A stretch of 63,035 nucleotides of DNA, the filler included, from Methanobacteriota archaeon (lineage in GTDB: Archaea; JACRDV01), in the NCBI GenBank assembly GCA_024860865.1. It is 4 parts of 4 records of this genome, joined end to end, with 100 filler letters (N's around TTAATTAATTAA, not from the genome) between each part and the next. Parts side by side here need not be neighbours in the genome. Positions count along the whole stretch, not along the records: positions 26,494 to 31,482 come from JACRDV010000065.1; 3 more parts are not named here. One strand, given 5' to 3'. The notes under the pieces were generated by a model, which saw nothing but the letters and a program-made list of their open reading frames with translations, ran no database searches and was not told the origin of the DNA. A program made the position numbers and the translations under genes. Shown one piece after another: positions 1 through 63,035 of this stretch; within the stretch, counting starts at the first letter, position 1, and each line of letters begins with the position of its first letter.

Positions 1-79
1 TATAAGGATAAAACGAGAAAAACTTATAAGAAACAAATTCTATGAAAAGGCATTTGCTTCTAAATATTATGCTCATGAA

Positions 80-1303
80 ATGAAGATTAAATTTGAATCG
101 GGTGTTACCTTGCCCAATGATTCACAACCCAAGAGAGGAACTCTCCTTTCTTATATATTGGTAGGGATTGTTAGCAGTTTGATAGGCGGAGCTTTAGTCC
201 TTGGAATATTTGGATATTATTATGTCAGCAATATAGATCAAAAAATTACTGCCCTGCAAAAGAGCGTTGAAGGATTGAAAAGTCAAATAGTATTAGAAGG
301 AATCACGGGAGGTACGGATGAACAGACTATTATAAACGCCTATAATAAGGTTGCGCCATATGTTGTGCACAGTACTTCAACTGTTTTCACTAGGACTTTT
401 TTCATGGAGCTCGTTCCCATAGAGGGAGTTGGTTCTGGAGTAATTGTTAGCCCTGAAGGATATATTTTAACTAACGAACATGTAGTGAAAAATGCCGATT
501 CAGTTAGAGTTACTCTTACCGATGGAAAAGAGGTTTATGCAAGTTTAATTGGAACTGATTCAAAATCTGACATAGCTGTGATTAAAATTAATGGAACTGG
601 CTTTAATTTAAGCGCAGTTCCTTTAGGGAACTCTGATTTAGTTGTAGTAGGAATGCGCGCTATAGCAATCGGAAATCCATTTGGTCTAGATCGAACTGTA
701 ACTGTAGGAGTTGTTAGTGCTCTAAACCGATCTATGGAAACTGATGAAGGCGAAATAATCTCAGGTCTTATTCAAACAGATGCCCCAATTAACCCAGGAA
801 ATTCTGGAGGTCCTCTTGTAAATTCCCATGGAGAGGTTATTGGCATTAACACTGCCATTATTTCGCCAATTCGAGGATCTGTTGGAATCGGATTTGCTAT
901 TCCAATAAATAAAGCAAAGCAAGTTATGGATGAACTAATTCAAAAAGGAAAATATAAACCTGCTCAGCCTTGGTTGGGAATCTATGGCATCGACTTAACC
1001 CAAGATCTTAGTAAAGCTTTAGACTTACCTGTAAACGAGGGCGCTTTAATAACAGCTGTAGTTCCAAGTGGACCTGCTGATAAAGTTGGACTAAAAGGAG
1101 GAAAGGAACAAGTAATTATCGGCGGCCGAGTTGTTGCCATTGGTGGCGATGTGATAATTGAATTTAATGGCAAAAAAGTCAAGTCTATGAAAGATCTTAT
1201 TCAGTATATTAACGAACATAAGGTTGGAGATGAAATAGAAGTTAGCTATATTCGCGACGGAAAGAAAAACTTCACAAAAGTTACCTTAGGTAGGAAGCTC
1301 TAA
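80..1303 (+). CDS. htrA: HtrA/DegP-family serine protease with N-terminal TM anchor and PDZ domain
   Basis: LTNEHVV, SDIAVIK and TDAPINPGNSGGPL catalytic motifs; C-terminal PDZ. True start may be a slightly downstream TTG. Confidence 0.95.
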   Translation: MKIKFESGVTLPNDSQPKRGTLLSYILVGIVSSLIGGALVLGIFGYYYVSNIDQKITALQKSVEGLKSQIVLEGITGGTDEQTIINAYNKVAPYVVHSTSTVFTRTFFMELVPIEGVGSGVIVSPEGYILTNEHVVKNADSVRVTLTDGKEVYASLIGTDSKSDIAVIKINGTGFNLSAVPLGNSDLVVVGMRAIAIGNPFGLDRTVTVGVVSALNRSMETDEGEIISGLIQTDAPINPGNSGGPLVNSHGEVIGINTAIISPIRGSVGIGFAIPINKAKQVMDELIQKGKYKPAQPWLGIYGIDLTQDLSKALDLPVNEGALITAVVPSGPADKVGLKGGKEQVIIGGRVVAIGGDVIIEFNGKKVKSMKDLIQYINEHKVGDEIEVSYIRDGKKNFTKVTLGRKL

Positions 1304-1391
1304 CTGTATACTCCAAAAAACTCGGCTTATATACAGGCGTATACACAAAAATTAAAATAAACAAATTTTATTTTTTAAATAGTGAAGTTTT

Positions 1392-1568
1392 ATGAAAATT
1401 TTGAATGATCAAAGTGGACAGGCTGCACTTGAATATATGTTAATGGTTGCTACAGCTTTAGCAATTGTATCAGTAGTCGTATCTAACCTCAGAGTTTACT
1501 CTGCAGCTGCTGCTCAGGTGGCAGTAAAAAAATTCCAGAATGCGACTAAATTAATTTATGAAATTTGA
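1392..1568 (+). CDS. Small class III signal peptide (type IV pilin-like) protein, 58 aa, absent from ORF track
   Basis: MKILNDQSGQAALEYMLMVATALAIVSVVV...: G|QxxxE cleavage motif followed by a hydrophobic helix. Confidence 0.8.
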   Translation: MKILNDQSGQAALEYMLMVATALAIVSVVVSNLRVYSAAAAQVAVKKFQNATKLIYEI

Positions 1569-1604
1569 TCATTTTTTCTAAATGTGTCTCATAGTCTAAC
1601 GCTT

Positions 1605-2516
1605 TTACTGGATAGGATAAGTAGGCATACCTGTTTTATCTAAAATTATTTTTGCTATTTCAATTGTTTTATTAATTATGGGTGTAGAGTCAGGTCCAAT
1701 CATAATTATAAATTTCTTGTTTGCCCAAATGGCGTGAATTGCATTACTGAAAAAAAAGCTACCGTAATAAACGTCATATCCATCTATACTAATTTCCCTT
1801 AGGGCACTAAGAGCAGACATATTTTTTACCACTTTTTCTGCTACCTCTGTGGATTTACATTCTAAAATATGAATAAAACCTGTGTTGTTGCTGCTATCCC
1901 TAATTCTAATAAATCTACCATCAGAAATAGTTGTATTTTTACCATATGCTATTGAAATAATTTCATCCATTCTCTCTTTAAACATTGAAACTTGTGTGTA
2001 GGCTCCAATTCCCTCCATTGTTATCCCAGATGGAAGTTCATCTCTAGCAATAACAAAGTCATTAACAGATTCTGGACCTTTCGCTCGCATTGCAACTACT
2101 TTCCTATTCTCAATATGGGTTCGCTTAGTTTGATCTCGATCTGAACCGGCCAATATTATTATTACCTGCCCAGTAACCCAGACGTTTGTCTTAACATACA
2201 TCTTGCGATTACCTCTAGTTCTGAGATAATTTTGTTCATCTGAGAACAAAGCCTGTCTAACGATATCCCCAGTGCCATTGTAAGCGTCCGGTCCACCTAA
2301 AATAATAATAAACTTCTCTGTTTGATAATTAGGAAAGTCTGCAGCTGTTATACGAATGACATCAATTCCTTGATTTCTTAAAAAGCCAAAGAAATCTAAA
2401 GCCATGTTATAATCAATTAGGTTTGATATTACAACAATTTTGGGTGCTGCGGCACTAGTGAGAGATGCGCCACAAAGCAAAAGTAAGGTTAGAGTAACAA
2501 AAACTGATTTTTGCAT
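1605..2516 (-). CDS. Secreted protein with an archaeal surface-protein-type N-terminal domain (SNxID...ILGGPDA)
   Basis: Signal peptide MQKSVFVTLTLLLLCGASLTSAA; start moved to ATG 2516. Confidence 0.65.
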   Translation of the reverse strand: MQKSVFVTLTLLLLCGASLTSAAAPKIVVISNLIDYNMALDFFGFLRNQGIDVIRITAADFPNYQTEKFIIILGGPDAYNGTGDIVRQALFSDEQNYLRTRGNRKMYVKTNVWVTGQVIIILAGSDRDQTKRTHIENRKVVAMRAKGPESVNDFVIARDELPSGITMEGIGAYTQVSMFKERMDEIISIAYGKNTTISDGRFIRIRDSSNNTGFIHILECKSTEVAEKVVKNMSALSALREISIDGYDVYYGSFFFSNAIHAIWANKKFIIMIGPDSTPIINKTIEIAKIILDKTGMPTYPIQ

Positions 2517-2614
2517 AAGAAATAGAATCTTCCCTATTAATATAAATTTTTTTAATTTTAATTGCTTGTCCGACACTAGTCTTAACTAAACTTAAATCGA
2601 TTCGGGATTAAATT

Positions 2615-2950
2615 ATGAATGCAAATTTCAATGGTGATATAGTGGGAAAGAAACCATTATGTTTTAAGCAGTACTCTAAACAATCATTTTTATATCCAGA
2701 AGTATGCGAACTATGCCACATTGTTGATGCATGTGAAAAAGCCGAGATAAATGAAAGAAAAAAGAAGTATCTTGTCGCAAGAGAAAAAGTATTAACAATG
2801 CTATTAGCATTATTTGGAGTCTTAACTTTTCTTCAATATTATCCCATAGCAGTATTTTTAGGGATGTTTGTAATGATGTACTGCTATGTCATGTATAAGA
2901 AAGGTTTGCATGTGAATTGGGAAACTAGCCGCATTAAAATGACTAAATAA
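2615..2950 (+). CDS. Small protein with Cys cluster (C..CxxC..C) and two C-terminal TM helices
   Basis: ORF translation; GGTGA upstream of an internal GTG suggests a start near 2642. Confidence 0.5.
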   Translation: MNANFNGDIVGKKPLCFKQYSKQSFLYPEVCELCHIVDACEKAEINERKKKYLVAREKVLTMLLALFGVLTFLQYYPIAVFLGMFVMMYCYVMYKKGLHVNWETSRIKMTK

Positions 2951-3109
2951 AGTATTTTTAGAAACAGAGAAGTTTTTTGAAAAATTTTGGAAAAAGAAAA
3001 AATGGACGTGACACAAGCTAGTCTTTTTACTTTTACTGCATGTACTGGATTTGGATATAGTAAAACATTTAATCCAGTAAATAGACAAATAGAAACCGGC
3101 TAACAACCA

Positions 3110-3173
3110 TTTTCTCTATGATGAGGTGAACCTGCGTCTGAAATATGATGATTGCTTACCTCTGATGAGGAAA
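3110..3173 (+). ncRNA. Archaeal box C/D sRNA (2'-O-methylation guide)
   Basis: C ATGATGA 3118-3124, D' CTGA 3138-3141, C' ATGATGA 3145-3151, D CTGA 3162-3165; guides of 13 and 10 nt; terminal stem TTTTCTC/GAGGAAA; intergenic. Confidence 0.9.
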
Positions 3174-3195
3174 TTTATCCACTTCTTTAAATGAC

Positions 3196-3310
3196 TTAAA
3201 AATCTATTTTGAATTTTTCTCTGGCAATTTCCTCTAATCTTTCTATTTCATTTTCCTAAAACCGATGTAGATTCCACCGAATTTCCCGCCAACCCAAGTC
3301 CTCTTTTTTA
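3196..3310 (-). pseudogene. Orphan 3' fragment homologous to the C-terminus of the 4207-4449 protein
   Basis: TWVGGKFGGIYIGFRK/EIERLEEIAREKFKIDF* (one frameshift) aligns with TFCAGKSGGVFLGLKKEMQKRAQELIKK. Confidence 0.7.
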
Positions 3311-3313
3311 TGT

Positions 3314-4194
3314 TTAGGTAAATTCTTTTACTTTAGAAAGAACGCCAATTAAATCGCTTTTAATTTCATGTTCCCAAATGATTAGTGTTTTATATCCATA
3401 TCTACTAAAAAAATTTTTTCTATCGTTCTCTTCTTCAGCTTTATGGTAGAAATCTCCAAATAATTCGATAACTTTCTTTTGTCCATTGATATTAATGAAA
3501 TCAGGACACTTTCCATTAATTGAGATAGCCCCATCACCTACATATTTGTAAGGCAATCCTTCTTCACAGAGGATATATGAGAAGAATGATTCTAATCTAT
3601 TAGGTTTTTTGTACATCTTTTTCAACATTGTTTTGACAAAATTTTCATTTTTCCACTTTTCATGTAAAGTCTTGGATATTTTTTTCCTTGTTTCTTCTGA
3701 GCGCTTTTTATCTACTTTCTTTTTTGCTAGTTTCGCAACTCTTGAATCAGTTTCCTTGGTCAAACCTTTATTCCAAACTTTAGCAGTTTTATAGTATTCC
3801 TTAATCCACTTCTGCCATTTTTCAACATATTTTCTAACCCTCCCATCAGTTTTCGCAGTCAATCCCTTGTTCCATGGAGGATGGTTTTTACGATATTCTT
3901 TAAGGATTTCATGTAAACCTTTCTTCATAATGGTTAGACGTATCTTCTCTTTTGTCCCTTTAGACATGATTTTACCTTTCTTCTTTCTAGCCATCTTTGC
4001 AATTCTCTCATCCACTTCTTTAGTTAATCCTTTGTTCCAAACAACACGACCTTTAAGTGCTAATGATATCGCTTTTCTATGGTTTTCTGTAAGTTTCTTT
4101 CCTCTATGAGATTTTCTTAATTTTGATTTTATTTCTTCGGCTCTTATCTTACCATAAAACTCATCGTAGGTTCTGTCTTTTCTGGGTATACCAT
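3314..4194 (-). CDS. Free-standing homing-type endonuclease: NUMOD3-like repeats plus C-terminal PD-(D/E)xK/Vsr-like domain; frameshift after codon 4
   Basis: Three WNKGLT repeats, SEETRKKIS, CPDF...VIELFGDFYH...LIIWEHE. Frame is open to about 4220, but the RBS-linked ATG at 4194 is one base out of frame. Confidence 0.8.
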
Positions 4195-4206
4195 TTGGAT
4201 AACCTC

Positions 4207-4449
4207 TTAGCTTTTTTCTAACTTTTTAATTAACTCTTGTGCCCTTTTTTGCATCTCTTTCTTAAGTCCTAAAAAAACACCGCCAGATTTACCAGCACAA
4301 AAAGTACTCTCATTTGGTTCAATTATTTCATTCAAATCTTTTTGTTCTATGTCTATGTGTATAACTTTGCTTCCAGTCAACGGATCTTCTTTGTGTATAT
4401 ATACAACAGCATTTTCTAGTCTGATTTTGCTTTTAGCTGGACCAGTCAT
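4207..4449 (-). CDS. Small hypothetical protein, 80 aa
   Basis: GAGGTG RBS; degenerate paralogs on both sides. Confidence 0.75.
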   Translation of the reverse strand: MTGPAKSKIRLENAVVYIHKEDPLTGSKVIHIDIEQKDLNEIIEPNESTFCAGKSGGVFLGLKKEMQKRAQELIKKLEKS

Positions 4450-4559
4450 ATCTTCTACACCTCATATCCATTCTTATTCTTTCAAATAATTTCTATAAAT
4501 AACTTATATACCACTTTCGAGAGTGCACTTCCGATGGTTCCAGTAAAACTTGAAAGCAA

Positions 4560-4753
4560 ATTTAAATTCTTTATTAAAATAATTTTCTCTAATCATCCAC
4601 TTCAAAAGGACTTTTAAACCAATGAAAAAATCCCTTTTAGTCGAATCTAAGGTGAATGTAAACTACTGCACCTTCTAACTTGGTTTTTTCCTCATCAGAG
4701 CTAAGATAAACCGTTGCATCTAATTTTAGTTTACCTTCAGCAGGTCCAGTCAT
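4560..4753 (-). pseudogene. Degenerate paralog of 4207-4449
   Basis: MTGPAEGKLKLDATVY...KLEGAVVYIHLRFD* (4753-4637), then out-of-frame KGFFIGLK; start overlaps the upstream stop (ATGA). Confidence 0.65.
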
Positions 4754-5463
4754 TTTTTCACGCAATGTTTAGCTAGCTCGCATTTCGCGCATTTATTTTT
4801 CCTACAAAAATCTTTTCCAAGCCTCAGTAATGCCGCCTCAAAATCGGCAAAACTTTTGCCTTTGATTTCATTTGTTCTCCAGAATTCTTGTAACTCTAAA
4901 AGTATTCGCGCGCGTTCAATTTGTGTTTTGCCAGGTAGTTTAGTAAGTCCAAGATTGCGCGCTGTAAGAATGACTAACTCTTGTGGAAGTGGATTTGCTT
5001 TCTTCCAAATTCCTCTCAACTCACGAAGAAAAATATTAACAGTAACGTCTCCAATCCCCTTTCCCAAACCCTTGAGTTTCTTTTCTAAGTCAATTGAATT
5101 GATTGCTATATTATGAAGTTTATTTAAATCACCGTTATAATTTTCTTTAAGGTTTTTCATAACTTCGAGCAATTTGTCCGCAGTTTTAAAATCAAGTCTT
5201 ACATAAGAGCCTCTGTCTAATGTCTCGACTAATTTATCCCAACCAGCTTTGATAATTTTCTCAGCATTTAAAAGACCTTCTTTTCTGAATTCATGATAAG
5301 TTTTAAAGCAGATTATCTCTGGCATAGGAGCTCCGAACAAAATTGACGCTAGAAACCATTTAAAAATCTCAACAGAGCTCGTTTTCTTTAAATTAATCTC
5401 TAACTGAGCTGAAAAACAAGTTCCAAATTTTTGCATTAGGAGATTAAATGCCGCTTTTTTCAT
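4750..5463 (-). CDS. HhH-GPD/endonuclease III-like protein with C-terminal 4-Cys cluster
   Basis: HhH motif LGKGIGDVTVNIFLRE; CRKNKCAKCELAKHC. Confidence 0.75.
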   Translation of the reverse strand: MKKAAFNLLMQKFGTCFSAQLEINLKKTSSVEIFKWFLASILFGAPMPEIICFKTYHEFRKEGLLNAEKIIKAGWDKLVETLDRGSYVRLDFKTADKLLEVMKNLKENYNGDLNKLHNIAINSIDLEKKLKGLGKGIGDVTVNIFLRELRGIWKKANPLPQELVILTARNLGLTKLPGKTQIERARILLELQEFWRTNEIKGKSFADFEAALLRLGKDFCRKNKCAKCELAKHCVKK

Positions 5464-5499
5464 GTTGGACAGTTTTCTTCCTTGAGATATAAATACTTC

Positions 5500-5690
5500 A
5501 AAGAAACGCAAGATGAAAGCCTGCGGTTCGGGCTGGATCGTTCTTCAAATGTAGCTGTGATGCGGAACGGCAGATGGATGAAACCTAATCCGCTAAGCAA
5601 AAGAGGAGAGGTTGTAAGTGCCGAAAATGCAACAGAACCAAGAAACGCAAAGGTTATCAATGATGAGTGCAAATTATGTCCAGCTTAGGA
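5500..5690 (+). other. Candidate structured 5' leader or ncRNA upstream of the SSB gene
   Basis: GC-enriched intergenic stretch with several stems, downstream of a TATA-like ATATAAATA. Confidence 0.45.
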
Positions 5691-5698
5691 GGTTTTAA

Positions 5699-5986
5699 AT
5701 GAAAATATCACAGCTACAACCCGGAATGAAAAAGGTTACTGTAGATGTAAGCGTAGTTGACGTTGCTGAGCCAAGGGAATTCACTGGGCGCTTTGGGCCA
5801 GGAGTTCTACAAAACGTGATTGTAGAAGATGATACTGGACAGTGCAAACTCGTGCTCTGGGGGCAAGACGTTGGGTCTCTTAAAAAAGGCGATAAAGTTC
5901 GACTAGAGAATGGCTATACAAGCGAATTTCGAGGAGAACTGCAGATACAAAAGGGTAGATTTGGGCAACTCACTAAAGTCAAGTAA
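5699..5986 (+). CDS. Single-OB-fold ssDNA-binding protein (SSB/RPA-like)
   Basis: VEDDTGQCKLVLWG, LENGYTSEFRGELQI; AGGAGG RBS. Confidence 0.9.
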   Translation: MKISQLQPGMKKVTVDVSVVDVAEPREFTGRFGPGVLQNVIVEDDTGQCKLVLWGQDVGSLKKGDKVRLENGYTSEFRGELQIQKGRFGQLTKVK

Positions 5987-6217
5987 ATTGTAAATTTTTG
6001 TTGATGTAGTCATTTTCATTTTTCAAGAAGTTTTATGAATCGAAGGGCATCTTCTTTCATCGAGATAGGGTATTTAGTCGGCAAAGGAAAAATTACAATG
6101 GAGAAAGTGGGTGGAAATTGGATTATTGAAAAGAAAAGCTCTCTATAAACTTTGGATTGAAAAGAAATGAATTCATCAGGAGCGTTAAATTTTTAAAAAA
6201 TTGTTATAAAATTAATT

Positions 6218-6958
6218 TTACTTTTCGACTAATCTCATGAATTCTTTTGCATTCTTATACATATACAAATTGTTAAAAAGTAGGTAAATCTCTATAGCCT
6301 TTAAATTATGTATTTTAGTAAGAAGTTCTTGCAATTCTTTCGAAGAATATTCATGATTATAATTAATTCGCCCTTTTTCATATTTTCCATGCAATCTAAA
6401 GTATGCAATTTTAGAGTTGCTAAACCAAGTAGCATCAGATGCAAAAATATCGACGCAATGAATTAGATTAAATTTTTTACAAATATTTTTTACTACAGTT
6501 TTTTCCCACCCTCTTGGTTCCCAAGCGATTTTTATTTTATTTCTTTTGATTTTCGAAAAGAATTTTTCTGCATTTTTTATATTTTCTTCTGTTTGTTTAA
6601 AGCTAGCTGGGCACTGAATTAGGCAAATGTCTGCTCTTAAAATTTCGCAGATTTCTGTTGTTTTCTTCCAGGCGTCAGAGACTTGTTTTGTTGGTCTTAA
6701 AAATCCATACTTGTCAATATCCTCCGGTTCAAGTTTGATTCCAACTTTTTTCCAAGTTGGACTTGTTCCAGGGTGAGTTATACCTTGCCATGATTTTACG
6801 CAAAATTTAAAATCCGTTGGTGCTTGCTCTCTCCATTTTTGAGCCGTTTCAAGTCTAGGAAGTTTATAAAAGGTTGACTGGATCTCAACAACATTGAAAG
6901 TTTTAAAATATTCTTTCATATTTACTGCGAATCCACAACAACCAACATACATTCGCAT
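6218..6958 (-). CDS. DUF72 family protein
   Basis: YVGCCGF, VVEIQSTFY, QCPASF, WEPRG, YFRLHG, FNN motifs. Confidence 0.92.
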   Translation of the reverse strand: MRMYVGCCGFAVNMKEYFKTFNVVEIQSTFYKLPRLETAQKWREQAPTDFKFCVKSWQGITHPGTSPTWKKVGIKLEPEDIDKYGFLRPTKQVSDAWKKTTEICEILRADICLIQCPASFKQTEENIKNAEKFFSKIKRNKIKIAWEPRGWEKTVVKNICKKFNLIHCVDIFASDATWFSNSKIAYFRLHGKYEKGRINYNHEYSSKELQELLTKIHNLKAIEIYLLFNNLYMYKNAKEFMRLVEK

Positions 6959-7106
6959 ATTTTTATCATAACTTTTAGACTATTTATTTTTATACGTTTT
7001 TCTTTTTCTATATTCGTCTTTCATGTGGTTGGAAAATTTCCTTACTTGTCAAATCCACAAGTCATTGCATTTAACTTTAATGCTCATTGAAAATTTCTTA
7101 ATCAAC

Positions 7107-7487
7107 TTAATTTTTTGATGGTAGTTTGTATGCAACATATAAAATTAAAAGTATTGCTCCTAGTATAAGAATTAAAGAAACTTTATCCAGAATTTGTAAA
7201 ATAATAAAATTTTGAGAAGTATAAATTTGTAATACATCATATAAACCCCAACCAACAAAACCAACCACTGCAAACATGCAGGCAATTCTTATCAGCTTTA
7301 AAACATTAACAAATTGTTCTTTTACTGAAAGCCATATTTCATAGCTTAGTCCTATGATAACTGCATCGATCCACCATACAAAGCCCCAAGCTAAAGGTTC
7401 TTTTATTCTACTAAATAATAAAATCCATACCACAAAACCGATTAGTAAAAACTCAATTGTTGAGATTACAATAATTTTCCTTTTCAT
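7107..7487 (-). CDS. 4-TM membrane protein, candidate immunity protein of the distal cassette
   Basis: Starts 1 nt after the stop of the orphan tip 7489-7929; four hydrophobic segments. Confidence 0.7.
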   Translation of the reverse strand: MKRKIIVISTIEFLLIGFVVWILLFSRIKEPLAWGFVWWIDAVIIGLSYEIWLSVKEQFVNVLKLIRIACMFAVVGFVGWGLYDVLQIYTSQNFIILQILDKVSLILILGAILLILYVAYKLPSKN

Positions 7488-7488
7488 T

Positions 7489-7929
7489 TCAAATAATCCA
7501 TTTTATAGCTTCCTTAAATTTCCGTGTTGTGTTTTTTAGTTCGTTTCCGAGACGTACAAATGGAGCAGAAACCGCTTCCACATATCTAGATGTTATGGTT
7601 AAACCAAGACCTACTCCCATCATTGCTACGCCTGTTTTCACTGACCATAAACCAGCTACGGCACCTACGGGACCTAAAGCCATCATCCCAATACCTACTA
7701 CTGTGAGCGCAATACCAATTGCCATTCCCAAACTGCTACGCTGTATTATCGTTTCAGCATTTTTTTCTTGCTTCGGCAAGGCTTCATTTCCGTGCACAAC
7801 AGGTTTATTGGATTGAACGGATGCTATGAATACTGGTTTTAAAACAGTAGTTTCTGCAGATCTGACACCAGTTGTTTTTGTATTGGCATAGGTACCTGGA
7901 GCTTTTGACTGTATTTTGCCAAATTCCAA
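7489..7929 (-). CDS. Orphan alternative C-terminal tip of the 1423-aa secreted protein
   Basis: QSKAPGTYANTK...AETT...HGNEALPKQE matches the carrier, then a different Gly-rich hydrophobic hairpin; no signal peptide. Confidence 0.8.
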   Translation of the reverse strand: MEFGKIQSKAPGTYANTKTTGVRSAETTVLKPVFIASVQSNKPVVHGNEALPKQEKNAETIIQRSSLGMAIGIALTVVGIGMMALGPVGAVAGLWSVKTGVAMMGVGLGLTITSRYVEAVSAPFVRLGNELKNTTRKFKEAIKWII

Positions 7930-7960
7930 GGAGACGCCTCCTTCACTAAATCAGAAAATT

Positions 7961-8296
7961 TTAACGACCTATTTGTTTATGCTTTTTGATTACCTCAATT
8001 GATAAAAACAAACCTCCTATAGCCATAAGCAACCAAGCTAATATTTCAGAGAATATTGAAATAGTTGAATAACCAAAATAAAAAACAACATCAGCCGGAG
8101 TAAACATTAAAATACCGACAGAAAAAATCAGTAATCCTCTGAAAACATTTTTGGTTAGCCTTTTATCAAGTAGGGTGTATAAAAATATGCTAAAAAATAA
8201 AAAAATTGAAAGCAAAATGAATGAACTAAATATAAAAGCCAAGATAAGACCAACATAAGCAATTAAAAGTGAAATAATTTGAAAAAACTTTATCAT
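7961..8296 (-). CDS. 4-TM membrane protein, candidate immunity protein; homolog of the N-half of 12114-12803
   Basis: Shared LDKxLT and PxD...FGYxTxSxFxE motifs; starts 8 nt after the tip stop. Confidence 0.75.
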   Translation of the reverse strand: MIKFFQIISLLIAYVGLILAFIFSSFILLSIFLFFSIFLYTLLDKRLTKNVFRGLLIFSVGILMFTPADVVFYFGYSTISIFSEILAWLLMAIGGLFLSIEVIKKHKQIGR

Positions 8297-8304
8297 ATAA
8301 AGTT

Positions 8305-8637
8305 CTATCCTAGAATTCGCCTGAGATTAGTTAGAGTTTGATTAATACTTTTTGTAGTATTTTTAATTTCTTTCGCGGCTATGCCTAAAACTCCAGAATA
8401 TCTTAAAAGAGCACCTCCAGCAACTACTGCACCTAGTCCCGCTATTTTGGTAGTAGGTTCTGGACCTAAAATCATGGCAGCAACTCCAACAGCAATTAGA
8501 ACAGAGCCAATAACTGCTGCAACTTTTTTGTTAAATTCAAGAGCTTTAACTCCGTTTTCTTGCTTCGGCAAGGCCTCATTTCCATGCTTTTCTAGCTTTT
8601 TAGACTCGACAGAAGGCCCAATTGTTGTTTTTGTAAT
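8305..8637 (-). CDS. Orphan alternative C-terminal tip with no proper start
   Basis: ITKTTIGPSVESKKLEKHGNEALPKQENGVKALE is nearly identical to the carrier, then a divergent hydrophobic hairpin. Confidence 0.8.
   Translation of the reverse strand: MTKTTIGPSVESKKLEKHGNEALPKQENGVKALEFNKKVAAVIGSVLIAVGVAAMILGPEPTTKIAGLGAVVAGGALLRYSGVLGIAAKEIKNTTKSINQTLTNLRRILG
8535..8637. repeat. 103-bp direct repeat of 13033-13135 (5 mismatches); partial copies at about 7766-7913 and a short one near 9058-9069
   Basis: Manual alignment. Confidence 0.95.
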
Positions 8638-8639
8638 TC

Positions 8640-9080
8640 ACTTTGGCTTGCAGCAATGTTTTTATGTGTTCCTGAATCGATTAAAGAATACCGTATTAAG
8701 AAATCTCGGTTTAAGAAAATTTTGTCGCTATTATCAATAGTTTTTATAATTTTTGTAATCCTTTTATTAATCCTTTCAATAGTTAGCGAAATAGGTTTAT
8801 TGGACTGAAGGATGCTATGAATGTTGTTTTGCCTAAACAAGGTGAGGCCTATAAATTTTTGGAAATAAATAAGCAAACCAATTAAGACCCAGTGCAAAAT
8901 AAATCGAATTTTAGACTTGGACCAAAATTCTTTGTAGTTTACTAATAATGCTAAAACAGCGATGAGCGCTGCAATCCCTCCTATACTAATGCGGCTATGG
9001 CGATTCCAACAATCACAATTGCTACTTTGGCATTCCACAAAGCTTATTCCTTGCTTAAGCTTTTTAGACTGGATAGATAG
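8640..9080 (-). pseudogene. Mosaic of degenerate tip and immunity cassette fragments
   Basis: QSKKL plus frameshifted AKVAIVIVGIAIAALV; a TM fragment; 8793-8822 repeats 7801-7831 (QSNKP) with a 1-nt deletion. Confidence 0.6.
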
Positions 9081-9118
9081 TTATCACATTTAGGAGATTT
9101 TAAATTCAATGTACGTAT

Positions 9119-10606
9119 TTAGCTAATAGCTGTTGTCTTTACTTTTTCCAACTGAAAAGCACTTATGGGGTAGATATTTGAATAATGATATTTTTTTGCC
9201 CACTCCTGGGTTAAGCTCTCCTCCAATTTTTGAAAGGGATCCAACCCCATCTGTTTCCAAGTAGCCAGCATAGTCATGATTATCCCATAGATAGAGGTTC
9301 CCTTCTCATTCCTAAAAGTTCCAATTATCTTCCTCTGAACAACGTGCTCCCTGAGTGCCCTCTCTGCCCTGTTGTTAGTTGGCTCAACTCTTGGTTTAAT
9401 TACAAAGGTGAACCAGTAGTTAGCTCCGTTGCGAATCTTCTTAATTAGTTTTCTCACTTCTTCACTCTTATAAGATTTCTTTACTAAGTATTCCAACCTT
9501 CTCTTTGCACTCTTAGCCAATCTTTTCCTCTTCTCAGGAGGAGGCTTATTTTTAAGTGATTCCTTGAGATCATTGTAAAGCTTGTGCAGCGCTTTAGAAA
9601 GTTGCTTTGCTTCCTCAACATACTCTGCTAGGTAATCTGCTTCCCTCAGCAAGTGGGCCCAATCTCTCTGGATGTTTCGGGTGAATTTTGGATAAGATCT
9701 CCATCCGTCGCAAACTATAACCCCTTTGAAATCATTTCCCAAAATCTCCTCCAAAACTTTTCTGCCCCTGCTGTTTCTTATTGCGACTAATGTTTCAGAG
9801 TTTGTCACGAAACCCCAGAGCCAGTACTTCCTGCCATCAACCTTTCCACCAGTCTCATCGTTGTAAACTACTTCTGACTTTCGTATGCGTTGAACAACTT
9901 CATTGTAACTTGGCTTTAGCCAGTCGCTCACCCTTCTTGTTATATCGAATATAGTTGAGGGCGTGATGGAAAGACCATAAAACCACTTTAGCACATCCCT
10001 AATCTTGCAGTGAGGCAATCTTGCCTCGTACTTCAAAAGAGTAACATAAGCCTGCAAATTCTTGCCAAACCTTCCTTCAGGCGGGCAATCTGGATGCCTA
10101 GCAACAACATGTTTATTGCAGTTTGGGCAAATCCCGTGCCATTCCTGAAAATCTATCACCATAGGCATGGGCTTAGGGATTTCCTCCACTATGTTGTGCT
10201 TAACAGCTATTGGGTTTCCTAGCTTAGCTCCACAGCAAGGGGAAACATTCCACTCAGGCTCTTTTACAACATCAGGTTTTGGGATAGGTCTAGTGCTGCC
10301 AGGATGTCCTTTAGGCCTTCCCGGGAACCTTTTTCCATTTTTTGGACTTCCACCATTGCATTTTTTAGGATACTTTCGCTGGGAGGAAGGCACGTTTGAA
10401 TTTTCGTGAAGAGAAAGCCTGCGCTTCAGTTCTTTTATCTCAATTTTAAGTGCAACATTTTCCTCTTTCAGTGCGGCATTTTCCTCCTTCAGCGCTAGGT
10501 TCTCCTTTCTTAACAAGAGGTTCTCATTGGCTAGCTGGTCAAGCTTTTTTTCCAAATTTTTCAAAAATTCCAGAGAGTGAATTTTCAGCTCGGCTTTATT
10601 TTCCAT
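9119..10606 (-). CDS. tnpC: IS66-family transposase
   Basis: Leucine zipper, NSNVPSS, Zn finger, DETG, CDGW, WAHLLR, TNNRAERALR. Confidence 0.95.
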   Translation of the reverse strand: MENKAELKIHSLEFLKNLEKKLDQLANENLLLRKENLALKEENAALKEENVALKIEIKELKRRLSLHENSNVPSSQRKYPKKCNGGSPKNGKRFPGRPKGHPGSTRPIPKPDVVKEPEWNVSPCCGAKLGNPIAVKHNIVEEIPKPMPMVIDFQEWHGICPNCNKHVVARHPDCPPEGRFGKNLQAYVTLLKYEARLPHCKIRDVLKWFYGLSITPSTIFDITRRVSDWLKPSYNEVVQRIRKSEVVYNDETGGKVDGRKYWLWGFVTNSETLVAIRNSRGRKVLEEILGNDFKGVIVCDGWRSYPKFTRNIQRDWAHLLREADYLAEYVEEAKQLSKALHKLYNDLKESLKNKPPPEKRKRLAKSAKRRLEYLVKKSYKSEEVRKLIKKIRNGANYWFTFVIKPRVEPTNNRAERALREHVVQRKIIGTFRNEKGTSIYGIIMTMLATWKQMGLDPFQKLEESLTQEWAKKYHYSNIYPISAFQLEKVKTTAIS

Positions 10607-10618
10607 GCCTAAAAGAAT

Positions 10619-11957
10619 GACACTGTTCGGAATTACTGGGTTGTCTGACTTATAGCAGACGTACGTCAGCTCAATTACTATTTTTGAAATGGAATCTCTA
10701 ATTCTACTTTATGAAGACCTTTCAAATAGACCTTGGGCCAGGAGGCATTGAGGCATTTATTGCAGTACAGCCTGCAGAAATCAAATGCCCAAGGTGTGGC
10801 TCAACCCATGCAATAGTTCACGATTGTTACTTTCGAAAGGTTCGAGACGTAAATTTGGAGCAAAGCCAAACCATATGCCTCCTGGTGATTCTATATGAGT
10901 GTAAGGAATGTAAAAAAACTTTTGCTCCAAAAATAGATGGGATCGGACCTTACGCAAGGTACACAAATAGAGCAAAGAAATTGGCAAGAGATTCAGTTAT
11001 AAGGGACAACCTTTCAACCAGAAAAGCAGCTGAGAGATTTAAAGAAGACTTTAAATTAAAAACTTCAAACTCAACCATATATGAGTGGTCAAAGGAGAGC
11101 TACGATGAGAAAATCTTTCCATTCAGCTTTTCAGGAGTTCTATGCATAGATGAAGCGCACTCAAAAACAAATGGAAAAGAGGACAGGGTTTTAATTGCTG
11201 CAGATGGAGTTAAAGGAGATGCGATTTTATTTGAGCTGAAAGAAAATGCAAGAGAAGAGAGCATTGAAGAAGCGCTAAAAAAGCTGAAAGAAATGGGAAT
11301 TGAGCCATTTTTAATAGTCACTGATTTTCACTCAGCTTACCATGAAGCGATTGAAAATGTTTTTCCAAATGCTATCCACCAGCTCTGCCATTTCCATTTC
11401 ATGCAACTTATAAACAAGCACCTCTGGAAAGCGATAAAAAAATTCAGGGACAGGTTGAAGAAAGAAGATAGAAAAGAAATAAACAAGCATAGGTTCAAGA
11501 TCTTAAAAAACCAAGAAAATAGGGATAGTGAAGAAGAAAAAATTGTAGGAGATTTACTAAAAAAGCACAAAGGAACAATTCTAGAGAAAGGATTAGTGTT
11601 AAAAGAAAGAATTCAAGAAATTTTCAAAAGCAATAACAAAAAAGAAGCAGTGCAAAAAATAAAAGCAGTATTAAAGGAAAAGCATCCAAAGTCTCTTAGA
11701 AAAATAATCAAGCCAATAAAATATCATTGGAAAGAGCTAATTTCTTACATGGACTTTGAAAATGTTCCAAGGACAAACAATCCGGCTGAGATAGTGAAGA
11801 GAAAGTACAGGGCATTCGAAAGGGCAAGGTATGGATTCAAAAGCAAAGATGGAAAGCAAATGCTCATCAAAAATTTCCAACTTTCAATTTTGATACAAAA
11901 AACAAAAAAATGGTTAGAAGGTCTACCTACCTAAACCCAGTAATTCCGAACAGTCTC
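10619..11957 (+). mobile_element. ISL3-like insertion sequence nested in the IS66 element
   Basis: 24-bp IR GA(C/G)ACTGTTCGGAATTACTGGGTT; 8-bp duplication AAAAGAAT at 10611-10618 and 11958-11965. Confidence 0.95.
10711..11934 (+). CDS. ISL3-like DDE transposase
   Basis: CPRCG...CKEC Zn finger, CIDE, VTDFHSAY, CHFH, TNNPAE. Confidence 0.9.
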   Translation: MKTFQIDLGPGGIEAFIAVQPAEIKCPRCGSTHAIVHDCYFRKVRDVNLEQSQTICLLVILYECKECKKTFAPKIDGIGPYARYTNRAKKLARDSVIRDNLSTRKAAERFKEDFKLKTSNSTIYEWSKESYDEKIFPFSFSGVLCIDEAHSKTNGKEDRVLIAADGVKGDAILFELKENAREESIEEALKKLKEMGIEPFLIVTDFHSAYHEAIENVFPNAIHQLCHFHFMQLINKHLWKAIKKFRDRLKKEDRKEINKHRFKILKNQENRDSEEEKIVGDLLKKHKGTILEKGLVLKERIQEIFKSNNKKEAVQKIKAVLKEKHPKSLRKIIKPIKYHWKELISYMDFENVPRTNNPAEIVKRKYRAFERARYGFKSKDGKQMLIKNFQLSILIQKTKKWLEGLPT

Positions 11958-12113
11958 AAAAGAATTGTGCGTCAGACAAGCGTAAATTTTTTTATTTGAT
12001 TTTCCAAAGATTAATGGAACATTGCAGCAACGGTAATATAGTTAGAAAATTCTACTAAATCGAAACTAGCTAAATACATACAATTCAATTTTATCTTCTA
12101 CAAGCTTTAAATT

Positions 12114-12803
12114 TTAGGACTTGTAGGCTTTCCAAGTAAAAAATAATGTGAGTGCTAAAAAGATAGCGCATAACATTAATAAACTTAATAAAACAATTGC
12201 TGGCAAGAGAATACCTAGAGCGATAAAAATTCCTCCTGAACAAAAAAATATGCCAAAAGAAATACAAGCATACTTTGTATGTGGTTTCTCATAGGTGAAA
12301 TACATCCTAAACCAAAATACACCGAGTAATATAACAAAAATTCCTACGGTTCTTCCTCCACCAAATATCTCAGGGAAGATATCTCCAAAAAATAAAAGTA
12401 ACAAAAATAAAGTTATAGCGTATATAAGAAATACATATAAAAGTTTATAAAAATGTTTTTTAGTCGAATACCACCTAATCATTTCATTAGTTAATACATA
12501 CAAGCAAATGGAAAAAACTGTATATGAAGAAACTTCAAAAAATTTTGAAAGAGTTAGATAACCAAAATGATTAGAAATATCATAAGGCACTAAGAGTAAG
12601 AAAAAAAAAGACAAAATTATAAATGACCAAAACATACCAGATGTAAGCGATTTATCTAAAATACTGAGTAAAAATATTGCCAAAAAAACAAAAAGAAAAA
12701 GAAAACTTAAAGAGAATGGATATTCAAGAATAAATTCGAAAACATAGAAAATAATAATTCCAATGGTCATGAGTAATAATGGAATGAATTTAAATAACTT
12801 CAT
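12114..12803 (-). CDS. Multi-pass membrane protein (about 8 TM), candidate cognate immunity protein
   Basis: Starts 8 nt after the carrier stop; N-half homologous to 7961-8296. Confidence 0.75.
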   Translation of the reverse strand: MKLFKFIPLLLMTIGIIIFYVFEFILEYPFSLSFLFLFVFLAIFLLSILDKSLTSGMFWSFIILSFFFLLLVPYDISNHFGYLTLSKFFEVSSYTVFSICLYVLTNEMIRWYSTKKHFYKLLYVFLIYAITLFLLLLFFGDIFPEIFGGGRTVGIFVILLGVFWFRMYFTYEKPHTKYACISFGIFFCSGGIFIALGILLPAIVLLSLLMLCAIFLALTLFFTWKAYKS

Positions 12804-12811
12804 CTAAAATC

Positions 12812-15800
12812 CTAAATTCGTTCTACTTTACGTGTGCTTTCGTTGATCAATTTCGTAGCATTTCTAAATGCTTTGGATACGCCATAGAAAAGACCAGATC
12901 TTAATAGATATCTAGCTCCAGCAGAAAGTAAAGGAACTGATGCTATCTTAGCTGGACCTGGAGCAAAAGCAGCCACTGCTAAACCTATGGCAATAAGAGC
13001 AACACCGTAAATGGCGTCTTCTTTTGAGAAAGATTCAAGAGCTTTAACTCCGTTCTCTTGCTTCGGCAAGGCCTCATTTCCATGCGTAACTAGCTTTTTA
13101 GACTCAACAGAAGGCCCAATTGTTGTTTTTGTAATAGTGGTTTCTGCAGGTTTAGCTGTAGCCGATTTTGTATTAGCATAAGTACCTGTAGCTTTTGATT
13201 GTACTTGATAACCTCCTGCTGGGACACTTGCACTATATCTCCCAGCTGAATCTGTACTAACAGTATTAACCACTGCTTTTGTAACTGGGTTAATAAGATT
13301 CACAGTTGCTCCAACAATTCCTTTTCCCCTTGGATTAACAATTGTTCCTTGTATTGTTCCATTAACTACAACAGGTGGTTTAACTTTGATATTAATTGGG
13401 CCATATTGAGTATATGGAGAGGTAGCAGGGGCCGGCCACCAGCCATTGTAACGGACTAAAGACCAATAGTTCCCGTCAAACCATGCCCACTTATCCCCAC
13501 AGCACCACCAGAAAGAACTTGTTACATGGGCATATAACCTGACGTATACTGAAATGTTGTTATTGGGCATATAGAATTGCAGTTCATATGGAATTCTCCC
13601 CCACCAGCCAGGACTAGGACCGCATTGTCCTCTGGGTGGCCAGTATGGCTGAGCTCTCAAATCAGGGTCTTGAGTTAATGGAGTGTGAGGGCAATTCCAA
13701 GTTGGGTCCGGAGAGTTTAACAGGTAACCGCTTGCATTAACCAATGTATAATAGTAGTAATTTGAACCCCAAACTCCACCTTGCTCCCCTTTGATTTTAA
13801 CTAGTTCTCCTGGAGAAGCCTCAGTTTTATCCGGGTATGGGTAAACTATGTGGCCTGCAAATTGATGGGGCAATTCTTTTAGCTTTAAAACAAGGTCTGG
13901 CAGCTGTTTTTCAGCAGTTATTGGATCTCCTGAAATTGCAATTATTCCAGCCAATTTAATTCTCAAAGAAATCTCATAAATATCAACGTAATCAAAAATG
14001 TTTGTTTTGTTTGCTAGATATTTTGAATAGTTCTCCAGCTCATCTGCACTTGAAATTATTTTTGACCAGTTCTTTTCATCAACTGCTTTTATAGTTTTGT
14101 TTTTAAGCTCCTCAATGCGAGCTTGCTCCTCCTGAGTAGGAGTTAAAATAGGAAGCTCGAGCTCGTAGATGTTAATTCCCAATCTATTTTCTAAGGTTTT
14201 AAAAGCGCTGTCCACAAAAGCATCTTCGTAGCCTAGGCTTATGTTTTTCAGCTCTTTTAGAGTTGAAGTCATATTTGGTAGAGAAATTCTCCCTTGGTTT
14301 TGGATCAATTGCTGGATTGATTCAATTGTTTCATTCTGGGTTACATTATATTGCTGCATCAAAGTTATTGCTTCAGGTGGGAATCCATATTGCTGTATAT
14401 ATTCTAAAGTCGTGTTTAAAACATCCACTGGAATTGTAAAGTTAGAGACAGTTTTATTGAATTTATCCCAAGTTTCAATTAATTTTTGGTAAATTCCAAC
14501 TTGCTTGGCAGAATTTTCAGCTGCCAATTCAGATTGATTCAGCAGGATAGAAATTAACTCTGAAATTTTTGTAAAGTTCTTGTATTCAACTTCAAATGCA
14601 GCTGCAAAATCTACTGTTGCATTTGCAACTTTTTCAAAGTTGATTGTAAATTGGTTTGTTAAGTTTGTTATAGTTGTTATTTCTTCTGAGAATGTTTGAG
14701 TAGTTTCTTTCAAATTTTGAATTGTTTGGATATATGGTATGGTAATTGGAACAAGGGTTGAATAATTTGCCTTGGTTGATTTAGTTAGGCTAATATAATC
14801 AGAATTTGGATCATAAGTTTGGGATTTAATAACTCCAGTTAAAATAAATGGAACTTCTGTTCTGGCAGGCAATGAAGGAATTGTTAAGCTATCAGTTTGA
14901 GAGTTGTAGATTCCATTTCCTTGAAAGCTGACATTTATCAGTAGATCTGGGACTAAGTCAACAGCAGTTATATTTGTTAAATTAAAATCAGCTGAATTTT
15001 TGAAAGAAATGTTAAACAACAATGAATTGTCAATTGCAAATAAAATTCTGCTCGAATTATATGCTTGAGCAGTTTTGCTTGAAATCCATCCTTTTGCTGA
15101 GCAATTTTGCAAGTACAGCTCAACTGTTTTTGATATCCAATCCTCTTTCAATTCTAATGATGGAGCCTTTGAAATCGAATAGACCGCAACTTTGCTCCAG
15201 CCAGGTTCGAGCTTGCTAATATGAATTGACCCAGTTATGTTTGTAGCTGAATAGTTAGCCAGATTGACAGTTACATTATTTATTGCGTAGCTCTCTTTAT
15301 TTAAAATCCAAATTTCTCCAAAGGCTGAAAATTCAATCAATTTTCCAGTTTTATTGCATCTTGCAGCTGCCTTTTCAATAACTTTTATCTCAATGCTTGC
15401 AACAGCTAGTATTTCCTGGGCTGAAGCAAAGCCAATCTTAGGGAGCTCAAAAAATCTATGGATTGGAATTGCAGCTCCAAGCTGAGTTAATTTATTCTCA
15501 ACATAGTTAATTGCTTTAGTTAAAATCGAGATAACTAAGTTACCATAATATTTTAATTGGTTTGCAACCTCAATTGATAGCTTTCCCTCGCTCACTCTTG
15601 CATCCAAATAATCGTTTAACAAAGATGCTTCCGAAACAAACTTTTTGAGCTCAACATCTGCTTTTTTATAGTATTCATTCAGCTCATTTTTAGCCTCGCT
15701 TTCTTTGTTTGGATTTGCTGTTACCTCTGCTCCTAAAGCATTTGTATAACTCCACTCGTATTTTTCTAAAGCAAAGTATTTCCTCGCAAGCTCGAGTTGA

Positions 15801-17083
15801 GCGGCTGCTTGAGTTGAGCTGTTCTTTGAAATTGCAAGCTCAGCTTCTGAAATTTGGTTTTGAGCTCTTGTCTTGAGATAGTTTAAAAATTGAGTTAAGT
15901 TATTTTTATTTGGATTTATTCTCTGAAGAATTTGACTTTTTATTTGCGGGTCAATTGAAACTTGGTCCAAATAAGCCAGTTCAAGCTCATGGATTTTAAT
16001 TCCTGCTCTAACATAATCTGATAAATCTTTTAAAACTACAGATTGAACAAGTGCATTGAGTTCTAAATTTTCAGAAGTAGAGTAAGTTTTGTTCTGAACT
16101 AAAATTAGATAGAAATCATTTCCAACTATATCTCTTATTTTTAAGCCTGAAACTGCAGCGTCGCTATTATATGATATAGAAGAATTTAAGAAAAAATTTA
16201 AGTTTGTATTTAACGGCCATTTCAAGCCAGATGGCTTGATTTTTAGCTTAAAGATTAGCTCAGCTTTTGAGTTAGGAGCAACTGTTCCATTCCAAGTCAA
16301 TGTTTTAGTAACTGAATCATAAACAAAATTCTCTGGCTCAACTGAAATAAGCTGAGTTCCACCAACTGTGTAGTTTTGGTAATCATATAACACACTTGGC
16401 AAAGGAATTATTGCCTTAGCATTATTTAATTGAGTTGGAGAAGTGTTATTAAGGCAAATTTTAAACTCTAGAGTATTATTTGTATCAAACAAAATTTCTT
16501 TAGAGTTGAGCTCAATATTTTTCCAATCAAAAGAAATTTTAATGCTTGGGTCTTTTTTAATTGAATAGCTTGCAATTAAGTTTTGGCCCGGGATAATTTG
16601 ATCAATTTTTATTGATTCATTCTTTAAATCAGTTGAATTTAAATTTTTAAGCTGAGTTGTAATTCCATATTTTGCTGTAAAACTTTCTTTATTAATTGCG
16701 TACAAATTCCCAATTGCTGAGCTTTGAGTTAAAGCTGTAATAACAGTTTGATTAAAAGTTTCGGCTGAAAAAATTCCAGTTACATTTTCAAAAACTCTTG
16801 CTTCAACTTTAGTAGGCTTTGTTAAGATCACTTTATCCAGAGAAGAATCAATTAACTCAATAGAATTATTTGTTTTATAATCAATTTTTTCTACTACTAT
16901 TAAAACTGGAGCAGTTATGTTTGTGATTCTTAATCCAGAAATTAACTTAGTTTGATTGACCTGCGGAACTGGTGAAGTAAAAACTTGAGTTTGAGCAGAG
17001 GCAAGCTTAACACTAGGAAAGAAAGAACCCAAAAGCAAGCATGCTGCAAAAATGACGAATGCTTTTGATGCAATACTTTTCAA
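12812..17083 (-). CDS. 1423-aa secreted multidomain protein, candidate polymorphic toxin carrier
   Basis: Signal peptide, duplicated beta-rich module, helical regions, Trp/Cys-rich domain, carboxypeptidase-regulatory-like domain, variable hydrophobic tip. Confidence 0.8.
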   Translation of the reverse strand: MKSIASKAFVIFAACLLLGSFFPSVKLASAQTQVFTSPVPQVNQTKLISGLRITNITAPVLIVVEKIDYKTNNSIELIDSSLDKVILTKPTKVEARVFENVTGIFSAETFNQTVITALTQSSAIGNLYAINKESFTAKYGITTQLKNLNSTDLKNESIKIDQIIPGQNLIASYSIKKDPSIKISFDWKNIELNSKEILFDTNNTLEFKICLNNTSPTQLNNAKAIIPLPSVLYDYQNYTVGGTQLISVEPENFVYDSVTKTLTWNGTVAPNSKAELIFKLKIKPSGLKWPLNTNLNFFLNSSISYNSDAAVSGLKIRDIVGNDFYLILVQNKTYSTSENLELNALVQSVVLKDLSDYVRAGIKIHELELAYLDQVSIDPQIKSQILQRINPNKNNLTQFLNYLKTRAQNQISEAELAISKNSSTQAAAQLELARKYFALEKYEWSYTNALGAEVTANPNKESEAKNELNEYYKKADVELKKFVSEASLLNDYLDARVSEGKLSIEVANQLKYYGNLVISILTKAINYVENKLTQLGAAIPIHRFFELPKIGFASAQEILAVASIEIKVIEKAAARCNKTGKLIEFSAFGEIWILNKESYAINNVTVNLANYSATNITGSIHISKLEPGWSKVAVYSISKAPSLELKEDWISKTVELYLQNCSAKGWISSKTAQAYNSSRILFAIDNSLLFNISFKNSADFNLTNITAVDLVPDLLINVSFQGNGIYNSQTDSLTIPSLPARTEVPFILTGVIKSQTYDPNSDYISLTKSTKANYSTLVPITIPYIQTIQNLKETTQTFSEEITTITNLTNQFTINFEKVANATVDFAAAFEVEYKNFTKISELISILLNQSELAAENSAKQVGIYQKLIETWDKFNKTVSNFTIPVDVLNTTLEYIQQYGFPPEAITLMQQYNVTQNETIESIQQLIQNQGRISLPNMTSTLKELKNISLGYEDAFVDSAFKTLENRLGINIYELELPILTPTQEEQARIEELKNKTIKAVDEKNWSKIISSADELENYSKYLANKTNIFDYVDIYEISLRIKLAGIIAISGDPITAEKQLPDLVLKLKELPHQFAGHIVYPYPDKTEASPGELVKIKGEQGGVWGSNYYYYTLVNASGYLLNSPDPTWNCPHTPLTQDPDLRAQPYWPPRGQCGPSPGWWGRIPYELQFYMPNNNISVYVRLYAHVTSSFWWCCGDKWAWFDGNYWSLVRYNGWWPAPATSPYTQYGPINIKVKPPVVVNGTIQGTIVNPRGKGIVGATVNLINPVTKAVVNTVSTDSAGRYSASVPAGGYQVQSKATGTYANTKSATAKPAETTITKTTIGPSVESKKLVTHGNEALPKQENGVKALESFSKEDAIYGVALIAIGLAVAAFAPGPAKIASVPLLSAGARYLLRSGLFYGVSKAFRNATKLINESTRKVERI

Positions 17084-17279
17084 AATTTCACCATTTTCCA
17101 GACAGTTTTAAAAAAAATTTGGCACTTATTGTTAATTTTTAAATAGCGTGCAAAAAAAAAAGATAAATCTTTCGATTTGATTTTTATTCAAAAATAATAT
17201 TATAATTATTCCTAAATAAAAAACTAATTAAAGCGAGAAATGGTAGATAAAGAAGAAATAAAAATAATTGAAAACAAAC

Positions 17280-19394
17280 TCACTCAGATTTGGAACTAGT
17301 TTTTTTAATTGTACTAGATTTATTTTTATTCCAATCAGACTTAGTAATACAACTTGGTAACAAACACATTCTAAATGGGCGTTTCCCCTTTCGCCATACC
17401 TGTATCATAGGTAAGCCACATTCTTCACAAGATTTATTCAGTGGAGTTATATTTCCAACAAGAGGCAAGGGGAATCCTGTCTTGCAGTTAGGATAGTTTG
17501 AACAACCGCAAAATCTTTTACCTGTTTTCTTTGAGAATATTATTCTCAATTCTCCCGTTTTACAGTTGGGGCAATTTCCTAATCTTCTTTCTTCCCTCCT
17601 CGCTTCTATTAATCCCTCTAAAAGTTTTTTACCGATTTTACTTTCATTTTCTTTAAATTCATCTAATACATCTGTTAAAGTTTTTTTCGCCTCTTCTATA
17701 ACTTCCTCTCTTTTCTTTTTTCCATTAAAAACTTGTTCCATATCCCTTTCAAAATGTCTTGTTAATTCTTCTGACAATATTCTTGGTGAATATTCTTTCA
17801 AGGCTTTGGTAACAGCTTCACCAAGCTTTGTTACCTTTATACTTTTTCCAGAGATATATCTTCTATCGTACAGTGTTTGTAAAATCTCTGCGCGGGTCGC
17901 TTTAGTTCCAAGATTCCGTGCCTCAAGTTCTTTTACAATACTTCCTTGCGAATATCTACTTGGAGGTTCTGTTTGTTTTGATAACAAGTCTAGTTTTAAA
18001 ATTTTTAGAATCTGGCCAATTTTAAATTCTGGCAGAATCTGTTCTTCAAAAGCGAGATAAGGCGCATATATTTTCGTCCAGCCTTCCTCTATTGTTCTCT
18101 TGCCTTGTGCAATGAATTTGTTTCCATTTACATCAAGAACAACATTCATGCTCTCTCTCAAAGCTTCATCTGAAAAAGCTGATAGAGTTCTTCTTACAAT
18201 TAAATCATAAATTTTCTTCTGCTGAGGAGTTAATTTTGTTATATCAGGGACTTCCCATGTACAATAAACACAGGGGTGTGCAGGATCATCTTTTTTGCCT
18301 TGTACAGGAACCAATTTTTCTTTTGCCAACAATTCTTCTGCAAATTTTTTATATTGAGGCAATGTAGCTAAAGATTTTAAAATTTTTTCATAGTTAACAC
18401 TAGGAGGCAATTTTTGTGAGGAGGACCTAGGGTAAGAGACAAAACCGGCTTGGTACAAGCTTTCTGCAATGCTAAGGGTCTGTTTTGGCGAAAACTTGAA
18501 TTGACTGTAAGCTTCTGACTGTAGGTCTGTTGTGTTAAAAGGAACAGGAGGTGATTGTTTATATCGCCTTTTCTTGATGTCTTTTACCGTCGCATCATTA
18601 TCTTTACAATCGGTAAGGATTTTTTCTGCTTCTTCCTTTTTCCAGATTTTATCCTCTTCATAAGTTGCAACAATTTCTTTTCCATTTGCTTTGAAATGCA
18701 ATTCTAATTGCCAGAAGGGAGTTGGTTTAAATTTTCTGATTTCCAGCTCCATTTCTAAAAGCATTGCTAGAGTTGGACTTTGCACTCGACCCGAAGATAA
18801 AATGGCAAAACCTCTTTCAGCCTGGCTTTTTAAAGCTAGTGTTAATGCACGTGTGGTATTAAAGCCCCAGAAGGCATCTAGAGCATGGCGTGTTAAACCA
18901 CTTTCCAACATAGGAAACATAATATGGTTTTCCATATTTTTGTAAGATTCTACCAATTCGTCTTTGGTTAGAGTACTAAATTTCATTCTTTTCGCGTCTT
19001 TTACACCACAAATAAATCGTAAAATATTATATAGAAGAACTTCCCCTTCTGTATCAACATCTGCCGCATCAATAAATTCAGTGGCATTTTTTGCAAGTTC
19101 TTCAATATTCTTAAAATATTTTTCTGTCCAATTTGTCTCTTTTTTAGTGTAGGTGGGAATCCATTCTAAATCAAACACAGGGTAATTCCATCCTTTAGGA
19201 TTATGTTTTTTAGAAGGATTAAGGACAAACAAATGACCAACTGCAGGCACGCAAATATGTTTTTTTCCATTAACTGTGAATTCATAATAAGGTACATTAT
19301 TTTTTGTTATTACTCTAGGTTTTTTGTCGGCTATAGCTTCGGCAATCCTTCTTGCAGCATCGGGTTTTTCTGCTATGATTAGTGTATAACTCAT
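17280..19394 (-). CDS. topA: DNA topoisomerase IA
   Basis: IAEKP, DVDTEGE, SSGRVQSP, VSYPR active Tyr, LGTKATR, C-terminal Zn ribbons. Confidence 0.97.
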   Translation of the reverse strand: MSYTLIIAEKPDAARRIAEAIADKKPRVITKNNVPYYEFTVNGKKHICVPAVGHLFVLNPSKKHNPKGWNYPVFDLEWIPTYTKKETNWTEKYFKNIEELAKNATEFIDAADVDTEGEVLLYNILRFICGVKDAKRMKFSTLTKDELVESYKNMENHIMFPMLESGLTRHALDAFWGFNTTRALTLALKSQAERGFAILSSGRVQSPTLAMLLEMELEIRKFKPTPFWQLELHFKANGKEIVATYEEDKIWKKEEAEKILTDCKDNDATVKDIKKRRYKQSPPVPFNTTDLQSEAYSQFKFSPKQTLSIAESLYQAGFVSYPRSSSQKLPPSVNYEKILKSLATLPQYKKFAEELLAKEKLVPVQGKKDDPAHPCVYCTWEVPDITKLTPQQKKIYDLIVRRTLSAFSDEALRESMNVVLDVNGNKFIAQGKRTIEEGWTKIYAPYLAFEEQILPEFKIGQILKILKLDLLSKQTEPPSRYSQGSIVKELEARNLGTKATRAEILQTLYDRRYISGKSIKVTKLGEAVTKALKEYSPRILSEELTRHFERDMEQVFNGKKKREEVIEEAKKTLTDVLDEFKENESKIGKKLLEGLIEARREERRLGNCPNCKTGELRIIFSKKTGKRFCGCSNYPNCKTGFPLPLVGNITPLNKSCEECGLPMIQVWRKGKRPFRMCLLPSCITKSDWNKNKSSTIKKTSSKSE

Positions 19395-19660
19395 AAATCA
19401 AATACTCCCTGAAAATCTATAAGCTTATTCCAAGATTACTGGTTCCGTTTAACTTTTTCGGTACTTTTTTGGCTATTAGCCTCTAAAAATTAACAGGAAT
19501 ATCCAAAGTTTTTCCTCTTCTCCTCTCCAGCCGATAAAATAACTAAGTCGAATTTTTTGTTTTTCAATTATTTCTTTCACTTTAACATAATTTATTTCCT
19601 TAGCGTTATTAATAGGCACGCTTTAATATGTTTGTTGAAATAGATAAAAAGGGTTTTATT

Positions 19661-19789
19661 GTGAAAAAGATTATCAATTCGTTAAAGTGCTCTTTCGGCT
19701 TTCACGATTGGGTTTATAGCTATGAATTATCAACTAGTGGGTATTATCGGTGTAAAAGATGTTCAAGAATAAAAATTAAATCAAAATAA
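19661..19789 (+). CDS. 42-aa Zn-finger-like peptide (C..GFHDW...CKRC), absent from ORF track
   Basis: MKKIINSLKCSFGFHDWVYSYELSTSGYYRCKRCSRIKIKSK. Confidence 0.5.
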   Translation: MKKIINSLKCSFGFHDWVYSYELSTSGYYRCKRCSRIKIKSK

Positions 19790-19792
19790 TCC

Positions 19793-20185
19793 TTAATCAA
19801 GGTTCCAACTTATTTTCTTTAAAACATTTATCTTTAGTATTGGAGCTTCACCCTCTTTCCAAGGATCCTTTCTAACCCATGAAAATTTTTTATAAAATAA
19901 TCCATACACTTTTCTGTATTCTTCTCCTCTTTCTAAGATTTCAGCTTTACCTTCGATCAAAACCGCATGCCTTGGAAAATATGTGTCAATAACTAAAGCA
20001 ACTTTTTTATTTTCTAATATGTTTTTATATTTTTTAGTTCCATAATCAGTAGCTATGTAAAAAAAGTTGTTAGATAAGATATAACACACGGGCACAACAT
20101 GAGGCACATTTTTTGAGGATGTGGCTAATCTGCAGATTTCTTGGTTTTTTAGGAACTGCATTTCATTTTTTGTAAATTCTGCCAT
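19793..20185 (-). CDS. Pyridoxamine 5'-phosphate oxidase-like FMN/F420-binding split-barrel protein
   Basis: CRLATS..PHVVPV, KKYKNILENKKVALVID. Confidence 0.9.
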   Translation of the reverse strand: MAEFTKNEMQFLKNQEICRLATSSKNVPHVVPVCYILSNNFFYIATDYGTKKYKNILENKKVALVIDTYFPRHAVLIEGKAEILERGEEYRKVYGLFYKKFSWVRKDPWKEGEAPILKINVLKKISWNLD

Positions 20186-20699
20186 AGATATTAATTAAAA
20201 AAGAGACTTATTTTATTTTTCTTCTAGGGAAATTTAAGATTTTAATAAAGGTCGATTTTTTATGTTAATTTCAAGCAGACTTAAGGTGGCGTTTTGCACA
20301 TCCAAACTAAGGAGCTTGAGAAAAAATAGGATAAATCTAAAATGGAGAAGTTTATCGAGTTAAGCTAATCTAAGGGAACATACGAAGCAAAAGTTCATCA
20401 AATTCATCTTCCAATACATCTTCCTGTTTGGTTTGTTTTTCCCTCGTTTTTATTGGCAATTCCGCTTTAATTTCCGCTTTTACTTTTCTCATAAGTTTAT
20501 AATCATAGAGTTTTTTAGATTAAAAGTTAATCCAATAAATCATATAAAAAATAGGTTTTTAGTAAGCATTTTTTTGTCATTTTTTAACTCTGAGTTGGAT
20601 TCTTTTTAACAAATTCTTTAACTCTAACTCAGACATTTGGAGAGTGCTTCTTTAATGATTTTTTAATTATTTTTCTAATTGATTCACGCACACGCTCAG

Positions 20700-21320
20700 A
20701 GAACTTTGTTTTAAATTTAGCAGTTCTGTTAGTTGATACAGTATTTTGCTGGCTGTTTCAGCTCCGTTTTGTTTGACAAGGTGCTTTCCAACTGAACTCT
20801 CATCTTATTATAAACCACTGGGTCTTTGAGCAAGTTATTTATTGCTTGTTGGAGATTGATTGGTGTTAAATTTTTGGTTAAAATTACTTTGCCTGCTCCA
20901 ATGTCCTCCATACGTTTAGCATTTTCCAATTGTTCAGCATGTTTCTCTGGCGGTATGATAATAGAACCCCGCACGCAGCAATTTCCATTAATGTTGTGTG
21001 CCCAGCTTGAGTTAGCTTTGATATATTCCATCAGATTTGGGACATATTCTTTGACCATCACTTCTAAAGGAATATTCAGTTGCTTTAACTTAGCTTGGTT
21101 TATGTTTGGGCCGGTGTTGATAACGATTTGAGCAGGAATCCCTAGATTATATGCAGACATGGTATTCTCTATTATTTTTAAGCCTTGAGTTGTTCCACCA
21201 ACTGTTACTAAAACAACCTTTTTTCGAGAAAGATGTAGCTTTTTTCTTAACTCTTAACTCTTCTTTACTAGGGACTTCGCTCGGAAGTTTCTTTAAAATT
21301 GGACCAATGAAAAACCAAAT
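20700..21320 (-). pseudogene. Fragment of a GT28/MurG-like glycosyltransferase
   Basis: FIGPIL, VLVTVGG, IIIPP..HAEQLENAKRME.IGAG spread over several frames; no N-terminal domain. Confidence 0.7.
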
Positions 21321-21434
21321 TTTTGAGGCTTTAGGTAGTACTCTTGTTGCGGGATTGTATGTTGGGGTTGGGCAAGGCGTGGATAGAAATGATACAACTG
21401 AAGTTGCTAGAAGGGTGGAATTAATTGAAAAGAT

Positions 21435-21855
21435 TTATCCCGCAATCCTCCTTCTTTCGAGAATACTAACCATTTCTTTTGCAGTTAGTATTTTTATTCC
21501 TTTAAACTCTTTCAGCTCTAATAGATGCTTATCTCCAGATACTATATAATCTGCCTTCCCAGCTAAGGCACATCCTAAGATTATATTGTCAGTGACATCT
21601 TTCTTTATCACATTTACTTTTTTAATTGACTAATTCTGAATTGTTCAATAGAATTTCTGTATAAAGAAGAACATCATCTTTGTTCAATCTAAACTTCTTT
21701 TCTCTAATAAGAATTCTTCCAACTTCGTCCAGTATTTCTTTTGAAATAACTAGTTTCACTTTCTTTTCAAAACATTTTTTTAAAATTCTATACGGATTGC
21801 CTCTCCAAAAAATAGATGAAATTAGTATATTTGTATCCACAACTATTCTAATGAA
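21435..21855 (-). pseudogene. PIN-domain toxin with a frameshift near 21620
   Basis: VVDTNILIS in one frame; DNIILGCALAGKADYIVSGDKHLL in another. Confidence 0.85.
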
Positions 21856-21856
21856 A

Positions 21857-22120
21857 TCACCTTTTCCTATGTTTGTGCACAATTCTTTCTATATCTTCTT
21901 CTTCCAATCCTTCTTCTTTTGCTATGGCTACTCCCTTTCCCACAAGCTTCTCAAATTCTTCTATGGCCGGAACCTTTATTTTCTTTAGAAAGATTGTATC
22001 TCCCTTTCTCATTATAACAAAGGGTGTACCTTTCTCTAACCCTTCCCTCAGGGTTTTAGGTATTACGACCTGTCCTCTAGAGGATATTTTTGTAATTTGT
22101 ATTTTCGGCAATATTATCAC
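21857..22120 (-). CDS. AbrB/MazE-type antitoxin
   Basis: TKISSRGQVVIPKTLRE. Confidence 0.9.
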   Translation of the reverse strand: MIILPKIQITKISSRGQVVIPKTLREGLEKGTPFVIMRKGDTIFLKKIKVPAIEEFEKLVGKGVAIAKEEGLEEEDIERIVHKHRKR

Positions 22121-22210
22121 CTACTTATTTTCTTACTTTCTTATCTATATAAAGATAACAGTTTTTAGAATTAGCAGACTATGTCGTATGCAGTTCATAA
22201 TCTTGTTTAA

Positions 22211-22810
22211 TCAAGTTTTTATTCTTTCAATAGAATCTTTACTCAAAATATAATGTTCATTCCTGGCATAATCTAATCCGTATATTTGAGTATCTCCAAC
22301 TTTTTTCTCAAAGTAAAAGTGAAGATGCCCAAAAATTAGATAGCTCGGCTTTACAGAATTCATTATCTCCCTTACTGGATCTATACCAACATCTCTCTTC
22401 CATTTCGTATGTATTACACCAACATTGCTGGGAGCTTCATGGGAAAGAAAAATGTCCACATTCCTCAGTTTCTTGCATTCCTCAACATCTTTAACTGTGA
22501 AGTGCCTTTCCCTTTCTTTGTATGTAGGGCTGTAGTTTCCATTAATCCCTGAGATTTTTAGACCATTTAAAACAATAACCTCAGCAGTTTTAATGTGTTT
22601 CAGATTATCGAATTTAATTCTACCCTTATCGATTGCCTTAATAATATCAAAATTTTCGTGGTTTCCTGCTATGAAATAAACAGGTTTGCTAAATGCAGAA
22701 TAGACAGTCATGTCTCCAACTTGCAAAACAAAGTCTGCATCCGCAGCATCCACAATATTCTTTGCAATTTCTATATCTCCATGAAGATCGCCGAGGAGAA
22801 GGATTTTCAT
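22211..22810 (-). CDS. Calcineurin-like metallophosphoesterase
   Basis: GDLHG, GD, GNHE, SH, GHLH. Confidence 0.92.
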   Translation of the reverse strand: MKILLLGDLHGDIEIAKNIVDAADADFVLQVGDMTVYSAFSKPVYFIAGNHENFDIIKAIDKGRIKFDNLKHIKTAEVIVLNGLKISGINGNYSPTYKERERHFTVKDVEECKKLRNVDIFLSHEAPSNVGVIHTKWKRDVGIDPVREIMNSVKPSYLIFGHLHFYFEKKVGDTQIYGLDYARNEHYILSKDSIERIKT

Positions 22811-22820
22811 GCCCTCACTT

Positions 22821-23810
22821 TTAAAATACTTTAATATCTTCTACAGTCGCCTTTCTACTAAAATCGCTGATTTCTATACCATCAAATAAATAGGCAAGAG
22901 GATACTTGATTTCACGAATAATTCTCAGTTTTTCTTTTGCCACACTTTTCTTCAAAAGAGACCTTGCAAGAGACAAGAAATTTTTATCCCTCTCATCAAG
23001 TTCTGCTAGAAAAGAATAATACGATATCACTTCCTCTATTGCTTTGGTAAGAGAGAAGCCAGAATCTGTCCTTATAAATCCAAATACATCATCAACAAAT
23101 TTCCTATATATGAACTTGCTCTCTATGTTTTTGAAAAATATTTTTGGATTAAAAATTTTTCTAGTTCTGTAAAAATAATATAAAACAAGTTTTCTCAGAA
23201 CTGTTTTGTCAGGATTGAGCCTTGATACGTGATACAAATCATAGATGTCTCTGCCCTTCAGCCTGTCATATAAAGCCCTGATTTTTGTTGCTGCAATTTC
23301 TTCAATGCTGTAGGTCGTTACTATGAATTTTTTATTTGTAATAGGCAACAAGAGCTCTTTTTCTACTTTGTTTAACACAGGAAATCTTTCAATAAAGGAA
23401 ATCTCCAATTTTATTGGTTGTAAAGTCCCAAAAACAGGGGTATACTTTGCATGTATTGTGGTCTGTTCATATCTTGTTTTGGTTTTTATCTTATAATTCA
23501 TATCTTGCTCTTTAAGCAGTTCTATTATTCTGTCTTTTATTTTTCTCCTTTCTTCCATTATCTTTCCTTTTTTCCCTATGGCATTAAAGTCCAAATCTAT
23601 AGAAAGCCTGGGTGTTTCTTTCAAGAAAAGTTTGTTTATCGCAGTACCGCCCTTCAGATAAAGTCTTTCTGCAAGAAATTTGTCTGCGTAAATGTCTTTC
23701 AAAACATGGATTAGTCTGAAATCCTGTTCAGCTAAGCTCAAATTATTTGTTTTTATTTCAGATGCCCATTTTTTAATTTTTGTCTCTGTTATTTCCAGCA
23801 AATTTACCAT
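22821..23810 (-). CDS. abiEii: AbiEii-type nucleotidyltransferase toxin (type IV TA)
   Basis: LKGGTA, RLSIDLDF, KIRAL..R...RDIYD. Confidence 0.92.
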   Translation of the reverse strand: MVNLLEITETKIKKWASEIKTNNLSLAEQDFRLIHVLKDIYADKFLAERLYLKGGTAINKLFLKETPRLSIDLDFNAIGKKGKIMEERRKIKDRIIELLKEQDMNYKIKTKTRYEQTTIHAKYTPVFGTLQPIKLEISFIERFPVLNKVEKELLLPITNKKFIVTTYSIEEIAATKIRALYDRLKGRDIYDLYHVSRLNPDKTVLRKLVLYYFYRTRKIFNPKIFFKNIESKFIYRKFVDDVFGFIRTDSGFSLTKAIEEVISYYSFLAELDERDKNFLSLARSLLKKSVAKEKLRIIREIKYPLAYLFDGIEISDFSRKATVEDIKVF

Positions 23811-24640
23811 CCCATTATATCCACGTTCTCAATTATGTTCCATTTTTTGGATAGCTTTCCTTTTTTATGAGCAGCAATATCTAAAAGGTATGCTTTGTTT
23901 GAAACATGTTTTTCTAACTCCTTCAACAAATTTCTATTCACTTTATATCTATTCTGATACAACTTATCCAAAATAAACCCAAACCTCTGCTTGAGAGAGA
24001 AAGTCTTTATTCTGTTTATATACAAAATTAATTTTTTAGTGTTTATTCTATCCAAGGAATTAGAAATGGTCCTTGCAACCTCACCTAATCCACCGCACAA
24101 ATCATAGCGATCCACTAAATCTATTGTGGTTTTCTCTAGATCTGACACATTTAAAAATGAGTTTGAATACTTCATTCTTTCAATTCCAAAGGACATCTTC
24201 TCTGAAATTTTTCTGAACTCTATTCTACTGTTTCCTATTTGTACGGGTCTTCTCTGCCTTACAACAGCAACAGTGACGATCATAGGAAGTTGCTCGGCTA
24301 TTCCATGCAAGTGGGCAGCACTTTGGTAACCTACATAATATTTCTCGTTTAAAATTTGCATGAGTTGGTCTATTATTAGGTACGGATCATTTACAAATTT
24401 CTCTCTATTGTAGAGCATGTCTGGTGGAATAACTATGTATGTGCCTTTCCCTGCCCTGAAGAGTATTTTCTTTTTTGTCAGGTTGTGCAAAATCTTTCTT
24501 GCATTACCTTCTCTAATCTTCTGATACTTTACTATTTGTTCTACACTTGTAACACTCCTTTCCTTGTTGATAAGAGAAAAATATACTTCCTGCTCTCTTG
24601 GGCTCATTTTAATCCTTAAATCCTTCAATTTTTCCCTCAT
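23804..24640 (-). CDS. abiEi: AbiEi-type antitoxin/regulator
   Basis: N-terminal wHTH, YYVGYQSAAHLHG, SDLEKTTID; overlaps the toxin gene. Confidence 0.9.
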   Translation of the reverse strand: MREKLKDLRIKMSPREQEVYFSLINKERSVTSVEQIVKYQKIREGNARKILHNLTKKKILFRAGKGTYIVIPPDMLYNREKFVNDPYLIIDQLMQILNEKYYVGYQSAAHLHGIAEQLPMIVTVAVVRQRRPVQIGNSRIEFRKISEKMSFGIERMKYSNSFLNVSDLEKTTIDLVDRYDLCGGLGEVARTISNSLDRINTKKLILYINRIKTFSLKQRFGFILDKLYQNRYKVNRNLLKELEKHVSNKAYLLDIAAHKKGKLSKKWNIIENVDIMGW

Positions 24641-24704
24641 ATATACACACCGTTACTATTATAGTAACGTTACGCATTTATAAAGCTTAATTTTTTAAGT
24701 TTTA

Positions 24705-24914
24705 TTATTCACTATACTCAAAATAAGAGCGAACAAAATATTTACAAAGTTTCATGAGCGCATAAATTGCATTTTCGCAAGCCACGAAGATTCTATTGGC
24801 AGCAGTGAGTATGTCGCCCTCTTCAAAGTTTCTCTTGGCAGAAGCAGGCGCACTCTTAGCACGGCTGAAATCCTCAATTATCTCATTTTTCACAGCGTCT
24901 TTCAATCCCTTCAC
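24705..24914 (-). pseudogene. Truncated HEPN-like protein
   Basis: GDILTAANRIFVACENAIYAL; coupled to the upstream MNT gene, but the C-half is missing. Confidence 0.6.
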
Positions 24915-25806
24915 CTTTCTGTATAATTTTATTAAAGAGCTTCATATAAAGACCCTCTATAATCTCCAACAGCTTTTCTGTTTTGAGTCTATTGGTGTTA
25001 CTCAAGATTTTGTATTCGCTTAATTTTTTTATTTTAGACATCGCATCTTTCCTTGACTGAGCTTCTAATCCTTCCAATTTGCATGCAAAAAATGCCAAAT
25101 CTTCAGATACTGTAGAAAGTATTTCTCTAGCAGATTCGTAATCTTTGTTTGTGTAATTTCTCCATGCTGCATTTATCCTCTCTTTCAAAAATTTCAATTC
25201 TTTTAAATCTTCATGTTGCTTCATGATTTCCCGCACATAATCTCCACCGTGAATTAATATTCCATTCATCAGCGCCTTTCTAATCAACTCATTTTCTTTA
25301 AATTCCATTTTAACGTCACTGGGCTTCAGGAAATGAATGTTTATTTTTTCGTCAGTCAGTTCAGAAATCTCCTTTTTGGCTCTGTTAATTTCTTTTTCAT
25401 CATCTGTAATTACAAGCAGGTCTATGTCGCTTTTTTCATCATAAGTTCCGGCAGCCAAAGAACCAAACAGTACGATGGCCTTTGGTTGGTTATACACAAA
25501 TTCTCTAAAAAGGGAGATAGCCGAAACCTTATTTTCAGGTAATGAAATGAATTTATGCTGATCAAAAAGTTGTCTCAGACTGAATGTTATGGGATTTAGG
25601 ATATTGAGCGATACAATCTTTGTTTTTCCAACTCTTTTTATCTTGAGTATGCCCAATGAAGAAAGTTTATTTATAGCGTCTGCCCCAGCGCCTTTCCCAA
25701 CATTGCTCCCTCTAATGAGCTCTATTTCCTTATACTCTTTCTGAGGATTTTTTAATAAAAGGGAAAGTATCCTTATAGCAGTCTTTGTTCCTATTATTTT
25801 TTCCAT
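24883..25806 (-). CDS. wHTH-minimal nucleotidyltransferase (MNT) fusion with a helical C-domain
   Basis: LFGSLAAG...SDIDLLV. Confidence 0.88.
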   Translation of the reverse strand: MEKIIGTKTAIRILSLLLKNPQKEYKEIELIRGSNVGKGAGADAINKLSSLGILKIKRVGKTKIVSLNILNPITFSLRQLFDQHKFISLPENKVSAISLFREFVYNQPKAIVLFGSLAAGTYDEKSDIDLLVITDDEKEINRAKKEISELTDEKINIHFLKPSDVKMEFKENELIRKALMNGILIHGGDYVREIMKQHEDLKELKFLKERINAAWRNYTNKDYESAREILSTVSEDLAFFACKLEGLEAQSRKDAMSKIKKLSEYKILSNTNRLKTEKLLEIIEGLYMKLFNKIIQKGEGIERRCEK

Positions 25807-26393
25807 ATTAAATAATTATTTTCAGCATTTAAATACTTTCCTGTTAATAGGGAATATGTCCTAATTTAAGGGAATAATACCTATTTTTAGGAATCCAAAA
25901 ACGTAAAATTACGGTCAGTGCGTTATTTCAACTCTCCTTTTTATCACAACCCAGGAATAGTCGCTGTGCATAGATCAGCAAGAGGAATAACTTCGAAGGA
26001 AGCTCTTGATGCGTTAAGAGGTGCCGTTAAAACGGTTGTATAGTATTCATACAATTTTTGAGATTTCTTCGCTTACAAATTTGAAAGTTCTTAATGATTT
26101 TATTTTGGCTATAAAATCAAGTGGTTAAATCAAATTCGTATTACCAATATTCTTTTACATGATTCTCTAATATTTTGATACGCATTGGATTATCAATTAT
26201 CCTGCAAGTTCTTGTATAAGAACTGATTGTTTGGAGATCAGTTTTATCTGAATCCCATTTAATAGGTGTACCATTAGATGCAAGTAAGGTCTGTAAATAT
26301 TCGCAATCATATCAATCAGCTTCATTTCTTTCACAGTTTTCAATTGTTGAAATATTTGAAAGATTTGAATTATAAAGCTTGTACAGCCAAAAA

Positions 26394-26493
26394 NNNNNNN
26401 NNNNNNNNNNNNNNNNNNNNNNNNNNNNNNNNNNNNNTTAATTAATTAANNNNNNNNNNNNNNNNNNNNNNNNNNNNNNNNNNNNNNNNNNNN
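26394..26493. other. Artificial contig linker
   Basis: N44-TTAATTAATTAA-N44 six-frame stop spacer. Confidence 0.99.
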
Positions 26494-26715
26494 AAAGAAA
26501 TAGATTCCCAAGGCCGATTTACTATACCTGCGAAATGGCGTGAAAAGGCTATTAAAGACTCGAAGGAAGTAATTGTATTAATGTATCCAAATTATCTGAA
26601 GATTCTGCCAAAAAAGCAAGTGAGCTTAACTAAATACTTTGATAAAATAAAAATAGAAAATATTGAAGACTTAACTGATTACCGTCGGGTTAGAAAGGCA
26701 ATAAGAAAAATTTGA
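26494..26715 (+). CDS. AbrB-type antitoxin, 5' truncated by the contig edge
   Basis: KEIDSQGRFTIPAKWRE. Confidence 0.8.
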   Translation, partial: KEIDSQGRFTIPAKWREKAIKDSKEVIVLMYPNYLKILPKKQVSLTKYFDKIKIENIEDLTDYRRVRKAIRKI

Positions 26716-26723
26716 GGCAGAAA

Positions 26724-27143
26724 ATGCGCTTTTTGGATGCCAATGTTTTTATTCATGCTTTTTTAAAAATTGGAAGGACTCTTAGGGCTGAGGAAAAAGA
26801 AATAAAGCAGAATGCGAAAAAAATTGTTGAAAGGATAGATAAAGGCGAAGAGGTACTAACTTCGGTTATCCATTTTAGTGAAATTGCCAATTTTTTAGAA
26901 GATTGGTTGCCTCTAGAAGAAGCGTTAGAAATAGAGTATGGAATTCTATCTAAGAAAAACATTGAAATAATACCGATTGCTAGAGAAGGCTATTATTTTG
27001 CATATGACTTAGCGATGGAAAAGAAGATAGGACTCAATGATGCATTAGCAGTTTATATTATGCAAAAAAGGGGTTTATTTGAAATTTATTCCTTTGATAA
27101 AGACTTTGATAGAATTAAAAGCATACAAAGAATAACTATTTGA
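26724..27143 (+). CDS. vapC: VapC/PIN toxin
   Basis: FLDANVF, LNDALA, YSFDKDFD. Confidence 0.92.
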   Translation: MRFLDANVFIHAFLKIGRTLRAEEKEIKQNAKKIVERIDKGEEVLTSVIHFSEIANFLEDWLPLEEALEIEYGILSKKNIEIIPIAREGYYFAYDLAMEKKIGLNDALAVYIMQKRGLFEIYSFDKDFDRIKSIQRITI

Positions 27144-27359
27144 CCTTAAGAAAGAATTCTTGTAACTATTTAGCCATTGGAAGTGAATTCAGCATCAAAA
27201 TGCATTAGATCGCCAAATTGACTATTGCTAAACTTGCAGCAAAGGTATTGCTTCATTTAAAGTCCTTAAATTAGCCAGCAGATACAATAAAATCAACTTC
27301 ATATAGCTAAATAGTTACAAATTCTTATTGACACATAAATTAATGGATGGAGAGTCCCC

Positions 27360-27956
27360 ATGGGATTGCGAAGATTTTTCATCACTGGTTTAGTTGTTTT
27401 TATCCCATTAGTGGCAACAATATACATCTTGTGGCTCTCATTTAATTTCCTCGATGGACTATTAAGACCTTTTGTAAAATTAATTGTAGGGAGAGAGATT
27501 CCAGGCTTAGGCATACTCGTTACACTTCTGCTCATTTTGATCGTTGGTGCATTTACAACAATTGCAGTTGGAAGAAAGGCAGTTGAAATATTCGAAAAAT
27601 ACTTGTTAAAAATCCCCGTAGTTAAGTGGATATATTCCTCTATAAAACAGGTTAGTGAAGTACTTCTCATGCAAAAGACGACTGGTTTTAAAACAGTAGT
27701 GCTTGTACAGTTTCCAAGAGAGGGCTCATATGCTATAGGACTTACCAGTGGAGCAACTGTTCAAGAGATACAAGACAAAACGAAAGAGCATGTGATCAAC
27801 GTTTTTATACCTACTACGCCGAATCCGACTTCTGGCTTTTTTATAATGGTCCCAGAAAAGGATGTTATACAACTTGATTTAACGGTTGAGGACGCCTTTC
27901 GATTGATCTTATCAGGCGGTTTTACACAACTTCCGTCAAGAGAGACCAAATCGTGA
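27360..27956 (+). CDS. DUF502 membrane protein
   Basis: FITGL..PL..T, IPVVKWIY, VFIPTTPNPTSGF. Confidence 0.93.
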   Translation: MGLRRFFITGLVVFIPLVATIYILWLSFNFLDGLLRPFVKLIVGREIPGLGILVTLLLILIVGAFTTIAVGRKAVEIFEKYLLKIPVVKWIYSSIKQVSEVLLMQKTTGFKTVVLVQFPREGSYAIGLTSGATVQEIQDKTKEHVINVFIPTTPNPTSGFFIMVPEKDVIQLDLTVEDAFRLILSGGFTQLPSRETKS

Positions 27957-28006
27957 CTATTAAAAACTATTTTCGCATCGGTCCAAAAAGTTGTATCCTG
28001 CTATCC

Positions 28007-28672
28007 TTAAAAACTAATTAGATACGGCAAAATTCTTTCCAAATTCTTCTCCTTTATTGCAATATTTGTTTCTTTTTGAACTTCAGGTGGAGCATTAAAT
28101 GCAATGCTAAGGCCCGCCTCTTTGAACATGCATATGTTGCTTGAATCATCGCCTATTGCTGCACAATCCTTTATCGGGATTCCCTCTGCCTTTGCAATAT
28201 TGAGAAGAGCATCTCTTTTGCAAACGGAGTATTTTTTACAGTAGGGAAGTTCATAAGAGCATCTTTTCATGGATATATTTCCGGTTAAGACTCCATCTAA
28301 CACTTCGAGTTCATTCGCAATTATGTGATCTAATCCTAAAATCCTTTGAAGGCGCTCAGCAACTAAAGTATAACTGATGCTTACAAGAGCGAGTTTGTAG
28401 CCAACTTCTTTTAGCTTTTGTAACGTTTCAACTGCTTTTGGCATTAAAGGAACTGTTTCTGCAACCTTTTTAACTTCTTCAGCACGCAGACCTTTTAAGA
28501 GCCTCGCAACTGCTTGAGTCTCTTTATATTTCTCGGAAAATTTCCCTTTAAGTTCTAAAAACTGCTTCTCAAATTCAAAAGCTCTGGCCAAAGCGATAAT
28601 AGTTCGACCATCTAAAAGTGTATTGTCCATATCAAAAATAGCTAATTTAAATTTCGCCTGTTTCACTGACAA
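28007..28672 (-). CDS. HAD-IB (SerB-like) phosphatase
   Basis: FDMDNTL, IGDDSSN, AGLSIAFNA. Confidence 0.88.
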   Translation of the reverse strand: MSVKQAKFKLAIFDMDNTLLDGRTIIALARAFEFEKQFLELKGKFSEKYKETQAVARLLKGLRAEEVKKVAETVPLMPKAVETLQKLKEVGYKLALVSISYTLVAERLQRILGLDHIIANELEVLDGVLTGNISMKRCSYELPYCKKYSVCKRDALLNIAKAEGIPIKDCAAIGDDSSNICMFKEAGLSIAFNAPPEVQKETNIAIKEKNLERILPYLISF

Positions 28673-29378
28673 TACCTTCGGCCAATAAGCGGAACTCAGG
28701 TTTTATTAATCTTCCGTATTCATGTGCTTTTTGGATTATTGTAGCTGCAACCTGTTTAGCCATCGGGATTAGTTCGTGTAAAGGCTTCATAATGTGGTTT
28801 TTAAAACCTAGATGAACCTCTTTTACTTTGGCCCCCAGCATAAAGGCATCTATTAGAAGGGCAACATCAATGCCCCAGTCTTCTACAAATTTAATCTTTT
28901 CAAAAAAACTCTTTTTTCCCGCAAACTCACCGCTGAGTGGCTGTGAGAATTTTAGTTCTGGAAAAAGTAGCTCTAAGAGAGGTTTAGCTGTAAGCTCTGT
29001 GACTCTGCCTGCTTTTCTCTCAAAGGTACCTTTAACAAAGTCATAATCCTCATATAGGATTGGTTTGGCAAGCAAGTTGATGAATTTAGGGGTAATATTC
29101 ATTATATCCGCATCAAGGAAGACTACAATATTTCCCTTAGCCTCTCTCACACCCGTTTGAAGGGCTACCCCTTTTCCAGGGTACATCCTTTTTTCCTGAA
29201 GTATGACTCGGGCTCCAGCCCTTTCAGCTTCTTTGATGGTATTATCTGAGGAGTAACCATCGACAACTATAACCTCGGTAACGTAATGAATGCCCTTAGC
29301 TACCCCAATCACTTTGCCTATTGTTTCTTCTTCCTCGTATGCCGGTATAACTACAGTTACCTCTTCCATTTTTGGCAC
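28647..29378 (-). CDS. gpgS: GT-A glycosyltransferase, glucosyl-3-phosphoglycerate synthase-like
   Basis: GKG.AL, FLDAD, GRVTELTAKPLL, QPLSGEFA, WGIDVALLID. Confidence 0.75.
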   Translation of the reverse strand: MPKMEEVTVVIPAYEEEETIGKVIGVAKGIHYVTEVIVVDGYSSDNTIKEAERAGARVILQEKRMYPGKGVALQTGVREAKGNIVVFLDADIMNITPKFINLLAKPILYEDYDFVKGTFERKAGRVTELTAKPLLELLFPELKFSQPLSGEFAGKKSFFEKIKFVEDWGIDVALLIDAFMLGAKVKEVHLGFKNHIMKPLHELIPMAKQVAATIIQKAHEYGRLIKPEFRLLAEGIVSETGEI

Positions 29379-29627
29379 AAAAAATTTAAGACTAAATTTA
29401 TTTTATATGTAATAATATAAAAAATTTTTCATCAGATAAATAAAAGATTAATTGATTAAAAAATTTTGTCTGACAAAAAAAATGGATATAATATGATAAA
29501 TTCGATTAAAATTTAAATCCATTGGAAAGTGTATAGAAGAAGGAAAAGCGATGCCCTTAGAGCATTTTATACTTGAAAAAGATTAAATGGAACAAAATAA
29601 GAAATTTTTTAACAAAACAATGATTTT

Positions 29628-29954
29628 TCATTTAAAACCATGAAGCTCTTTGAAAAATCTTTTAATGGCTTTAGTGAGTTCGTTATCCATGTTTAATAAG
29701 TACAATTTCATTCTTCCAATTTCCCGCTCGTTGATTACTTTTCTCTTGACTAAAGACTCGATTGCTTTGATAACTCCGGTCGGCGAAATTTTAGCCTTTT
29801 TTGCCAATTCAAGCTCATAAAACTCTTTTTCAGGGTTTGAAATCAATGTGTGCAGAATTCTAATCTTACTTTTCGATCCAACCAATTCTTCGATCATCTT
29901 TGTTTCGCTGTTCTTAGGCGCTCGCATAGTTCCCCTCTTATTGGTCTTCTTCAA
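29628..29954 (-). CDS. Winged-HTH protein
   Basis: GSKSKIRIL...ELAKKAKIS...IGRMKLY. Confidence 0.75.
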   Translation of the reverse strand: MKKTNKRGTMRAPKNSETKMIEELVGSKSKIRILHTLISNPEKEFYELELAKKAKISPTGVIKAIESLVKRKVINEREIGRMKLYLLNMDNELTKAIKRFFKELHGFK

Positions 29955-30189
29955 CAGTAACCCCTCATATTAATATTTTTAACTAAAGTTTAGGTGTTTA
30001 AACAAATAATAAAGTTAAGTTTATTTTGCCTTTTTTAGGGATTTGAAGCCATTTTATAGGATTTAAATTAGCGTAAGTTTATAGGAAATTATTTTTCAGA
30101 AATCTTAATAATTAAGAACTGAACAGCAGGTGTCCAAAATTTTATAGTGAGTAACGAAAATATTATTAAAAATGATCTAAGTGGGCCCA

Positions 30190-30367
30190 GGGCCCGTAAG
30201 CGGAATCTTCCGCCGGGATGCTCAGCTTGGTTAGAGCGTCCGAGGAAATAACTCCGGCGAAGCTCATAACCGGATGGTCAGTTGGATGAACTGAGCTCAG
30301 AGGCTTCTATTGGCTTGAGCAGACTCATCCTCCCTAAAAACCGGTTCAAATCCGGTCGGGCCCACCA
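30190..30367 (+). tRNA. tRNA-Ile2(CAT) with three introns: 30199-30219 (9/10), 30243-30261 (30/31), 30280-30339 (48/49); CCA encoded
   Basis: The spliced 78-nt product folds as a complete cloverleaf and every junction lies in a BHB. A GGGCCCG acceptor stem favours Ile2 over Met. Confidence 0.88.
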
Positions 30368-30485
30368 GTTTTGAATACACGTAAGCGAGCAACTTATCAT
30401 TTATGAAATCGTTAAATCTACGGCAAAAGATTTTAAACCTAATAAAAGGAATTATTTCTAGTGCTCCGGTCAGCCGGGCGCTGCT

Positions 30486-30651
30486 GCTCCAGGTTCGACA
30501 AGAATCGGCAAAGGTAGTCTAGCCCGGTCAAAACTCTCAGTTGCCGGTAGGATTTCGGCCTTAACAGGTTAGTTTTTCTAATCTATGGCCAATCGAGCCG
30601 GAGACACGGGTTCAAAGGAGAAATTCTCTGAAAATCCCGTCCGGAGCACCA
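30486..30651 (+). tRNA. tRNA-Glu(TTC) with four introns: 30491-30512 (5/6), 30531-30548 (20b/21), 30563-30592 (34/35), 30617-30634 (59/60); CCA encoded
   Basis: Spliced 78-nt product GCTCCGGTAGTCTAGCCCGGTCAAGGATTTCGGCCTTTCGAGCCGGAGACACGGGTTCAAATCCCGTCCGGAGCACCA; four BHB motifs. Confidence 0.92.
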
Positions 30652-30704
30652 CTATTTTTGAGAAATTACTTTAAATGAAAGCAAACTTATTGTTTTATAT
30701 CGTT

Positions 30705-30819
30705 GCGGGGGTGTTCCGAGCGGTCAAAGGAGCTGGAGGTTTGCACTCAGGTGTAGATCGGCGAAGCTTAGGACCCAGTGGGCGTAGGCCCTTCCAGGGT
30801 TCAAATCCCTGCCCCCGCA
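30705..30819 (+). tRNA. tRNA-Leu(TAG) with one intron, 30737-30765 (30/31)
   Basis: GCGGGGG/CCCCCGC acceptor, long variable arm, BHB with one A.G mismatch. Confidence 0.9.
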
Positions 30820-30883
30820 CTATTTTTACTTCTTTTTAGAAAATAAGCTCAAATTGCGTATATGATAGAAAAATAATGGTAAA

Positions 30884-31303
30884 TTATTCACTTTTCAATA
30901 TCTCTGCCATTTCAGCAGCTGTTACAATCTTTATTCCTTTATATTCCCGCAGGTTCAGGAGATGCTTGTCCCTGGAGACTATATAGTCTGCTTTTCCCTC
31001 CACAGCGCATTCGATTACCATGTTATCACTTAGGTCAGCTTGAATCACATCCAGCTTTATCCGAGGATTAATGATTCGGGACATGGAATATATCTTGTTC
31101 ATGATCACTTTCACGGTCTGACCAGATCTTTCAATTATAGGCTTCAGCTTTTAGTCTTCCAGGACCTCTTCTACCTCCTCTAAAATGCCCACTGAAAGTA
31201 AGAGTTCGCCTTCTCCAGAGTCAATTCTTTCTAGGAGTTCTGATGGTTTTCCCTTCCAAAGAAACCCTGAAACAATGACGTTAGTGTCAAGGACAATCCT
31301 CAT
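30884..31303 (-). pseudogene. PIN-domain toxin with an in-frame TAA at 31151-31153
   Basis: MRIVLDTNV...VLED*KLKP...DNMVIECAVEGKADYIVS. Confidence 0.88.
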
Positions 31304-31482
31304 TTCCCAGCCCTTGTCTTTCTTATTAACTCCTCCAGGTCCGCTTCTTTAAATCCCGCCTTTTTAATCTCCCTTTGGATGGGAGCAGCTATCTCCTTAA
31401 AAGTCTTCTCAAGGGCCGTCCTCTCTATCTTCTTAAAAAGGATAGTATCATCTTTTCCAAAGACCAGAAATCTATCGGAAGG
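31300..31482 (-). CDS. AbrB-type antitoxin, 5' truncated by the contig edge
   Basis: FLVFGKDDTILFKKI...; stop overlaps the PIN start; similar to 21857-22120. Confidence 0.8.
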   Translation of the reverse strand, partial: PSDRFLVFGKDDTILFKKIERTALEKTFKEIAAPIQREIKKAGFKEADLEELIRKTRAGK

Positions 31483-31582
31483 NNNNNNNNNNNNNNNNNN
31501 NNNNNNNNNNNNNNNNNNNNNNNNNNTTAATTAATTAANNNNNNNNNNNNNNNNNNNNNNNNNNNNNNNNNNNNNNNNNNNN
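31483..31582. other. Artificial contig linker
   Basis: N44-TTAATTAATTAA-N44. Confidence 0.99.
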
Positions 31583-31822
31583 AGAAAGAAAACCCAAAAT
31601 TTATTCACAAAAACAAGTTAGGTCATTTTGGGTTATTATTTTGTTTCTTGTGCTTTTAGGATTATTTTTTGTTTTTATTTCATTTTATTTGTAATTTAGA
31701 CTGATATTTTAAAAACCTTGACGATTCAACTAAATTAATTGTTAATTTGGCAACTAAATCAGAATCATTTCAAAAAACATTTTTAGGTGATGTAAACATA
31801 ACAGGAAATAGCTAATTCGATT

Positions 31823-33124
31823 GTGGTTAATACTATGTCAAAAGAAACAGTGATTGCAGACAAATGGGGCAAATTCATCTTTCGACCTGGAGAAATACCT
31901 GAGTATGTTATTGATAATGCCAAAAGTATTGAAACCTATAAAACTTTTTCAAAACTTGCGCCTCTAATGGAAAATGATAATTTAGAAGAAATAATGATCG
32001 ATGGTGTTGGCACACCTGTATTTGTTTTCCATAAAAAATATGGCGCATGCAAAACCAATATAATGTTCGATAATGATGTTGATATTTACAACCTTGCCTA
32101 TAAAATTGCATCAACAATTGGAAGAAGAATTGATAGGAATGCACCACTTTTAGATGCTAGAATTCCAGGAGGGTACCGAGTTAATGTTGCAACAACACCA
32201 GTTGCTATTAGGGGAACTACTATAACAATTCGTAAGTTAGCAAGGCGTTTATCCATATATGATCTTTTGAAGTCTAAAACGTTAGACACCACAGTTGCAG
32301 CGTACCTTTGGGTTTGTATTGAAGGGATGTTATATTCACCTCTTAGTACACTATTTGTTGGGCCAACAGCATCAGGGAAAACTACTATTATGAATGCATT
32401 TGCTAACCTTTTGCCTCAAAACCATAGAGTCGTCTCTATTGAGGATATAGCAGAAATAAATTTACCATATTCTCCTCATTGGGTGCAACTTGAATCTAGA
32501 CCACCTGAAATCGATGGTACCGGTGCTATTACGATGAACATGCTTTTGATAAATGCACTAAGAATGCGCCCAGACAGAATTATTGTTGGGGAAGTTCGTG
32601 GGGAAGAGGCCTACACGTTATTCGCAGCAATGAATGTTGGACATAAAGGGGTATTGGGAACACTTCACTGCAATTCAGTAAAGGAAGTGCTTGCTCGAAT
32701 AACTTCTCCCCCAATGAGTGTCCCAGTCGAGATGGCATCTGCTTTAGATTTATTAGTTATGCTTAGCAGGTATTACACGGCTGATGGAATAATCCGCAGA
32801 GTTTTTGAAATTGCAGAACTAGCAGGCACAGAGGAGGGTATGCCACAGATGAACCTAGTGTATAGATACTCGATAGCTCACGATACAATTAAAGATACAG
32901 GTGTACCAAAAAGAAGTATTCAAACTATCGCTAGTGCTATAGGGTTAAGATCAGCAGAGGTGATCGAAGAAATAGAACAACGTAAGACTATTTTTGAGAC
33001 ATTATTGGAATATAATGTGAGTGAACCGCAAACAATCTATAAGTTGGTTCAAGCTTATTATCAGGATAAGTCATATGCAATGGAATATCTAAATGATATC
33101 ACACGTCCTTTAAAAAGTGATTGA
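31823..33124 (+). CDS. CpaF/VirB11-family (type IV pilus/secretion) ATPase
   Basis: GPTASGKT, SIED, LRMRPDRIIVGEVRG, GH..GTLH. Confidence 0.93.
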   Translation: MVNTMSKETVIADKWGKFIFRPGEIPEYVIDNAKSIETYKTFSKLAPLMENDNLEEIMIDGVGTPVFVFHKKYGACKTNIMFDNDVDIYNLAYKIASTIGRRIDRNAPLLDARIPGGYRVNVATTPVAIRGTTITIRKLARRLSIYDLLKSKTLDTTVAAYLWVCIEGMLYSPLSTLFVGPTASGKTTIMNAFANLLPQNHRVVSIEDIAEINLPYSPHWVQLESRPPEIDGTGAITMNMLLINALRMRPDRIIVGEVRGEEAYTLFAAMNVGHKGVLGTLHCNSVKEVLARITSPPMSVPVEMASALDLLVMLSRYYTADGIIRRVFEIAELAGTEEGMPQMNLVYRYSIAHDTIKDTGVPKRSIQTIASAIGLRSAEVIEEIEQRKTIFETLLEYNVSEPQTIYKLVQAYYQDKSYAMEYLNDITRPLKSD

Positions 33125-33171
33125 GTTTTTAAAAAATTTAAAAAAATTTTAAGTAAAGAATAAGAAGAAAG

Positions 33172-33414
33172 TTAAGTTGTTGCTGCTGAAGATTTATAAA
33201 GCTCATATCCAAATAAAATAAAGAAAATTCCGCACGCTAAATAAACAGATCCTAAGCCAAAAGCTGATGCAATGGAAAATGGAGTAGCCCGAGCAGCTGC
33301 AAGTCCAAGCTGTATTATTTCAATTCCACTGAGAAGGAAGTTAATCGACCAAAAAAATTGAATAATCCCATATAATATTGCTGCAATTGCACCATATTTT
33401 TTTAGTTTTTGCAT
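33172..33414 (-). CDS. Small 2-TM membrane protein
   Basis: GGAGG RBS, hydrophobic. Confidence 0.65.
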   Translation of the reverse strand: MQKLKKYGAIAAILYGIIQFFWSINFLLSGIEIIQLGLAAARATPFSIASAFGLGSVYLACGIFFILFGYELYKSSAATT

Positions 33415-33747
33415 TTTTAACCTCCGAGCTCTTTTACATTGCACTGCACGTTTGCCTCTACCATTACTTTAAGCTTTTGAAATGCGAAATGCCTTCTATA
33501 AGACATTCTCGGGCTAAAATCAGAATTAACTGATTATTTCACTAATTTATTGCCTGCTCTTGAAATCCAATTTAAAACTAAAAAACTTGAGACTATTTTT
33601 TTGATGAATGGTGCGTGTTATCTAGCATGAGATCTTAGTTTGTCAGACACCCGTCTTAAACACTCTAAAATATTTGTTTTTAAATTACTATTATTATAAA
33701 GAAAATAATATTTTAGAACGAATTCCAAAATAAGTGAAATGATTTAA

Positions 33748-34167
33748 ATGCCATTAAATCGACTAGTGATATTTTCTGTTGTTGTGGTTGCACTTTTAGC
33801 TATAATCTTTTTTGTTGAGTTTAATACTGGTGTTGAGAAAGACGATTTAAAAGTTGTATGGGATATAAAACCTGATAAAACAATTGACCTAAAAGTACAA
33901 AATGAAGCCCAGCTGTTAGTTACAATTGAAAACATTGGAAAAGGGCCTGAAACAGTGAAAGTAAAATTAAATCTCACAGAAGGGATTACTTGCGATAGTG
34001 TTGAAGAATCTACTGGCACTCTAAAACCAGAGGAAGAGAGAAGATTTTCTTTTAAGTTTAAAATTAATAACAATTCTTTGCCAGGCAAGTACAGAATTGA
34101 CTTAAATGTAACAAGTGCAACTGGAGACTCGCTTTTAGCAAAAGTTTTCTTAAACGTGATCAAATAG
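33748..34167 (+). CDS. Membrane-anchored Ig-like protein
   Basis: N-terminal TM; VTIENIG, LKPEE, PGKYRI pattern. Confidence 0.7.
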   Translation: MPLNRLVIFSVVVVALLAIIFFVEFNTGVEKDDLKVVWDIKPDKTIDLKVQNEAQLLVTIENIGKGPETVKVKLNLTEGITCDSVEESTGTLKPEEERRFSFKFKINNNSLPGKYRIDLNVTSATGDSLLAKVFLNVIK

Positions 34168-34168
34168 G

Positions 34169-34468
34169 TTATAGGATCTCATAGGTTTCGTCAGTGGGTA
34201 GTCCTTTCTCCAGTAATTTCTTTTGATATTCTTCCTGAGACAAAGCCGGAACATAAATTTTAGCCCTTCCCCTTAACCCAACTGCCTTCAAAAAACCAGC
34301 TTCTTCAAGTTTTACTAAGGCTTCAGAAGCCTCTCGAGTGCCAGCATTGCTAGATTCCACATTTCTCTTCAGAAAATGTTGGACATTATTAACTACATCG
34401 TAAACAGTAATTTGGTTGCTTTGATAAGCTAGTTTCATAATTTGTTCATAGTGATAAATTGAGACCAT
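34169..34468 (-). CDS. Small winged-helix-like protein
   Basis: ALVKLEEAGFLK...GRAKIY. Confidence 0.55.
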   Translation of the reverse strand: MVSIYHYEQIMKLAYQSNQITVYDVVNNVQHFLKRNVESSNAGTREASEALVKLEEAGFLKAVGLRGRAKIYVPALSQEEYQKKLLEKGLPTDETYEIL

Positions 34469-34479
34469 TTAAAAGGCCT

Positions 34480-34791
34480 CTATTTCTTTAGGAGCGGGGT
34501 TGGCTTTCTGAGTGCAGGAATTTCAAAGGGCTTATTTAAAAGAACAACTTCTCCAATTCGCTGGATATTTTCCCAAGGCACTTCTCCTTCGTAAACTCTC
34601 TGCTGAGGCTCTCCTTTTCCAGGGGCTTGGCCAATTAGAAGCGATTTAACTTTGCCTTCGCCAGTTATCCTTATGTTTCGGATATATCCGACCTTGTTTC
34701 CTACCGCGTCAATAACTTCCTTTCCAACCAGCTCGTCAGGAGTATATTCAGGAGCTTCAACCAAATTTTTCACCTCAATTTGCATTATCAC
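34480..34791 (-). CDS. PRC-barrel domain protein
   Basis: LVGKEVID..G.KVG.I, VPWENIQRIGEVVLL. Confidence 0.88.
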   Translation of the reverse strand: MIMQIEVKNLVEAPEYTPDELVGKEVIDAVGNKVGYIRNIRITGEGKVKSLLIGQAPGKGEPQQRVYEGEVPWENIQRIGEVVLLNKPFEIPALRKPTPLLKK

Positions 34792-34901
34792 TTTAATATT
34801 TAATACTTAAAGATAGCACTTTATTATTTGAAATCTGCCCTAAAAAGGCATCGATTAGAGATTAGAAATTTGCTAAAAAAAATAAAAAAACAATAAACCT
34901 C

Positions 34902-35207
34902 TTAAAATTTATAGGATTTGGCTATTTCTGCTGTTTTCTTTGCAGCTAAAAGAAATGCAATAAAAGCCCCTATTTCAAGGATGTATTCTGGATACACAAC
35001 GGACTCTCCAAATGCTTCCTCCAACCCAAAGTGTTCTCTTACGAAATGCGATATGACAGAAAGCAAGAGAAATACTAAACTAATGGAGAACCTTGAGAAC
35101 ACCGCTCTATGAAGCAATTTGTGCGTAGATCTGTACAATAAAATAAGAGAAAAAGTTCCAACAATTATCGTTGTAATAGCAAACGCATAGTGTAGAGGCC
35201 CTAGCAT
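34902..35207 (-). CDS. Small 3-TM membrane protein
   Basis: Hydrophobicity. Confidence 0.65.
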   Translation of the reverse strand: MLGPLHYAFAITTIIVGTFSLILLYRSTHKLLHRAVFSRFSISLVFLLLSVISHFVREHFGLEEAFGESVVYPEYILEIGAFIAFLLAAKKTAEIAKSYKF

Positions 35208-35631
35208 TTTATCACAAATAGTTTAGTGTATAAAAAAGGTTTTCATTTAATAATATTTTTTCCATATGTATGTGTGTTCGACTTATTAGATTTTAATATT
35301 TTAGTAAGTTTATGTCCTAAATATTATAATGCATTTAGATAATAGTTCAAACTTTTCTAGAGTTACCATTTTCCTCGTGAAAGTTAAATCAAATCGAGCA
35401 TTTTTTGAATTTATCCTTACTCTAATTGAGCTTTTGGAGAGTTTTATCCAGAAGTTGACTATTTTTAGATATAGCTCTTTCATGCATCAAAATCCAACGT
35501 ATGTTGCAGTTTCTAGGATTTTTTTGTAAGCTATTTGTAATGATTCTAATTTGTTGATTTGTGGCTATTATTTTTGCAATAACTAAATAACTATTTACTT
35601 CATGAAAAATACTTTATCATAAGGTGAAAAA

Positions 35632-36306
35632 ATGAAATTCCCAAGCTTCTTAAGCATATTTGCTAGCAAAGAAAGAGAAGTAATTAATTTGTTGATAGAA
35701 CATCTTACAGACATAAGAGAAGTCATAAGGGCGCTTCATAATGCTTTAGCTAATATGTGCGAAAAGAGTGATGAAACATTACTAGCTGTTGAAAATGTTT
35801 TTAAATTTGAAGATGAAGCAGATGAAGTGAAGCGGAAAATAAGCGCAAGACTTGCCATAGGTGCTTTTCTTCCAGCAACCCGTGAAGATCTATTTAAGTT
35901 TGTTTCTCACGTAGATGAAATTGCTACCGGGGCTGAAGAACTAGCTGTACTAATAAAAATACAAAAAGGTCGTATAGTTGGCAATCCAATTAAAGGACAA
36001 ATTTTATTTAGTAGCGATTTGGCCCTTGCTACGGTAAGTAAATTGCGCGAGGCTACAATTGTTCTTTTGGAAGCACCCGGTAAAGAGGATGCAGCAGGCA
36101 TATTAAAAGAACTACATGAGTATGAACATCAAGTTGACATAATTAAAAATGAGGCATATTCCATTTTAATGGAACAATCGGGCCAACTTGGATACATGCA
36201 TTTTTGGCTGCTTAAAGAAGTTATCGATAAGATTGAAGGCATCTCAAATGCAACAGAGTCTGCGGCTGAAACTTTAGTTGCAATGACGATGGCTCGCAGA
36301 TTGTGA
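35632..36306 (+). CDS. DUF47 (PhoU-like) phosphate transport regulator
   Basis: EDEADEVKR, REDL, EHQVD; adjacent to the PiT gene. Confidence 0.9.
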   Translation: MKFPSFLSIFASKEREVINLLIEHLTDIREVIRALHNALANMCEKSDETLLAVENVFKFEDEADEVKRKISARLAIGAFLPATREDLFKFVSHVDEIATGAEELAVLIKIQKGRIVGNPIKGQILFSSDLALATVSKLREATIVLLEAPGKEDAAGILKELHEYEHQVDIIKNEAYSILMEQSGQLGYMHFWLLKEVIDKIEGISNATESAAETLVAMTMARRL

Positions 36307-36331
36307 ACACTTATATAATTGAGGCTTTTTT

Positions 36332-37273
36332 TTGGATTATGTCTCTTTGCTTGCAGTTATCATTGCATTATTGCTCTGCTTGATTACTGGTGCTAATAAC
36401 GCTGCTGATTGTGTAGGAACTACAGTTGGTGCAAGAATAACTTCTAAAAATTTTGGATTAGCAATTGTTGCGGCAGGTATCATTTGCGGGGTTTTTTTTG
36501 AAAGTTCCAAGCTTGCAATATTTGGCAGTTTAATCGCCAATATCTCTCCAAATCTTATTCTCTCAGTTTTAGTTGGGGCTACCATAGCCCTCTTATTGGC
36601 TACCTTGCAAGGAATTCCTATTTCTGCAGCTCAAGCGGTTATAGGTGCGATTATTGGGGCCGGTATGGCTTATGGTTGGGGTTCTATCAATTGGCTTAAA
36701 ATTTTGATTATAGTGGCCTCTTGGCTTTTTGCACCTCTTGTGGCTATTTTTTTGGGTGTAATAATGTACTTCTTGTTCGGGTCCGGGTTTTCAAAAATTC
36801 GAAGTTTAGCTCTGTTAGAGCTTACAATAACTTTATGTTTGCTCTTGAGCAGTTTTTATGCAGCTTATGTATTAGGTGCAAATACGATAGGATTGATAAT
36901 GGGAGTAGTAGTTTCTTTAGGAGCTTTTTCACCTTTTAATTATAAATTGCTGGTTTTATTTGCAACAATAGTTGGGCTTTTATTTAGTTATAGGACTATT
37001 AAAACAGTCGCTAATGAAATAACTGAGCTTTACCCAATGGCTTCTTTAACAGGGCAGTTTTCAGCTTCATTTCTTATGCACTCCTTTACACAGCTTAGCA
37101 TACCTATCTCACTAACCCATGCAGTTGTTGGTTCAGTGATGGGAATTGGACTAACTAAAGGTGCAAGCGGTATGAATGTTGAAAGAGTGCGAATGATAGC
37201 AAGAGGTTGGATTATTGCTCCATTAATTTCATTAGCAATAAGCTATGCAGTAATGAAGTTGCTCATTTTTTAA
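36332..37273 (+). CDS. pit: PiT-family inorganic phosphate transporter
   Basis: GANNAA, GIPIS..QA.IG, second GANT, IPISLTHAVVG. Confidence 0.93.
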   Translation: MDYVSLLAVIIALLLCLITGANNAADCVGTTVGARITSKNFGLAIVAAGIICGVFFESSKLAIFGSLIANISPNLILSVLVGATIALLLATLQGIPISAAQAVIGAIIGAGMAYGWGSINWLKILIIVASWLFAPLVAIFLGVIMYFLFGSGFSKIRSLALLELTITLCLLLSSFYAAYVLGANTIGLIMGVVVSLGAFSPFNYKLLVLFATIVGLLFSYRTIKTVANEITELYPMASLTGQFSASFLMHSFTQLSIPISLTHAVVGSVMGIGLTKGASGMNVERVRMIARGWIIAPLISLAISYAVMKLLIF

Positions 37274-37277
37274 TTGA

Positions 37278-38147
37278 GTGATAAAAATGCAGTTCGCCTG
37301 GGCTAATGTAGAAAATTTTGAAAAAGCTGATGTTGTTATAATTGGGGTTCCGGATGAGAGTGCCTCCCGTGCGCTAAGAAAAGGCGCAAGCAAAGCCCCT
37401 GATAGAATAAGAAAAATCTCAAATGAAAGAGAAGTCTTTGAAAGGAAGAAAATCAAAGTAATAACTCTCCCGGGAGTCTGTCCTTTAGAGAAAAGGATAT
37501 TTGATCATGGAAATGTGAAAAAGAAGGATATCTCAAAAATTATAGAAAAAATTGTTTCAAATGGAAAAATTCCTGTTACAATAGGAGGAGATCACTCGAT
37601 AACTGCTGAAATATTGAAAGGGATTGATAAGGTAAAGAAAAACGTCGGCATAGTTTATTTTGATGCCCATCCAGACTTCATTTGTTCTTCAAAGCAGTAC
37701 TATGGTTCAGTAGTTTGTGATATCCTCGATTATAAAAATATCAATTTTGATTCCAGCATTGAAATTGGCTTGAGAGCTCCTGAACCAGAGGAATTGATCA
37801 ATATAAGAAGAAAACATTTGAAAACTATTGCTTCAGTTGATGTTGTAGAGAAGGGATTGCAGAAGGTTGTAGAAGAAGTAAAAGAAAGAGTGGAGGAAAA
37901 CATTTACATCTCTATTGATATGGATGTTGTTGACCCTGCTTTTGCTCCCGGAGTTAGTACTCCTGCTCCCGCAGGTTTGCTCAGCAATCAGCTCATTTAT
38001 TTGTTAAAAGAAGTTTCAAAACTAGGCACAATTGGTTTCGATATAATGGAAGTTTGTCCTGCCTATGATATTCAAGATATGACTTCCCACCTTGCAGCTA
38101 GGATAATTATTGAAACTATCTCTTGCATGACATGCAAAATAAGTTAG
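37278..38147 (+). CDS. speB: Agmatinase/arginase-family ureohydrolase
   Basis: GGDHS, DAHPD, SIDMDVVDP.FAPG..TP. Confidence 0.85.
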   Translation: MIKMQFAWANVENFEKADVVIIGVPDESASRALRKGASKAPDRIRKISNEREVFERKKIKVITLPGVCPLEKRIFDHGNVKKKDISKIIEKIVSNGKIPVTIGGDHSITAEILKGIDKVKKNVGIVYFDAHPDFICSSKQYYGSVVCDILDYKNINFDSSIEIGLRAPEPEELINIRRKHLKTIASVDVVEKGLQKVVEEVKERVEENIYISIDMDVVDPAFAPGVSTPAPAGLLSNQLIYLLKEVSKLGTIGFDIMEVCPAYDIQDMTSHLAARIIIETISCMTCKIS

Positions 38148-38159
38148 GAGGTGTGAATT

Positions 38160-39620
38160 TTGCAAAAATATAAGCTCTATATCAATGGAGAATGGGTTGA
38201 ATCTGGAGAAACTTTTACAAGAGTAAATCCTGCTAACCCCAAGGAAGTCACTGGGGAATTTCAACAAGGGAATGAAGAGGACATCGATAAAGCTGTAGAG
38301 GCTGCAGAAAATGCTTTTGAAAGATGGAGCGAGGTTCCACCTCCAAAAAGAGGCCAAGTTCTTTTAAAAGTTGCCCAGTTGTTGAGGGAAGATAAAGAAG
38401 ATTTGGCAAGGTTAGAAACAATAGAAATGGGGAAGGTAATAATTGAAGCGAGAGGAGATGTGCAAGAAGCTATTGATATTGCAGAGTACATGGCTGGAGA
38501 AGGAAGAAGGCTTTTCGGTTTTACTACCACTTCAGAGCTGAGAGATAAATTTTGCATGACAATAAGGAGACCAATAGGGGTAGTTGGCTTAATAACTCCG
38601 TGGAATTTTCCTATTGCTATTCCAGCGTGGAAAATAATACCTGCTTTGATTTGTGGCAATACTACAGTTTTTAAACCTTCAAGCGACACTCCGCTCTGTG
38701 CTATTAGATTAGTTGAAATTCTAGAGAAAGCTGGAGTTCCAAAAGGAGTAGTTAATTTAGTTACTGGTCCCGGTAGCGCAGCAGGAATGCATTTAGTTAG
38801 ACACAAAAAAGTTAGGGCTATTTCTTTTACAGGTCATAGAGATACGGGGGAATTAATCCTAAAAGAAGCTGGTTTGAAAAGAGTTGGTTTAGAGTTGGGA
38901 GGAAAGAATGGAATTATTATCATGGATGATGCAGATCTAGAACTTGCTTTAGATGGAGTTATTTGGGGAGGTTTCGGTACTACCGGACAAAGATGTACAG
39001 CCGCTTCTAGAGTAATAGTCCACGAGAAGATCAAAGAAAAATTTGAAAAATTGTTGGTCGAAAGAATAAACAAATTGAAATTAGGCTCTGGTTTAGATCC
39101 AAGTGTTGATATTGGTCCTTTGGTCAATAAAGCAGCTCAAGAGAAGAGTCAAAAATACGTTCAAATTGGTTTGGATGAAGGAGCAAAACTTTCTTGTGGA
39201 GGAAAAATTCCAAAGATGGAAGGATTTTTCTTTGAGCCCACACTTTTCACAAATTGCTCTATTGACATGAAGATTGCTCAAGATGAAATATTTGGGCCAG
39301 TTGTTTCTTTAATCTCAGTCAAAGATTTTGAAGAGGCTATCAAAGTTATGAATTCAATAAAATATGGATTGAGTTCTTCTATTTATACAAATAATATAAG
39401 AAATGCCTTTAAAGCAATTGAGAAAATTGAGGCTGGGATAACTTACATCAATGCAAGTACGATTGGAGCAGAAATTCACTTGCCTTTTGGTGGTATAAAA
39501 GATTCTGGAAATGGAACTAGGGAAGGGGGGCAGACAGGGATCGAAGAATTCTCTGAGATCAAAACTGTATACATAGACTACTCGGGTAAACTTCAACGAG
39601 CTCAAATCGATGTGGAGTGA
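38160..39620 (+). CDS. NAD(P)-dependent aldehyde dehydrogenase
   Basis: [23 protein letters not shown]. Confidence 0.96.
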
Positions 39621-40129
39621 TAGAATGAAATGCAAAGAATGTAAAATTGAGATGAAGGATAGACTTTTCCAAGATACCAGAGATAGAACATTATCCAATA
39701 AGAATGGCAGGGCATATAAATGCTCACGCTTGGAAGCATTGAGGTAGATTTAAAGACGAGCAAAAGGTTAAGAAGGGAATTGCTTTAGCGGTTCTGATGA
39801 AACAATAAAAATCGATGGAAATCTCTGGAAAAGAGTGGATGAGTTCATAAGAAGAAGAGAAGAGGAATATCCCTTGTTGAAAGATTGTAAATTGCGAGTC
39901 TAAAGACGATTGTCTTTTCTATTATACCCACATGAAAATTAAAGCTGAGAAAGGTTATGCTCCCACTACAAAACCCATAATTCTGATCCTGCCATTTTTC
40001 GGAAAGCAAATGAATTTCGAGAGCGATGGAGTTCTAATAAACCCCCTTAGCAGTTTCCTGCTAGGATGAATATGAATACACCAAAAAGTTTAAGAAAACA
40101 ATAGCAAATATTGTACACAAGGTGAGGAT

Positions 40130-40432
40130 ATGTCATTAGGGTATGTTGCGGCGCGTCTACCCAAAGATCTTTTGCAGGAAGTGGACAAAGTCGCCACAAA
40201 TTGGAAAATGGACCGGTCAACAGCTCTACGGCAAATAATAGATGTTGGCATACATGAGATTAAGAGAAGAAAAGCGATTGAGCTATACCGTGAGGGAAAA
40301 ATAACTCTTGGTAGAGCGGCTGAAATAGCAGAGGTTCCGTTATGGGTAATGGCTGAAATTCTAAGGAGGGAAAACGTTCCGTTTAATCTTGATGTAGAGG
40401 CTGTGATAGAGGCAGTTGACCGTTTTAGTTAA
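40130..40432 (+). CDS. UPF0175-family (RHH-HTH) antitoxin-like protein
   Basis: DRSTALR, LYREGKITLGRAAEIA. Confidence 0.85.
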   Translation: MSLGYVAARLPKDLLQEVDKVATNWKMDRSTALRQIIDVGIHEIKRRKAIELYREGKITLGRAAEIAEVPLWVMAEILRRENVPFNLDVEAVIEAVDRFS

Positions 40433-40588
40433 AGTAGACATACCATCTCTCTCAAAATTTATCTGTCTTAGATATTGAAATCATCCCTAAAAAACTTTAG
40501 CTAACTCATCAACTAAGAAAGTTAGCAAATAAAGGATGAAAAATAAGTTTATTACCAATTAAATATTGAAAAAAATTATATTGAGGGA

Positions 40589-41140
40589 TTATTTTAACAA
40601 TTTGATCGCTTCATTTTTGTCTGGAACACCAACAAAAGCAACTTTGTCATCTATTATAGTTGTAGGAACGCTCATTATCGAGTGCTTAGCAACTAATTCC
40701 TTTCCCTTTTCTGAATTGACATCTGTTTCTTCATATTCAAACTCATGCTGTACTCTCAGTTCCTCCCAAAGCTTTTTCGCTCGTGGACATATAGGACACC
40801 ATTTAGCGACCACAAGAGTAACTTTACTCATTTCTTTGCCTCCTATTACCTTTCTGACCATATCTTTAGGAGGGAAGCCAAAAATTTCTCCTTCATAAAA
40901 ATAAATTCTGCACTTCATTCCAAAGTCCTTTGACTTCTGAGCTTTTCTTTCTACATCGTTTCCATTTATTCTAATTGTTGGAGAACCCAAGAACTTTAGC
41001 TCTTTAGCCTCTTCATTCGATTTTACCTTTATCATTTCAATTTTTGCATCAATTTTTTCTTCTTTTAATACTTCATTCAGAATTTGGAGAGCAATTTCAT
41101 ATGTCGGGCATCCATTAAAATATAAAAGCTCTATTTTCAT
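40589..41140 (-). CDS. Tandem thioredoxin-fold protein (GCPT domain plus WCPIC domain)
   Basis: LYFNGCPT...GSPTIRING; WCPIC...SVPT. Confidence 0.85.
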   Translation of the reverse strand: MKIELLYFNGCPTYEIALQILNEVLKEEKIDAKIEMIKVKSNEEAKELKFLGSPTIRINGNDVERKAQKSKDFGMKCRIYFYEGEIFGFPPKDMVRKVIGGKEMSKVTLVVAKWCPICPRAKKLWEELRVQHEFEYEETDVNSEKGKELVAKHSIMSVPTTIIDDKVAFVGVPDKNEAIKLLK

Positions 41141-41179
41141 CCAATCAACTTTTTGTTTTAGCTCCGAATAGTTCTTTTT

Positions 41180-41665
41180 TCACTTCAGGGTGAATTGCTC
41201 AAACCTTTCTTTATTTGCCTTACATATCGGACAAACTTCAGGGGGCTGTTCTCTTGCGCATAGATAACCACATACTCTGCACCGCCAAACTACTACTTTT
41301 TCTTTCGTCACTTGCGATTCAAATGCCTCCGTGCTCCTTTCTACAGGTCTCCTTTCAGGGACAGGTATCTTAGGCATATTTCCAGCTATCCAATCTTCAG
41401 TTACATAGAGGCCGCATAAGCAACTGCCAAAATCTGCTAAGTCCGCATCGCGATAATCGCAGGGACAAATTATGTCCAAATCTTCAGATTTATTTCCGCT
41501 AGCAAGCCTGCAAGGGCAAGCCCAGTATCCATATCGTTTTTCGTTTTTAATTAAGCCTTTAACGATTTCTAGAGTAAATTCTTCATCTGGATTGAGGTGG
41601 TACCCTGAACCTTCAGCCTCTCTTTTTAATCTGAGGTGAAGTTCTTCTACCCCTCTTTCCGTCAT
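41180..41665 (-). CDS. Ferredoxin:thioredoxin reductase-like catalytic subunit with C-terminal rubredoxin
   Basis: CPCR, CPC, CLCGLY; CRVCGY...CPIC. Confidence 0.92.
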   Translation of the reverse strand: MTERGVEELHLRLKREAEGSGYHLNPDEEFTLEIVKGLIKNEKRYGYWACPCRLASGNKSEDLDIICPCDYRDADLADFGSCLCGLYVTEDWIAGNMPKIPVPERRPVERSTEAFESQVTKEKVVVWRCRVCGYLCAREQPPEVCPICKANKERFEQFTLK

Positions 41666-41946
41666 AAATCTAATGCCTTCCTCAACTCGAATTCATTATG
41701 GCCTACTATAACTGTTCTGTTTATGATTACAGTAGGAAATGAGAGCCTTTTGTTCATGCTGAGTACTTCTTCCATTATTTTTTCCCGTTCAACTCCATCA
41801 AGTTCATCGACATAGATGTACTCATATTCCACTTGATTGTTATCTAAAAAATCTTTCGTTTTCTTACAAAAGGGGCAAGTGCTCAATGCATATAACTTTA
41901 TGTTGCCTCTTTTAATCCTTCCCAGCACCCTTATCATAATTAGCAC
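41662..41946 (-). CDS. Glutaredoxin/NrdH-like protein
   Basis: STCPFC, SFPT. Confidence 0.9.
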   Translation of the reverse strand: MLIMIRVLGRIKRGNIKLYALSTCPFCKKTKDFLDNNQVEYEYIYVDELDGVEREKIMEEVLSMNKRLSFPTVIINRTVIVGHNEFELRKALDL

Positions 41947-41977
41947 TTTTTGCTTTGATTCTTTAAAATTTTTTGAG

Positions 41978-44437
41978 TCATCTTATAATTTTAGGCTGTT
42001 GCGCCTTAGGGTTGTATCTTTTCAATCGCAAAGAATTAGAAACTACTGTGACAGAACTAAATGCCATAGCAGCCGCAGCAAGAACTGGATTTAGCAGAAT
42101 TCTAAAGAAAGGCCACAAAATTCCGGCAGCCACTGGAATCAGCGCAACATTGTATGCGAATGCCCAAAAAAGATTCCACTTAATTGTTCTCATTGTTTGT
42201 TTACTAAGTTTAATACTAGCTACAACATCTCGCAAGTCATCTTTAATGAGAACAATACCTCCGGTTTCAATTGCTACATCAGTTCCTGAGCCGATTGCAA
42301 TTCCCACATCTGATTGAGCTAACGCAGGCGCATCGTTTATTCCATCGCCAACCATAGCCACAATTTTACCCACCTCTTGAAGTTTCTTTATTTCATTTGC
42401 TTTCTCTTGTGGTAAAACTTCCGCTAATACTCTGTCCATGTTTAATTGCCTAGCAATTGCTTTAGCAGTTCTCTTATTATCACCAGTAATCATAATAACT
42501 TCTAAACCCATTCTGTGAAGTTCTTCAACCGCTTCTTTGGAATACTCTTTTAAAGTATCTGCTACAGCTATTACACCAACTGCTTTCTTATCGGCTGCTA
42601 AAATCATTGCCGTCTTTCCTTCATTTTCAAATGTTTTAATCTTCTCTTCCAAATGTCCTACGCTTATGTTATTATCTTCCATTAATTTCCGATTGCCAAG
42701 CAGTATTTCTTTCTCATCGACTTTCGCTCTCACACCGTGTCCGGGAATAGCTTCGAATCCCTTTGGGTCCTCTATTTTCATCCCTTTCTCCTTAGCCTTA
42801 TTAACAATAGCCTCCCCAAGTGGATGCTCTGAACCCTTTTCAGCCATACTAGCAAAGAGCAATATATCATCTTCTTTGAAACCGTCAGCAGCAAGGATAT
42901 CAGTAACTGCTGGCTTACCTTTAGTTAGAGTGCCTGTTTTATCAAAAATTATAGTTGTGAGCTTGTGAGCTGTCTCCAAACTCTCTCCACCTTTGATCAG
43001 AACCCCACTTTCAGCGCCCTTCCCTGTGCCGACCATTATTGCAGTAGGTGTTGCTAATCCAAGAGCGCATGGACAGGCTATAATTAATACTGCAACAAAA
43101 TTCACTAGAGCAAATGTAAGTGCAGGATGAGGACCGAAAAAGTACCAAAGGATAAAAGTCAAAGTTGCAATTCCAATAACTACAGGAACAAAAATGCCTG
43201 AGATCTTATCTGCCAACCTTTGAATAGGAGCTTTAGATCCTTGAGCTTCCTCGACTAACTTAATTATTTGAGCCAATACTGTATCTTTGCCAACCTTAAT
43301 AGCTTCAAACTTAAAGGACCCTGTTCTATTAATTGTAGCTCCAAAAACTTCATCTCCTTCTTTTTTTTCTACCGGCATACTTTCTCCAGTAAGCATGGAT
43401 TCATCGACAGTAGAGTATCCTTCTTTTATTATTCCATCTACTGGAATTTTTTCGCCAGGTCTAACTACAACTAGGTCGCCCTTTTGAACTTCTTCAACAG
43501 GTATTTCAACTTCTTGGCCACCTCTAATAACTCGCGCAGTCTTAGCCTGAAGTTTCATCAATTTCCTAATTGCCTCAGAAGTTTCACCTTTAGCTTTAGC
43601 CTCCAGCAACCTGCCCAATATGATTAAGGTTATGATAATTGCTGCCGTATCATAATAGACTTGAGTAACAAAACCTCGAGTGGTAAAATAGGAAGGTATT
43701 ATCGTCACAACCAAACTATACAAATAAGCTGCTGAGGTACCAACTGCAATTAGCGTGTTCATATCAGCAGTTTTATGCTTTAATGTTGCCCAGAAGCCTC
43801 GGTAAAACTGTAAACCAACCCAAAATTGTACCGGTGTTGCTAGTATTAGTAATGTGATATGGTTGTTTAGGAAATTTGGGATCCAAGGAAACCACTCTGG
43901 AAAACTGCCTAAAAAGATCGGCATGCTTAATAAAACGCCAATTATGAACTTTGTCTTTAGTGTTTGGATTTCTTTCTCTCTTGCTATTCTTTCCCAATCA
44001 GGAGTGATTTCTTCTTTTACTTCTCGGGGTTTATATCCTGCTTCTTCGATGGCTTTTTTTATTTCTTTTATACTAACTTGAGATGGAAAATATTCAACTG
44101 TAACTTTTTCCGTTGCAAGGTTAGCGCTCCCCCTGACCACACCTTCCAGTTGGCCTATGGCTTTCTCAATTGTCACAACGCAGGAAGCGCAATGCATTCC
44201 TTCAACAGGTATGGTTATCTTCTCTATATTTGCTTGATAACCCAGGTCTTCAATCGTTTGAATAAATTTTTTAACTTCTACTTTATCAGGATCAAAAACA
44301 ATGCTTGCCCTTTCAGTAGCTAAGTTCACATTTACTTCACTTACACCCTCTAATTTTGATAATCCCTTTTCAATCTTTTCAACACAGCTAGCACAACTCA
44401 TGCCGCGGATAGATATATCGATTCTCTTTTTCCCCAT
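41978..44437 (-). CDS. copA: Cu(I)-translocating P1B-1 ATPase
   Basis: Two GMxCASC domains, TGES, CPC, DKTGT, SEHP, GDGIND, YN, MAFSS. Confidence 0.97.
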
Positions 44438-44509
44438 TTTCTGAAAACCTCTTAAATTCGAATTCAAAATATGAATAACTTCTACTGAAAATCTATTTCC
44501 AAATCATGT

Positions 44510-44775
44510 CTATTTTTCAAGCAAGTAATTATATATTGAAACAAAAATTGCTCCGATAGCTACTCCGGATACAAACATCTCTACTAGTCCAATTGCAAAG
44601 CCGCTTGGAGTTAGTGATTTTTCCTGCAGGACTACGCCACTGTGGAACAGATAACCGAAGAAAGCCATAGTGAATTTAGGAGTGATCGCATAGAATAATC
44701 CGCATATGGCATAAATTACTGAAAACAACAGCCCTAGCGATAACGATACTGCTTTTAAATTTAGTTTTTCACTTA
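44510..44775 (-). CDS. DUF5676-like small membrane protein
   Basis: YAIC...LFH...IYN pattern; frame is open upstream of the listed TTG. Confidence 0.65.
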
Positions 44776-44778
44776 TTT

Positions 44779-45600
44779 TTACATCCCCCTTAAATTTTTA
44801 GTGAAATACCGATCTAACGGTAAAAACATCGGCACCTTGCACTTATATTCTATGTATTTCTCTCCAAACTTTTCTTCCATTTCTTTTTCTTCTTTTTTTG
44901 CTAAACGGTAGTACATTAAAGTTAGAATAGGCCACATGGCAAGTGTGATCAGCGTCGGCCATTGCACAAGCATACCAATTGTTATTATAATCAATCCTAG
45001 GTATTGGGGATGACGAATGTATTGATAAATGCCATCAGTTACTAGCTCGCCCTTTGAGTTGTATATTTTTTGCCAACCTTTAATTATCAAAATGAATCCA
45101 ACGAGCATAATGAGACTACTTGTTATCATCACTAATATCCATGCATTTTTAAGGTCTATAATTTTCAACACAGTTAGTAGCGTCGCAAGTAGATGTCCTT
45201 GTTGATGACCGAATGAGAGCTGTACACCAAAAAGCGATGATAAAACGTATATTGTCAAGGGAAATCCATACATTTCAGTAAATAAAGCAATTATAAATGC
45301 CTCATAAAGACTTGCTGTGCGCCACTCTTGTTTTTTTATGGGTGTAAAATAACCGAGAACGAAAAAAGAGAATAAGATTATGTTTATGAACACCGCGGCC
45401 CAATTGCCATAAGCATAACTCAATGAAGTGTAATGCTCCAATACATTAATACCAATACTTCCTTGTTTTAACAAGAGAATAAAAAATGAAAAAGCGATTA
45501 GAAATAAGATTGCTATGAGACCAGACATCAATATTATTAGCAGTTTATGTTTAGAGGCACTTGCTGCTTTAAATTCTTGATTTATTAGGTTATTATCCAT
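44779..45600 (-). CDS. Isoprenylcysteine carboxylmethyltransferase-family membrane protein (Cu-operon type)
   Basis: FTEMYGFPLT, GIYQYIRHPQY, EE. Confidence 0.9.
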   Translation of the reverse strand: MDNNLINQEFKAASASKHKLLIILMSGLIAILFLIAFSFFILLLKQGSIGINVLEHYTSLSYAYGNWAAVFINIILFSFFVLGYFTPIKKQEWRTASLYEAFIIALFTEMYGFPLTIYVLSSLFGVQLSFGHQQGHLLATLLTVLKIIDLKNAWILVMITSSLIMLVGFILIIKGWQKIYNSKGELVTDGIYQYIRHPQYLGLIIITIGMLVQWPTLITLAMWPILTLMYYRLAKKEEKEMEEKFGEKYIEYKCKVPMFLPLDRYFTKNLRGM

Positions 45601-45673
45601 TATTTATCACTTTCAAATTAACTTTGATTGCACTAATTTTGCTCTTTTGATTTTAATGATGGTGCATCTCATG

Positions 45674-45820
45674 TCAGCCCTTTAGAAACTTCTTTGGATT
45701 TTTTTCAAATTCTACTTTGCACCCTGGAGCGCAGAAGTAATAGGTTTTACCTTCGTAGTTAGTTTTGTATTTAGCAGTCTTTTCATCCACAGTCATTTTA
45801 CATACCGGATCTATTGCCAC
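45674..45820 (-). CDS. YHS/TRASH copper chaperone-like protein
   Basis: DPVCKM...YYFCAPGC; GGAGGTGA RBS. Confidence 0.92.
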   Translation of the reverse strand: MAIDPVCKMTVDEKTAKYKTNYEGKTYYFCAPGCKVEFEKNPKKFLKG

Positions 45821-45861
45821 CCAATCACCTCCTTGCGCTGTAAATAAATCCGTCTGGTAAT

Positions 45862-46119
45862 CTAATGGCACCCACTTCTATTATCCTCATGTTTACTTTT
45901 TGTTAATAATTGTGCTAACACCATCATAAGCGGGCATAGTAAAAGAATGAGAACTGCTAGAAGAGGTGATTGAATTCTAAAAAATGTTATTAAAAGCGCT
46001 ATCGCTAATATAGGTATTAAACAACATAACGCCATTAGTAATTCATTTTTATGAACCTCTGCTTTTTTATCAGCATGAGCCTCTCCGTGAGTTGATCCAC
46101 AACATTGCATTTTCTTCAC
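45862..46119 (-). CDS. DUF2933-like Cys/His membrane protein
   Basis: CCLIP, LLLCPLMM, C-terminal GCH. Confidence 0.75.
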   Translation of the reverse strand: MKKMQCCGSTHGEAHADKKAEVHKNELLMALCCLIPILAIALLITFFRIQSPLLAVLILLLCPLMMVLAQLLTKSKHEDNRSGCH

Positions 46120-46262
46120 CTTAAACTTCTTATTGCCTTATATTAATGAAGTAGTGATTAAATTGTATTTTCATTTAAAAAAAGAAAATTTTGGCTTTAT
46201 AAATCTTTAAAAATGAAAATTTTTATATCTAAAATATTACAACATATAAAACAGGGATTCAA

Positions 46263-46874
46263 GTGGAATTAGATGAGGTAGATATAGGAATTTTAGAATC
46301 ATTACAAGAGGACAGCCGCATCTCTTTTAACGAAATTGCTAATAAGTTAGGAGTAAGCCTGCCTACAATCCGCTCTAGAGTAGACAAAATGCTTGAACTT
46401 GGAGTCATATCTTCTTTCACAGCGAAGATAGATCGAAGTTCACTTCCAGAGCTGACAATTGCATTTTTGTTGTTAACTGTTAAACCTGCTGATATAAACA
46501 ACATAATCAAACAACTTAAAGACATTAAAGAAGTGAAAAAGATTTTCCAAATAGTTAACAATCAACTACTAATTGAAGTTGTGGCTGCTGATATTAGTCA
46601 GTTTAAAACATTTATGAGTCAAAATATTGGACAATTAAAAGAAATTGAAAAAATAGATGCTTTTTTAGTTTCTGACATCGCAAAAGAAGACTTAAAAATT
46701 GATTTAAAATATCCATCATTAATTTCTCTTCGATGCGTATATTGCAAGAACCCAATAAAGGGCGAACCATTCATTTTCGAAGTAGAAAATAAAAAGTACT
46801 ACTTATGTTGCCCAGTATGCAAGCAAAAATTTAAAGAAAAAATATCAAAGCTATTAAAAAAGAGCAAGGCTTGA
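46263..46874 (+). CDS. Lrp/AsnC regulator with C-terminal TRASH domain (copper regulator)
   Basis: LDEVD.IL..LQEDSR; CVYC...YYLCCPVC; divergent from the cop operon. Confidence 0.9.
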   Translation: MELDEVDIGILESLQEDSRISFNEIANKLGVSLPTIRSRVDKMLELGVISSFTAKIDRSSLPELTIAFLLLTVKPADINNIIKQLKDIKEVKKIFQIVNNQLLIEVVAADISQFKTFMSQNIGQLKEIEKIDAFLVSDIAKEDLKIDLKYPSLISLRCVYCKNPIKGEPFIFEVENKKYYLCCPVCKQKFKEKISKLLKKSKA

Positions 46875-46890
46875 ACAGTAGTTTTGAAAT

Positions 46891-47541
46891 TTATCTGGTC
46901 AAAAGCACATGAATATCATCTGCAATTTCTTTATCCACAGCAATTTGGGTCTGTCCGATTTGAAAGACATAGGAAGGAAATCTTTGAATCAAACTAATTG
47001 ACATTCCAGGTAAAACACCCAATGCCATAAGCTTTTGGAGTTTTTTATCATCCCTAGTGTGGATATACGCTATTTTTCCTCTTTGTCCAGGATTTAGGTC
47101 GGATAGCGGAGAGACTACCTTTATTGCGCTTTCTTTATCGTCAAGACAACACTTGCCCGGGGGTATCGGGTTTCCATGTGGACAAAATTTTGGGTGCCCT
47201 AAGAGGATGCAAATATTTTCATCTATACCTCTATGAAGCAAGTGTTCAAATTTACATGCGGCATCATGAATAAGTTTGCCCTTAACATCTAGAACATCAA
47301 CTAATAAGCGCTCTGCAAGTCTATGTCTCCTTAAAACATTCTCTGCTTCTTTCTTGCCTGTTTCAGTCAATTTTACTTGATTATTGGACAGAGTGATAAA
47401 ACCTAACTTTAGTAGCTCTTCTATTTGGGCATCCTCTTTGGTTGCTTTTAAAAAATCTAAACCAGTGAATACATCATTTTCCTCAAAAGTACGAATCCAC
47501 AGAGTTTCTAGTATTTCTTCTGCTTTATCGCTTATCTTCAT
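46891..47541 (-). CDS. DtxR-family regulator with C-terminal FeoA domain
   Basis: RRHRLAERLL, CKFEH, CPHGNPIP, LMALGVLPG. Confidence 0.92.
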   Translation of the reverse strand: MKISDKAEEILETLWIRTFEENDVFTGLDFLKATKEDAQIEELLKLGFITLSNNQVKLTETGKKEAENVLRRHRLAERLLVDVLDVKGKLIHDAACKFEHLLHRGIDENICILLGHPKFCPHGNPIPPGKCCLDDKESAIKVVSPLSDLNPGQRGKIAYIHTRDDKKLQKLMALGVLPGMSISLIQRFPSYVFQIGQTQIAVDKEIADDIHVLLTR

Positions 47542-47719
47542 GTTCTTTCCCTCTGAATTTTTTGAGAAATTTTTCTAACCTAGATTCAAGTGGAATTTCA
47601 TATCCACAGTTCGGACATTTGATCATGCCACAAGGTTTTGTAAGTAGTGAAGGGCATCCTTTACAAGCCTCTTCAACTTCTTTTTCTTTAAACTCATAAC
47701 CACAAAGTGAACATTTCAT
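47525..47719 (-). CDS. Small Cys-rich protein translationally coupled to feoB
   Basis: MKCSLCG...CKGCP...CGMIKCPNCGYE. Confidence 0.8.
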   Translation of the reverse strand: MKCSLCGYEFKEKEVEEACKGCPSLLTKPCGMIKCPNCGYEIPLESRLEKFLKKFRGKEHEDKR

Positions 47720-49179
47720 GTCAATACCGCTATTGTTGTAAGTATTATATTGAGCATAAATCCTATTAAAAATGCAAAGGGGAAGATAAAGAGAGCTATA
47801 CCAATTGCTGTTTTTATTCCTCTTTCTTTCACCATCATTGAAAATTGAGCGATGCATGGCACGAAGAGAGTGAGAGTAACTGCAGAAACTGCAAGTTGTA
47901 CCCCAGATAATATGCCGGTTTGTTGAAGATCATACAGCCCAGCTGCACCATAATCTCTCCTAAAGAAACCAAACAGAAAAACCAATGCTGCCTTGTCTGG
48001 TAGCCCGATTGAGTTTACTAAAGGTTCTAAGCTCTTTACTATCAAATTAAACAGCCCGGTAATTTGGCCCATCCAAATCAATATGCTTGCCAATATAAAT
48101 AATGGAAAAACTTCCATAAAATACCATTCTACCCTTGTATAAGTCTTAGTAAGAACATTTGATAATATCGGCATCCTTAATGGCGGTATTTCCATATAGA
48201 AGCTTGGCTTTTCTCCAGGCATTATTTTAGAGGTCAAATATCCTACTGCTAGAAATATCAGAATCACAACTACTGCCCATATCCAGAATGCTTTAGGATT
48301 GCTGGAGAGAATTGCAAGAATAACGCCTAACTGCGCCGAACAAGGAATAGCTAAAGCCAATAGCAGAGTTGCGATGACCTTTTCTCTTTTAGTTTCGAGT
48401 ACTCTAGTTACCATAGTTGCCATTGTATCACAACCAAATCCAAGCACCATAGGTATTACTGCTCTTCCACTTAGTCCTATACTTTTGAATAACCTGTCAA
48501 TTAGCATAGCTAACCTTGGAAAGTAACCAGTATCTTCCATAATAGAAAAAGCGATAAAAAAAGTTGAAACAATTGGTAATATCAAAGCAACAGCATATCT
48601 CACTCCTAAAGTGATAATCCCATAATCACCAGCGAACAAACCTTGAATGAGGATATATGGAATATATTTAGCAACTATATTATTTATAAATGGGTTAATA
48701 TATTCCCCAAAAATTACATTTTCAAAAAAATTAACTAATACTTGAGCTCCAAAGACGCCTACAAATTGATAGAGTCCGAAATACAGAATAATAAAAAGGA
48801 TAGGGATTCCAGTTATCGGATTCATCATTATTCTGCTAAGTCTTTCCGAAAAACTAATTTTAAACTCCAGAGGGAGAGTCAACACACGAGCGGTTATTTT
48901 ATCGGCTTCTTCGTAGCGGCTCTTTGTTATAACATAATTTAAAGGATATCTATAGCGACTTTGAATTTCCTTTGCAACTTCTTCGATTGGCTTATAATTT
49001 TCACCTTCTCTTTCTTTAACTAAATTCTGTATCTCGGTGTCTCCTTGTAAAAGCAGTAGCCCAATTGCTCTCTTTGAAAGCAGGTAATCGCTTTTTAAAA
49101 GAGCCTCTATTTTTTCTAAGGGTGATTCAATAGTTTCATCATATCTGACCTTTCTTGCTTCTGACTTTAACAAATTCAC
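47716..49179 (-). CDS. feoB: FeoB membrane domain (split gene, C-part)
   Basis: EDTGYFPR, GFGC, IPCSAQ, FYMEIPPLR. Confidence 0.93.
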   Translation of the reverse strand: MNLLKSEARKVRYDETIESPLEKIEALLKSDYLLSKRAIGLLLLQGDTEIQNLVKEREGENYKPIEEVAKEIQSRYRYPLNYVITKSRYEEADKITARVLTLPLEFKISFSERLSRIMMNPITGIPILFIILYFGLYQFVGVFGAQVLVNFFENVIFGEYINPFINNIVAKYIPYILIQGLFAGDYGIITLGVRYAVALILPIVSTFFIAFSIMEDTGYFPRLAMLIDRLFKSIGLSGRAVIPMVLGFGCDTMATMVTRVLETKREKVIATLLLALAIPCSAQLGVILAILSSNPKAFWIWAVVVILIFLAVGYLTSKIMPGEKPSFYMEIPPLRMPILSNVLTKTYTRVEWYFMEVFPLFILASILIWMGQITGLFNLIVKSLEPLVNSIGLPDKAALVFLFGFFRRDYGAAGLYDLQQTGILSGVQLAVSAVTLTLFVPCIAQFSMMVKERGIKTAIGIALFIFPFAFLIGFMLNIILTTIAVLT

Positions 49180-49738
49180 CCACTCTCTTTTTTAAGGTAT
49201 CTATACCTTCACCTGTAGTAGAAATAGTAGCAACAACTGGAACGCCTAGCTCTTCTTCAAGGCGCTTAACATCGATTTTTATCCCTGCCCTCTCTGCCTC
49301 ATCCATAATGTTTAGATCTAAAATAACTGGGAGGCCAGCTTCAATTAATTGAAGTGTTAGGGGAAGCATTCTTTCTAGGTTTTTTGCGTCAATGATGTGG
49401 AGCACAACTTCTGGCTTTTCTTTTAGGAGTATTGATCTGGCTACTCGCTCTTCTTCGGTAATTGGAAATAATGAATACATACCTGGCGTATCTATAACTT
49501 CAAACTCTTCTTTTTCGATCCTTGTTTTTCCTCTAGAAACCTCCACTGTTGTGCCTGGATAATTTGAAACAGCAACATATGCTCCGGTCAGGTTGTTAAA
49601 CATAGCACTCTTTCCGACATTTGGACTTCCTACTATTGCTAATTTCTTCAGGCCTTGAATGGTGACATTAGATCCAGCATGACAGCTAGCATTTCGGTTA
49701 AATATATTTGTTAATTTTTTTAAAAATGGCATTTCCAT
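49139..49738 (-). CDS. feoB: FeoB GTPase domain (split gene, N-part)
   Basis: GSPNVGKS, NYPGTT, DTPG, NIMD. Confidence 0.93.
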   Translation of the reverse strand: MEMPFLKKLTNIFNRNASCHAGSNVTIQGLKKLAIVGSPNVGKSAMFNNLTGAYVAVSNYPGTTVEVSRGKTRIEKEEFEVIDTPGMYSLFPITEEERVARSILLKEKPEVVLHIIDAKNLERMLPLTLQLIEAGLPVILDLNIMDEAERAGIKIDVKRLEEELGVPVVATISTTGEGIDTLKKRVGEFVKVRSKKGQI

Positions 49739-49767
49739 GTTAATCCCAATGTATCGGTAGACTTAAC

Positions 49768-50190
49768 TTACTTGCAGCATTTTCCCCGTGGTATCTCATT
49801 TCCATGCGGACACTGTCTTGGGTGATTTAAAGATCTACAAAGGGTGTTAGCAAATTCTTCAGTCATATGATGCTCGATGCCGCAAACTACTTTTTCATCT
49901 ATTTCTGCATTGAGTGTATTTTTTATTAAGAGCTCAATTAATCTGTGATTTCTTATGATCTGCTCTGCCGCCTTTCGACCCCTCTTTGTGAGCTTAACAC
50001 CTTCTCTCTCTTTGTAAGCGACATAACCGCGTTCTTCTAACTTCTTTAACATTTCAACAGCACTTGGGCGAGAAATGCTTAACCTTTGTGCAATTTCACT
50101 AATTCTTGCTAATGCCACTCCATTTTCTTCAAATATCCACAAGGTCTCGAGATATTCTTCGATATTTTCAGAAGGTTCCATTTCCATCAC
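49768..50190 (-). CDS. DtxR/MntR-family metal-dependent repressor
   Basis: EEYLE, RNHRLIE, CGIEH, CPHG. Confidence 0.92.
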   Translation of the reverse strand: MMEMEPSENIEEYLETLWIFEENGVALARISEIAQRLSISRPSAVEMLKKLEERGYVAYKEREGVKLTKRGRKAAEQIIRNHRLIELLIKNTLNAEIDEKVVCGIEHHMTEEFANTLCRSLNHPRQCPHGNEIPRGKCCK

Positions 50191-50229
50191 CTATTAGCTG
50201 TTGTTTCTCTCTATGATGTTAAAAATTTT

Positions 50230-50266
50230 AATTAGGTATACCTAATTATTAGTTAGGTACGCCTAA
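50230..50266. promoter_or_regulatory. Tandem DtxR-like operator palindromes TTAGG-N4-CCTAA
   Basis: AATTAGGTATACCTAATT 50230-50247 and TTAGGTACGCCTAA 50253-50266, upstream of the dtxR-feo operon and abutting a TATA-like element. Confidence 0.85.
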
Positions 50267-50561
50267 TATATAAAAGTCCCCTTAAAAACAGACCGAACTA
50301 TTGCACCAATATGGCAATTAATTCTAAATGAAGACTGCAAAAAAATTAAATTTTACTCGTTTAGTTACCATTCTTGCTCTCGCAACTGCGGAAAAAAGAT
50401 AAACTAGTAAAAGAATTTTGTCCTCGACTCCTAGTGATTAATAACACAATTAATAGTAACTCATACAGGGTTACCTAATGTCCTTGTGCATCGCATGGTT
50501 CCACATATTCATGTATATAAAGGATTGCGTTAGAAAACCCCTTGGAGTGCCATGTTGCCAT

Positions 50562-51245
50562 CTATAAAACTAATTTAAAAAAATAATAATTAGAAAGCCC
50601 GATAAGAAAAAGAAGAATAGAGGCGGGAACTGAAACTATCATAACTGCACGAGCTGCCGAAAATTTATAGATTTTCTGCACGCTTATTACCCAGAGACAA
50701 ACCATCCAAAGAAAAGATATAATGAAAATAATGGTAACAGGAATATAATTTCTAGAAAGGTCCATAAAAAATTGGGATTCAGTTGCCCCTTCTATAAATT
50801 TTATTTTAATCAAAGCAGTAGTTGCTATAAAAGCGATAACTGAAAAAAACATCGGAGTATGGCTGTACCCTATTAAAGCAAGCAAGTTGGTAAACTTTTT
50901 CTTTTGACCTTGAAAAAGTCTGCTCAACACGTGAAGAAGGGCAGCCACACCTAACCAAAAGATTAGCGCTGTCACAATTACTCCTGGCGCACTAAAAAGC
51001 ATCTCATTTGCTATAATGGTAATTGGCGGTGCACGGAAAGGAAGACCCGAATATGCCAGTTTAACTGCAAAAATAAACATCCCCAAAATAAAGGAAACCC
51101 ATAAAGTAAAAACTATGAGAAATGGAAAATCCAGCGATTCAGTTTCTGCTAGCTTTTCGAATGCCTTAGATGGAGATAAAATAATCTCCCTTAAAACCTG
51201 CCACCGCTTCTGTGTTCTTAAAGAAAGCCCTAACGTACATTCCAT
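50562..51245 (-). CDS. Yip1-domain membrane protein
   Basis: IILSPSKAFEKL, five TM segments, IGYSHTP, W...QKIYKFS..RA. Confidence 0.85.
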   Translation of the reverse strand: MECTLGLSLRTQKRWQVLREIILSPSKAFEKLAETESLDFPFLIVFTLWVSFILGMFIFAVKLAYSGLPFRAPPITIIANEMLFSAPGVIVTALIFWLGVAALLHVLSRLFQGQKKKFTNLLALIGYSHTPMFFSVIAFIATTALIKIKFIEGATESQFFMDLSRNYIPVTIIFIISFLWMVCLWVISVQKIYKFSAARAVMIVSVPASILLFLIGLSNYYFFKLVL

Positions 51246-51262
51246 ATTATAAAACCACGCTC

Positions 51263-51587
51263 TTATCCATTACATGTTGGTATTGTTAAAAAGCACCATC
51301 CCCATCCTTTTGTTGGTTTATCACAGTATGCAAAGCCTGTTGTAGGGCCGGTCCAGATAACTGAATACATTTTGCAGGGGAGCCCGAGCGAATACCATCC
51401 ACACCAGCCGGACCAGCCGGTGGAAAGCATGCACTAGGGATCCTTTTTCTCCTTGCCCTTTGGATCTGAGTTTCCGTGCTCTTCATTGGTTGCCACGGCG
51501 AACGGCGATAAAAGCAATGCGATAGTACTGGCGATGACTCCAAATAAGACCATTCTTCTTAAGCAATCTCCTCCTTTTCTGCCTCAT
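51263..51587 (-). pseudogene. Disrupted secreted six-Cys, Trp-rich peptide precursor
   Basis: MRQKRRRLLKK / frameshift / MVLFGVIASTIALLLSPFAVA-TNEEHGNSDPKGKEKKDP-TAG-CMLSTGWSGWCGWYSLGLPCKMYSVIWTGPTTGFAYCDKPTKGWGWCFLTIPTCNG*. Confidence 0.7.
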
Positions 51588-51819
51588 AGCGACTTGCTCA
51601 TCCCATTCGGTCATTTTTTATTAATAGGCTTAGATAAGTTTTATTTGAGAATTTCTCACAAAGAATTGCAACTTTTGCAATTTTTTTTGCAATTTTTGCA
51701 GAAAAATTTTTTAAAATTAGAACAGCAAAAAACTGAAATTTTTATGGGAAAGATGCCCTGCTGTTTCTAAGTAGTAGGCAGCTCATAATTGTTCCATGGA
51801 TCCTACTCGTTTTTAAAAG

Positions 51820-52296
51820 TTACGGCAATCCTGGTTGTAAAGTCAATTGATATGCTTTTATAACATCTGGCAAATTCATTTTAATTTTGTTACCTTCAAT
51901 TGTTGTGGGTACAAAAGCTTTAGGGTAGTTCACACAATACCCCTCTATTCCTCCGCCTGTTTTTGCATCAAAGGTCGTACCACACGCATCGCAGATTAAA
52001 ACATCCCCTTTCAAATGCCAACTCCTTGATTGACAGGGTACGCATATTCTAGCCATTGTATTAATTTTTCCATTCTGCGTTTTTACTATCATTATTGAGA
52101 TAGTTTTTCCGTTAGCTATTACATCAAAATCAACAAATCTATGATTCTCAACCAAATTCACTGGAATAGACACTATATCGCCATCGATACTAGGATTTGT
52201 CCAATATGCACTTATAGCACGCATTTTTAAAGCTACAAAAATAGCAGCTATTACTATTACCAAGGATAATATTGAAACAACAATTATTTTTTTCAT
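51820..52296 (-). CDS. Membrane-anchored Fe-S/Cys protein (DUF2318-like)
   Basis: CVPC, ICDACGTTF, GYCVNYP. Confidence 0.8.
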   Translation of the reverse strand: MKKIIVVSILSLVIVIAAIFVALKMRAISAYWTNPSIDGDIVSIPVNLVENHRFVDFDVIANGKTISIMIVKTQNGKINTMARICVPCQSRSWHLKGDVLICDACGTTFDAKTGGGIEGYCVNYPKAFVPTTIEGNKIKMNLPDVIKAYQLTLQPGLP

Positions 52297-52982
52297 TTTT
52301 TATCATCCTGATTTTTATCTTCAACGATTTTTCCATCTTTAAATAAAATTAATCGCTTAGCGTGGCTAGCCTTTTCTGGGTCATGTGTAACCATGAGAAT
52401 AGTGTGGCCTTCTTCATTCAGTTGGTCAAATAGTCGCTGGATCTCTAGCCCGCTATTATAATCTAGATTTCCAGTAGGTTCGTCTGCTAAAATCAATGTG
52501 GGGTTATTAACTAAAGCTCTAGCAACAGAGACTCTCTGTTGTTCTCCACCACTGAGTTCAGTCGGTTTATGGTTAGCTCTTCTACTTAGGCCTACTTTTC
52601 CAAGCATTTCTATAGCTCGTTGTTTTTGTGTCCCATCTGGGCTCCCAGAGAATATTAGCGGGAGCATTACATTTTCAAGAGCGGTTAAAGATGGAATTAA
52701 ATGATATTCTTGGAATACATATGCAATTTTTCCTCGCCTAATATTTACTAAAGCATTTTCATTCAGATTGTCAATTCTCATTCCATCTAAAATTATTTCC
52801 CCCTTTGTCGGGCGATCCAACCCCCCAAGCACATTGAGAAGAGTTGTTTTACCAGAACCACTTGGACCCATAACCGCTATATAATCCCCTTCATTTACTT
52901 GCAATGAAATATTATCTAATGCAAAAACTTTTGCAGTTCCATCTCCATAAATTTTTGATACATTTTTAGCTTCTAAAATCAT
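52293..52982 (-). CDS. ABC ATPase, LolD/MacB type
   Basis: GPSGSGKT, LSGGEQQRV, ADEPTGNLD. Confidence 0.95.
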   Translation of the reverse strand: MILEAKNVSKIYGDGTAKVFALDNISLQVNEGDYIAVMGPSGSGKTTLLNVLGGLDRPTKGEIILDGMRIDNLNENALVNIRRGKIAYVFQEYHLIPSLTALENVMLPLIFSGSPDGTQKQRAIEMLGKVGLSRRANHKPTELSGGEQQRVSVARALVNNPTLILADEPTGNLDYNSGLEIQRLFDQLNEEGHTILMVTHDPEKASHAKRLILFKDGKIVEDKNQDDKK

Positions 52983-52992
52983 TTTTTATCAC

Positions 52993-54207
52993 TTAGAGAG
53001 TTCTAAATGCATCCGCGATTTTAATCCTCGATGCCCTGAACGATGGATAAATGCTTGCAAAAATGCTGGCAAGAATTGCTAGAACTAAAGAGATTGGTAA
53101 ATACTCAAGAACAAACCTTATAACAATGCCTTTAAAAATCAGTGGGCCAATGATATAGGCTGCAATTGTTCCGACTATATAACCAATTATCCCTCCAATT
53201 ACTCCAATAGCAATTGCCTCAAAAAGGAAAACTTGAATAAGCTGTCCCTGAGAAGCTCCAGAAGCTTTCATAATTCCAATCTCCCGCACCCGTTCATGAA
53301 TTGATGTCATCATTGTATTAATCACGCCTAAACAACCTACTATCATTGTAATTCCTGCTAAAACTAACAAAAAATTGTTCGTTTTTTCCATCATTCCCAT
53401 CTCAGCAGAGGCTATTTGTTTTACAGCTACAGCTCTTACGCCAGCTACTTCGTTATTGATGCCACGAGCCACATCCTCAACAGGACATGCATTGCATAGC
53501 GCTCGAATATCTATTGTGGAAATAGATCCTTCTTTTCCAAAAGCAACTTGAGCAGTTTTTAATGGGATAAAAATTTGATAATCATCAATTGAAGCAGTTT
53601 CCTCTAAAACACCAATAACTGTTAATTCTTTTTTTCCAATTAATAATGTATCTCCTACGTTAAGTTTTAATGCACCAAAAGCATGAGTTCCAAGCAATGC
53701 TTCATCTTCTTTTTCGATATACTTCCCTTGAGCAATATTCCACCAAATTCGAAGTTTTCTTTCTTCAGCAGGATCGATGCCCACAACAATTACTTTTTTT
53801 CCATTAATATCAGCATTTGTGTAAAGCCTAGGAGCAATAGTTGCAATATTACCAACGTCTTCAAATGGAATCCCTCTATCTTTGAATCCTTTTCTTATCA
53901 GATCATCTGTGATCTGTCTGACTTTTGGCAGCACATTATCCTGAATATAGTTCTCACCAACTGCTAATGTGCCCATGCTCAAACCGCCGAGTGACATAGA
54001 GATATCGCTTATAGCTGGTGTTACCATGAGATTAGGGCCGTATTTGTTCAACTCATCGTTTATTTTGATCTGCCCAGCTAAGGCAATTGTTAAAATTGCC
54101 ACTATTGTAGTCACACCAATAATTACCCCAAGCGATGTATACATTACTCGAATTTTTCTGCGTATGATTTCTTTTAGAGCAACTTGGTAAAGCTTCATAG
54201 TAAACAC
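52993..54207 (-). CDS. MacB/FtsX-type ABC permease with extracellular CNAC motif
   Basis: ERVREIGIMKASGA; ALCNACP. Confidence 0.92.
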   Translation of the reverse strand: MFTMKLYQVALKEIIRRKIRVMYTSLGVIIGVTTIVAILTIALAGQIKINDELNKYGPNLMVTPAISDISMSLGGLSMGTLAVGENYIQDNVLPKVRQITDDLIRKGFKDRGIPFEDVGNIATIAPRLYTNADINGKKVIVVGIDPAEERKLRIWWNIAQGKYIEKEDEALLGTHAFGALKLNVGDTLLIGKKELTVIGVLEETASIDDYQIFIPLKTAQVAFGKEGSISTIDIRALCNACPVEDVARGINNEVAGVRAVAVKQIASAEMGMMEKTNNFLLVLAGITMIVGCLGVINTMMTSIHERVREIGIMKASGASQGQLIQVFLFEAIAIGVIGGIIGYIVGTIAAYIIGPLIFKGIVIRFVLEYLPISLVLAILASIFASIYPSFRASRIKIADAFRTL

Positions 54208-54632
54208 TAATAGCTTAATTCAGTGACACTATTTCCTCTCACTGCTAATTTCATTATTGGCTTGCCATCTTTTAAAATATCCACTTCAATGTGGCAGCCT
54301 AAATCAGTTGCAGTGGCTGTTACCGCATCGTCATTATATCTGTTTTGGTAATAAGTTAAGCCAGCTGTAATAGCATCTTGTGCCCGGTCACCCGTTTGTC
54401 GTATATTAACAGAAGTCCCACTTCCACCGCTGCAACTGCATGGGCTAGAACTGCTGCAACAACCACCGCCCTTGCTATAGCTCAGAAATGTAGCGCTATC
54501 ATATCCTAAATTAATTTTTGAATAACTGTAAGCCAATGCGTCGAGTATTGCCACACCGAAAATTGCCAAAAACATTAAACTGAATACTTTCATTTTACCC
54601 ATGCTATCCCTTTTTGGGTGGTTATTAACCAC
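54207..54632 (-). CDS. Membrane-anchored Cys-containing protein
   Basis: TM, GGGCC..CSC, DLGCHIE. Confidence 0.65.
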   Translation of the reverse strand: MVNNHPKRDSMGKMKVFSLMFLAIFGVAILDALAYSYSKINLGYDSATFLSYSKGGGCCSSSSPCSCSGGSGTSVNIRQTGDRAQDAITAGLTYYQNRYNDDAVTATATDLGCHIEVDILKDGKPIMKLAVRGNSVTELSY

Positions 54633-54740
54633 TTAAAAAGAAGATTGAAAAGAATTATATGGTTTTACCAAAATTATACCCAAATTTTTTTACAGGACTA
54701 TTTTTATTTAATTTGTTTGATAATTAATAAACATAAACTT

Positions 54741-54998
54741 TTACGACGACGCTGTACTAACAAACTTCAAAATAAGATACAGCCCAACAACTATAATCCC
54801 AATAAACAAACTATCAAAAAGAAAAATGAGCAAAGGATGGAATGCTCCAAAACCATAGCTCCATGTCATTGGGCCTCCGTAAACTCTACCTCCCATCATC
54901 GGGCACCACCAGTTTCCAGCTCTATAAAACGGGAAGAAGGCTGCTAAACCAAACAGTCCAAGAACGACTAAAATAATTCCAACTAAACCTTTGTCCAA
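54741..54998 (-). CDS. Small 2-TM protein with CPMMG loop
   Basis: Translation. Confidence 0.65.
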   Translation of the reverse strand: MDKGLVGIILVVLGLFGLAAFFPFYRAGNWWCPMMGGRVYGGPMTWSYGFGAFHPLLIFLFDSLFIGIIVVGLYLILKFVSTASS

Positions 54999-55021
54999 GT
55001 TTATCCCTTCAATTTTTTAGG

Positions 55022-55339
55022 TTATTTTTCAATTTCTTTTTTCATCTCCAAGTATTGTTCTTTAGTTATCTCTCCTTTTGCATACCTTTCTTTTAATATG
55101 TTCAAAGCGCGCTCTTTTTCAGAGCGAATTGGTTCTTCCATCCTTCTAAATAAAAAGTAAAGGATGAGAACAATGATCAATATCCAAAATATCATACCGA
55201 ACCCCATCCACCCAAACCCCCAGCCGTAACCCATCATTCCAGGACCCATTGTTGATCCAATAAACATTCCTAAAGAAATCACGACTAGAAATATTAGAAA
55301 AATTCCAATTAATATTACAGTTAAATCTTTTTCACTCAA
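55022..55339 (-). CDS. SHOCT-domain membrane protein with Gly/Met-rich loop
   Basis: ALNILKERYAKGEITKEQY. Confidence 0.9.
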   Translation of the reverse strand: MSEKDLTVILIGIFLIFLVVISLGMFIGSTMGPGMMGYGWGFGWMGFGMIFWILIIVLILYFLFRRMEEPIRSEKERALNILKERYAKGEITKEQYLEMKKEIEK

Positions 55340-55378
55340 TTTTTTTCCTCCTAAATAATTATAAAGAAGGAGGTTTAT

Positions 55379-56248
55379 TTATTCCTCCTCCTCAAACTCA
55401 AATACATTTAGAACTTGTCCATGCCAATTTTCGAACAATATCTGTCCAGTGTATCCGTTTACGTTGATTTGCGCAACAGTTTTGCCATCCTTTTTCCCAT
55501 GAAACTCATAGAAACCGTAGTACACCTCTGGATCGCCTACTGATATGCCTAAGTTATTTTGTTTGATGAAGTTTTCAAGAATCTCCATAGCTTGGTTTCC
55601 GGCTATGCTCATCGGCACATTGTATCCATACGCCATATGTCCATACTTAGTATTCCACATCATATTTGGGCCCATCTCAGGTATTATGTTTCCCGTATAT
55701 TTGTCTACAAGGAACTCAAATGCATGCATGCCAGTATCCTTTTCTTTAACTTCGACTTCGAATTGAGCTATGAACTCAATTATCTCATCGATTTTTAAGT
55801 TTGAATTTGCTTTAAGATAGTTTTCTGCGATTTCTTTAGCTTTGTTTACATCGGTAGTTTGTTGTTGTCCATAAGGTGAATATCCGCCCCACATTGGGCA
55901 TCCAAAACCTCTACCCACTTGGCCGTAGCCAGTAGGCCCTTTTGTGGTGTTAAATTGATTCCAATATGACTGTCCAAAGAATCCGCTTGTCCAAGGCCCT
56001 ATTCCAAATCTCCAACACTGACCTCTATATGCTCCAGAACCCATCATCCAAGGTCCCATTCCATATGAAGGCCCATATCCATAAGGTGACAATTGTATGG
56101 TGCTATACTGATTTACATAGGGCTGAGAACCATATCCCCCTCGCATCATGCTTCCTGATCCCCAATGCATCATTGCGTAAGCTGGGGATACGGACAAGAC
56201 TAATATGGAGATCCCGAACGCTGCGAAAAATAATTTCTCTTTTTTCAT
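55379..56248 (-). CDS. Secreted Gly/Met/Tyr-rich protein with PepSY-like domains
   Basis: Signal peptide; VDKYTG, PEMGPNMMWNTKYG, VNGYTG. Confidence 0.8.
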   Translation of the reverse strand: MKKEKLFFAAFGISILVLSVSPAYAMMHWGSGSMMRGGYGSQPYVNQYSTIQLSPYGYGPSYGMGPWMMGSGAYRGQCWRFGIGPWTSGFFGQSYWNQFNTTKGPTGYGQVGRGFGCPMWGGYSPYGQQQTTDVNKAKEIAENYLKANSNLKIDEIIEFIAQFEVEVKEKDTGMHAFEFLVDKYTGNIIPEMGPNMMWNTKYGHMAYGYNVPMSIAGNQAMEILENFIKQNNLGISVGDPEVYYGFYEFHGKKDGKTVAQINVNGYTGQILFENWHGQVLNVFEFEEEE

Positions 56249-56365
56249 AGTTGCTCACCTCTTTTTGATAAGGACCTTCTTTGATGTGTTTAATAGCCTT
56301 TGTCCGGGATCTCTTCCGAATCATTCCCAAATTAATTATAAAACAAGAACAAAAGCAAAAAAATT

Positions 56366-56665
56366 CTACTTTCTGACTAAACTTAAGAAAATAATGAGAG
56401 CAATAAACTCAAAAACCTGTGAAATGAACATATATGTTCTAAACTCGGTTGAAAGCATAAGTCCTTGGAAAAATTCAATTATTGGAAATGAAAAAACTGC
56501 TTGAACAAGCATTACTAGACCAAATAAAGTCAAGCCGAAGTTAAATCTAGATTTTATGTTCTTATAGATTTGGAGAAATTGATAAACTATAGCGCAAATC
56601 ATTAAAACATTGGCCAAACTTAAGGCCAACTGGAGCCAGTATAAAATTTCGCTCAAAGATTTCAC
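56366..56665 (-). CDS. 3-TM membrane protein, paralog of 58056-58343
   Basis: N..., YKNIKSRFNFGL..F, FEFIAL. Confidence 0.75.
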   Translation of the reverse strand: MKSLSEILYWLQLALSLANVLMICAIVYQFLQIYKNIKSRFNFGLTLFGLVMLVQAVFSFPIIEFFQGLMLSTEFRTYMFISQVFEFIALIIFLSLVRK

Positions 56666-56695
56666 CTCTTATGTCTTCAATATTTTATAAGATTT

Positions 56696-57034
56696 TTACT
56701 TTTTCTCAATTTTCTTCAAAATTTCTTCAAATTCATTAAAGCTTCCTTCGAGCTCGGGAGTTGGAAAATAGACAGCACCATAGCCTTCTCCAAAGGGAGC
56801 TAGTAGTTTATTTTCAACTAATATATCCAAGTGATATCGAACTGTCTTGTAATCTAGTTTTAAATCTTCGGCTAGTTGATTAGCATTCCTTGGGCGCTCT
56901 TTTATCGACAAAATAATTTTACCTCTAGTAACACCGCCCTTTGTTCCGGCAATAATCCACCACAGCATTTTTTTATAATCAGCAAAAGGCAAAAAATCAT
57001 CCTTTGTGGTAATCAATATTATTTTCATTTTCAA
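56696..57034 (-). CDS. ArsR-like wHTH regulator, paralog of 57752-58033
   Basis: WIIAGTKGG.TR, NANQLA, YKTVRYHL; start probably downstream of 57034. Confidence 0.88.
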   Translation of the reverse strand: MKMKIILITTKDDFLPFADYKKMLWWIIAGTKGGVTRGKIILSIKERPRNANQLAEDLKLDYKTVRYHLDILVENKLLAPFGEGYGAVYFPTPELEGSFNEFEEILKKIEKK

Positions 57035-57371
57035 TTATGATGAACTTCAAAGTTCCTTTAAGTTAAAATTTTTGAGCAATCATACTTTAGGTTAAAAGAA
57101 TACGCCTTTATTTATCAACAATCTTGGATAACTGAGTATTTTTAAAAATGAAATTTTTGAAGTGTTCTTAATTATATTAGCTTCTGATACTTTAGCTTTT
57201 GAGACAAGTATAGGTGCGACTATTAAATTTAAATGATTTGGGTATTAGTTATGTGTAATCTATGCATATTTTTGGGAAATCCTTAATTTTTATAAGGATT
57301 TCATAAATTGTAAGGCCTTGAAGTTCTAGGCCTCATTTCCTACCTCATTTTTATTTTTTATTGAGAAAAAA

Positions 57372-57611
57372 ATGGAAAGATTAAGAATGAATGTGAATGT
57401 TGGTTTACTTCTAATAATTTTTAGCATATTTGGAATTTTAGCATTTTTTCCAATACCCATGCGAAGTGGATTTACCTGCCCGCTAGGATATGGCGAAACC
57501 TATGATGGGTTGTTACTTCTTCCCACTCTTCAATTGATCTTCTCGGCTCTTTTAGCAATCGGGATTTATGCATTTTTAAAGGAGAAAGAAGGCCCAACGC
57601 TCAGAATTTAA
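57372..57611 (+). CDS. Small 2-TM protein resembling 54741-54998
   Basis: G..L...G..AFFP....CP in both. Confidence 0.6.
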   Translation: MERLRMNVNVGLLLIIFSIFGILAFFPIPMRSGFTCPLGYGETYDGLLLLPTLQLIFSALLAIGIYAFLKEKEGPTLRI

Positions 57612-57751
57612 AGCAATAGCGGTTGGATTTGAGGCATATGCTGATTCTATATTTCAGAATAACGGCTAAAAACTCATCTTAGCAGTAAACCGCAATGTTA
57701 TTGCCATTTTTTCCAATAATAATATTAAGTTAAATTTGCAACTATTTTTCG

Positions 57752-58033
57752 ATGAGGCGGCTATTCTGGTTATTATTCGTTGGAACTCGTGGCGGCAGCA
57801 CGCGAGCAGAAATTGTGCGCTTTTTAAAAGAAAAGCCATCTAATGCAAATCAGTTAGCAGAAGCGCTAAATTTAAACTATAAAACTATTCGCCATCATTT
57901 AAAGGTACTGTTAGATAATGAATTGATAGTCGCTGAGGGTGAGGGATATAGCATTATGTATTTTTTATCCCCTCTGATGGAGCAAAACTATGTATTGTTC
58001 GAAGAAATTAGATCAAAAATATGGAAAAAATAG
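57752..58033 (+). CDS. ArsR-like wHTH regulator
   Basis: LFVGTRGG.TR, NANQLA, YKTIRHHL. Confidence 0.9.
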   Translation: MRRLFWLLFVGTRGGSTRAEIVRFLKEKPSNANQLAEALNLNYKTIRHHLKVLLDNELIVAEGEGYSIMYFLSPLMEQNYVLFEEIRSKIWKK

Positions 58034-58055
58034 TTGGTAAAGAGGTGTTAAACAA

Positions 58056-58343
58056 GTGAGCATTGTAGATTATTTTTTTATAATAACATCGATTAACGTT
58101 GTTCTGATATTAACCTTGCTCTATGTATTCCTCCAAACTTATCGCAAAGTACGCTCTGAATTTACTTTAGGTCTGATAGTATTTGCTCTTGTACTTTTAG
58201 TGCAAACAACCTTTTCTTGCCCTCCATTAACAAATTTATTTTTTGGAGGTTCACTTGTATGCGAGAATATTTTTTATCACTCAATTGCAGCGACATTTGA
58301 ATTTTTTGCACTTGTAATTCTGCTTTATCTCATGACTCGATAG
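58056..58343 (+). CDS. 3-TM membrane protein
   Basis: YRKVRSEFTLGL..F, FEFFAL; GAGGTG RBS. Confidence 0.75.
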   Translation: MSIVDYFFIITSINVVLILTLLYVFLQTYRKVRSEFTLGLIVFALVLLVQTTFSCPPLTNLFFGGSLVCENIFYHSIAATFEFFALVILLYLMTR

Positions 58344-58432
58344 CATTATAGTTTGTTCAGAGTGCACAAAAAAATAAATACTATAGAAAATAAGTTAAAA
58401 ATCATCCTTCAAAATGATAAAGCGGTGATTTA

Positions 58433-58528
58433 ATGGCAAGACCCAAGGTAAGTAAAAAAACTATTAAGAGTTGGAATGAGCGCTTAAAACAAGCGCAAGA
58501 AAAGAAAAAGAAAATTCAATTTGTTTAA
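58433..58528 (+). CDS. 31-aa basic peptide, absent from ORF track
   Basis: GGTGA RBS; MARPKVSKKTIKSWNERLKQAQEKKKKIQFV. Confidence 0.55.
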   Translation: MARPKVSKKTIKSWNERLKQAQEKKKKIQFV

Positions 58529-58677
58529 TAAGTTTAATTTTAATCGGTTTTCGCAATTAATTTTTAATTTTAACTTTCGACGGTTAGAGTCTATTTTTTC
58601 CAAAGCAAGCAACAGCTCATTTACATTAACAGTTATATACTATTTAATTAGAATAGTGAACTTGTTTTGGTGAGAGT

Positions 58678-59184
58678 GTGCTCATTAGTTTAGATTTAGA
58701 ACTTAAGGATATTCCGGGTCAGTTAGTGAGTGCTCTTAAGCCTATAGCGAAATTTGGAGGTAATATAGTTAGTATTGTCCATTTACGCGAGAAAAAAACA
58801 TTGCGGGGCTATATTCCTGTCCATTTTGTTTTTGAAATTGAAGACGGGGAAAAATTAAAAAAATTGCTTAAAACTTATCAAGAAAGCGATATTAGAGTTT
58901 TAGCTGTTAATGAAGCTGCTAGAAGAGAAAAAACTACAGTGATTTTAATTGGGCATGTTGTTGACACCGATGCTCGGGATACAATTGATAGATTGAATGA
59001 AATCCAAGGAGTAATGGTTGCTGACTTAGATTTAGAAATGCCTCATCCTGAAAAGGAATCTTCTGCTAGAATGACCATCGAAGCCACGAGCAAGAAGGAG
59101 ATCGATTTAGCATTAAAGAAGTTAGATGAAGTTGCTCAAAAAAAGAATTTGCTAGTAATAAAATCACTCGAGGTTAGCTTTTGA
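58678..59184 (+). CDS. Double-ACT allosteric subunit of homoserine dehydrogenase
   Basis: LKDIPGQL...GGNIVSIVH; overlaps hom. Confidence 0.88.
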   Translation: MLISLDLELKDIPGQLVSALKPIAKFGGNIVSIVHLREKKTLRGYIPVHFVFEIEDGEKLKKLLKTYQESDIRVLAVNEAARREKTTVILIGHVVDTDARDTIDRLNEIQGVMVADLDLEMPHPEKESSARMTIEATSKKEIDLALKKLDEVAQKKNLLVIKSLEVSF

Positions 59185-60173
59185 AAATTTCTTTAGTAGG
59201 CTTCGGGACAGTTGGTCAAGGATTAACTTCAGTTCTTATTAAAAAGCGAGATTTTCTAAAAGAAAAATATGGGTTGGAGCCCAAAGTAGTTGCGATATCT
59301 GATAGCTCAGGAGCTGCGACTTCTGAAAAAGGATTAGATTTAGAGAGAGCTCTTGAGATTAAGCAAAAGTCCGGAGCTATTGCTCTTTATCCTGATTTTG
59401 GCAAGAAAGGCGTGAATGGTGTTCAAGTTATTGAGAAAATTCCAAGTGATGTAGTTATCGAAGTGACTCCAACTAATATTGAAACCGGAGAGCCAGGGAT
59501 GAGTCACTTAATCGCTGCAATGAAAAACAAGCGCCATGTAATTACTTCAAATAAAGGACCACTTGCACTTGCTTATGGAAAACTTAAGAGATTAGCAAAT
59601 GAGAACAAAGTTTTCTTCAGATATGAAGCGGCTGTTGGTGGGGCTATGCCAATAATTAATCTTGCAAGAGAAACTTTGGCAGGGAATCAGATTTATTCTT
59701 TTAAAGGAATTTTAAACGGCACGACTAACTATATTCTTTCTCGAATGGCAAAGGAAGGAACTCCATTTGATTTGGTGTTAAGGGAAGCTCAAGAGATGGG
59801 TATAGCTGAGAGCGACCCTAGTTTAGATATAAAAGGAATTGATACGGCATGCAAGCTAATAATAATTGCAAATGCAATACTTGGTTTAGAAGCTACTTAT
59901 AGAGATGTTAAACCTTTGGAGGGCATAAGAAGAGTTACACTTGATGCAATTAATCTTGCTAGAGAGAGCGGATATATCATAAAATTAATTGGAGAAGTTA
60001 GCAACTCAAAAATTGAAGTGACTCCAAGGTTAGTTCCTGTTGGACATCCTTTATCTGTTGGTGGCACTCTTAATGTTGCAACCTTTGAGACGGATTTAGC
60101 TGGTGAGATTACAATAGTTGGCTCTGGAGCTGGAGCAAAAGAGGCTGCAAGTGCAATACTGGGCGATTTAATC
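59181..60173 (+). CDS. hom: Homoserine dehydrogenase, 3' end cut by the contig edge
   Basis: GFGTVG, SNKGP, EAAVGGAMP, GILNGTTN, GAG. Confidence 0.96.
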
Positions 60174-60273
60174 NNNNNNNNNNNNNNNNNNNNNNNNNNN
60201 NNNNNNNNNNNNNNNNNTTAATTAATTAANNNNNNNNNNNNNNNNNNNNNNNNNNNNNNNNNNNNNNNNNNNN
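60174..60273. other. Artificial contig linker
   Basis: N44-TTAATTAATTAA-N44. Confidence 0.99.
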
Positions 60274-60821
60274 ACTCTTTCTAATATAAGTTGTTTGAAA
60301 GTATCAAAAGCAGTTGGCCATTCTGCTGCTTTTATTGCTTCAAGTTCAATCTGTGTGATTTTGAATAACTTTTTAAGCCGTTCAAACTTCTCTTTTGAAA
60401 TACTGTTAATTATCCCATCATCAATGGATGCATTTGTTAGTTTTAGAAGTTCTGCAACTGAATTCTCAATTTTTTTCTGTGAGTCTGAAATCATAACAAC
60501 TACTATTTGTAAAGAATTTTGTTTTACTCCAAAGAGTTTAATCGCCTCCTGAATTTGCTTTCTTCCTGAGACATAAATAAGAAGTTCCACAGCTAAATCA
60601 GTTGAAATGTTTGTTTTTTGTTTGAAAGATTTTAATGCAAGATAAGCTGCGCGAAAAACATGGTCAAAGCCAGCTATCACAGCTGGGTCAAAAACTTGAA
60701 TTGCTGTTTGAGTTTTTTTTGCCAGCTCTTTTACTTTTTTTGTCAGCTCTTCAACATCAATTGGAGCTAGATTAACCAACCCAAAGATACCAACATAATC
60801 TTCTAGGATTTTTTTAATCAA
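60274..60821 (-). CDS. cgi121: KEOPS subunit Cgi121, 3' truncated
   Basis: QVFD..IAG..H, ELLIYVSGRKQIQEAIKLFG, LILER. Confidence 0.9.
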
Positions 60822-60858
60822 AAAAATTCCATCAAAATAATCATTTGAAAAAATATGG

Positions 60859-63035
60859 TTAAACTATACGAATTGCAATAATCCTTGCATTTTTTATGAA
60901 TGCCTCTGCAGAGGTGGATGCATAGTTTGTTCTGTATTGGATCCCAATTGAATGTGATCCAGGGCTTAAACTGATCTTTTTAACAGCAAAGAATGGGGCA
61001 TAATCTGTTCCATCTGTAGGCCTGTATATCATTTCTCCATAAGAAGTTCCATCCACATTTAAGTTAGCATAAACAGCATAAGCGATAGATTCTTGTTTTA
61101 CCAGAGCAGTGGCTATAATTAAATAATCTCCACCAACTGTTAATGTTAAAGTTGTTTTATTTTTATATGTTGCTGAAGATGAGAAGCTTTCTACTTCGCT
61201 CTCAGCATACTTAAAACTTCCTAAGTCGCTAAGCTTTATTGCAGAAATCCTTGCATTTTTAATATATGCATCAGAAGACCGTTTTTCAGTTTTATATTGA
61301 ATTGTAAATGTATGTGGAGCAGAAGTAAGGTTTAATTTTTTCATAGTTTCATAGGTATAGAATTGTGATCCAACTGTTGGTTCTCTAAGCATTTCTCCTT
61401 GAGAAATTCCGTTATAGATTAATTGAGCGTAGGCAGAATTTGAAGTGCTTTCTCCTGATAAATCAGCTGTTCCAAGAATTAAATAATCTCCTGCAACTGG
61501 AGTAAATGCTAAAGCCGTTTTCTTTATCCATGTTGTTGAGAGAGTTGAGCTCTGAGGCTCAGAGATAGAAGTTTGGTAATCAGTGACTTTTATAACTGCT
61601 ATTCTTGCATTTTTTATTTTCGCTGCATAACCATTTATTGAGCTTCTATACTGGATTTTAATGGTATGTTGAGATTTATTTAAATAAATTATTTTATGGG
61701 CTCCAAATGGGTAGTAGTTTGTATCAGCCGAGCCCGAGGGCATAAATTCGTTTATTCCATAAACAGCCCCATCTATGACTAATTGAGCTTCCGTATAATA
61801 AGAAGTGGAAGCATGAGCTAAAAGACTGCTGGCTAAAACTAAATAATCTCCATTTGTTTTATTAAGAACCAGACCAACTTTATCTTGGAAAGAAGTGCTA
61901 GTAGTTGTTGATTCTATCTCGCTTTCCACATAATAAAATTCCTTTATGATATTGATAGTAGATTTATTCCCTGTTACATTTATTGCACTGGGAGCTTTAG
62001 CAGTCCACTTTATTTCATAAGTTCCAACTACACTTGGAGCTGTAATTGTTATATTATGCCATCTAGTTGTGATAGTGTTTAAATTAGAAAGGGATTGGTT
62101 CCATTTCTTTTTAGCTATTGTAAATCTTGTGACTCCATTATTGTAATTAGATTGAATTTCGCTCGCATTCAAGGCTTTGTTATAAATTCTCATCTCATCT
62201 ATAACTCCTTTAAATGCACGAGCGCCAACAGGATAACTATTGCCGATAGTTATGTTTCCAGAATTTTCTCCATTGCCAACAGAATTATCAATTGCACTGC
62301 TGTTTAGATCCCCATCAATGTACAAAAATCCCTTATCCTTAGGAACATCTCTAACTGCTGCAATGAAGTGCCAATTTCCATCGTTTATTGGAGCTGTGCT
62401 CGCGCAGTCAGTCGTTGCAGATGAATTCGTATGATACATAAATCTTATTTTATTATTTGAAGAATTTGCTGTTTGGAATATATGGTATGCTTTATAAGTA
62501 GAGCCTGATCCACTTGCTTTGTTAATGATAAACTGCATTTTTTGTGCACTAGTTTTTATCCATGCAGTTATTGTAAAGCTTTCAGTTCCATTGAAATCTA
62601 AGCTGTCTGAGTCTAAAATTTTTACATAATCATCGACCCCATCAAAGCTTAGAGCAGAGCCATATTTGCCAGCAGTCCAATTTGGTCCATATTTAGTACC
62701 GTTGTTATCATTTCCGCTGAAGTCTTTTAGAAAATCTCCATAACCTTCCTCGAATCGCATTCCTAGAGCTAAATTTTCCCAAATAATATTAGTGGTGTTA
62801 AGCCAAGTAATGCCTGTTATGTTTTTATTAAAAACTTTTATGCTCCTATTCAGCCAAATTGTTTGACATGATTTAGCCGTAGAAGGCGCATAACTAGAAG
62901 TTGAAAGGACAGCCGGAGGAGGTTCATACAAAACTCTAACTTCATCAAAATAAGTAAACCTCCCTGTACATTCACTGTAGGCCTCTGTAAATAATTGTGC
63001 ACTACTGAATTTATAATTCTTTAGTGCAAGTTTAC
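60859..63035 (-). CDS. C-terminal part of a large surface protein: LamG-like domain plus three beta-rich repeats
   Basis: GSALSFDGVDDYV, DGNWHFIA, FKGVIDEMRIYNKAL; three repeats ending IKNARI; frame is open to the window end. Confidence 0.85.
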   Translation of the reverse strand, partial: KLALKNYKFSSAQLFTEAYSECTGRFTYFDEVRVLYEPPPAVLSTSSYAPSTAKSCQTIWLNRSIKVFNKNITGITWLNTTNIIWENLALGMRFEEGYGDFLKDFSGNDNNGTKYGPNWTAGKYGSALSFDGVDDYVKILDSDSLDFNGTESFTITAWIKTSAQKMQFIINKASGSGSTYKAYHIFQTANSSNNKIRFMYHTNSSATTDCASTAPINDGNWHFIAAVRDVPKDKGFLYIDGDLNSSAIDNSVGNGENSGNITIGNSYPVGARAFKGVIDEMRIYNKALNASEIQSNYNNGVTRFTIAKKKWNQSLSNLNTITTRWHNITITAPSVVGTYEIKWTAKAPSAINVTGNKSTINIIKEFYYVESEIESTTTSTSFQDKVGLVLNKTNGDYLVLASSLLAHASTSYYTEAQLVIDGAVYGINEFMPSGSADTNYYPFGAHKIIYLNKSQHTIKIQYRSSINGYAAKIKNARIAVIKVTDYQTSISEPQSSTLSTTWIKKTALAFTPVAGDYLILGTADLSGESTSNSAYAQLIYNGISQGEMLREPTVGSQFYTYETMKKLNLTSAPHTFTIQYKTEKRSSDAYIKNARISAIKLSDLGSFKYAESEVESFSSSATYKNKTTLTLTVGGDYLIIATALVKQESIAYAVYANLNVDGTSYGEMIYRPTDGTDYAPFFAVKKISLSPGSHSIGIQYRTNYASTSAEAFIKNARIIAIRIV

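Follow-up and report, generated by a model that had tools for sequence, protein, structure and literature searches.

In bacteria, a layout in which C-terminal tips are each paired with a partner gene and accompanied by spare copies is a mark of contact weapons or kin-recognition systems. Membrane-depolarizing polymorphic toxins with polymorphic membrane immunity proteins exist in the form of the CDI ionophores, whose CdiI proteins are polymorphic, about 30% identical within a group and cognate-specific, and whose polymorphism has been put forward as a way for cells to tell self from non-self (Halvorsen et al., 2024, PMC11630599). Glycine-zipper LXG toxins such as TelE are a further membrane-depolarizing precedent (PMC10434224). 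In Proteus mirabilis, variable membrane-spanning regions of IdsD and IdsE set allele-restricted binding (Cardarelli et al., 2015, PMC4471559). The archaeal VARTIG loci of Thermococcales recombine in their C-terminal part, and the authors themselves draw the analogy to polymorphic toxins; they report no counterparts outside Thermococcales (Makarova et al., 2021, PMC8416519). Where an exported surface protein of archaea ends in a hydrophobic segment, that segment normally serves to anchor it in the membrane (PMC5744192).

Layout of the locus

The window is the whole 63,035-nt stretch that we analyzed, along which all positions count; positions 1 to 26,393 are JACRDV010000062.1 from Methanobacteriota archaeon JACRDV01 (GCA_024860865.1), an uncultured archaeon from groundwater. 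On the minus strand, a carrier gene is followed 3' by two orphan copies of its linker and tip, without the carrier body, and there are three partner genes, all on the same strand (Table 1). An initial annotation had placed a multi-TM gene within 1-8 nt of every tip, and this is what we find: the gap from tip stop to partner start is 8 nt for tip 0, 8 nt for tip 1 and 1 nt for tip 2, and the partner genes are intact. Its comparison with CDI and Rhs layouts also stands, since the pre-tip motif, orphan cassettes and IS elements are features described by Poole et al. (2011, PMC3150448). The array is real, is lineage-specific and is, by analogy of layout, similar to polymorphic-toxin loci; its function is what we infer below.

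Table 1. Coordinates of the features of the array in the window
Feature	Positions	Strand	Basis
Putative carrier promoter and ribosome-binding site	17084..17150	-	Read from sequence; putative function
Carrier, 1423 aa	12812..17083	-	ORF call, Pfam, internal repeat, sequons, AlphaFold2
Carrier pre-tip linker, 34 codons ITKTT to KALE, with HGNEALPKQE	13034..13135	-	Island in common with orphan 1
Tip 0, 73 aa plus stop	12812..13033	-	Alignment, sequons, AlphaFold2
Partner 0, 229 aa, about 7 hydrophobic segments	12114..12803	-	Starts 8 nt after carrier stop
ISL3-like insertion sequence	10611..11958	+	Transposase 10711-11934, terminal inverted repeats
IS66-family transposase gene, 495 aa	9119..10606	-	PF03050, E 9e-43
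Scar region, 148-aa ORF	8592..9080	-	DNA alignment, hydrophobicity
Orphan 1: linker 8637..8536, tip 1 (76 aa), stop	8305..8637	-	ORF calls, DNA alignment
Partner 1, 111 aa, 4 hydrophobic segments	7961..8296	-	ORF call, homology to partner 0
Orphan 2, 3' fragment of carrier paralogue	7489..7950	-	Alignment, dN/dS
Partner 2, 126 aa, 4 hydrophobic segments	7107..7487	-	ORF call

Carrier, linker and tips

Upstream of the carrier lies a TATA-like TATTTAAAAA at about 17145..17136, and GGTGA (17092..17088) sits 4 nt 5' of the TTG start. ORF calls recover the long secreted protein first noticed in the initial annotation, with a Sec-type signal peptide (a hydrophobic stretch within residues 1-30) and a C-terminal tip. 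Its beta-rich modules are internally duplicated (about residues 118-330 and 586-780), AlphaFold2 predicts long helices at about 339-534, and the region from about 1100 to 1240 is rich in Trp, Cys, Tyr and Pro; a CarboxypepD_reg domain (PF13620, residues 1243-1316, E 4e-9) is followed by the linker and then the tip. A match to DUF11 (E 2.3e-4) stays under the Pfam cut-off, and N-x-S/T sequons number 47 vs 17.4 +/- 3.6 in shuffles. By these features the carrier resembles archaeal surface glycoproteins of a stalked, DUF11-like kind. It matches no CdiA, Rhs, LXG or Hint family in Pfam, NCBIfam or PADLOC, in agreement with the earlier failure to assign it, and it likewise matches no VARTIG family. 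Its sole relative is partial, with 72% identity across carrier residues 8-778 and no comparable match beyond residue 778; we found no carrier orthologue bearing another tip.

Within the window, blastn aligns 8492-8637 with 12990-13135 (146 nt at 84%, E 2e-40) and 7763-7916 with 13053-13206 (154 nt at 73%, E 3e-27), and both repeats of linker DNA are far beyond chance. They correspond to the two DNA-level repeats reported initially, the closer one (orphan 1) agreeing at 98 of 103 nt, with 5 nt differing over the 34-codon core (13135..13034 vs 8637..8536), and the more diverged one belonging to orphan 2; both segments run on from linker into diverged tips, as had also been stated. At the protein level HGNEALPKQE is invariant in all three linker copies, and dN around it in the orphan 2 linker is 0.26. 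Between carrier and orphan 1 there is no homology 5' of the linker, and because dS jumps from 0.11 across the 34 linker codons to 0.90 across 73 tip codons, the alignment indicates a mosaic history with recombination at the linker.

The 73 residues after KALE are modeled by AlphaFold2 as three helices (1354-1373, 1376-1395 and 1398-1422; pLDDT 70-87, in a model whose remainder is poor). The first helix is rich in small residues, a PGP turn separates it from the second, and the third is a basic tail helix with two N-x-S/T sequons. Tip 0 is 54% identical to tip 1 and 35% identical to the longer tip 2 (91 aa), which has one extra hydrophobic or amphipathic stretch, and (K/R)N(T/A)T(K/R) is found in all three tails. 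As judged by alignment, the three tips are one diverged family rather than unrelated toxins. Their dN/dS is about 0.75, a value that relaxed constraint would also give. The tips match no toxin family and no Pfam glycine-zipper family at E up to 10, and they have no relative outside the contig: the two matches among 1,835,955,588 representatives are the window's own orphans. Across 16 cytoplasmic proteins of the window there are 26 sequons in 5428 aa, or 0.48 per 100 aa, compared with 3.4 per 100 aa for the ectodomain of the carrier; the three tip tails, at about 32 aa each, have 2, 2 and 1. This density suggests that the tail is extracellular, and therefore that both ends of the hairpin would lie outside (out-in-out), an arrangement that could likewise let it enter a foreign membrane from outside.

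Partner genes

Partner 1 aligns with the N-terminal half of partner 0 at 34% identity (E 6e-14), and BLASTP finds no similarity of partner 2 to either. Tip likeness follows partner likeness: pairs 0 and 1 are homologous on both sides, and pair 2 combines a diverged tip with an unrelated partner. Beyond the locus, partner 0 has no family or homologue, its one match among 3263 candidates scored being itself. We modeled the complex of tip 0 with partner 0. Each of the 3 runs gave an ipSAE of 0.74; the 3 controls, unrelated proteins and not non-cognate tips, gave at best 0.00. Among solved complexes 58 of 80 attain the ipSAE mark, as do 2 of 110 mismatched pairs, rates that are only roughly valid here because our own shallow alignments were used. 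The runs have at least 91% of contacts in common, partner 0 has a pLDDT of at least 79, and the model puts tip 0 inside partner 0, which supports a predicted binding of the two. Predicted contact positions of partner 0 are only weakly more variable (7/30 identical vs 33/75 elsewhere, Fisher p 0.07). Sequence co-variation and a complex model that outscores its controls both lend support to the proposed pairing of tips with partners.

Orphan cassettes, scars and insertion sequences

Both orphans had been described as startless. For orphan 1 the description is right: it is open only from 8637, stops lie directly 5' of that position, there is no start codon 5' of the motif and the first canonical start is a conserved Leu codon inside it. 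For orphan 2 it needs a qualification, since an in-frame TTG at 7929 has GGAGG 7 nt 5' of it; the GGAGG may be a relic because it aligns with carrier coding sequence, but orphan 2 may still be translated on its own. Orphan 2 begins within the last CarboxypepD_reg strands and continues through a diverged linker, with HGNEALPKQE at 7794..7765, into tip 2 and its stop. All of the orphan reading frames, two tips and two partner genes, have stayed open despite saturated divergence; off-frame stop codons run at 2.6-7.3%, and if each codon has about a 5% chance of being a stop, a frame of 76-126 codons not under selection would remain uninterrupted with a probability of 0.02-0.0016.

The scar region consists of a linker-like piece (9077..9058), two hydrophobic helices and a second linker piece (8830..8790) that resembles the orphan 2 linker, after which it enters orphan 1 out of frame; its linker matches are 42 nt at 86% (E 2e-6) and a marginal 18/20 nt (E 0.07). 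Two IS elements, one ISL3-like and one of the IS66 family, occupy 9119-11958 between partner 0 and the orphans; neither they nor the linker scars figure in the initial annotation. The ISL3-like element has 25-bp terminal inverted repeats (10618-10642 and 11934-11958) and an empty site in one run-X1 contig, which joins 10610 to 11958 with a shorter side of only 20 nt; the IS66-family element has no clear terminal repeats at the locus. Contigs of a single run, at about 7x depth and breaking inside the repeat, contain no junction of the carrier to an orphan tip.

Interpretation

Our analysis shows how the array is built, a signature of recombination, co-variation of tips with partners and a complex that is predicted; the membrane attack or self/non-self recognition proposed in the initial annotation stays a hypothesis. 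Tentatively, and at somewhat short of an even chance, we take the locus to be the archaeal equivalent, specific to its lineage, of an array for polymorphic toxins or C-terminal displacement, in which we infer the topology, toxicity, delivery and switching of the tip. The expressed product would be a Sec-exported, heavily N-glycosylated, stalk-like surface protein whose last 73 residues form a small-residue-rich helical hairpin in the membrane with both ends outside. The multi-TM partner would wrap this hairpin within the membrane and, as an immunity protein, keep it harmless to the producer. The membrane of a neighbor cell that has no cognate partner would be disturbed by the hairpin entering from outside. 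Two silent cassettes downstream would each hold a tip with its own partner gene. The pre-tip linker is all that they have in common with the expressed gene, so gene conversion or homologous recombination there could bring a new pair to the expression site or may have displaced old pairs outward, and the intact orphan partner genes may give standing protection. In favor of this analogy count the motif, variable tip and coupled membrane gene that recur three times on one strand, the mosaic history, the open orphan frames, the co-variation, the predicted complex and the topology suggested by the sequons. Against it count the lack of a toxin family match, tips of one family, the usual role of such a C-terminal hydrophobic segment as an anchor, the lack of comparative relatives and of contigs joining carrier and orphan tip, a tip dN/dS open to relaxed constraint, and the weak variability of the predicted contacts, and we see no release protease or delivery device within the locus.

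The main rival, which we consider unlikely but take seriously, is an ordinary C-terminally anchored surface or S-layer-type glycoprotein with no role in conflict, in which the hairpin is a mere anchor, the downstream membrane protein serves anchoring or assembly, and the orphans are 3' remains of tandem paralogous operons left by deletions and IS activity, with occasional gene conversion. The signal peptide, abundant sequons, beta modules (DUF11 being sub-threshold) and long helices of the carrier suit it, as in SlaB-type proteins beta-sandwich domains occur together with a coiled-coil stalk and a TM helix at the C-terminus (PMC5744192); the IS elements and scars point to a region decaying or rearranging, the tip dN/dS is compatible, and the predicted complex would fit an anchor partner equally well. 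However, relics at dS 0.9-1.6 should have gained stops or frameshifts, and instead every orphan tip and partner gene is intact, the 8-nt and 1-nt couplings are kept and the motif is unchanged in every copy, while the orphan 2 linker around it has a dN of 0.26. Nor is there an evident reason for an anchor to co-diversify with a dedicated partner, and no known sorting-signal family is matched in NCBIfam.

Rather improbable, in our estimate, is a system for identity or adhesion that does not kill, after the pattern of Proteus IdsD/IdsE: allele-specific binding of hairpin and partner within the membrane would make match or mismatch with a neighbor set kin behavior (aggregation, fusion, exchange). 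It accounts for the anatomy and co-variation as the toxin array does, and the predicted in-membrane complex agrees with it; specificity in IdsD/IdsE lies in variable regions overlapping predicted TM helices and encoded by adjacent genes (PMC4471559), and self/non-self recognition is one reading offered for VARTIG (PMC8416519). Against it, we find no homology to Ids proteins, Ids transfer requires a T6SS whereas no transfer route is visible at the locus, and silent spare cassettes are typical of toxin arrays. Sequence alone does not separate it from the toxin reading.

That the near-identical 103-nt linker let the metagenome assembler join different strains or loci is very improbable: no Logan contig among those listed (one run) spans 13046-13056, inside the repeat, and loose contig ends at 7492 and 8355 indicate variant contexts in the sample, but run X1 contains 0.91 of the sampled words of 7100-17090, 46 of 111 contigs reach 99% likeness or more, none of the 30 depth bins is empty, usual read pairs are longer than the repeat, and a swapped join would still leave three co-oriented linker-tip-partner units, so that the main observation would survive.

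Comparison with known systems

With CDI/Rhs orphan arrays (PMC3150448) the locus has in common a large exported carrier, a conserved motif before a variable C-terminus, a small partner gene directly 3', startless downstream cassettes, pre-motif homology of varying length and IS elements in the array. It differs in having no TPS domain, FHA repeats, CdiB, VENN, YD repeats or PAAR/T6SS (Pfam), in its monoderm archaeal host with Sec export, and in its tips, which are 73-91-aa membrane hairpins of one family where theirs are diverse enzymes. Like the CDI ionophores (PMC11630599), it has membrane-spanning helical domains that vary within a family; those toxin domains, however, are predicted to form bundles of five helices and come with separate entry domains by which inner-membrane proteins are hijacked, and the tips here, unrelated to them in sequence, are a two-helix hairpin plus tail helix and lack an entry domain. 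The LXG glycine-zipper toxins (TelE/TipE, PMC10434224; EsxX, PMC12744356) likewise have a short, small-residue-rich hydrophobic C-terminus and a small antagonist encoded nearby, but this locus has no LXG domain or T7SS and the resemblance is compositional only.

VARTIG (PMC8416519) is also archaeal, with a large signal-peptide protein that has Ig-type (CARDB/DUF11-like) domains first, small and mostly membrane proteins after it, and shorter downstream genes homologous to the C-terminal region. Its hypervariable part, however, is a C-terminal Ig domain and many members end in DNNxxxGG, whereas here the membrane hairpin varies behind conserved domains, DNNxxxGG is absent, and we find no arCOG07710-like homology in the locus. 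IdsD/IdsE resemble it in being adjacent genes with variable membrane-spanning regions, but are bacterial, T6SS-dependent and of no sequence relation (PMC4471559). SlaB and tetrabrachion (PMC5744192), compared by description only, share with the carrier glycosylation, beta-sandwich domains, a helical stalk and an anchor in the membrane at the C-terminus; they differ in having just one TM helix and in being accompanied by neither a cassette array nor a dedicated partner gene.

Architecture of the locus

We find that the anatomy of the carrier array is real and that it belongs to a single, lineage-specific locus, while the functional interpretation is supported in part. The array is flanked by a DUF72 gene and a topoisomerase gene, and its parts lie on the minus strand with the exception of an ISL3-like transposase. 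The carrier, a gene for a protein with a signal peptide, starts at a TTG with GGTGA 4 nt 5′ of it and a TATA-like box farther upstream; its last 73 aa are called tip 0. Downstream, orphan 1 and orphan 2 hold a copy of the pre-tip linker and a tip of their own (tip 1, 76 aa; tip 2, 91 aa) with no carrier body. As the initial annotation had proposed, each of the three tips is followed directly by a multi-TM gene (partners 0, 1 and 2, the proposed immunity genes), the gaps from tip stop to partner start being 8, 8 and 1 nt.

Parts of the carrier array and its flanking genes, with positions along the whole stretch
Feature	Position	Strand	Details
DUF72 gene	6218-6958		flank of the array
Partner 2	7487..7107	-	126 aa, ~4 hydrophobic segments
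Orphan 2	about 7950..7489	-	
Partner 1	8296..7961	-	111 aa, ~4 hydrophobic segments
Orphan 1	8637..8305	-	
Scar region	8592-9080	-	listed as 148-aa ORF, 9038..8592
IS66-family transposase gene	10606..9119	-	
ISL3-like element	10611-11958	+ (transposase)	25-bp terminal inverted repeats at 10618-10642 and 11934-11958
Partner 0	12803..12114	-	229 aa, ~7 hydrophobic segments
Carrier	17083..12812	-	1423 aa
Topoisomerase gene	17280-19394		flank of the array

The window is chromosomal archaeal DNA, in which CGI-121, archaeal TRASH and AsnC-type regulators are present and AbiE and PIN modules lie nearby. The latter belong to a toxin-antitoxin or defence-type cluster at 22821-27143 (AbiEii and AbiEi at 22821-24640, a nucleotidyltransferase at 24883-25806 and a PIN-domain gene at 26712-27143). 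Elsewhere, FeoB appears on the minus strand as two overlapping ORFs at 47716-49738, the FeoB_N GTPase at 49139-49738 and the Gate/FeoB_C membrane part at 47716-49179, as would result from a naturally split gene or from a frameshift. A secreted 289-aa protein (55379-56248, minus strand) has a first half of low complexity, rich in Gly, Tyr, Met, Pro and Trp, and gives no Pfam match at E up to 1e-5.

Linker repeats and a common tip design

The repeats of the linker described in the initial annotation are recovered by blastn within the window. Orphan 1 has 146 nt in common with the carrier at 84% (E 2e-40), and across the 34 codons of the linker core there are five differences, two of them synonymous and three in two adjacent codons. 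The more diverged copy in orphan 2 has 154 nt in common with the carrier at 73% (E 3e-27), and here the homology begins farther upstream, within the final strands of CarboxypepD_reg. The motif HGNEALPKQE is present in all three linker copies; codon-by-codon divergence begins after it and, in orphan 1, after the ...KALE that ends the linker. We also considered conservation of the 30-nt motif core at the DNA level, independent of the protein, and rejected it: carrier and orphan 2 differ by about three synonymous changes in 10 codons (our own count on their alignment), approximately as the flanking pS of 0.46 predicts.

Beyond the linker, the three tips do have one design: two helices, the first of them rich in small residues, are separated by a Gly-Pro turn and followed by a basic tail with (K/R)N(T/A)T(K/R). 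AlphaFold2 models the carrier tip as three helices (pLDDT 70-87) in an otherwise poor model (residues 1085-1423, single sequence, mean pLDDT 42). The description of the orphans as startless holds for orphan 1, in which stops close the frame immediately upstream of the linker and no start codon precedes the motif. It needs qualifying for orphan 2, where a TTG in frame, with GGAGG 7 nt ahead of it, is a possible start; this GGAGG aligns with carrier coding sequence and may be a relic.

Pairing of tips and partners

The orphan frames are open in four of four cases (two tips, two partners) despite large divergence. Stops make up 2.6-7.3% of codons in off-frames of the locus, and at about 5% the chance of an open frame of 76, 91, 111 or 126 codons is 0.02, 0.009, 0.003 or 0.0016. 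Each partner gene is adjacent to its tip and co-varies with it, as in the generic layout of polymorphic toxins: tips 0 and 1 are 54% identical and partners 0 and 1 are homologous (34% over ~110 residues, E 6e-14), and the longer tip 2 is 35% identical and is followed by a partner with no similarity to partners 0 and 1.

The complex prediction, made with a 2-row alignment for partner 0 and a 3-row alignment for tip 0 (residues 42-131 of A2), supports, at the level of a model, binding of tip 0 by partner 0. The ipSAE is 0.74 in all three runs against 0.00 for the best of three controls, which are unrelated proteins and not non-cognate tips, so that this contrast does not speak to cognate specificity. 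That mark is attained in 58 of 80 solved complexes and in 2 of 110 mismatched pairs, counts that hold roughly here because we used our own alignments in the prediction. At least 91% of contacts are common to the runs, with partner pLDDT of at least 79. In the model, carrier residues ~1352-1400 contact two blocks of partner 0, residues 5-111, which are the part conserved in partner 1, and residues 190-223. Between partners 0 and 1, 7 of 30 contact positions are identical, compared with 33 of 75 elsewhere, a difference that is not significant (Fisher p 0.07).

How, then, should the pairs be read? That the tip is a toxin and its partner the immunity protein seems to us not far short of an even chance. 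A plain membrane anchor accompanied by relic paralogues has the C-terminal hydrophobic helices on its side, has to be set beside four open frames and a partner that changes with its tip, and is in our estimate less likely. Were the tips anchors only, the locus would still record recombination-driven turnover of anchors and partners, for which our literature search gave no description. Less probable again, though hardly negligible, is an identity function for the tip/partner pairs as in Ids: allele-specific binding through variable TM regions has a precedent in IdsD/IdsE (PMC4471559, as far as cited here).

Probable recombination, insertion sequences and scars

Divergence along the carrier and orphan 1 is strongly uneven, the Nei-Gojobori dS rising from 0.11 in the linker to 0.90 in the tip; for the carrier and orphan 2, the linker has dS 0.72 and dN 0.26 and the tip dS 1.63 and dN 1.06. 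The 103-nt island borders on unrelated sequence at one end and on near-saturated divergence at the other, which is exactly the pattern that recent exchange at the linker would leave.

The scar region contains a 42-nt copy of the orphan 2 linker at 8830..8790 (86%, E 2e-6) and a marginal linker-like piece, 18 of 20 nt, at 9077..9058 directly after the IS66 gene (E 0.07). Between these two pieces lie two hydrophobic helices with a Cys-rich stretch ahead of them. The 148-aa ORF listed here is a mosaic that overlaps orphan 1 in another frame, and its region is perhaps a third cassette, now degenerate, into which the IS66 element has cut. A further tblastn match of this ORF to the carrier (E 0.009) was set aside, since its identity seems mainly due to the shared repeat in a different reading frame. 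At the ISL3 element, one contig from run X1, the sole groundwater metagenome run that matches the locus, seems to connect 10610 directly with 11958, leaving an 8-nt ambiguity; this joint, with a shorter side of just 20 nt, weakly suggests an allele with an empty ISL3 site and recent transposition.

Relatives and population variants

Searches with the whole carrier yield two proteins among 7999 candidates scored, the carrier itself and P0002, a partial 895-aa protein from a MAG labelled Euryarchaeota that is 72% identical over carrier residues 8-778. The match ends at the end of the carrier's second beta module, and the last ~110 residues of P0002 have no comparable BLASTP match, which hints at a second modular breakpoint in the carrier. 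Carrier residues 780-1423 match one protein among 7997, and partner 0 one among 3263, in each case the query itself; in a protein atlas partner 0 falls in unnamed clusters only. An exhaustive phmmer search with the C-terminal 142 aa gives two matches in 1.84 billion representatives, both of them the window's own orphans, and comparison of the carrier with PDB sequences gives nothing below E 0.99.

Pattern scans of contigs are similarly sparse. Two metagenome-contig scans (109 and 54 pattern matches) and a viral-contig scan (108) contain no relatives. The 26 matches of the genome-contig scan reduce to one locus, where the Trp/Cys region is matched over 30 residues by a phage-like stretch of a Clostridiales MAG; we judged this match irrelevant and probably due to chance.

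In run X1 the locus is found as contigs, with 0.91 of sampled words present and cover at ~7x. An artefact of assembly is a very improbable origin for the array: run X1 carries the locus, and on the other side the contigs listed break inside the repeat (13046/13056). No carrier-to-orphan joint is seen among these listed contigs (contigs only, at ~7x and broken within the repeat), parts of the locus without listed cover being uninformative, and a joint from 8211 to 17538 was disregarded as one of its sides is just 21 nt. At loose ends 7492 and 8355, contigs match orphan 2 and tip 1 and diverge leftward, so the sample contains a related strain or locus whose downstream context is different.

The carrier as a probable surface protein

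In Pfam the carrier matches CarboxypepD_reg (residues 1243-1316, E 4e-9) and, weakly, SdrD_B, with a sub-threshold DUF11 match at ~685-754 (E 2.3e-4, 21.9 bits where the cut-off is 24.6); a protein-atlas match likewise suggests DUF11 at 0.76, as a lead only. A beta-rich module is duplicated internally. The AlphaFold2 model of residues 1-790 (2-row alignment, pLDDT 37) is poor except for long helices at ~350-410 and ~470-530, and neither carrier model is good enough for fold searches. N-x-S/T sequons number 47 in the carrier, compared with 17.4 +/- 3.6 in shuffles. Judged by these domain matches, the beta duplication, long helices and sequons, the carrier looks like an archaeal surface protein of the stalked, glycosylated kind; SlaB, for comparison, is described as combining beta-sandwich domains with a coiled-coil stalk and, at its C-terminus, a TM helix (PMC5744192, in the part cited). 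Residues ~1100-1240 (window ~13360-13785) are rich in Trp, Cys, Tyr and Pro, with a WWCC pair, no family match and low AlphaFold2 confidence.

Sequon density is 0.48 per 100 residues in 16 cytoplasmic proteins of the window (26 in 5428 residues), 3.4 in the carrier ectodomain and 2.7 in a second large surface protein. This last (60859-63033, minus strand) has a Laminin_G_3 domain and repeated beta modules and runs past the window end. The tip tails, of ~32 residues each, contain 2, 2 and 1 sequons, from which we infer that the tail may lie outside the cell; the two tip helices would then form an out-in-out hairpin. The tail's basic charge points against an outside location.

A tentative model and its significance

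As a tentative proposal, which could well prove wrong, the locus may encode an archaeal contact-dependent system with recognition inside the membrane. A hairpin on a Sec-exported surface stalk would enter membranes from outside and would be captured by its cognate multi-TM partner, being harmless only there, and a silent library of hairpin/partner cassettes would recombine onto the carrier at the 34-codon linker. Delivery would be simpler in a monoderm cell, since a hairpin whose two ends lie outside might need no injection machine to insert into the membrane of a neighbour. If this is true, a toxin/immunity or kin-identity code would be written entirely in transmembrane helices, with carrier, tip and partner all outside described families. 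Were the pairs cognate-specific, the logic of C-terminal displacement arrays would have arisen in archaea on an unrelated scaffold, giving a minimal model for transmembrane-helix specificity. With three tips, three partners and one carrier, the locus is a compact and fully specified test case, in a field where archaeal polymorphic toxin systems were, in the passages cited from Makarova et al. (PMC8416519), predicted without experimental characterisation as of 2021.

Comparison with known systems

The carrier was said not to be assignable to Rhs, CdiA, LXG or Hint-type families, and Pfam and NCBIfam bear this out. With respect to CDI, Pfam finds no TPS domain or FHA repeats in the carrier and no family of outer-membrane transporter (CdiB) among the 55 other window ORFs scanned, and where CDI proteins have the VENN pre-toxin motif the carrier has HGNEALPKQE instead. 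RHS and YD families are absent from the carrier (Pfam, NCBIfam) and PxxxxDPxGL from the linker; the same two databases give no N-terminal LXG or MafB domain and no Hint autoprotease. The three tips draw noise matches alone from Pfam glycine-zipper and 2-TM toxin families (E at least 0.027, maximum E 10). Archaeosortase/exosortase signals (PGF-CTERM and relatives) have a signature motif, one TM helix and a basic tail and go with a sortase-like multi-TM enzyme, whereas the carrier tip has two helices and a tail helix; in NCBIfam neither the carrier C-terminus nor the partners have any match up to E 0.1, and Pfam finds no Exosortase_EpsH in the partners. PADLOC finds no anti-phage defence family for any of seven proteins.

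In the generic layout of polymorphic toxins, an exported carrier has a conserved body, a demarcating motif and a variable C-terminal module. Here one motif precedes all three tips of a single locus, and our searches yielded no complete orthologue in which the module might vary; the orphan cassettes lack the carrier body and keep homology ahead of the module, orphan 2 possibly having its TTG start. Orphan toxin/immunity arrays, as characterised in the part of Poole et al. cited here (PMC3150448), have no translation start, a retained motif, variable upstream homology and IS elements. These features are present here, qualified by the possible TTG of orphan 2, so that the likeness to such arrays claimed at the outset stands, with a toxin or recognition role as a candidate function. 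For polymorphic toxins that act on membranes and are paired with polymorphic immunity proteins in the membrane, there are precedents in PMC11630599 and PMC10434224, in the portions cited. Our literature search found no archaeal hairpin tips with orphan cassettes, and the supplements of PMC8416519 and PMC11630599 could hold similar loci. The VARTIG system (arCOG07710 modules) has a hypervariable C-terminal Ig domain and, in many members, a C-terminal D[ND]NxxxG[GD] motif that occurs in none of our three C-termini; its authors, in the section cited, found no counterparts outside Thermococcales (PMC8416519). VARTIG is nonetheless the nearest archaeal analogue in what is cited from that paper, varying an Ig domain where the carrier would vary a predicted membrane hairpin.

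Follow-up and report, generated by a model that had tools for sequence, protein, structure and literature searches.

Three intron-bearing tRNA genes in a row

The window, meaning the whole 63,035-nucleotide stretch of DNA analyzed here, has 35% G+C and carries three G+C-rich tRNA genes in a row at 30181-30819 on the plus strand. Direct reading and scripts placed a tRNA(CAU) gene with three introns at 30190-30367 (+), followed by a tRNA-Glu(UUC) gene with four introns and an encoded CCA at 30486-30651 (+) and a tRNA-Leu(UAG) gene with one intron at 30705-30819 (+). All three genes were missed by ARAGORN and Rfam when these were run on the unspliced, whole window. By reading, a window-wide scan for G/C-rich acceptor pairs beside a T-loop remnant yielded no further tRNA genes, and a simple acceptor-pair scan takes a leader sequence of tRNA-Glu, the copy described below, for the 5' end of the gene. 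We settled the intron structures by splice motif and cloverleaf together, since brute-force intron removal followed by ARAGORN proved too permissive to decide. Elsewhere in the window, 3114-3167 (+) gives weak matches to the C/D-box sRNAs sR1, sR14 and sR3, all below gathering scores, and genes for an IS66-family and an ISL3/Mutator-type transposase adjoin at 9119-10606 (-) and 10711-11934 (+).

The tRNA(CAU) gene begins with exon 1 (30190-30198, +; tRNA positions 1-9), which comprises the 5' acceptor strand, U8 and A9 and was placed by motif scan and cloverleaf. It is followed by intron 1 (30199-30219, +; 21 nt, position 9/10; strict hBHBh' motif, H 4/4, h1 3, h2 5), exon 2 (30220-30242, +; positions 10-30, namely the D-arm, 26 and 27-30), intron 2 (30243-30261, +; 19 nt, position 30/31; strict hBHBh' motif, H CGUC/GGCG), exon 3 (30262-30279, +; positions 31-48, with the anticodon CAU), intron 3 (30280-30339, +; 60 nt, position 48/49) and exon 4 (30340-30367, +; positions 49-76), the last three exons being placed by the cloverleaf. 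Exon 4 includes the encoded CCA and, at 30358-30365, the partner of the leader copy; as a correction to the initial annotation, the gene ends at 30367, CCA included. A further correction is that the third intron has only a relaxed motif, with three of the four central pairs (H 3/4) and an outer helix of 6 bp. Two candidate 3' sites exist for this intron, a strict one at 30330/30331 and the relaxed one at 30339/30340. The strict site would leave nine extra nucleotides in the variable loop, and 30339/30340 is taken as the functional site. In-silico removal of the three introns gives a 78-nt RNA that carries the encoded CCA and that ARAGORN folds into a perfect cloverleaf: the anticodon is CAU, the acceptor stem has 7 bp, the D stem 4 bp and the anticodon and T stems 5 bp each. 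The four exons follow one another in order within 178 nt, so the gene is neither split nor permuted.

With respect to identity, the tRNA has the anticodon CAU and the pair G1:C72, and the initiator marks (A1:U72) are absent. Its T-arm and the 3' strand of its acceptor are also found, by reading, in metagenome tRNAs with GAU and in others with CAU. Because of G1:C72, and because the acceptor and T-arm are common to GAU tRNAs in metagenome loci, the gene is plausibly one for tRNA-Ile2 rather than for elongator Met, and we refer to it as Ile2; in tRNA-Ile2, CAU reads AUA once C34 has been modified.

Three of the four tRNA-Glu introns have strict motifs: one at 5/6 (30491-30512, +), one in the D-loop (30531-30548, +) and one at 59/60 (30617-30634, +). 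The fourth, at 34/35 (30563-30592, +), splits the anticodon and has a central helix only (GGCC/GGCC); removal of all four leaves a 78-nt cloverleaf. In the 5/6 motif, leader bases -6 to -2 go into the outer helix and base -1 into the central helix. In tRNA-Leu the intron lies at 30737-30765 (+; position 30/31), and the gene encodes no CCA. The ends AGG...CGGC(G/A)AA are common to introns 30243-30261, 30491-30512 and 30737-30765, one in each of the three genes and two of them at 30/31, which may reflect kinship of these introns or their spread within the cluster.

A predicted intron between A9 and G10

Intron 1 of Ile2, which the motif scan places between A9 and G10, has a strict hBHBh' motif. 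Its central helix pairs CCCG (C4-G7, 30193-96) with CGGG of the intron (30214-17), all four pairs being Watson-Crick, and its outer helix pairs G1-G3 with C11-C13 (G-C, G-U, G-C). The inner hairpin, GCGG(A)/(U)CCGC, has 4-5 pairs, and the two 3-nt bulges read UA|A and AU|G, in keeping with cleavage after the second base of each BHB bulge. The site is unambiguous because shifting the boundary by one base either way alters the mature sequence, which on correct removal reads U8, A9 and then the D-stem GCUC. Thus 30199-30219 has the features of archaeal BHB tRNA introns, namely a central helix, bulges, flanking helices of at least 2 pairs and a canonical tRNA upon removal. We regard it as a predicted BHB intron. 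The motif takes up the whole 5' acceptor strand, as the initial annotation had proposed, with positions 1-7 all included.

Leader sequences complementary to the tRNA 3' ends

Two nucleotides upstream of +1 of Ile2 lies GTGGGCCC (30181-30188, +), the exact reverse complement of 30358-30365, which takes in G67-C72, the discriminator base A73 and, from the encoded CCA, C74. The complementarity claimed earlier for this leader is therefore borne out, with 8 of 8 Watson-Crick pairs (P 0.98, RNAfold). The tRNA-Glu leader contains GTGCTCCGG (30461-30469, +), which forms 9 of 9 pairs with 30641-30649 (positions 66-74), likewise at P 0.98. Both helices end exactly at G:C74, with the next bases on either side unable to pair. 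It had been noted that the Glu and Ile leaders start with GT plus their own acceptor strand; this is correct, and the pairing is further extended to A73 and C74, since the GU that opens both copies stands opposite A73-C74, whereas CA and CU stand before the true 5' strands. In Glu the copy runs without a break, corresponding to the spliced sequence, while the gene's own strand is split at 5/6, after C5. tRNA-Leu, which has no 5'-proximal intron, indeed has no copy and only A+T-rich sequence upstream, and provides a negative case within the window; Ile2 and Glu, the two genes with a copy, encode CCA, and Leu has neither.

The GU extension to A73 and C74 in both copies fits selection for complementarity to the 3' end, beyond duplication of the 5' strand. 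We favor this reading of the copies as complements of the 3' end because of the GU opposite A73-C74, the contiguous Glu copy and the occurrence of copies at the two CCA-encoding genes. In Ile2, a leader perfectly complementary to the 3' acceptor strand is combined with a 5'-proximal motif that uses the true 5' strand, which is our provisional definition of a "spare acceptor strand". Judged by its sequence, tRNA-Glu is built alike: its copy is 9 bp long, and the motif of its 5/6 intron likewise draws on the leader. The hexamer GGGCCC is its own reverse complement, and the Ile2 copy together with the true strand constitutes a 7-nt tandem repeat (GGGCCCA/GGGCCCG). Two other roles for the Ile2 copy were ruled out: it is not a true exon, since G7-A9 are missing from it, nor does it make a hairpin with the true strand, as the loop of such a hairpin would be 1 nt.

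Chance expectation and control genes

Both words are rare in the window. Counting both strands, GTGGGCCC has 3 matches against 0.45 expected and GTGCTCCGG has 2 against 0.08, counts that 0 of 100 shuffles reached in either case. Because each of these rare words falls within 30 nt upstream of its own gene, coincidence is very unlikely. We then compared Ile2 with a control set of 146 non-redundant tRNA-like genes, consisting of the Ile2 gene itself and 145 genes from metagenome loci. A complement to the 3' end of at least 7 nt within 40 nt upstream occurs in 2 of the 146, Ile2 and a doubtful 59-nt candidate in locus L014, both with 8 nt; of 2920 shuffles, 11 attained 7 nt and none attained 8 nt. 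In the rest of the 146 genes, the longest leader complement to positions 66-74 tracks the shuffled expectation. The leader complementarity is non-random, and the contribution of chance is negligible. A search of the 145 control genes for a strict BHB with its 5' site at positions 7-13 returned 9 matches, with only the Ile2 gene convincing by reading.

Two upstream complements of the 3' strand are present in 14 of 166 tRNA-like genes of the metagenome loci. In 4 of these 14 (L003, L042, L098 and L117), reading revealed a 12-19-nt copy of the tRNA 5' end, 53-117 nt upstream of a gene with no 5'-proximal intron; the L117 spacer also carries the complement of tRNA positions 10-19. A phage tRNA gene in locus L206 has a copy of its first 9 bases upstream. 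Such copies therefore arise in other ways too. Compared to those of Ile2 and Glu, the metagenome copies are longer and more distant and lack the extension opposite position 73. The initial annotation had argued that two different sequences following the same rule suggest selection: both copies are real and far beyond chance, but the sample behind the argument consists of two cases plus one negative.

Candidate promoters and the extent of the leader

Whether the Ile2 copy is transcribed depends on the start site. The initial annotation had pointed to candidate TATA boxes near 30140 and 30161, and both are present. By eye, the distal one is a candidate BRE/TATA element, CCAAAA-TTTTATAG (30134-30147, +), that resembles the motif CAAAAG-ATTTTAAA upstream of Glu (30424-30437, +); the proximal one is a second A+T-rich box, ATATTATTAAAAA (30160-30172, +). 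In archaeal promoters the start lies about 26-27 nt from the center of the TATA box. G30461, the first base of the Glu copy, is 30 bases past the first T of TTTTA, and the same spacing applied to the box at 30134-30147 would place the Ile2 start at about 30170, giving a leader of about 20 nt that holds the copy. If the box at 30160-30172 acts as the TATA box, the start could instead fall at about 30188-30193, excluding the copy and giving a leaderless RNA. The element CCAAAA-TTTTATAG is unchanged in relatives X2 and X3 (introduced below), and 30126-30129 just upstream varies. No informative signal emerged when TATA positions were profiled upstream of ORFs. For Glu, the leader would have to be transcribed at least to -6, because the predicted 5/6 splice motif uses leader bases -6 to -2.

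Variation among close relatives and searches for orthologues

The stretch itself, or relatives at 90-95% identity, occur in public DNA runs from groundwater and hot-spring metagenomes, and contigs of three other runs (X2, X3 and X4) over the tRNA cluster served as relatives. In Ile2, the relatives differ at 30174 and 30177 in the leader upstream of the copy, in the hairpin loop of intron 1 (A30205C), in the loop of intron 2 (A30247G) and in intron 3, where 30290 is changed and about 26 nt of the central hairpin are missing in X2. In Glu, the differences lie in the leader spacer (30479), the loop of intron 1 (30499 and 30501), the predicted 34/35 intron (30566, 30573 and 30585), the T-loop intron (30620) and the trailer (30652). 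All 6 in-gene Glu differences thus fall within predicted introns, and across both genes the exons, motif helices and copies have 0 changes, all differences being confined to leader spacers, intron loops or hairpins and the trailer. This pattern supports the exon/intron map as read from the sequence. The Ile2 copy is unchanged in X2 and X3 and the Glu copy in X2 and X4, although this conservation is not significant, as the relatives are 90-95% identical and the chance of no change is estimated at about 0.2-0.4, or between a quarter and a half of such comparisons for 9 bases. Copy and acceptor are both invariant in X2-X4, relatives too close to show covariation. Between the CAU and Glu genes, X2 has 103 other letters in place of the 28-nt spacer (30372-30401).

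Searches further afield yielded no orthologue of the arrangement. A search of species genomes for syntenic loci by way of the neighboring ATPase found 1 locus, 46% identical; its genome was rejected as a relative, with the gene absent and a TopA identity of 43%. A metagenome scan with the 3' exon gave 120 stretches, which by reading included no orthologue with a 9/10 intron, nearly all of them being tRNAs of other archaea with either no intron or a canonical one. Among viral contigs, the 5' exon followed by a gap and the D-arm gave 119 stretches, 9 of them with a downstream CGGGCCC and none an archaeal intron-bearing tRNA. The topoisomerase I of the window is 65-75% identical to proteins named for Candidatus Aenigmatarchaeota, and one 67% match is named Bathyarchaeia; judging from this one protein, the organism is probably a DPANN archaeon.

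Folding models of the precursors

We then assessed the predicted effect of the copy on precursor folding using RNAfold. In the minimum free energy (MFE) fold of the Ile2 precursor with its leader, the copy pairs with the 3' end and C4-G7 pairs with the intron; without the leader, the MFE fold contains an ordinary acceptor stem. The central helix of the 9/10 motif has a probability of 0.945 with the leader versus 0.000 for the leaderless RNA at 37°C, 0.861 versus 0.000 at 55°C and 0.507 versus 0.000 at 70°C. Conversely, the acceptor stem has a probability of about 0.9 (0.94) in the leaderless RNA versus at most 0.05 with the leader. Shuffling the nine leader bases reduced the mean probability of the central helix to 0.027 (with 5 of 200 shuffles at 0.5 or above) and 0.044 (5 of 150). 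The 3-bp outer helix of the motif is weak in all models (P 0.07). Formation of all three Ile2 BHBs together has an energy of -51.7 versus an optimum of -79.8 kcal/mol, and their simultaneous formation is not predicted because it lies about 28 kcal/mol above the optimum.

For Glu, the copy adds 15.8 kcal/mol (MFE of -84.8 versus -69.0), and the probabilities of the motif helices are unchanged with or without it (0.029 and 0.515). No gain in the model is seen for this gene because the intron already splits the acceptor strand. The predicted folding effect is large in Ile2, where the model switches from 0.000 to 0.945, but does not extend to the Glu motif. After in-silico splicing, the copy keeps the 3' strand in both genes, with a probability of 0.98 versus at most 0.001 for the true acceptor, and the duplex energies of copy versus true strand are -16.8 versus -14.9 kcal/mol for Ile2 and -17.1 versus -12.8 kcal/mol for Glu. 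Trimming of the GU or of the CCA had little effect on this competition. As the copy still wins after splicing in a model that ignores tertiary structure and enzymes, a release step would be needed.

A possible surrogate acceptor strand, weighed against alternatives

The likeliest reading, for which we judge the chances to be about evenly balanced, is that the Ile2 copy is a transcribed surrogate acceptor strand that leaves the true 5' strand available to the 9/10 splice motif. The three-intron pre-tRNA(CAU) would carry the 8 bases of GUGGGCCC in its 5' leader, where they would stand in for the 5' acceptor strand. Formation of the 9/10 motif requires pairing of the true 5' strand with the intron (through C4-G7) and with C11-C13 (through G1-G3), so that the motif and the 7-bp, all-G/C acceptor stem are mutually exclusive. 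By pairing with G67-C74, the copy would remove the 3' strand from competition, allowing the BHB to form and the splicing endonuclease to cut. While bound, it would deny RNase P a true acceptor stem and keep A73-C74 double-stranded, and splicing would have to come first for these two reasons. Once the intron is lost, the true strand would displace the copy and the leader would be removed. The splice motif, the complementarity with its non-randomness and the modeled switch are results of this analysis; transcription of the copy, its use in the cell and its release are inferred.

The same leader helix could serve a different purpose, closing the ends of the precursor or timing its processing in general, rather than specifically enabling the 5'-proximal splice motif. 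A transcribed helix between leader and 3' end would join the ends of a long, multiply interrupted precursor and might keep RNase Z, RNase P or exonucleases away from the encoded CCA, A73 and the 5' end, or prevent premature aminoacylation. The Glu copy, which adds 15.8 kcal/mol and leaves the motif probabilities unaltered, is what such a role would predict, as are the persistence of the copy helix after splicing in the model and the reach of both helices to exactly C74 in genes that both encode CCA, Leu having neither feature. However, the switch from acceptor stem to splice motif in Ile2 is both specific and large, and copies are found at the two genes with 5'-proximal introns, not at the intron-bearing Leu, although three genes cannot separate the two readings. 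We consider general end-closure unlikely. To a comparable degree we doubt that the copies are non-functional relics, possibly untranscribed, left by slippage in Ile2 and by an old partial duplication of the 5' end in Glu. The 7-nt tandem repeat of a palindrome formed by the Ile2 copy and true strand is an easy product of slippage, L003, L042, L098 and L117 have partial upstream copies of tRNA 5' ends with no 5'-proximal introns, the phage gene in L206 repeats its first 9 bases upstream, and a start set by the proximal A+T box could leave the Ile2 RNA without a leader. A relic origin does not readily account for two different adjacent genes each having a copy, nor for the GU opposite A73-C74, which duplication of the 5' flank does not supply (about 0.06 for each gene and 0.003 jointly, estimated from base composition). 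Moreover, the Glu copy is uninterrupted whereas the gene's own strand has an intron, the splice motif needs the Glu leader to at least -6, and, as a weak indication, the copies are unchanged in relatives whose neighboring leader bases have changed.

Far less probable than either is that the copy provides an alternative first exon or 5' splice site, such that splicing removes most of the leader. The Glu copy is preceded by U, as is the true strand, and a central helix UGCU/GGCA with a bulge CC|G, as at the true site, could form there; joining at the copy would yield an identical mature sequence, preceded by a leader of 2 nt. This upstream site has no outer helix and, by reading, an inner helix of 1 pair, and it is not among the strict candidates. 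In Ile2 the copy has no G7-U8-A9, so joining there would produce a defective tRNA, and the proposal does not cover both genes.

If the copy is indeed a surrogate acceptor strand, it would resolve the puzzle of how an intron survives at this position, given that a 7-bp G/C acceptor stem should block splice motifs needing its 5' strand. The solution would be an RNA-only, chaperone-like element, and the order of tRNA processing steps would be fixed in these archaea. We think it possible, though with somewhat less confidence than we have in the reading for Ile2 itself, that intron-rich archaea have a general class of cis-acting pre-tRNA elements, so far undescribed, made up of leader surrogate acceptor strands. 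By neutralizing the 3' acceptor strand, such elements would let BHB introns settle in the acceptor/D-junction region and would impose splicing before end-trimming, with the G:C74 and U:A73 extension and the encoded CCA as parts of the device. Gene finders are misled by the copy, which adds to the tally of "missing tRNAs" in DPANN and Asgard genomes.

Comparison with known systems

Full-text searches of the literature turned up no account, in any intron-bearing pre-tRNA, of a leader element pairing with the 3' acceptor strand. Such an element is unmentioned in the available portions of PMC4090602, PMC4033280, PMC5829648, PMC12397907, PMC8450103, PMC11291895 and PMC3241643, and the word "leader" has 0 occurrences in the preprint 10.64898/2026.10.13.758758, PMC12397907, PMC5829648 and PMC3241643. 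The need of archaeal BHB introns near the tRNA 5' end for flanking sequence to complete the motif is described in an excerpt on tRNAscan-SE 2.0, which adds 60 nt (PMC8450103). A review lists, in the part available, tRNA intron sites at 3/4, 20/21, 22/23 and others, ending with "etc."; 9/10 is absent from this list (PMC4090602). Position 3/4 is the published extreme for archaeal tRNA introns.

The Ile2 arrangement is a variant within archaeal BHB tRNA introns and not a new kind of system. The non-canonical and multiple tRNA introns of Thermoproteales, DPANN and Asgard archaea are, as outlined in that part of the review, likewise defined by BHBs and spliced by protein, at many positions and with several per gene (PMC4090602). 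The tRNA-Glu gene appears to need four excisions, compared to a maximum of three introns per tRNA gene in Thermoproteales given in the accessible text of PMC4033280. In the split tRNA halves of Nanoarchaeum equitans and in permuted tRNAs, complementarity between extra-tRNA leader and trailer sequences likewise builds a substrate for the endonuclease, and in those tRNAs, according to the available portions of the two sources, the extra sequences pair with one another, form the BHB and are cut off by the endonuclease (PMC4090602, PMC4033280). Unlike these, the Ile2 leader copy pairs with positions 67-74 of the mature tRNA, outside any BHB, in a contiguous gene. Engineered riboswitch leaders and other work on RNase P modulation offer a second parallel, as there too a 5' leader sequesters part of the acceptor stem and thereby controls processing (PMC8925977, in part). 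Those systems, as far as the excerpt of PMC8925977 extends, are synthetic or concern RNase P efficiency and involve neither intron splicing nor a naturally occurring copy of an acceptor strand, whereas the Ile2 and Glu copies are natural, and that of Ile2 would act on the formation of a splice motif.

Follow-up and report, generated by a model that had tools for sequence, protein, structure and literature searches.

The DNA analysed here very probably carries a functional tRNA gene with the anticodon CAU, probably tRNA-Ile2, which is interrupted by three BHB introns and belongs to a genome that combines a genome-wide load of tRNA introns with a lone alpha-type EndA. The window, i.e. the whole stretch of DNA under analysis, comprises 63,035 nucleotides and consists of four contigs of one genome. 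The tRNA cluster lies on one of them, C11 (4,989 bp, window positions 26494-31482). The genome is metagenome-assembled, with 1.54 Mb in 160 contigs, 36.5% GC and an estimated completeness of 92.45% with 0.73% contamination; the GC content of C11, 37.2%, is within the 5-95% range of the genome (34.4-38.7%). The cluster contains the following features:

30190-30367, plus strand: tRNA(CAU) gene, probably tRNA-Ile2, with encoded CCA at 30365-30367 (best solution of our solver; ARAGORN on the spliced product)
30190-30198, 30220-30242, 30262-30279 and 30340-30364, plus strand: exons of tRNA(CAU), followed by the CCA
30199-30219, plus strand: intron 1 of tRNA(CAU), 21 nt, at 9/10, strict hBHBh' (H CCCG/CGGG, h 3, h' 5)
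30243-30261, plus strand: intron 2 of tRNA(CAU), 19 nt, at 30/31, strict hBHBh' (H CGTC/GGCG, h 3, h' 3)
30280-30339, plus strand: intron 3 of tRNA(CAU), 60 nt, at 48/49, relaxed BHB
30462-30470, plus strand: leader repeat, uninterrupted, of the tRNA-Glu(UUC) mature 5' end (-1 to 8), 23 nt upstream of nt 1
30486-30651, plus strand: tRNA-Glu(UUC), ending at 30648 plus encoded CCA, with four strict BHB introns (solver, ARAGORN)
30491-30512 (5/6), 30531-30548 (20b/21), 30563-30592 (34/35) and 30617-30634 (59/60), plus strand: introns of tRNA-Glu(UUC)
30705-30819, plus strand: tRNA-Leu(UAG), with an intron at 30737-30765 (30/31; H 3/4, h 3, h' 9)

Contig C66 begins with a duplicate of the 3' part of tRNA-Leu(UAG).

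The genes were parsed with our own cloverleaf/BHB solver, which is anchored only at the discriminator base or 3' end and works back from the T arm via the variable loop, the anticodon arm and the D arm to the acceptor, skipping BHB-capable introns where needed. A BHB was scored as a 4-bp helix H, two 3-nt bulges and the outer helices h and h'. After in-silico splicing, all stems of tRNA(CAU) are paired (7/7, 4/4, 5/5, 5/5), and the product contains U8, A14, the D-loop GG, U33, a standard T loop and the encoded CCA; ARAGORN calls it tRNA-Met(cat). On the raw window, ARAGORN and Rfam at gathering score report zero tRNAs, and permissive Rfam over 30100-30900 gives only a sub-threshold T-arm match to the third gene, tRNA-Leu. 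A preliminary description of the sequence had placed introns at 9/10, 30/31 and 48/49, and the solver arrived at the same parse as its best solution, with the cloverleaf restored. Its count of eight introns in the cluster (3 + 4 + 1), none of them at 37/38, was likewise reproduced. As a control, the T arm and acceptor were kept and the 150 nt upstream were shuffled, with 150 shuffles per gene. For tRNA(CAU), 0/150 shuffles reach the real score, by a thin margin (47 against a maximum of 45); for tRNA-Glu(UUC) it is also 0/150 (49 against a maximum of 38), with no solution at all in 145 shuffles. A BHB by itself is weak evidence, because the whole genome contains 511,469 strict candidates on both strands; the case for the tRNA(CAU) parse draws mainly on the restoration of the cloverleaf and on a comparison of strains. 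Together these confirm that the gene and its three introns are real.

For the strain comparison we used contigs of metagenome runs X2, X3 and X4, from three other studies, which carry the same cluster, from a strain related at roughly 95%, with mostly 90-95% likeness per piece. The exons of the three genes (242 nt) show 0 differences, while their introns (217 nt) show 7 substitutions and 4 indel events (Fisher p 0.005, or 0.0002 with indels). Further differences fall in leaders and spacers, and those of tRNA-Glu(UUC) are confined to its introns and leader. Intron substitutions at 30205, 30247, 30499, 30501 and 30750 lie in hairpin loops; 30205 is the sole strain difference in intron 1, and 30247 belongs to the loop of intron 2. 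In h' of the Glu 34/35 intron, A>G at 30585 turns a C.A mismatch into a pair. Intron 3 of the relative has lost 26 nt from its middle but keeps both ends, from which H, h' and the bulges are built.

Intron 3 is the only one of the three introns of tRNA(CAU) with a relaxed motif. Its central helix H (ATGG/CTAA) forms 3/4 pairs, with an A.A mismatch, and its outer helix h has 6 bp (AACCGG/CCGGTT), both as given in the preliminary description; a 2x2 internal loop separates off h' (GGATGA/TCATCC). The MFE fold of 30268-30350 consists of the 6-bp h and the 6-bp h' around a symmetric 10x10 loop, which is able to accommodate the weak central helix. Two strict alternatives are available, 30280-30330 (H 4/4, h 2, h' 3) and 30288-30339 (H 4/4, h 5), each of which has one cut site in common with the 60-nt parse, and the forced folds of the readings are nearly isoenergetic (-25.9 vs -25.4 kcal/mol). 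The shared sites and the near equality of the folds speak for a removal other than as a single 60-nt piece. The two overlapping BHBs might both be cut (30279/80 with 30330/31; 30287/88 with 30339/40), or the strict 51-nt BHB might be cut first, with the remaining 9 nt then excised from a bulge-helix-loop or retained as a long variable loop. We consider this group of variants unlikely: the central helices of the two strict BHBs cross and cannot coexist, a stemless variable region of 12-14 nt is no known form for a class I tRNA, and the h and h' helices in the MFE fold are precisely those that belong to the 60-nt reading. The 60-nt intron is preferred because only its removal yields a 5-nt class I variable loop, and it is from the need for this loop that we infer its exact 3' site.

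The complete archaeal set of CAU tRNAs consists of the initiator, the elongator Met and Ile2. Three CAU tRNAs were found in the genome: one of initiator type on C119, with A1-U72 and an anticodon stem that carries GGG/CCC; another on C25, the second elongator type; and the gene on C11, with G1-C72 and an anticodon stem without GGG/CCC. TiaS is encoded in a 440-aa frame on C98 (PF08489, E 7.8e-42), yet the genome yielded no further gene that could serve as the third CAU tRNA. Between the two elongator types we take the C11 gene to be Ile2 by the likeness of its anticodon arm to that of Ile2 tRNAs. By this likeness and by elimination, it is most likely the AUA-reading tRNA-Ile2. The tRNA-Ile(GAU) wanted for comparison was not found in the genome. 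When metagenomes were searched with the 18-nt exon 3, the matches listed included at least 72 uninterrupted CAU tRNAs of other organisms (80 loci fetched, of which 72 are uninterrupted CAU tRNAs and 8 are cut or unrelated) and no interrupted relative. The sharing of this 18-mer with 72 CAU tRNAs does not settle the choice between Ile2 and Met.

To assess the intron load of the genome, we compiled an inventory of its tRNA genes. We parsed 35 genes, of which 31 are interrupted, by a total of 53 introns (1.51 per gene); 33 of these introns lie outside 37/38, and the interrupted genes are spread over 23 contigs. The massive tRNA intron invasion postulated in the preliminary description is thus borne out, and the other tRNAs of the genome are far from intron-poor. 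The inventory was anchored at T arms that are intact or are restored by removal of one strict BHB; five genes were obtained via relaxed settings or hand parsing, and the initiator was located by hand. ARAGORN returned the expected anticodon for 34/34 of the solver-parsed spliced products and also called the spliced initiator. Three parses score just 45-46, a level that 2/150 shuffles attain. The inventory is incomplete, because no gene was recovered for twelve of the anticodons expected (Ala UGC, Arg GCG and UCU, Cys, His, Ile GAU, Leu GAG and CAG, Lys CUU, Pro UGG, Ser CGA and Trp); one tRNA 5' half runs into the end of contig C73. By eye, a candidate tRNA-Sec with a 9-bp acceptor stem was seen on C124, which would bring two more introns. 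Run over the whole genome with introns allowed, ARAGORN gives many wrong anticodons, and its Stop, SeC and Pro calls are in fact Asn, Lys, Asp and Leu. The genome also contains six orphan tRNA 3' fragments. Split tRNAs were rejected as their explanation, given that a search for corresponding 5' halves containing a D arm came up empty. The 14 ORFs adjoining four of the six fragments contain no integrase domains; the domains detected there are PfkB, PIN, MazE, SDR, TauE and metallo-beta-lactamase. The idea in the preliminary description that the introns may mask viral integration sites or anticodon-nuclease targets gained no support.

Apart from the initiator, the inventory holds 50 introns, 19 at 37/38 and 31 at 16 other positions, with recurrent ectopic sites at 30/31 (5), 59/60 (5), 18/19 (3) and 32/33 (3). 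Their BHBs comprise 22 strict hBHBh', 7 HBh', 5 hBH, 13 with 3/4 central pairs and 3 poor motifs, a biased sample in that the solver selects for BHB quality. With the initiator included, 30/53 introns are not strict hBHBh' (28/50 plus two of the three initiator introns). Among the ectopic introns 14/33 are non-strict (12/31 plus the initiator intron at 30/31 and one further relaxed call), and intron 3 of tRNA(CAU) is one of the 14. Two introns are long, at 239 and 284 nt; the others measure 12-60 nt. All ectopic introns at 30/31, 32/33, 5/6, 34/35 and 23/24 begin with A and end with AA. Isoacceptors resemble each other: Glu UUC and Glu CUC have positions 5/6 and 34/35 in common, with intron ends alike, Gln UUG and Gln CUG share 18/19, and Arg UCG and CCG have an identical 12-nt intron. 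The initiator is interrupted at 7/8 (strict), 30/31 and 37/38, and the outer helix of its 37/38 intron becomes available only once the 30/31 intron is removed. The same was read by eye in the sequence for the 37/38 intron of tRNA-Arg(UCG).

The leaders of some genes contain a copy of the mature 5' end. All 4/4 genes with an interrupted acceptor 5' strand, namely Thr GGU (3/4), Glu UUC and CUC (5/6) and the initiator (7/8), repeat mature nt 1-9 without interruption in their leaders, at a distance of 22-25 nt upstream, with matches of 8/9, 8/9, 7/9 and 8/9 (shuffle p 0 to 0.015). Among the other 31 tRNA genes, 0 reach 8/9 and one reaches 7/9. For Glu UUC, Glu CUC and the initiator, the leader holds an exact copy of the six nt that precede the splice site. 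These exact copies imply two possible 5' splice sites with one common 3' site, the distal site giving the poorer BHB; the same six-nt test returned no distal copy for Thr GGU. In the initiator leader, an 8-nt stretch is also identical, by eye, to spliced positions 27-34. The copies may be a relic of intron birth via partial duplication of the 5' end, with the formation of a second 5' splice site, or alternatively they may act as a surrogate acceptor strand in the precursor.

Next, we analyzed the splicing endonuclease. One EndA gene was found, on C51, encoding 182 aa with an N domain (PF02778) and a C domain (PF01974). The protein is collinear with M. jannaschii EndA (1A79) over residues 16-182 with no insert of more than 2 residues, and Y119, H128 and K158 align with the region of the catalytic Tyr-His-Lys triad. 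1A79 is its best single-domain PDB match (117 bits, full length); by summed score the best match is the M. kandleri fusion (5X89), of which the beta and alpha parts both align. No relative with more than 53% identity was found among 5.8 billion clustered proteins. The loops associated with broad specificity were compared one by one. L1, the Crenarchaea-specific loop, which lies in the N-terminal domain and bears a conserved Lys, is absent, with gaps of 9 and 10 residues against 3P1Z_B and 2CV8_A, the comparison partners being the alpha subunits of A. pernix and S. tokodaii. L2, the ARMAN-2-type loop that occupies the same place in the structure, is also absent, as two 3-residue inserts of 4FZ2 are missing from EndA. 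L3, the Tyr-His loop, shows no enlargement (8 residues vs 9 in 1A79) at the site defined in the relevant passage of PMC3488258; what PMC5829648 says of L3 in Hadesarchaea may follow a different definition. At this loop, inserts occur elsewhere, with 5 residues in ARMAN-2 4FZ2 and 6-7 residues in 10/79 named homologues, which include Aenigmatarchaeota and Nanohaloarchaea; a Hadarchaeum EndA has no insert. The genome also encodes RtcB, on C15.

A second EndA was searched for in several ways. Against the genome, PF01974 gives 1 match and PF02778 a second match only at E 0.16, in a 21-aa frame. The EndA protein searched against its own genome gives 1 match, and a profile of 79 homologues (hmmsearch --max over 8,073 six-frame ORFs) has its next-best match at E 0.12 with 48 residues aligned. 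The same EndA query is sensitive enough to detect NEQ261 (E 3.8e-8) and the M. kandleri beta part (62 bits). Within the 92.45%-complete assembly there is neither a separate beta gene nor a three-unit fusion of about 390 aa. Judged from the sequence, EndA is a single alpha-type unit that would probably assemble into a homotetramer. The heteromeric (alpha-beta)2 or epsilon2 enzyme expected in the preliminary description was not found, there being one 182-aa alpha-type EndA with no second subunit. Its suggestion of an unusual EndA survives only in the opposite sense: the enzyme has no broad-specificity loop and is unusually plain for the tRNA set that it faces.

With regard to the lineage, the genome is the sole member of its phylum in the GTDB r232 species set, so that it does not belong to an already known intron-rich lineage; Thermoproteota, Asgardarchaeota and the DPANN phyla, with many species each, are thereby ruled out. 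All 40 GTDB relatives of the genome are graded 'same domain' only. Queried with the cluster DNA, they show no homologous tRNA cluster, only matches of the size of a T arm or acceptor. The nearest named relatives of EndA come from Hadarchaeales (51-52% identity) and Woesearchaeota (43-45%), and the EndA-TrpRS neighbourhood is shared with one named contig, from Hadarchaeum, with TrpRS 34% identical. These similarities suggest only a distant link to Hadarchaeales. In the Hadarchaeum genome, Rfam matches 35 tRNAs at E <=0.01, of which 34 exceed the cut-off of the family and ten measure 72-75 nt; in contrast, uninterrupted tRNA genes make up just 4/35 here.

Two other explanations bear on the reading as a whole. 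On one of them, tRNA(CAU) is a decaying pseudogene, or C11 was mis-binned from another organism. The standard finders ARAGORN and Rfam do miss the gene, and mis-binning is commonest for short contigs such as C11 with its 4,989 bp. Against this, the exons are invariant between strains and the introns variable, the stems and conserved bases are all intact, similar interrupted tRNA genes occur on 23 contigs, the GC content of C11 is typical, contamination is low at 0.73%, and the genome offers no other candidate for the third CAU tRNA, though TiaS is present. We regard this explanation as highly improbable. The other supposes a second EndA or a structural beta subunit in the unassembled part of the genome, about 8%, giving a loop-less (alpha-beta)2 enzyme like that of M. 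kandleri. The assembly with its 160 contigs is 92.45% complete, the M. kandleri fusion is the best PDB match by total score with both parts aligned, and heteromeric EndA is usual in intron-rich lineages, as far as PMC5829648 treats them. On the other side, Pfam, the self-search and the 79-homologue profile over 8,073 ORFs revealed no second EndA-like ORF, the known beta subunits NEQ261 and M. kandleri are detectable with the same query, and among single-domain structures the alpha4 enzyme 1A79 matches best. A hidden partner seems to us rather improbable, yet clearly less so than a pseudogene or a mis-binned contig.

On the preferred reading, a functional tRNA(CAU) gene next to a lone alpha-type EndA, each exon-intron pair of the precursor would fold into a 4-bp helix with a 3-nt bulge on either side, and EndA would cleave in both bulges. 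The exons would then be ligated by RtcB, and C34 would be modified by TiaS. A lone alpha-type EndA, without the loops tied to broad specificity, would process the whole tRNA set. Splicing itself and the order of cuts are deduced here from gene sequences. The loop explanation of specificity fails here, because L1, L2 and L3 are all absent from the EndA sequence. Strict BHBs at ectopic sites require no broad specificity; yet 14/33 ectopic introns are non-strict. This leaves one of three readings: EndA tolerates more than the model allows, the assembly lacks a partner, or better motifs than those scored arise through sequential splicing and alternative folds. We tentatively propose, as a possibility with the balance against it, that a lone loop-less alpha-type EndA, alone or with a helper, splices relaxed and ectopic introns, and that the leader copies are footprints of intron origin or a surrogate strand.

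Since 2005 there has been debate on whether the architecture of EndA allows tRNA introns to spread or just goes along with their spread. If true, splicing by a lone EndA in a phylum-level lineage that belongs neither to TACK nor to Asgard or DPANN would sever the tie that is generally accepted between the diversity of introns and the architecture or loops of EndA. The genome provides a clean test case, with one small enzyme of 'narrow' type that is easy to express and substrates that range from textbook to relaxed BHBs, and the leader copies offer a concrete, checkable clue to intron origin. Furthermore, standard tools are blind to the three genes of the window and about one third of the anticodons were unfound, so that inferences on completeness or codon usage that are based on tRNAs are unreliable for such lineages.

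Multi-intron tRNAs are established in Thermoproteales, ARMAN/DPANN and Asgard archaea; in its passages on intron load, the latest census puts some Asgard families at 2.2 intervening sequences per gene, with as many as five in a single gene, and P. calidifontis at 1.54 per gene, and describes how tRNA introns arrive as still open (bioRxiv 10.64898/2026.10.13.758758). Like the genome analysed here, Thermoproteales have BHB introns at many non-canonical positions, with up to three per gene and about 1.5 per gene on average, and intron positions that are common to isoacceptors. They differ in their (alpha-beta)2 EndA with the Crenarchaea-specific loop, where the single alpha unit found here has a gap, and the present lineage lies outside Thermoproteota. 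Asgard archaea are similar in that most genes are interrupted, many introns lie in the D arm, standard tools miss them and the junctions are enriched in BHBs, but their load, at the values just cited from the census, is heavier. L1 occurs throughout TACK and Asgard according to the account of loops in Kaneta et al. 2018 (PMC5829648), whereas the EndA described here lacks L1 and the genome is outside Asgardarchaeota.

For DPANN and Hadesarchaea, the same account reports an alpha4-type EndA with L3, an enlarged basic loop that holds the catalytic His (PMC3488258), alongside increased tRNA disruption, and it sees specificity as driven by loops rather than by subunit type (Kaneta et al. 2018, PMC5829648). 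These lineages resemble ours in combining a single-gene alpha-type EndA with many ectopic and multiple introns, as described in PMC5829648. In contrast to them, our EndA has no insert at the L3 site. The M. jannaschii enzyme (1A79), an alpha4 homotetramer, is similar in chain length (171 aa vs 182 aa), in its two domains and in the triad, and the introns of M. jannaschii are few and canonical. In the published model, as these sources present it, an alpha4-type EndA cuts strict BHBs only, and this is reported of the M. jannaschii enzyme (PMC3488258, PMC5829648); here, in contrast, there are 33 ectopic introns, 14 of them non-strict. The (alpha-beta)2 EndA of M. kandleri (5X89) shares a catalytic unit without a specific loop but has a beta subunit, for which the present genome yielded no counterpart, and, in the wording of PMC5829648, a 'constrained' specificity. 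Three or four introns in one tRNA gene are therefore known in kind; what is new is the combination of this lineage with this enzyme, together with the leader copies.

The tRNA-Glu(UUC) gene of the tRNA cluster on contig C11 of the genome under study (G000, GCA_024860865.1) lies at window positions 30486-30651 and contains four introns with strict bulge-helix-bulge (BHB) motifs, at 5/6, 20b/21, 34/35 and 59/60. This is one intron more than in the three-intron tRNA(CAU) gene, and positions 5/6 and 34/35 are common to tRNA-Glu(UUC) and its paralogue Glu(CUC) on C104.

The 5′ strand of the acceptor stem is interrupted by an intron in four tRNA genes. All four carry an intact copy of mature nucleotides 1-9 in their leader, located 22-25 nt upstream of the gene, and a second possible 5′ splice site was confirmed in three of them. 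None of the other genes in the parsed set of 35 reached an 8/9 match to mature nucleotides 1-9 in its leader. The copies are:

Window 30462-30470, leader copy
C25, upstream of 5793, leader copy
C104, minus strand, upstream of 4419 (reverse-complement coordinates), leader copy
C119, 1847-1854, leader copy

The initiator tRNA-Met gene (C119, 1872-2037), which escaped every automatic detection step, has three introns, at 7/8, 30/31 and 37/38. Eight consecutive nucleotides of its leader also match positions 27-34 of the spliced tRNA exactly.

At the end of the C11 cluster, window 30697-30820 is identical to the first 124 nucleotides of another contig (C66, 1-124), and the two contigs probably join. 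The assembly break falls within or next to the tRNA-Leu gene.

Several further tRNAs have unusual features:

C35, minus strand, 654-762 (reverse-complement coordinates), class II tRNA whose UAA anticodon reads a Leu codon
C124, minus strand, approximately 7857-7975 (reverse-complement coordinates), tRNA-Sec candidate, read by eye
C100, 3974-4331, tRNA-Lys(UUU) with a 284-nt intron at 37/38, strict BHB
C147, minus strand, 12223-12535 (reverse-complement coordinates), tRNA-Tyr with a 239-nt intron at 59/60, strict BHB

The class II tRNA on C35 has G73 and a D arm resembling that of the Ser tRNAs of the genome; another UAA tRNA, on C104, is Leu-like with A73. The C35 tRNA may be a candidate for mischarging or reassignment, or else a mis-parse. 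The C124 gene, with anticodon UCA, a 9-bp acceptor stem, a long variable arm and G73, is probably tRNA-Sec; in the by-eye reading it is interrupted twice, and one of the introns, at 59/60, is 17 nt long. The tRNA-Lys(UUU) and tRNA-Tyr introns are very long.

The genome also contains six orphan tRNA 3′ fragments, consisting of a T arm and acceptor strand without a 5′ half, some of them with CCA:

C16, minus strand, approximately 2445-2485 (reverse-complement coordinates)
C77, plus strand, approximately 4015-4042
C87, minus strand, approximately 4866-4893
C83, plus strand, approximately 152-180
C81, minus strand, approximately 2376-2403
C43, plus strand, approximately 2610-2635

In the C16 fragment, the T arm follows directly on nucleotides 1-20 of an Arg-like tRNA. 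A search of the genome for matching 5′ halves found none, and no integrase adjoined any of the four fragments checked.

The match to the RtcB profile (C15, 16-1342) is split in two: positions 1-26 align with a frame at the contig start containing one in-frame TGA, and positions 25-426 with a 411-aa frame. This arrangement may reflect recoding, a frameshift or an artefact of the contig end. The genes for the splicing endonuclease EndA and for TrpRS adjoin each other at the EndA locus (L001; C51, 10376-13630). The same adjacency occurs on the only named Hadarchaeum contig carrying both genes, but the TrpRS proteins of that contig and of G000 are only 34% identical.

Follow-up and report, generated by a model that had tools for sequence, protein, structure and literature searches.

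In archaeal tRNA genes, BHB introns that are non-canonical or occur several to a gene are said to have been described by Marck and Grosjean in 2003 and by Sugahara in 2007 and 2008. In the accessible parts of three papers such introns are placed, among other sites, in the acceptor stem and the D-arm (PMC4090602, PMC4033280, PMC12397907). Where leaders are discussed in the accessible literature, it is for split and permuted tRNAs only (PMC4090602, PMC4033280, PMC3218864, PMC11291895, PMC3239211, PMC3728597, PMC12397907). In those tRNAs and in rRNA processing stems, pairing of the leader builds a BHB that is cut by EndA, as far as the accessible text of PMC4033280, PMC4090602 and PMC3218864 goes, and the 5' leader meets the 3' end in a helix.

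The window analysed here, a stretch of 63,035 nt joined from four parts of one genome, contains a tRNA-Glu(UUC) gene that resembles both groups. It shares with the archaeal BHB introns, as these appear in the accessible sources, a 4-bp helix between two 3-nt bulges, the presence of several introns per gene and positions outside 37/38; its 5/6 intron has the central helix, the bulges and both flanking helices of an hBHBh' motif, and the cloverleaf is restored. It differs from them in a leader copy of the acceptor strand and in a leader-built BHB within a colinear gene, neither of which is mentioned in the accessible parts of PMC4090602, PMC4033280 and PMC12397907. From the split and permuted tRNAs and the rRNA stems, as far as the accessible descriptions of them go, it differs in being a colinear, one-piece gene whose leader:3' helix is bulge-free and no cleavage site, and from which RNase P rather than EndA presumably takes off the leader. 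The preliminary description knew of no account of this arrangement, and we likewise found no description of a leader acceptor copy in the accessible archaeal tRNA literature, where a brief mention in print is possible.

The gene is read through five exons and four introns:

30486-30651 (+): tRNA-Glu(UUC) gene, interrupted by BHB introns at four sites (5/6, 20b/21, 34/35 and 59/60)
30486-30490 (+): exon 1, positions 1-5 (scored BHB scan; ARAGORN on the spliced RNA)
30491-30512 (+): intron 1, 22 nt, at 5/6, strict hBHBh' (scored BHB scan)
30513-30530 (+): exon 2, positions 6-20b (relaxed BHB scan; ARAGORN)
30531-30548 (+): intron 2, 18 nt, D-loop 20b/21, H2 CGGU/GCCG, outer helix of just 2 bp (relaxed scan)
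30549-30562 (+): exon 3, positions 21-34 (ARAGORN)
30563-30592 (+): intron 3, 30 nt, in the anticodon loop at 34/35; H2 GGCC/GGCC with relaxed flanks (placed by hand)
30593-30616 (+): exon 4, positions 35-59 (ARAGORN)
30617-30634 (+): intron 4, 18 nt, in the T-loop at 59/60, with a strict hBHBh' (scored BHB scan)
30635-30651 (+): exon 5, positions 60-76, CCA encoded (ARAGORN); the partner of the spare strand is 30641-30649
30652-30660 (+): T-rich trailer, a likely terminator, which differs among run variants

In silico splicing at 30490/30513, 30530/30549, 30562/30593 and 30616/30635 produced a tRNA-Glu(ttc) of 78 nt with a canonical cloverleaf, a 7-bp acceptor stem and its CCA encoded in the gene (ARAGORN), and the hand placement of intron 3 agrees with this cloverleaf and its ttc anticodon. 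The BHB scan was scored; an earlier loose version, which returned 1823 matches on one strand, was replaced. All five exons are colinear within 166 nt and the helix between leader and 3' end has no bulges, which rules out a split or permuted gene. Because of its four introns the gene is overlooked by standard tools: default ARAGORN reported 0 genes in the window, ARAGORN allowing introns recovered the tRNA-Leu gene alone and mis-typed it, and Rfam gave 0 matches at gathering and no tRNA match in the window even at E up to 1. A search of the window found no T-arm besides those of the Met, Glu and Leu genes. This whole tRNA cluster is interrupted (3/3 genes, 8 introns altogether), tRNA-Glu alone having four introns.

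The leader of tRNA-Glu takes part in three pairings:

30431-30437 (+): TTTTAAA, TATA-like box, 24 nt before 30461
30461-30469 (+): spare (surrogate) acceptor strand GTGCTCCGG, a copy of positions 1-7 preceded by GU
30473-30479 (+): leader strand GCCGGGC, which pairs with D-loop GCCCGGU (30522-30528) and competes with the 20b/21 BHB
30480-30485 (+): leader half of the 5/6 BHB, made of outer helix strand GCUGC and U-1, the first base of the central helix

The scored scan placed the central helix H2 of the 5/6 BHB at UGCU (30485-88) and GGCA (30507-10), with bulges CC/A (30489-91) and AA/G (30511-13), the stroke falling at the exon ends 30490 and 30513. The outer helix joins leader GCUGC (30480-84) to GUAGU (30514-18, tRNA positions 7-11) over 5 bp, and the inner helix GGUUC/GAAUC likewise has 5 bp. 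The central helix takes up positions 1-3 of the tRNA and the outer helix position 7, with 4-5 and 6 left to the bulges; since a splice at 5/6 puts the start of the central helix at -1, the leader is required by geometry. GCCGGGC/GCCCGGU is separated from the outer helix by a 3-nt CUA bulge. Beyond these, GTGCTCCGG is Watson-Crick complementary to 30641-30649 (positions 66-72, A73 and C74) at 9/9 bases, so that this leader pairs with the 3' acceptor strand and the D-arm alike. The preliminary description had read from the gene a BHB that takes T30485 and 30480-84 from the leader, its extension onto the D-loop, an exact complement of the 3' end at the leader start and a TTTTAAA box about 25 nt before it, and each element was recovered here at its stated coordinates.

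Within the 63-kb window GTGCTCCGG occurs at 30461-69, with its reverse complement at 30641-49, and nowhere else; these two matches compare with 0.08 expected for the 9-mer, and two were reached in 0/100 shuffles. The MFE fold of 30455-30655 contains both leader helices (-85 kcal/mol, z = -6.6), a stability equalled in 0/200 shuffles. By the usual spacing of archaeal promoters, with some 30 nt from the beginning of the box to the start site, TTTTAAA would put the start of the tRNA-Glu transcript near 30461. A promoter position profile built from 122 ordinary tRNAs held nearly no information, and therefore no start was inferred from it. An overlapping BHB-like fold at 30473-30528, with a 7-bp outer helix (30473-79/30522-28), central GCUG/UAGU, a 2-bp inner helix and bulges CU/G at -1/+1 and CU/A at 13/14, was judged unused: its cuts fall at the mature 5' end and inside the D-arm, and it would excise positions 1-13.

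The source organism appears to be an Aenigmarchaeote (DPANN). The topoisomerase I of the window is 70-75% identical to Candidatus Aenigmatarchaeota proteins, and the nearest genomes by this protein are G133, G134, G135 and G141, at 74-75%. In 371 Aenigmarchaeota genomes searched by BLAST with the tRNA cluster there were short exon matches alone and no close relative; a pattern scan of genome contigs gave four matches, all unrelated, and a scan of metagenome contigs with exon 4 (23 nt) gave none. The locus itself, or a variant about 95-97% identical to it, is present in four public DNA runs. Within the Glu gene these variants differ in intron loops and the trailer, with C30479>T as the sole exception, which keeps the leader/D-loop pair as U-G; spare copy and acceptor strand are unaltered, at a divergence too small to test conservation. 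The best-matching run, X1, which is probably the sample from which the window came, differs from it at 30652, 30662 and 30864, all outside tRNA genes. In run X2, deletions summing to 26 nt affect the third, 60-nt intron of tRNA-Met (30280-30339), and the Met-Glu spacer (30372-30401) is swapped for 103 other letters, with tRNA-Glu promoter, leader and exons kept.

The neighbouring genes provide a second spare-strand case, in tRNA-Met 280 nt upstream of tRNA-Glu, and an in-window control:

30181-30188 (+): spare acceptor strand of tRNA-Met, GTGGGCCC, pairs with 30358-30365
30190-30367 (+): tRNA-Met(CAU) gene, three introns
30199-30219 (+): tRNA-Met intron at 9/10
30243-30261 (+): tRNA-Met intron at 30/31
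30280-30339 (+): tRNA-Met intron before the T-stem
30706-30813 (+): tRNA-Leu(UAG), one anticodon-stem intron and no 5' intron, the control

GTGGGCCC complements positions 67-72, A73 and C74 of tRNA-Met over 8 bp, and the 9/10 intron of this gene has the central helix CCCG/CGGG. The tRNA-Leu leader has no copy, its best run against the 3' strand being 2. Elsewhere in the window we noted weak matches to the archaeal C/D-box sRNAs sR1 and sR14 at 3114-3167 (+), at 23.5/22.4 bits and E 0.08-0.09, below gathering; an IS66-family transposase gene adjoining an ISL3/Mutator-like transposase gene at 9119-11934; and, at 31484-31583, about 670 nt downstream of the tRNA cluster, two N runs around a 13-nt island, which are joining filler.

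Relatives were surveyed for spare strands, scored as a Watson-Crick run of at least 7 nt between a leader and its own 3' acceptor strand; the measure was the best run formed by 60 nt of leader with positions 66-76, and the count covers tRNAs whose T-arm is intact and whose 7-nt 5' strand is contiguous. Pooled over distinct genes of the window and its relatives, a copy (run 7-10) is present in 16/19 genes with an intron at 5/6 to 9/10, these 19 amounting to four independent tRNA identities as orthologues are not independent, versus 0/123 genes without a 5'-proximal intron, whose maximum run is 6. The pooled set was de-duplicated and its sorting corrected by hand: L105 was assigned to the genes with a 5'-proximal intron, L007 and the window tRNA-Leu were taken out of them, and one spurious match was dropped. 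On an 800-kb contig of one of the nearest genomes (G134 C1), 37 tRNAs were counted, of which 35 have the D-arm directly after the acceptor strand and show leader:3' runs of 2-5; the other two, a tRNA-Asn and a tRNA-Phe with an intron at 8/9 or 9/10, show runs of 7 and 9, respectively, and were both missed by ARAGORN. Two split-T-loop candidates in the same genome proved spurious. Two further contigs, G148 C1 (549 kb, 38 tRNAs) and G141 C1 (118 kb, 8 candidates, one spurious), gave 0/46 tRNAs with a copy, with no 5'-proximal intron and no run above 6, and no copy was found at five Aenigmarchaeota tRNA-Glu genes without a 5' intron (G135, G136, G138, G327 and G233).

An orthologue survey of the 118 genomes in the taxonomic order of G134 extended the comparison. 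tRNA-Asn(GUU) has an 8/9 intron in seven genomes and the 7-nt copy is kept in 7/7, with 2-6 nt of unrelated sequence between copy and real strand; among tRNA-Asn genes without the intron a run of at least 7 occurs in 0/18 distinct genes, four of which have the identical acceptor sequence. For tRNA-Phe(GAA) the copy is present in 8/11 genomes with the intron and a readable leader (runs 7-10), and in 0/14 distinct genes without the intron. In the leader of L140 (G110:C20) two tandem copies occur, the outer one of 10 nt pairing through position 75, and that of L144 (G045) has an additional 8-nt complement to the anticodon arm. The exceptions, 3/19, are tRNA-Phe genes of G074, G076 and G071 (L125, L126 and L145), which have a 9/10 mini-intron but lack the acceptor copy; here it is the 3' side of the D-arm to which the leader is complementary, over 7, 7 and 9 nt, respectively. 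Leader:D-arm runs among the 123 ordinary genes reach 6 in five and 7 in one.

A PF01974 (EndA) gene lies about 1 kb from the intron-bearing, spare-strand tRNA-Phe in 3/3 genomes searched:

G134:C1:649574-650990: EndA/tRNA-Phe neighbourhood
G135:C4:31828-33342: EndA/tRNA-Phe neighbourhood
G137:C13:6051-7387: EndA/tRNA-Phe neighbourhood

Each of these relatives has one PF01974 gene, and RNase P RNA was found in relatives.

A BHB at 5/6 to 9/10 has to draw on positions 1-7 and on the 5' half of the D-stem, and the 3' partners of both, in the acceptor stem and in the D-stem, are left orphaned. In the reading that we favour, with a probability of roughly 0.6, the leader of about 25 nt is a working part of the tRNA-Glu splicing substrate and the spare strand drives a two-state strand swap. 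The leader would provide stand-in partners for the orphaned 3' strands, and the splice-competent fold would win. With the intron present, the spare strand would hold the 3' strand and leave the real 5' strand free for the BHB, and RNase P, lacking a native acceptor stem, would have no early cut site. EndA and ligase would excise the intron; because intron removal takes away the competitor of the real 5' strand, this strand, now contiguous, could displace the spare one. RNase P would cut off the leader in the irreversible step, and only afterwards would the D-loop exon be freed and the 20b/21 BHB form. We infer that the copy is transcribed, as well as this order of events and the strand displacement. 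Since the 5/6 splice signal includes leader bases, splicing must come before the leader is removed, in support of the earlier proposal that it precedes RNase P.

The precursors were folded with ViennaRNA at 37 °C, and the probability of the central BHB helix was read out in place of the strict-BHB energy because the model prefers pairing the bulges of mini-introns:

tRNA-Met: 0.97 with the copy, 0.00 with the copy deleted
tRNA-Asn: 0.99 with the copy, 0.075 with the copy deleted
tRNA-Phe: 0.37 with the copy, 0.001 with the copy deleted
tRNA-Glu: 0.05 with the copy, 0.05 with the copy deleted

Upon deletion of the copy the probability of the native acceptor stem rose from 0.00 to 0.92-0.99 in Met, Asn and Phe, and a switch of the 5' strand from acceptor stem to BHB is thereby predicted for these three. 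The strict BHB of Met costs 2.3 kcal/mol with the leader versus 11.3 kcal/mol without it. In Asn a shuffle control kept the effect (P(H2) 0.94), and enforcing the full strict BHB gave a small gain (9.4 vs 11.2-12.5 kcal/mol). For Glu the strict BHB costs 2.3 kcal/mol with the full leader or with a leader starting at 30470, 2.5 kcal/mol from 30480 and 4.6 kcal/mol from 30485, so that the model predicts a BHB held by the other leader helices and no effect of the copy. The idea that the leader serves as an RNA chaperone by holding the 3' acceptor strand during splicing therefore survives in part: the copy recurs, is conserved and is limited to 5'-proximal introns, but the Glu BHB is unchanged by it (ΔΔG 2.3 kcal/mol both ways). 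Competition between the leader/D-loop pairing and the 20b/21 BHB, suggested in the same place, is borne out by a cost of the latter of 16.5 kcal/mol with the leader vs 8.8 kcal/mol without. In the spliced leader-tRNA-Glu the leader-bound fold is predicted to be 12.1 kcal/mol more stable than the cloverleaf, and 6.4 kcal/mol more stable without the copy; the copy thus favours the leader-bound fold further and would hinder release of the leader in Glu. The case for the proposed mechanism is weaker for tRNA-Glu than for its neighbours.

These models bear on an alternative in which the copy gives no help to any BHB and the 9-bp end helix, including A73 and C74, only protects the 3' end and delays RNase P and the 3' enzymes. 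The equal BHB equilibrium of Glu with and without the copy agrees with this, as does the extension of the helix by 2 bp past the acceptor stem into the discriminator and CCA, and structured leaders gate RNase P in designed constructs, according to the accessible part of PMC8925977. However, formation of the BHB helix in Met, Asn and Phe is predicted to hinge on the copy, and pure end protection would not be limited to 5'-proximal introns, whereas 0/123 other genes have a copy. As an account of spare strands at large we consider it unlikely; at tRNA-Glu itself, the spare strand most likely does just sequester or protect the 3' end and block early RNase P.

The preliminary description had proposed looking for covariation in relatives and for confinement to tRNAs with 5'-proximal introns, and had taken similar duplications at intronless tRNAs as a sign of integration scars. 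The confinement holds in the census, and such duplications were absent from all 123 and 46 genes without a 5'-proximal intron. An att scar is in fact ruled out by these controls, together with copies that lie 1-16 nt from the real strand and have nothing inserted. The Asn and Phe copies follow the 3' strand: among orthologues the copy is 100% identical in Asn (15 pairs) and 96% in Phe (21 pairs), the 15 nt upstream of it are 49% and 40% identical, respectively, and the spacers from copy to strand vary in length and sequence. In the tRNA-Asn of G129 the real 5' strand has U4, which forms a wobble pair with G69, and the copy is still the perfect complement of the 3' strand; in the tRNA-Phe of G045 a G:C replaces the A:U of acceptor pair 6:67 and a matching G stands in the copy, the single covariation seen. 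Copies reach position 73, 74 or 75 whatever base stands there, with end pairs past the acceptor stem of G:C74 in the window, A:T74 in G134 (T74 is found in G137, too) and GAT:ATC in G110, which has T74 and C75.

The same comparisons speak to the possibility that the copy is a passive, functionless duplication left from the gain or move of an intron. It is true that copy and intron co-occur, that close relatives with the same acceptor sequence (G124, G126, G127 and G130) have neither, and that G110 has its copies in tandem. A scar would hardly, however, stay at 96-100% identity where flanks and spacers are down to 40-49%, track the 3' strand and not the real 5' strand as in G129, or covary as in G045. 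Nor would a duplicated strand be expected to extend onto positions 73-75, which lie outside it, and the Glu copy equals the spliced sequence, not the genomic one. We regard this explanation as improbable. By this comparison, spare strands make up a class of leader element under selection, found only at tRNAs whose first intron lies at 5/6 to 9/10. The spare strand can be taken as a real, non-chance, recurrent and apparently unpublished accessory of a known kind of intron, for which the proposed mechanism is plausible and has the comparison of relatives behind it.

Another conceivable parse takes the upstream copy for the true 5' exon, or for an alternative one, and assigns the downstream copy to a longer intron, as joining 30463-70 to 30516 onward yields the same sequence as joining 30486-90 to 30513 onward. 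No acceptable BHB supports such an exon, which has no outer helix, at most 1 bp of inner helix and no candidate with a score of at least 30, whereas a strict hBHBh' can be drawn for the downstream copy; in Met and Asn, moreover, the base that follows the upstream copy is wrong for position 7 or 8. This makes it very improbable. The ambiguity is nonetheless a source of mis-annotation: the mature tRNA-Glu sequence is identical whether the copy or the real strand is taken as the 5' end, and a gene finder that takes the copy will report a long acceptor/D-stem intron without a BHB. A DNA-level element, such as a promoter, a factor binding site or a recombination site, would suit the location at the expected transcription start and is the least credible of the explanations, because the sequence differs per tRNA and always equals the own acceptor strand, which fits RNA pairing and not a shared protein site.

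Attenuators and riboswitch expression platforms work as switches between mutually exclusive helices. The strand swap proposed here resembles these, as well as the designed RNase P leader switches in the accessible part of PMC8925977, in that two copies of a strand compete for one partner and the helix formed decides which enzyme acts. It differs from them, on the same limited basis for the designs, in being natural and lying in a tRNA precursor, and in that the trigger would be removal of an intron, not a ligand or a ribosome. What this locus adds is a 5/6 intron with three separate leader pairings, together with a controlled census in Aenigmarchaeota.

The strand swap would answer how a BHB can form from bases that are wanted by a far more stable acceptor stem, and how trimming of the leader is avoided before an intron that depends on the leader has left; the spare strand would be a clean and testable RNA switch. 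Intron and copy are gained or lost together among close relatives, and models of intron gain are therefore constrained. Stand-in leader strands, copied from the 5' side of the acceptor stem or of the D-stem, may form a general and undescribed class, for which we see the chances as evenly balanced: a splice-triggered switch that would license EndA, order splicing before RNase P and RNase P before the later introns, and let introns colonise the first ten tRNA positions in several archaeal phyla.

Follow-up and report, generated by a model that had tools for sequence, protein, structure and literature searches.

The tRNA genes of the Thermoproteales are interrupted by short introns with bulge-helix-bulge (BHB), HBh' or hBH motifs, which lie at non-canonical positions, several to a gene (Sugahara et al. 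2007/2008; PMC4033280, PMC4090602). In the available sections of these sources, the positions include 20/21, 30/31, 59/60 and, as the extreme case within the acceptor stem, 3/4, and classical finders are described as missing such genes. The maximum given in 2014 reviews, as far as their available text goes, is three introns per gene (PMC4033280), a number also reported for nuclear tRNA genes of Cyanidioschyzon merolae (PMC3728597). Interruption is more extreme in the Asgard archaea. Valentin-Alvarado et al. (2024) describe 92-95% of the tRNA genes in three Asgard genomes as intron-bearing (PMC11291895), and a preprint of October 2026 counts 2.2 intervening sequences for each gene, with a maximum of five in a single gene (bioRxiv 10.64898/2026.10.13.758758). 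According to the accessible parts of both, Asgard tRNA genes are mostly interrupted, many of the introns are non-canonical and those in the D-arm are overlooked by annotators.

In DPANN lineages, more disrupted tRNA genes and broad-specificity EndA variants have been described by Kaneta et al. (2018), who also took incomplete tRNA sets as a hint of unidentified disrupted genes; their genome set, as presented in the available text, is without Aenigmarchaeota (PMC5829648). We found no study of Aenigmarchaeota tRNA introns in the literature searched (titles and abstracts). A further related system is that of the split tRNAs of Nanoarchaeum equitans, in which, as in the gene described below, a leader helps to build the splice motif (PMC4090602, in the part available).

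Here we describe a tRNA-Glu(TTC) gene in a 63,035-nt stretch of archaeal DNA, the whole of which was analysed and is called the window below. Judged from its sequence, the locus is very likely a functional, single-transcript tRNA-Glu(UUC) gene with four BHB introns, from an uncultured archaeon that probably belongs to the Aenigmatarchaeota (DPANN). It resembles the Thermoproteales genes in its several short introns at non-canonical positions and differs from them in having four introns where the sources available for that order give three at most, and in its DPANN rather than crenarchaeal host. Its acceptor-stem intron, at 5/6, is not among the positions given for Thermoproteales in the available text of PMC4033280 and PMC4090602. 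With the Asgard intervening sequences it shares a preference for canonical BHB boundaries, as far as the accessible preprint text describes them (bioRxiv 10.64898/2026.10.13.758758), while the Asgard hosts form a different superphylum from the probable DPANN host of this locus.

Results

Gene structure

Excision of 30491-30512, 30531-30548, 30563-30592 and 30617-30634 leaves a 78-nt tRNA-Glu(TTC) that ends in CCA; given the joined exons, ARAGORN calls tRNA-Glu(ttc), 78 nt, with a perfect cloverleaf. The original prediction had proposed this gene, with the same sequence at 30486-30651 and with BHB-type introns at 5/6, 20b/21, 34/35 and 59/60, one in each tRNA arm, and it was confirmed through ARAGORN, motif scoring and alignment. 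Introns make up 88 of the 166 nt (22+18+30+18). Between 30486 and 30651 all five exons follow one another in order on the + strand, unlike those of split or permuted tRNA genes. The parts of the gene are listed below, with the lengths of the central helix (H), outer helix (h) and intron helix (h').

30486..30490, + strand: exon 1, tRNA positions 1-5 (splicing and alignment)
30491..30512, + strand: intron 1, in the acceptor stem at 5/6, 22 nt long, with an hBHBh' motif (H 4, h 5, h' 5; alignment)
30513..30530, + strand: exon 2, positions 6-20b (splicing and alignment)
30531..30548, + strand: intron 2, in the D-loop at 20b/21, 18 nt long, with an hBHBh' motif (H 4, h 2, h' 4)
30549..30562, + strand: exon 3, positions 21-34 (splicing and alignment)
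30563..30592, + strand: intron 3, 30 nt, at 34/35 within the anticodon (H 4, h 0, h' 1, mismatch, 7 bp)
30593..30616, + strand: exon 4, positions 35-59 (splicing and alignment)
30617..30634, + strand: intron 4, in the T-loop at 59/60, 18 nt long, with an hBHBh' motif whose outer helix is the T-stem (H 4, h 5, h' 4)
30635..30651, + strand: exon 5, positions 60-76, with the encoded CCA at 30649-30651 (sequence and ARAGORN)
30655..30659, + strand: run of five T, likely transcription stop, read from the sequence

Oligo-T is a termination signal for the archaeal RNA polymerase. The expectation that standard finders would miss the locus held for ARAGORN and for Rfam/Infernal at the gathering score: ARAGORN reported 0 tRNA genes both in the unspliced interval 30440-30680 and in the entire 63-kb window, and Rfam/Infernal at the gathering score gave no tRNA match in the window. 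A permissive Rfam search of 30300-31100 recovered only tRNA-match fragments, for two neighbouring tRNA genes.

Intron boundaries were placed by a spliced alignment blind to the splice motif, in which the locus was compared with seven intronless tRNA-Glu(TTC) genes from metagenomes. The same four insertions, at the boundaries listed above, were found against all seven relatives, with the D-loop insertion placed 3 nt leftward against one of them. The boundaries can slide by 0, 1, 0 and 3 nt for the four introns in order, and for intron 1 this freedom is zero against every one of the seven. The closest intronless gene among the matches listed (L016) agrees with the spliced product at 69 of 74 positions, and the five differences are neutral for the fold: compensatory changes in the pairs 12/23 and 49/65, and a change at position 27 from G-U to G-C.

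Splice motifs

The published rule for a canonical motif calls for two 3-nt bulges, a 4-bp central helix and one or both of the flanking helices (hBHBh', HBh' or hBH). As had been predicted, the central helices (TGCT/GGCA, CGGT/GCCG, GGCC/GGCC and TTCA/TGAA) have four of four pairs each, and the cuts fall after the second base of the 3-nt bulges. Introns 1, 2 and 4 have strict hBHBh' motifs, whose outer and intron helices measure 5+5, 2+4 and 5+4 bp, respectively. Intron 3 has the central helix only: it is without an outer helix, and in its intron helix a C/A mismatch separates the first 1 bp from the following 7 bp (the latter counted by eye), so that its sequence in the window fails the strict canonical rule. 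Three of the four junctions are thus hBHBh', and the fourth is HBh' in a sister strain (see below). The motif of intron 1 extends from position -1 to position 11 and draws in part on the 5' leader: its central helix pairs 30485-88 with 30507-10, and its 5-bp outer helix pairs leader bases 30480-84 with 30514-18 (positions 7-11).

At random placements in the window, hBHBh' turned up with a frequency of 0.0004-0.0007; the corresponding value for any 4-pair central helix was about 0.023. An unguided enumeration of motifs in the locus returned 8 hBHBh' among about 17,000 pairs, which is about chance level. The signal is the coincidence of the motifs with boundaries defined by homology, and a chance origin of the motifs at these boundaries is excluded. 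All four motifs, together with a helix between the leader and the 3' end, fit into one nested structure of -55.4 kcal/mol (-59.6 with extra pairs). The predicted minimum (-85) is lower by about 25-30 kcal/mol, and the all-motif fold would require protein binding or sequential folding.

Strain variation and neighbouring tRNA genes

Contigs from four public DNA runs were compared over 30100-30900, and the gene is present in contigs assembled independently from three other studies. One contig (X1) covers the whole of 30100-30900 with 3 differences, and contigs from other studies (X2 record 9 and X4 record 21) cover the Glu gene with ten differences. Recovery of the same arrangement in independent contigs from the runs of three further studies speaks against an assembly or chimera artefact, a reading for which we found no supporting point and to which we attach next to no probability. 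A pattern scan of viral contigs gave 0 matches, and the matches listed from the metagenome scan include no contig with a sequence equal or nearly equal to that of the window locus.

The differences in X2 and X4 lie in the leader (30479), the loop of intron 1 (30499, 30501), the trailer (30652, 30662), intron 3 (a gain and a loss of one base each, and A30585G) and the loop of intron 4 (one base gained). None of the ten falls within the 78 exon bases (P = 0.042, among closely related strains). Reconstruction of the sister-strain variant gives the same spliced product, with a canonical motif at each of the four introns; in intron 3 the mismatch is removed by A30585G, which gives H 4 with h' 5, that is, HBh'.

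Two further tRNA genes lie beside the Glu gene:

30190..30367, + strand: tRNA-Met(CAT) with three insertions, 30199-30219, 30243-30261 and ~30280-30339 (ARAGORN accepts the 78-nt spliced form)
30706..30820, + strand: tRNA-Leu(TAG) with a 29-nt insertion at 30/31, 30737-30765 (ARAGORN accepts the 86-nt spliced form)

The insertions of tRNA-Met(CAT) measure 21 nt at 9/10, 19 nt at 30/31 and about 60 nt at 48/49, with motif scores of 4/3/6 and 4/3/3 (both hBHBh') and of 3/6/1 (relaxed, with three of four central pairs). Its first motif occupies acceptor positions 4-7, and its leader contains a copy of the acceptor strand at 30181-30188. The third insertion is shorter by 26 nt in the related strain X2. 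A nested intron was considered for this insertion and rejected, as no pair of inner and outer canonical motifs was found. ARAGORN reports nothing for unspliced tRNA-Leu(TAG), whose motif scores 3/3/8 (relaxed, three of four central pairs) at the boundary that the fold requires and which has no leader copy. One base inward on each side (30738-30764) there is a perfect HBh', a placement that we rejected: it leaves two extra bases, and ARAGORN rejects the product. The 30/31 insertions of the Met and Leu genes have common ends (AGG... and ...CGGCGAA).

These observations can be set against the reading of the locus as a decaying, non-functional tRNA-Glu pseudogene that has retained its insertions. 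A pseudogene would not be expected to yield exons that form a perfect cloverleaf, followed by an encoded CCA and a T-run, or to show a central splice helix at every homology-defined junction. The ten strain differences spare the exons, with one of them repairing an intron helix, and both neighbouring tRNA genes are similarly built. We consider decay very improbable. The gene is real and probably functional, with introns that are predicted to be spliced by proteins.

The host was assigned from one protein. The topoisomerase IA gene at 17280-19394 (- strand) has its top matches at 70-75% identity; 16 of its best 120 rows carry an organism label, and 15 of these 16 read Aenigmat(arch)aeota, the other Bathyarchaeia. 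NCBI places Aenigmat(arch)aeota in Nanobdellati, i.e. DPANN, and the host is thus probably an aenigmatarchaeon. For the neighbouring ATPase gene, the syntenic search gave one locus, at 46% identity, in a MAG labelled Methanothermococcus. The window also carries genes for IS66-family and ISL3/Mutator-like transposases and an AbiEi/AbiEii toxin-antitoxin pair (9119-10606, - strand; 10711-11934, + strand; 22821-24640, - strand). Apart from the transposases and the AbiE pair, the remainder of the window consists of ordinary genes.

Introns in tRNA-Glu genes of metagenomes

Metagenome contigs were scanned for a pattern made of the T-arm and the 3' acceptor strand with a gap of 0-30 nt, which gave at least 120 loci. 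At the T-loop site, 57 of the 120 loci among the matches listed are uninterrupted and 63 have an insertion of 16-28 nt. As this 59/60 intron (16-28 nt, ending in TGAA and two bases) occurs in 63/120 loci among the matches listed, from many kinds of metagenome, it is widespread. At least 100 loci (out of 120 among the matches listed) were accepted by ARAGORN as tRNA-Glu after spliced alignment. Among the matches listed, these 100 have called insertions as follows: none in 27, one in 18, two in 18, three in 11, four in 25 and five in a single gene. With the window product as its query, the spliced alignment locates boundaries only roughly in divergent genes, and a score of 'none' is common among the junctions.

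After permissive refinement of the 46 loci with at least three insertions, at least six four-insertion genes have canonical motifs throughout. This count is soft, because refinement by ±6 nt tries 169 placements per junction and about one chance canonical match is expected; among the refined junctions, the D-loop junction of L063 alone was verified by eye. Canonical motifs recur, among the matches listed, at 59/60 (37 loci), 37/38 (16), 10/11 (14), 34/35 (12) and 20b/21 (9), and at 5/6 in 0 loci among the matches listed. Positions 20b/21, 34/35 and 59/60 are thus recurrent in environmental archaeal tRNA-Glu genes, and the acceptor-stem intron is the unusual one of the four.

The leader copy of the acceptor strand

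Upstream of exon 1 the following features were recognized:

30430..30437, + strand: candidate TATA box, an all-A/T 8-mer, 33 nt upstream of the GCTCCG of the leader copy
30461..30469, + strand: leader copy of the acceptor 5' strand, able to pair with 30641-30649 (positions 66-74) as a candidate spare or decoy strand
30470..30485, + strand: remaining 5' leader, with the outer-helix strand of intron 1 at 30480-30484 and the first base of its central helix at 30485

The TATA assignment is not unique, since two other all-A/T 8-mers also precede the copy, by 23 and 13 nt. Ahead of the repeated acceptor sequence stand two bases matching the discriminator and C74. The copy is complementary to the 3' acceptor strand, and the intron-1 motif occupies the real 5' strand, the two properties looked for in a spare strand. 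In an RNAfold prediction for 30460-30655 the leader copy pairs with the 3' end (-85 kcal/mol, z -6.6); omission of the leader changes the values to -60.4 kcal/mol and z -3.1. Excision of the upstream copy as a fifth BHB intron was also considered and rejected, the canonical motif list holding no placement that gives the same product.

Similar copies are found in the metagenome genes, 104 of which, among the matches listed, have enough upstream sequence to be counted. All 16 tRNA-Glu genes among the matches listed whose first intron lies at 8/9 or 10/11 have a leader copy 12-18 nt upstream (L006, L025, L038, L057, L061, L063, L066, L067, L074, L078, L098, L102, L106, L107, L109 and L118), as against 2 of the 88 without a 5'-proximal intron. 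The association between copy and 5'-proximal intron, among the matches listed, has a Fisher P of 6e-17, with the 16 genes falling into about 4-5 related groups and so not being independent. In 15 of the 16 copy-bearing genes among the matches listed, the A/T-richest 8-mer lies 29-32 nt upstream of the copy, and in genes without such introns the median distance from this 8-mer to the mature 5' end is 32 (n = 87, among the matches listed). Since the leader copy stands at the usual distance of a 5' end from its promoter, transcription probably begins right at this copy, which may represent the ancestral 5' end.

The same mature tRNA would also result if the upstream copy itself, at 30463-30467, were exon 1. 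The first intron would then measure 45 nt (30468-30512), the transcript would be nearly leaderless and the proximal GCTCC would be intronic. Spliced alignment ties the two parses when intron length is unpenalised, the same TGCT/GGCA central helix can form, and the upstream copy stands about 31-33 nt from the TATA-like 8-mer, which is the distance of the mature 5' end in intronless relatives among the matches listed. The interval 30468-30512, however, offers the central helix only, with no outer helix and (by eye) one intron-helix pair, and is absent from the canonical list, whereas the proximal placement has 5+5 flanking pairs. In the metagenome genes, moreover, bases 8-10 adjoin the proximal copy alone in all 8 that were inspected, out of 16 comparable genes among the matches listed; because bases 8-10 follow only the proximal copy, the upstream copy is not an exon in those eight genes. 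We thus regard an upstream exon 1 as unlikely and retain the proximal sequence at 30486-30490 as exon 1.

Discussion

The splice motifs are the observed part of the processing of this gene, and the steps that follow are modelled on the established pathway of archaeal tRNA splicing. Transcription would run from about 30460 to the T-run past 30651. Each intron, with its flanking exon bases, would adopt the bulge-helix-bulge fold, EndA would cleave both 3-nt bulges of each motif, and an RtcB-type ligase would join the five exons. The leader of about 25 nt would be trimmed at G1 (30486), presumably by RNase P, with the CCA already encoded. Because the intron-1 motif occupies the whole 5' acceptor strand and five leader bases, the 3' acceptor strand is most likely held by 30461-69. 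The spare strand would thereby pair with the 3' acceptor strand, the discriminator and C74 and leave the real 5' strand free for the splice motif. The precursor could then be pictured as a pseudo-cloverleaf with four splice-motif arms, closed by the helix between decoy and 3' end, and we hypothesize that the spare strand would be displaced once exon 1 had been joined to exon 2.

Tentatively, and stopping a little short of endorsing it, we put forward the idea that the spare strand is a cis-acting folding helper, of general use in archaeal tRNA genes whose introns lie within the acceptor strand or adjoin it. No published description of a leader-encoded spare acceptor strand was found in the literature searched, and the words 'DPANN' and 'leader' have 0 occurrences each in the main text of the Asgard preprint (bioRxiv 10.64898/2026.10.13.758758). 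Unlike the split tRNAs of N. equitans, as described in the available part of PMC4090602, the exons of this gene are colinear within 166 nt and would be spliced in cis, with a leader copy that imitates the acceptor strand and is not the complement of a trailer on another transcript.

The suggestion that four introns might exceed the described range was not borne out. Four-insertion genes occur in the metagenomes, and the count of four is not new, since the Asgard preprint, in its available text, gives up to five in one gene. The locus is a clear example, not a record, of a heavily interrupted tRNA gene, and its less ordinary features are the leader-built acceptor-stem intron and the spare strand.

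The gene extends the extreme interruption of tRNA genes, seen in the Asgard archaea and at a lower level in the Thermoproteales, to a probable DPANN lineage. Neither ARAGORN nor Rfam at the gathering score sees any of the three tRNA genes of the cluster, which matters for annotation: a small genome seems to lack tRNAs when interrupted genes of this kind are missed. The gene provides a compact test substrate: within 166 nt each arm carries one motif, the motifs differ in quality by degrees, and one of the four is built with the leader. Together with its leader copy, it bears on how an acceptor-stem intron could be presented to the endonuclease, and if the copy is the ancestral 5' end, the helper would be tied to the origin of such introns.
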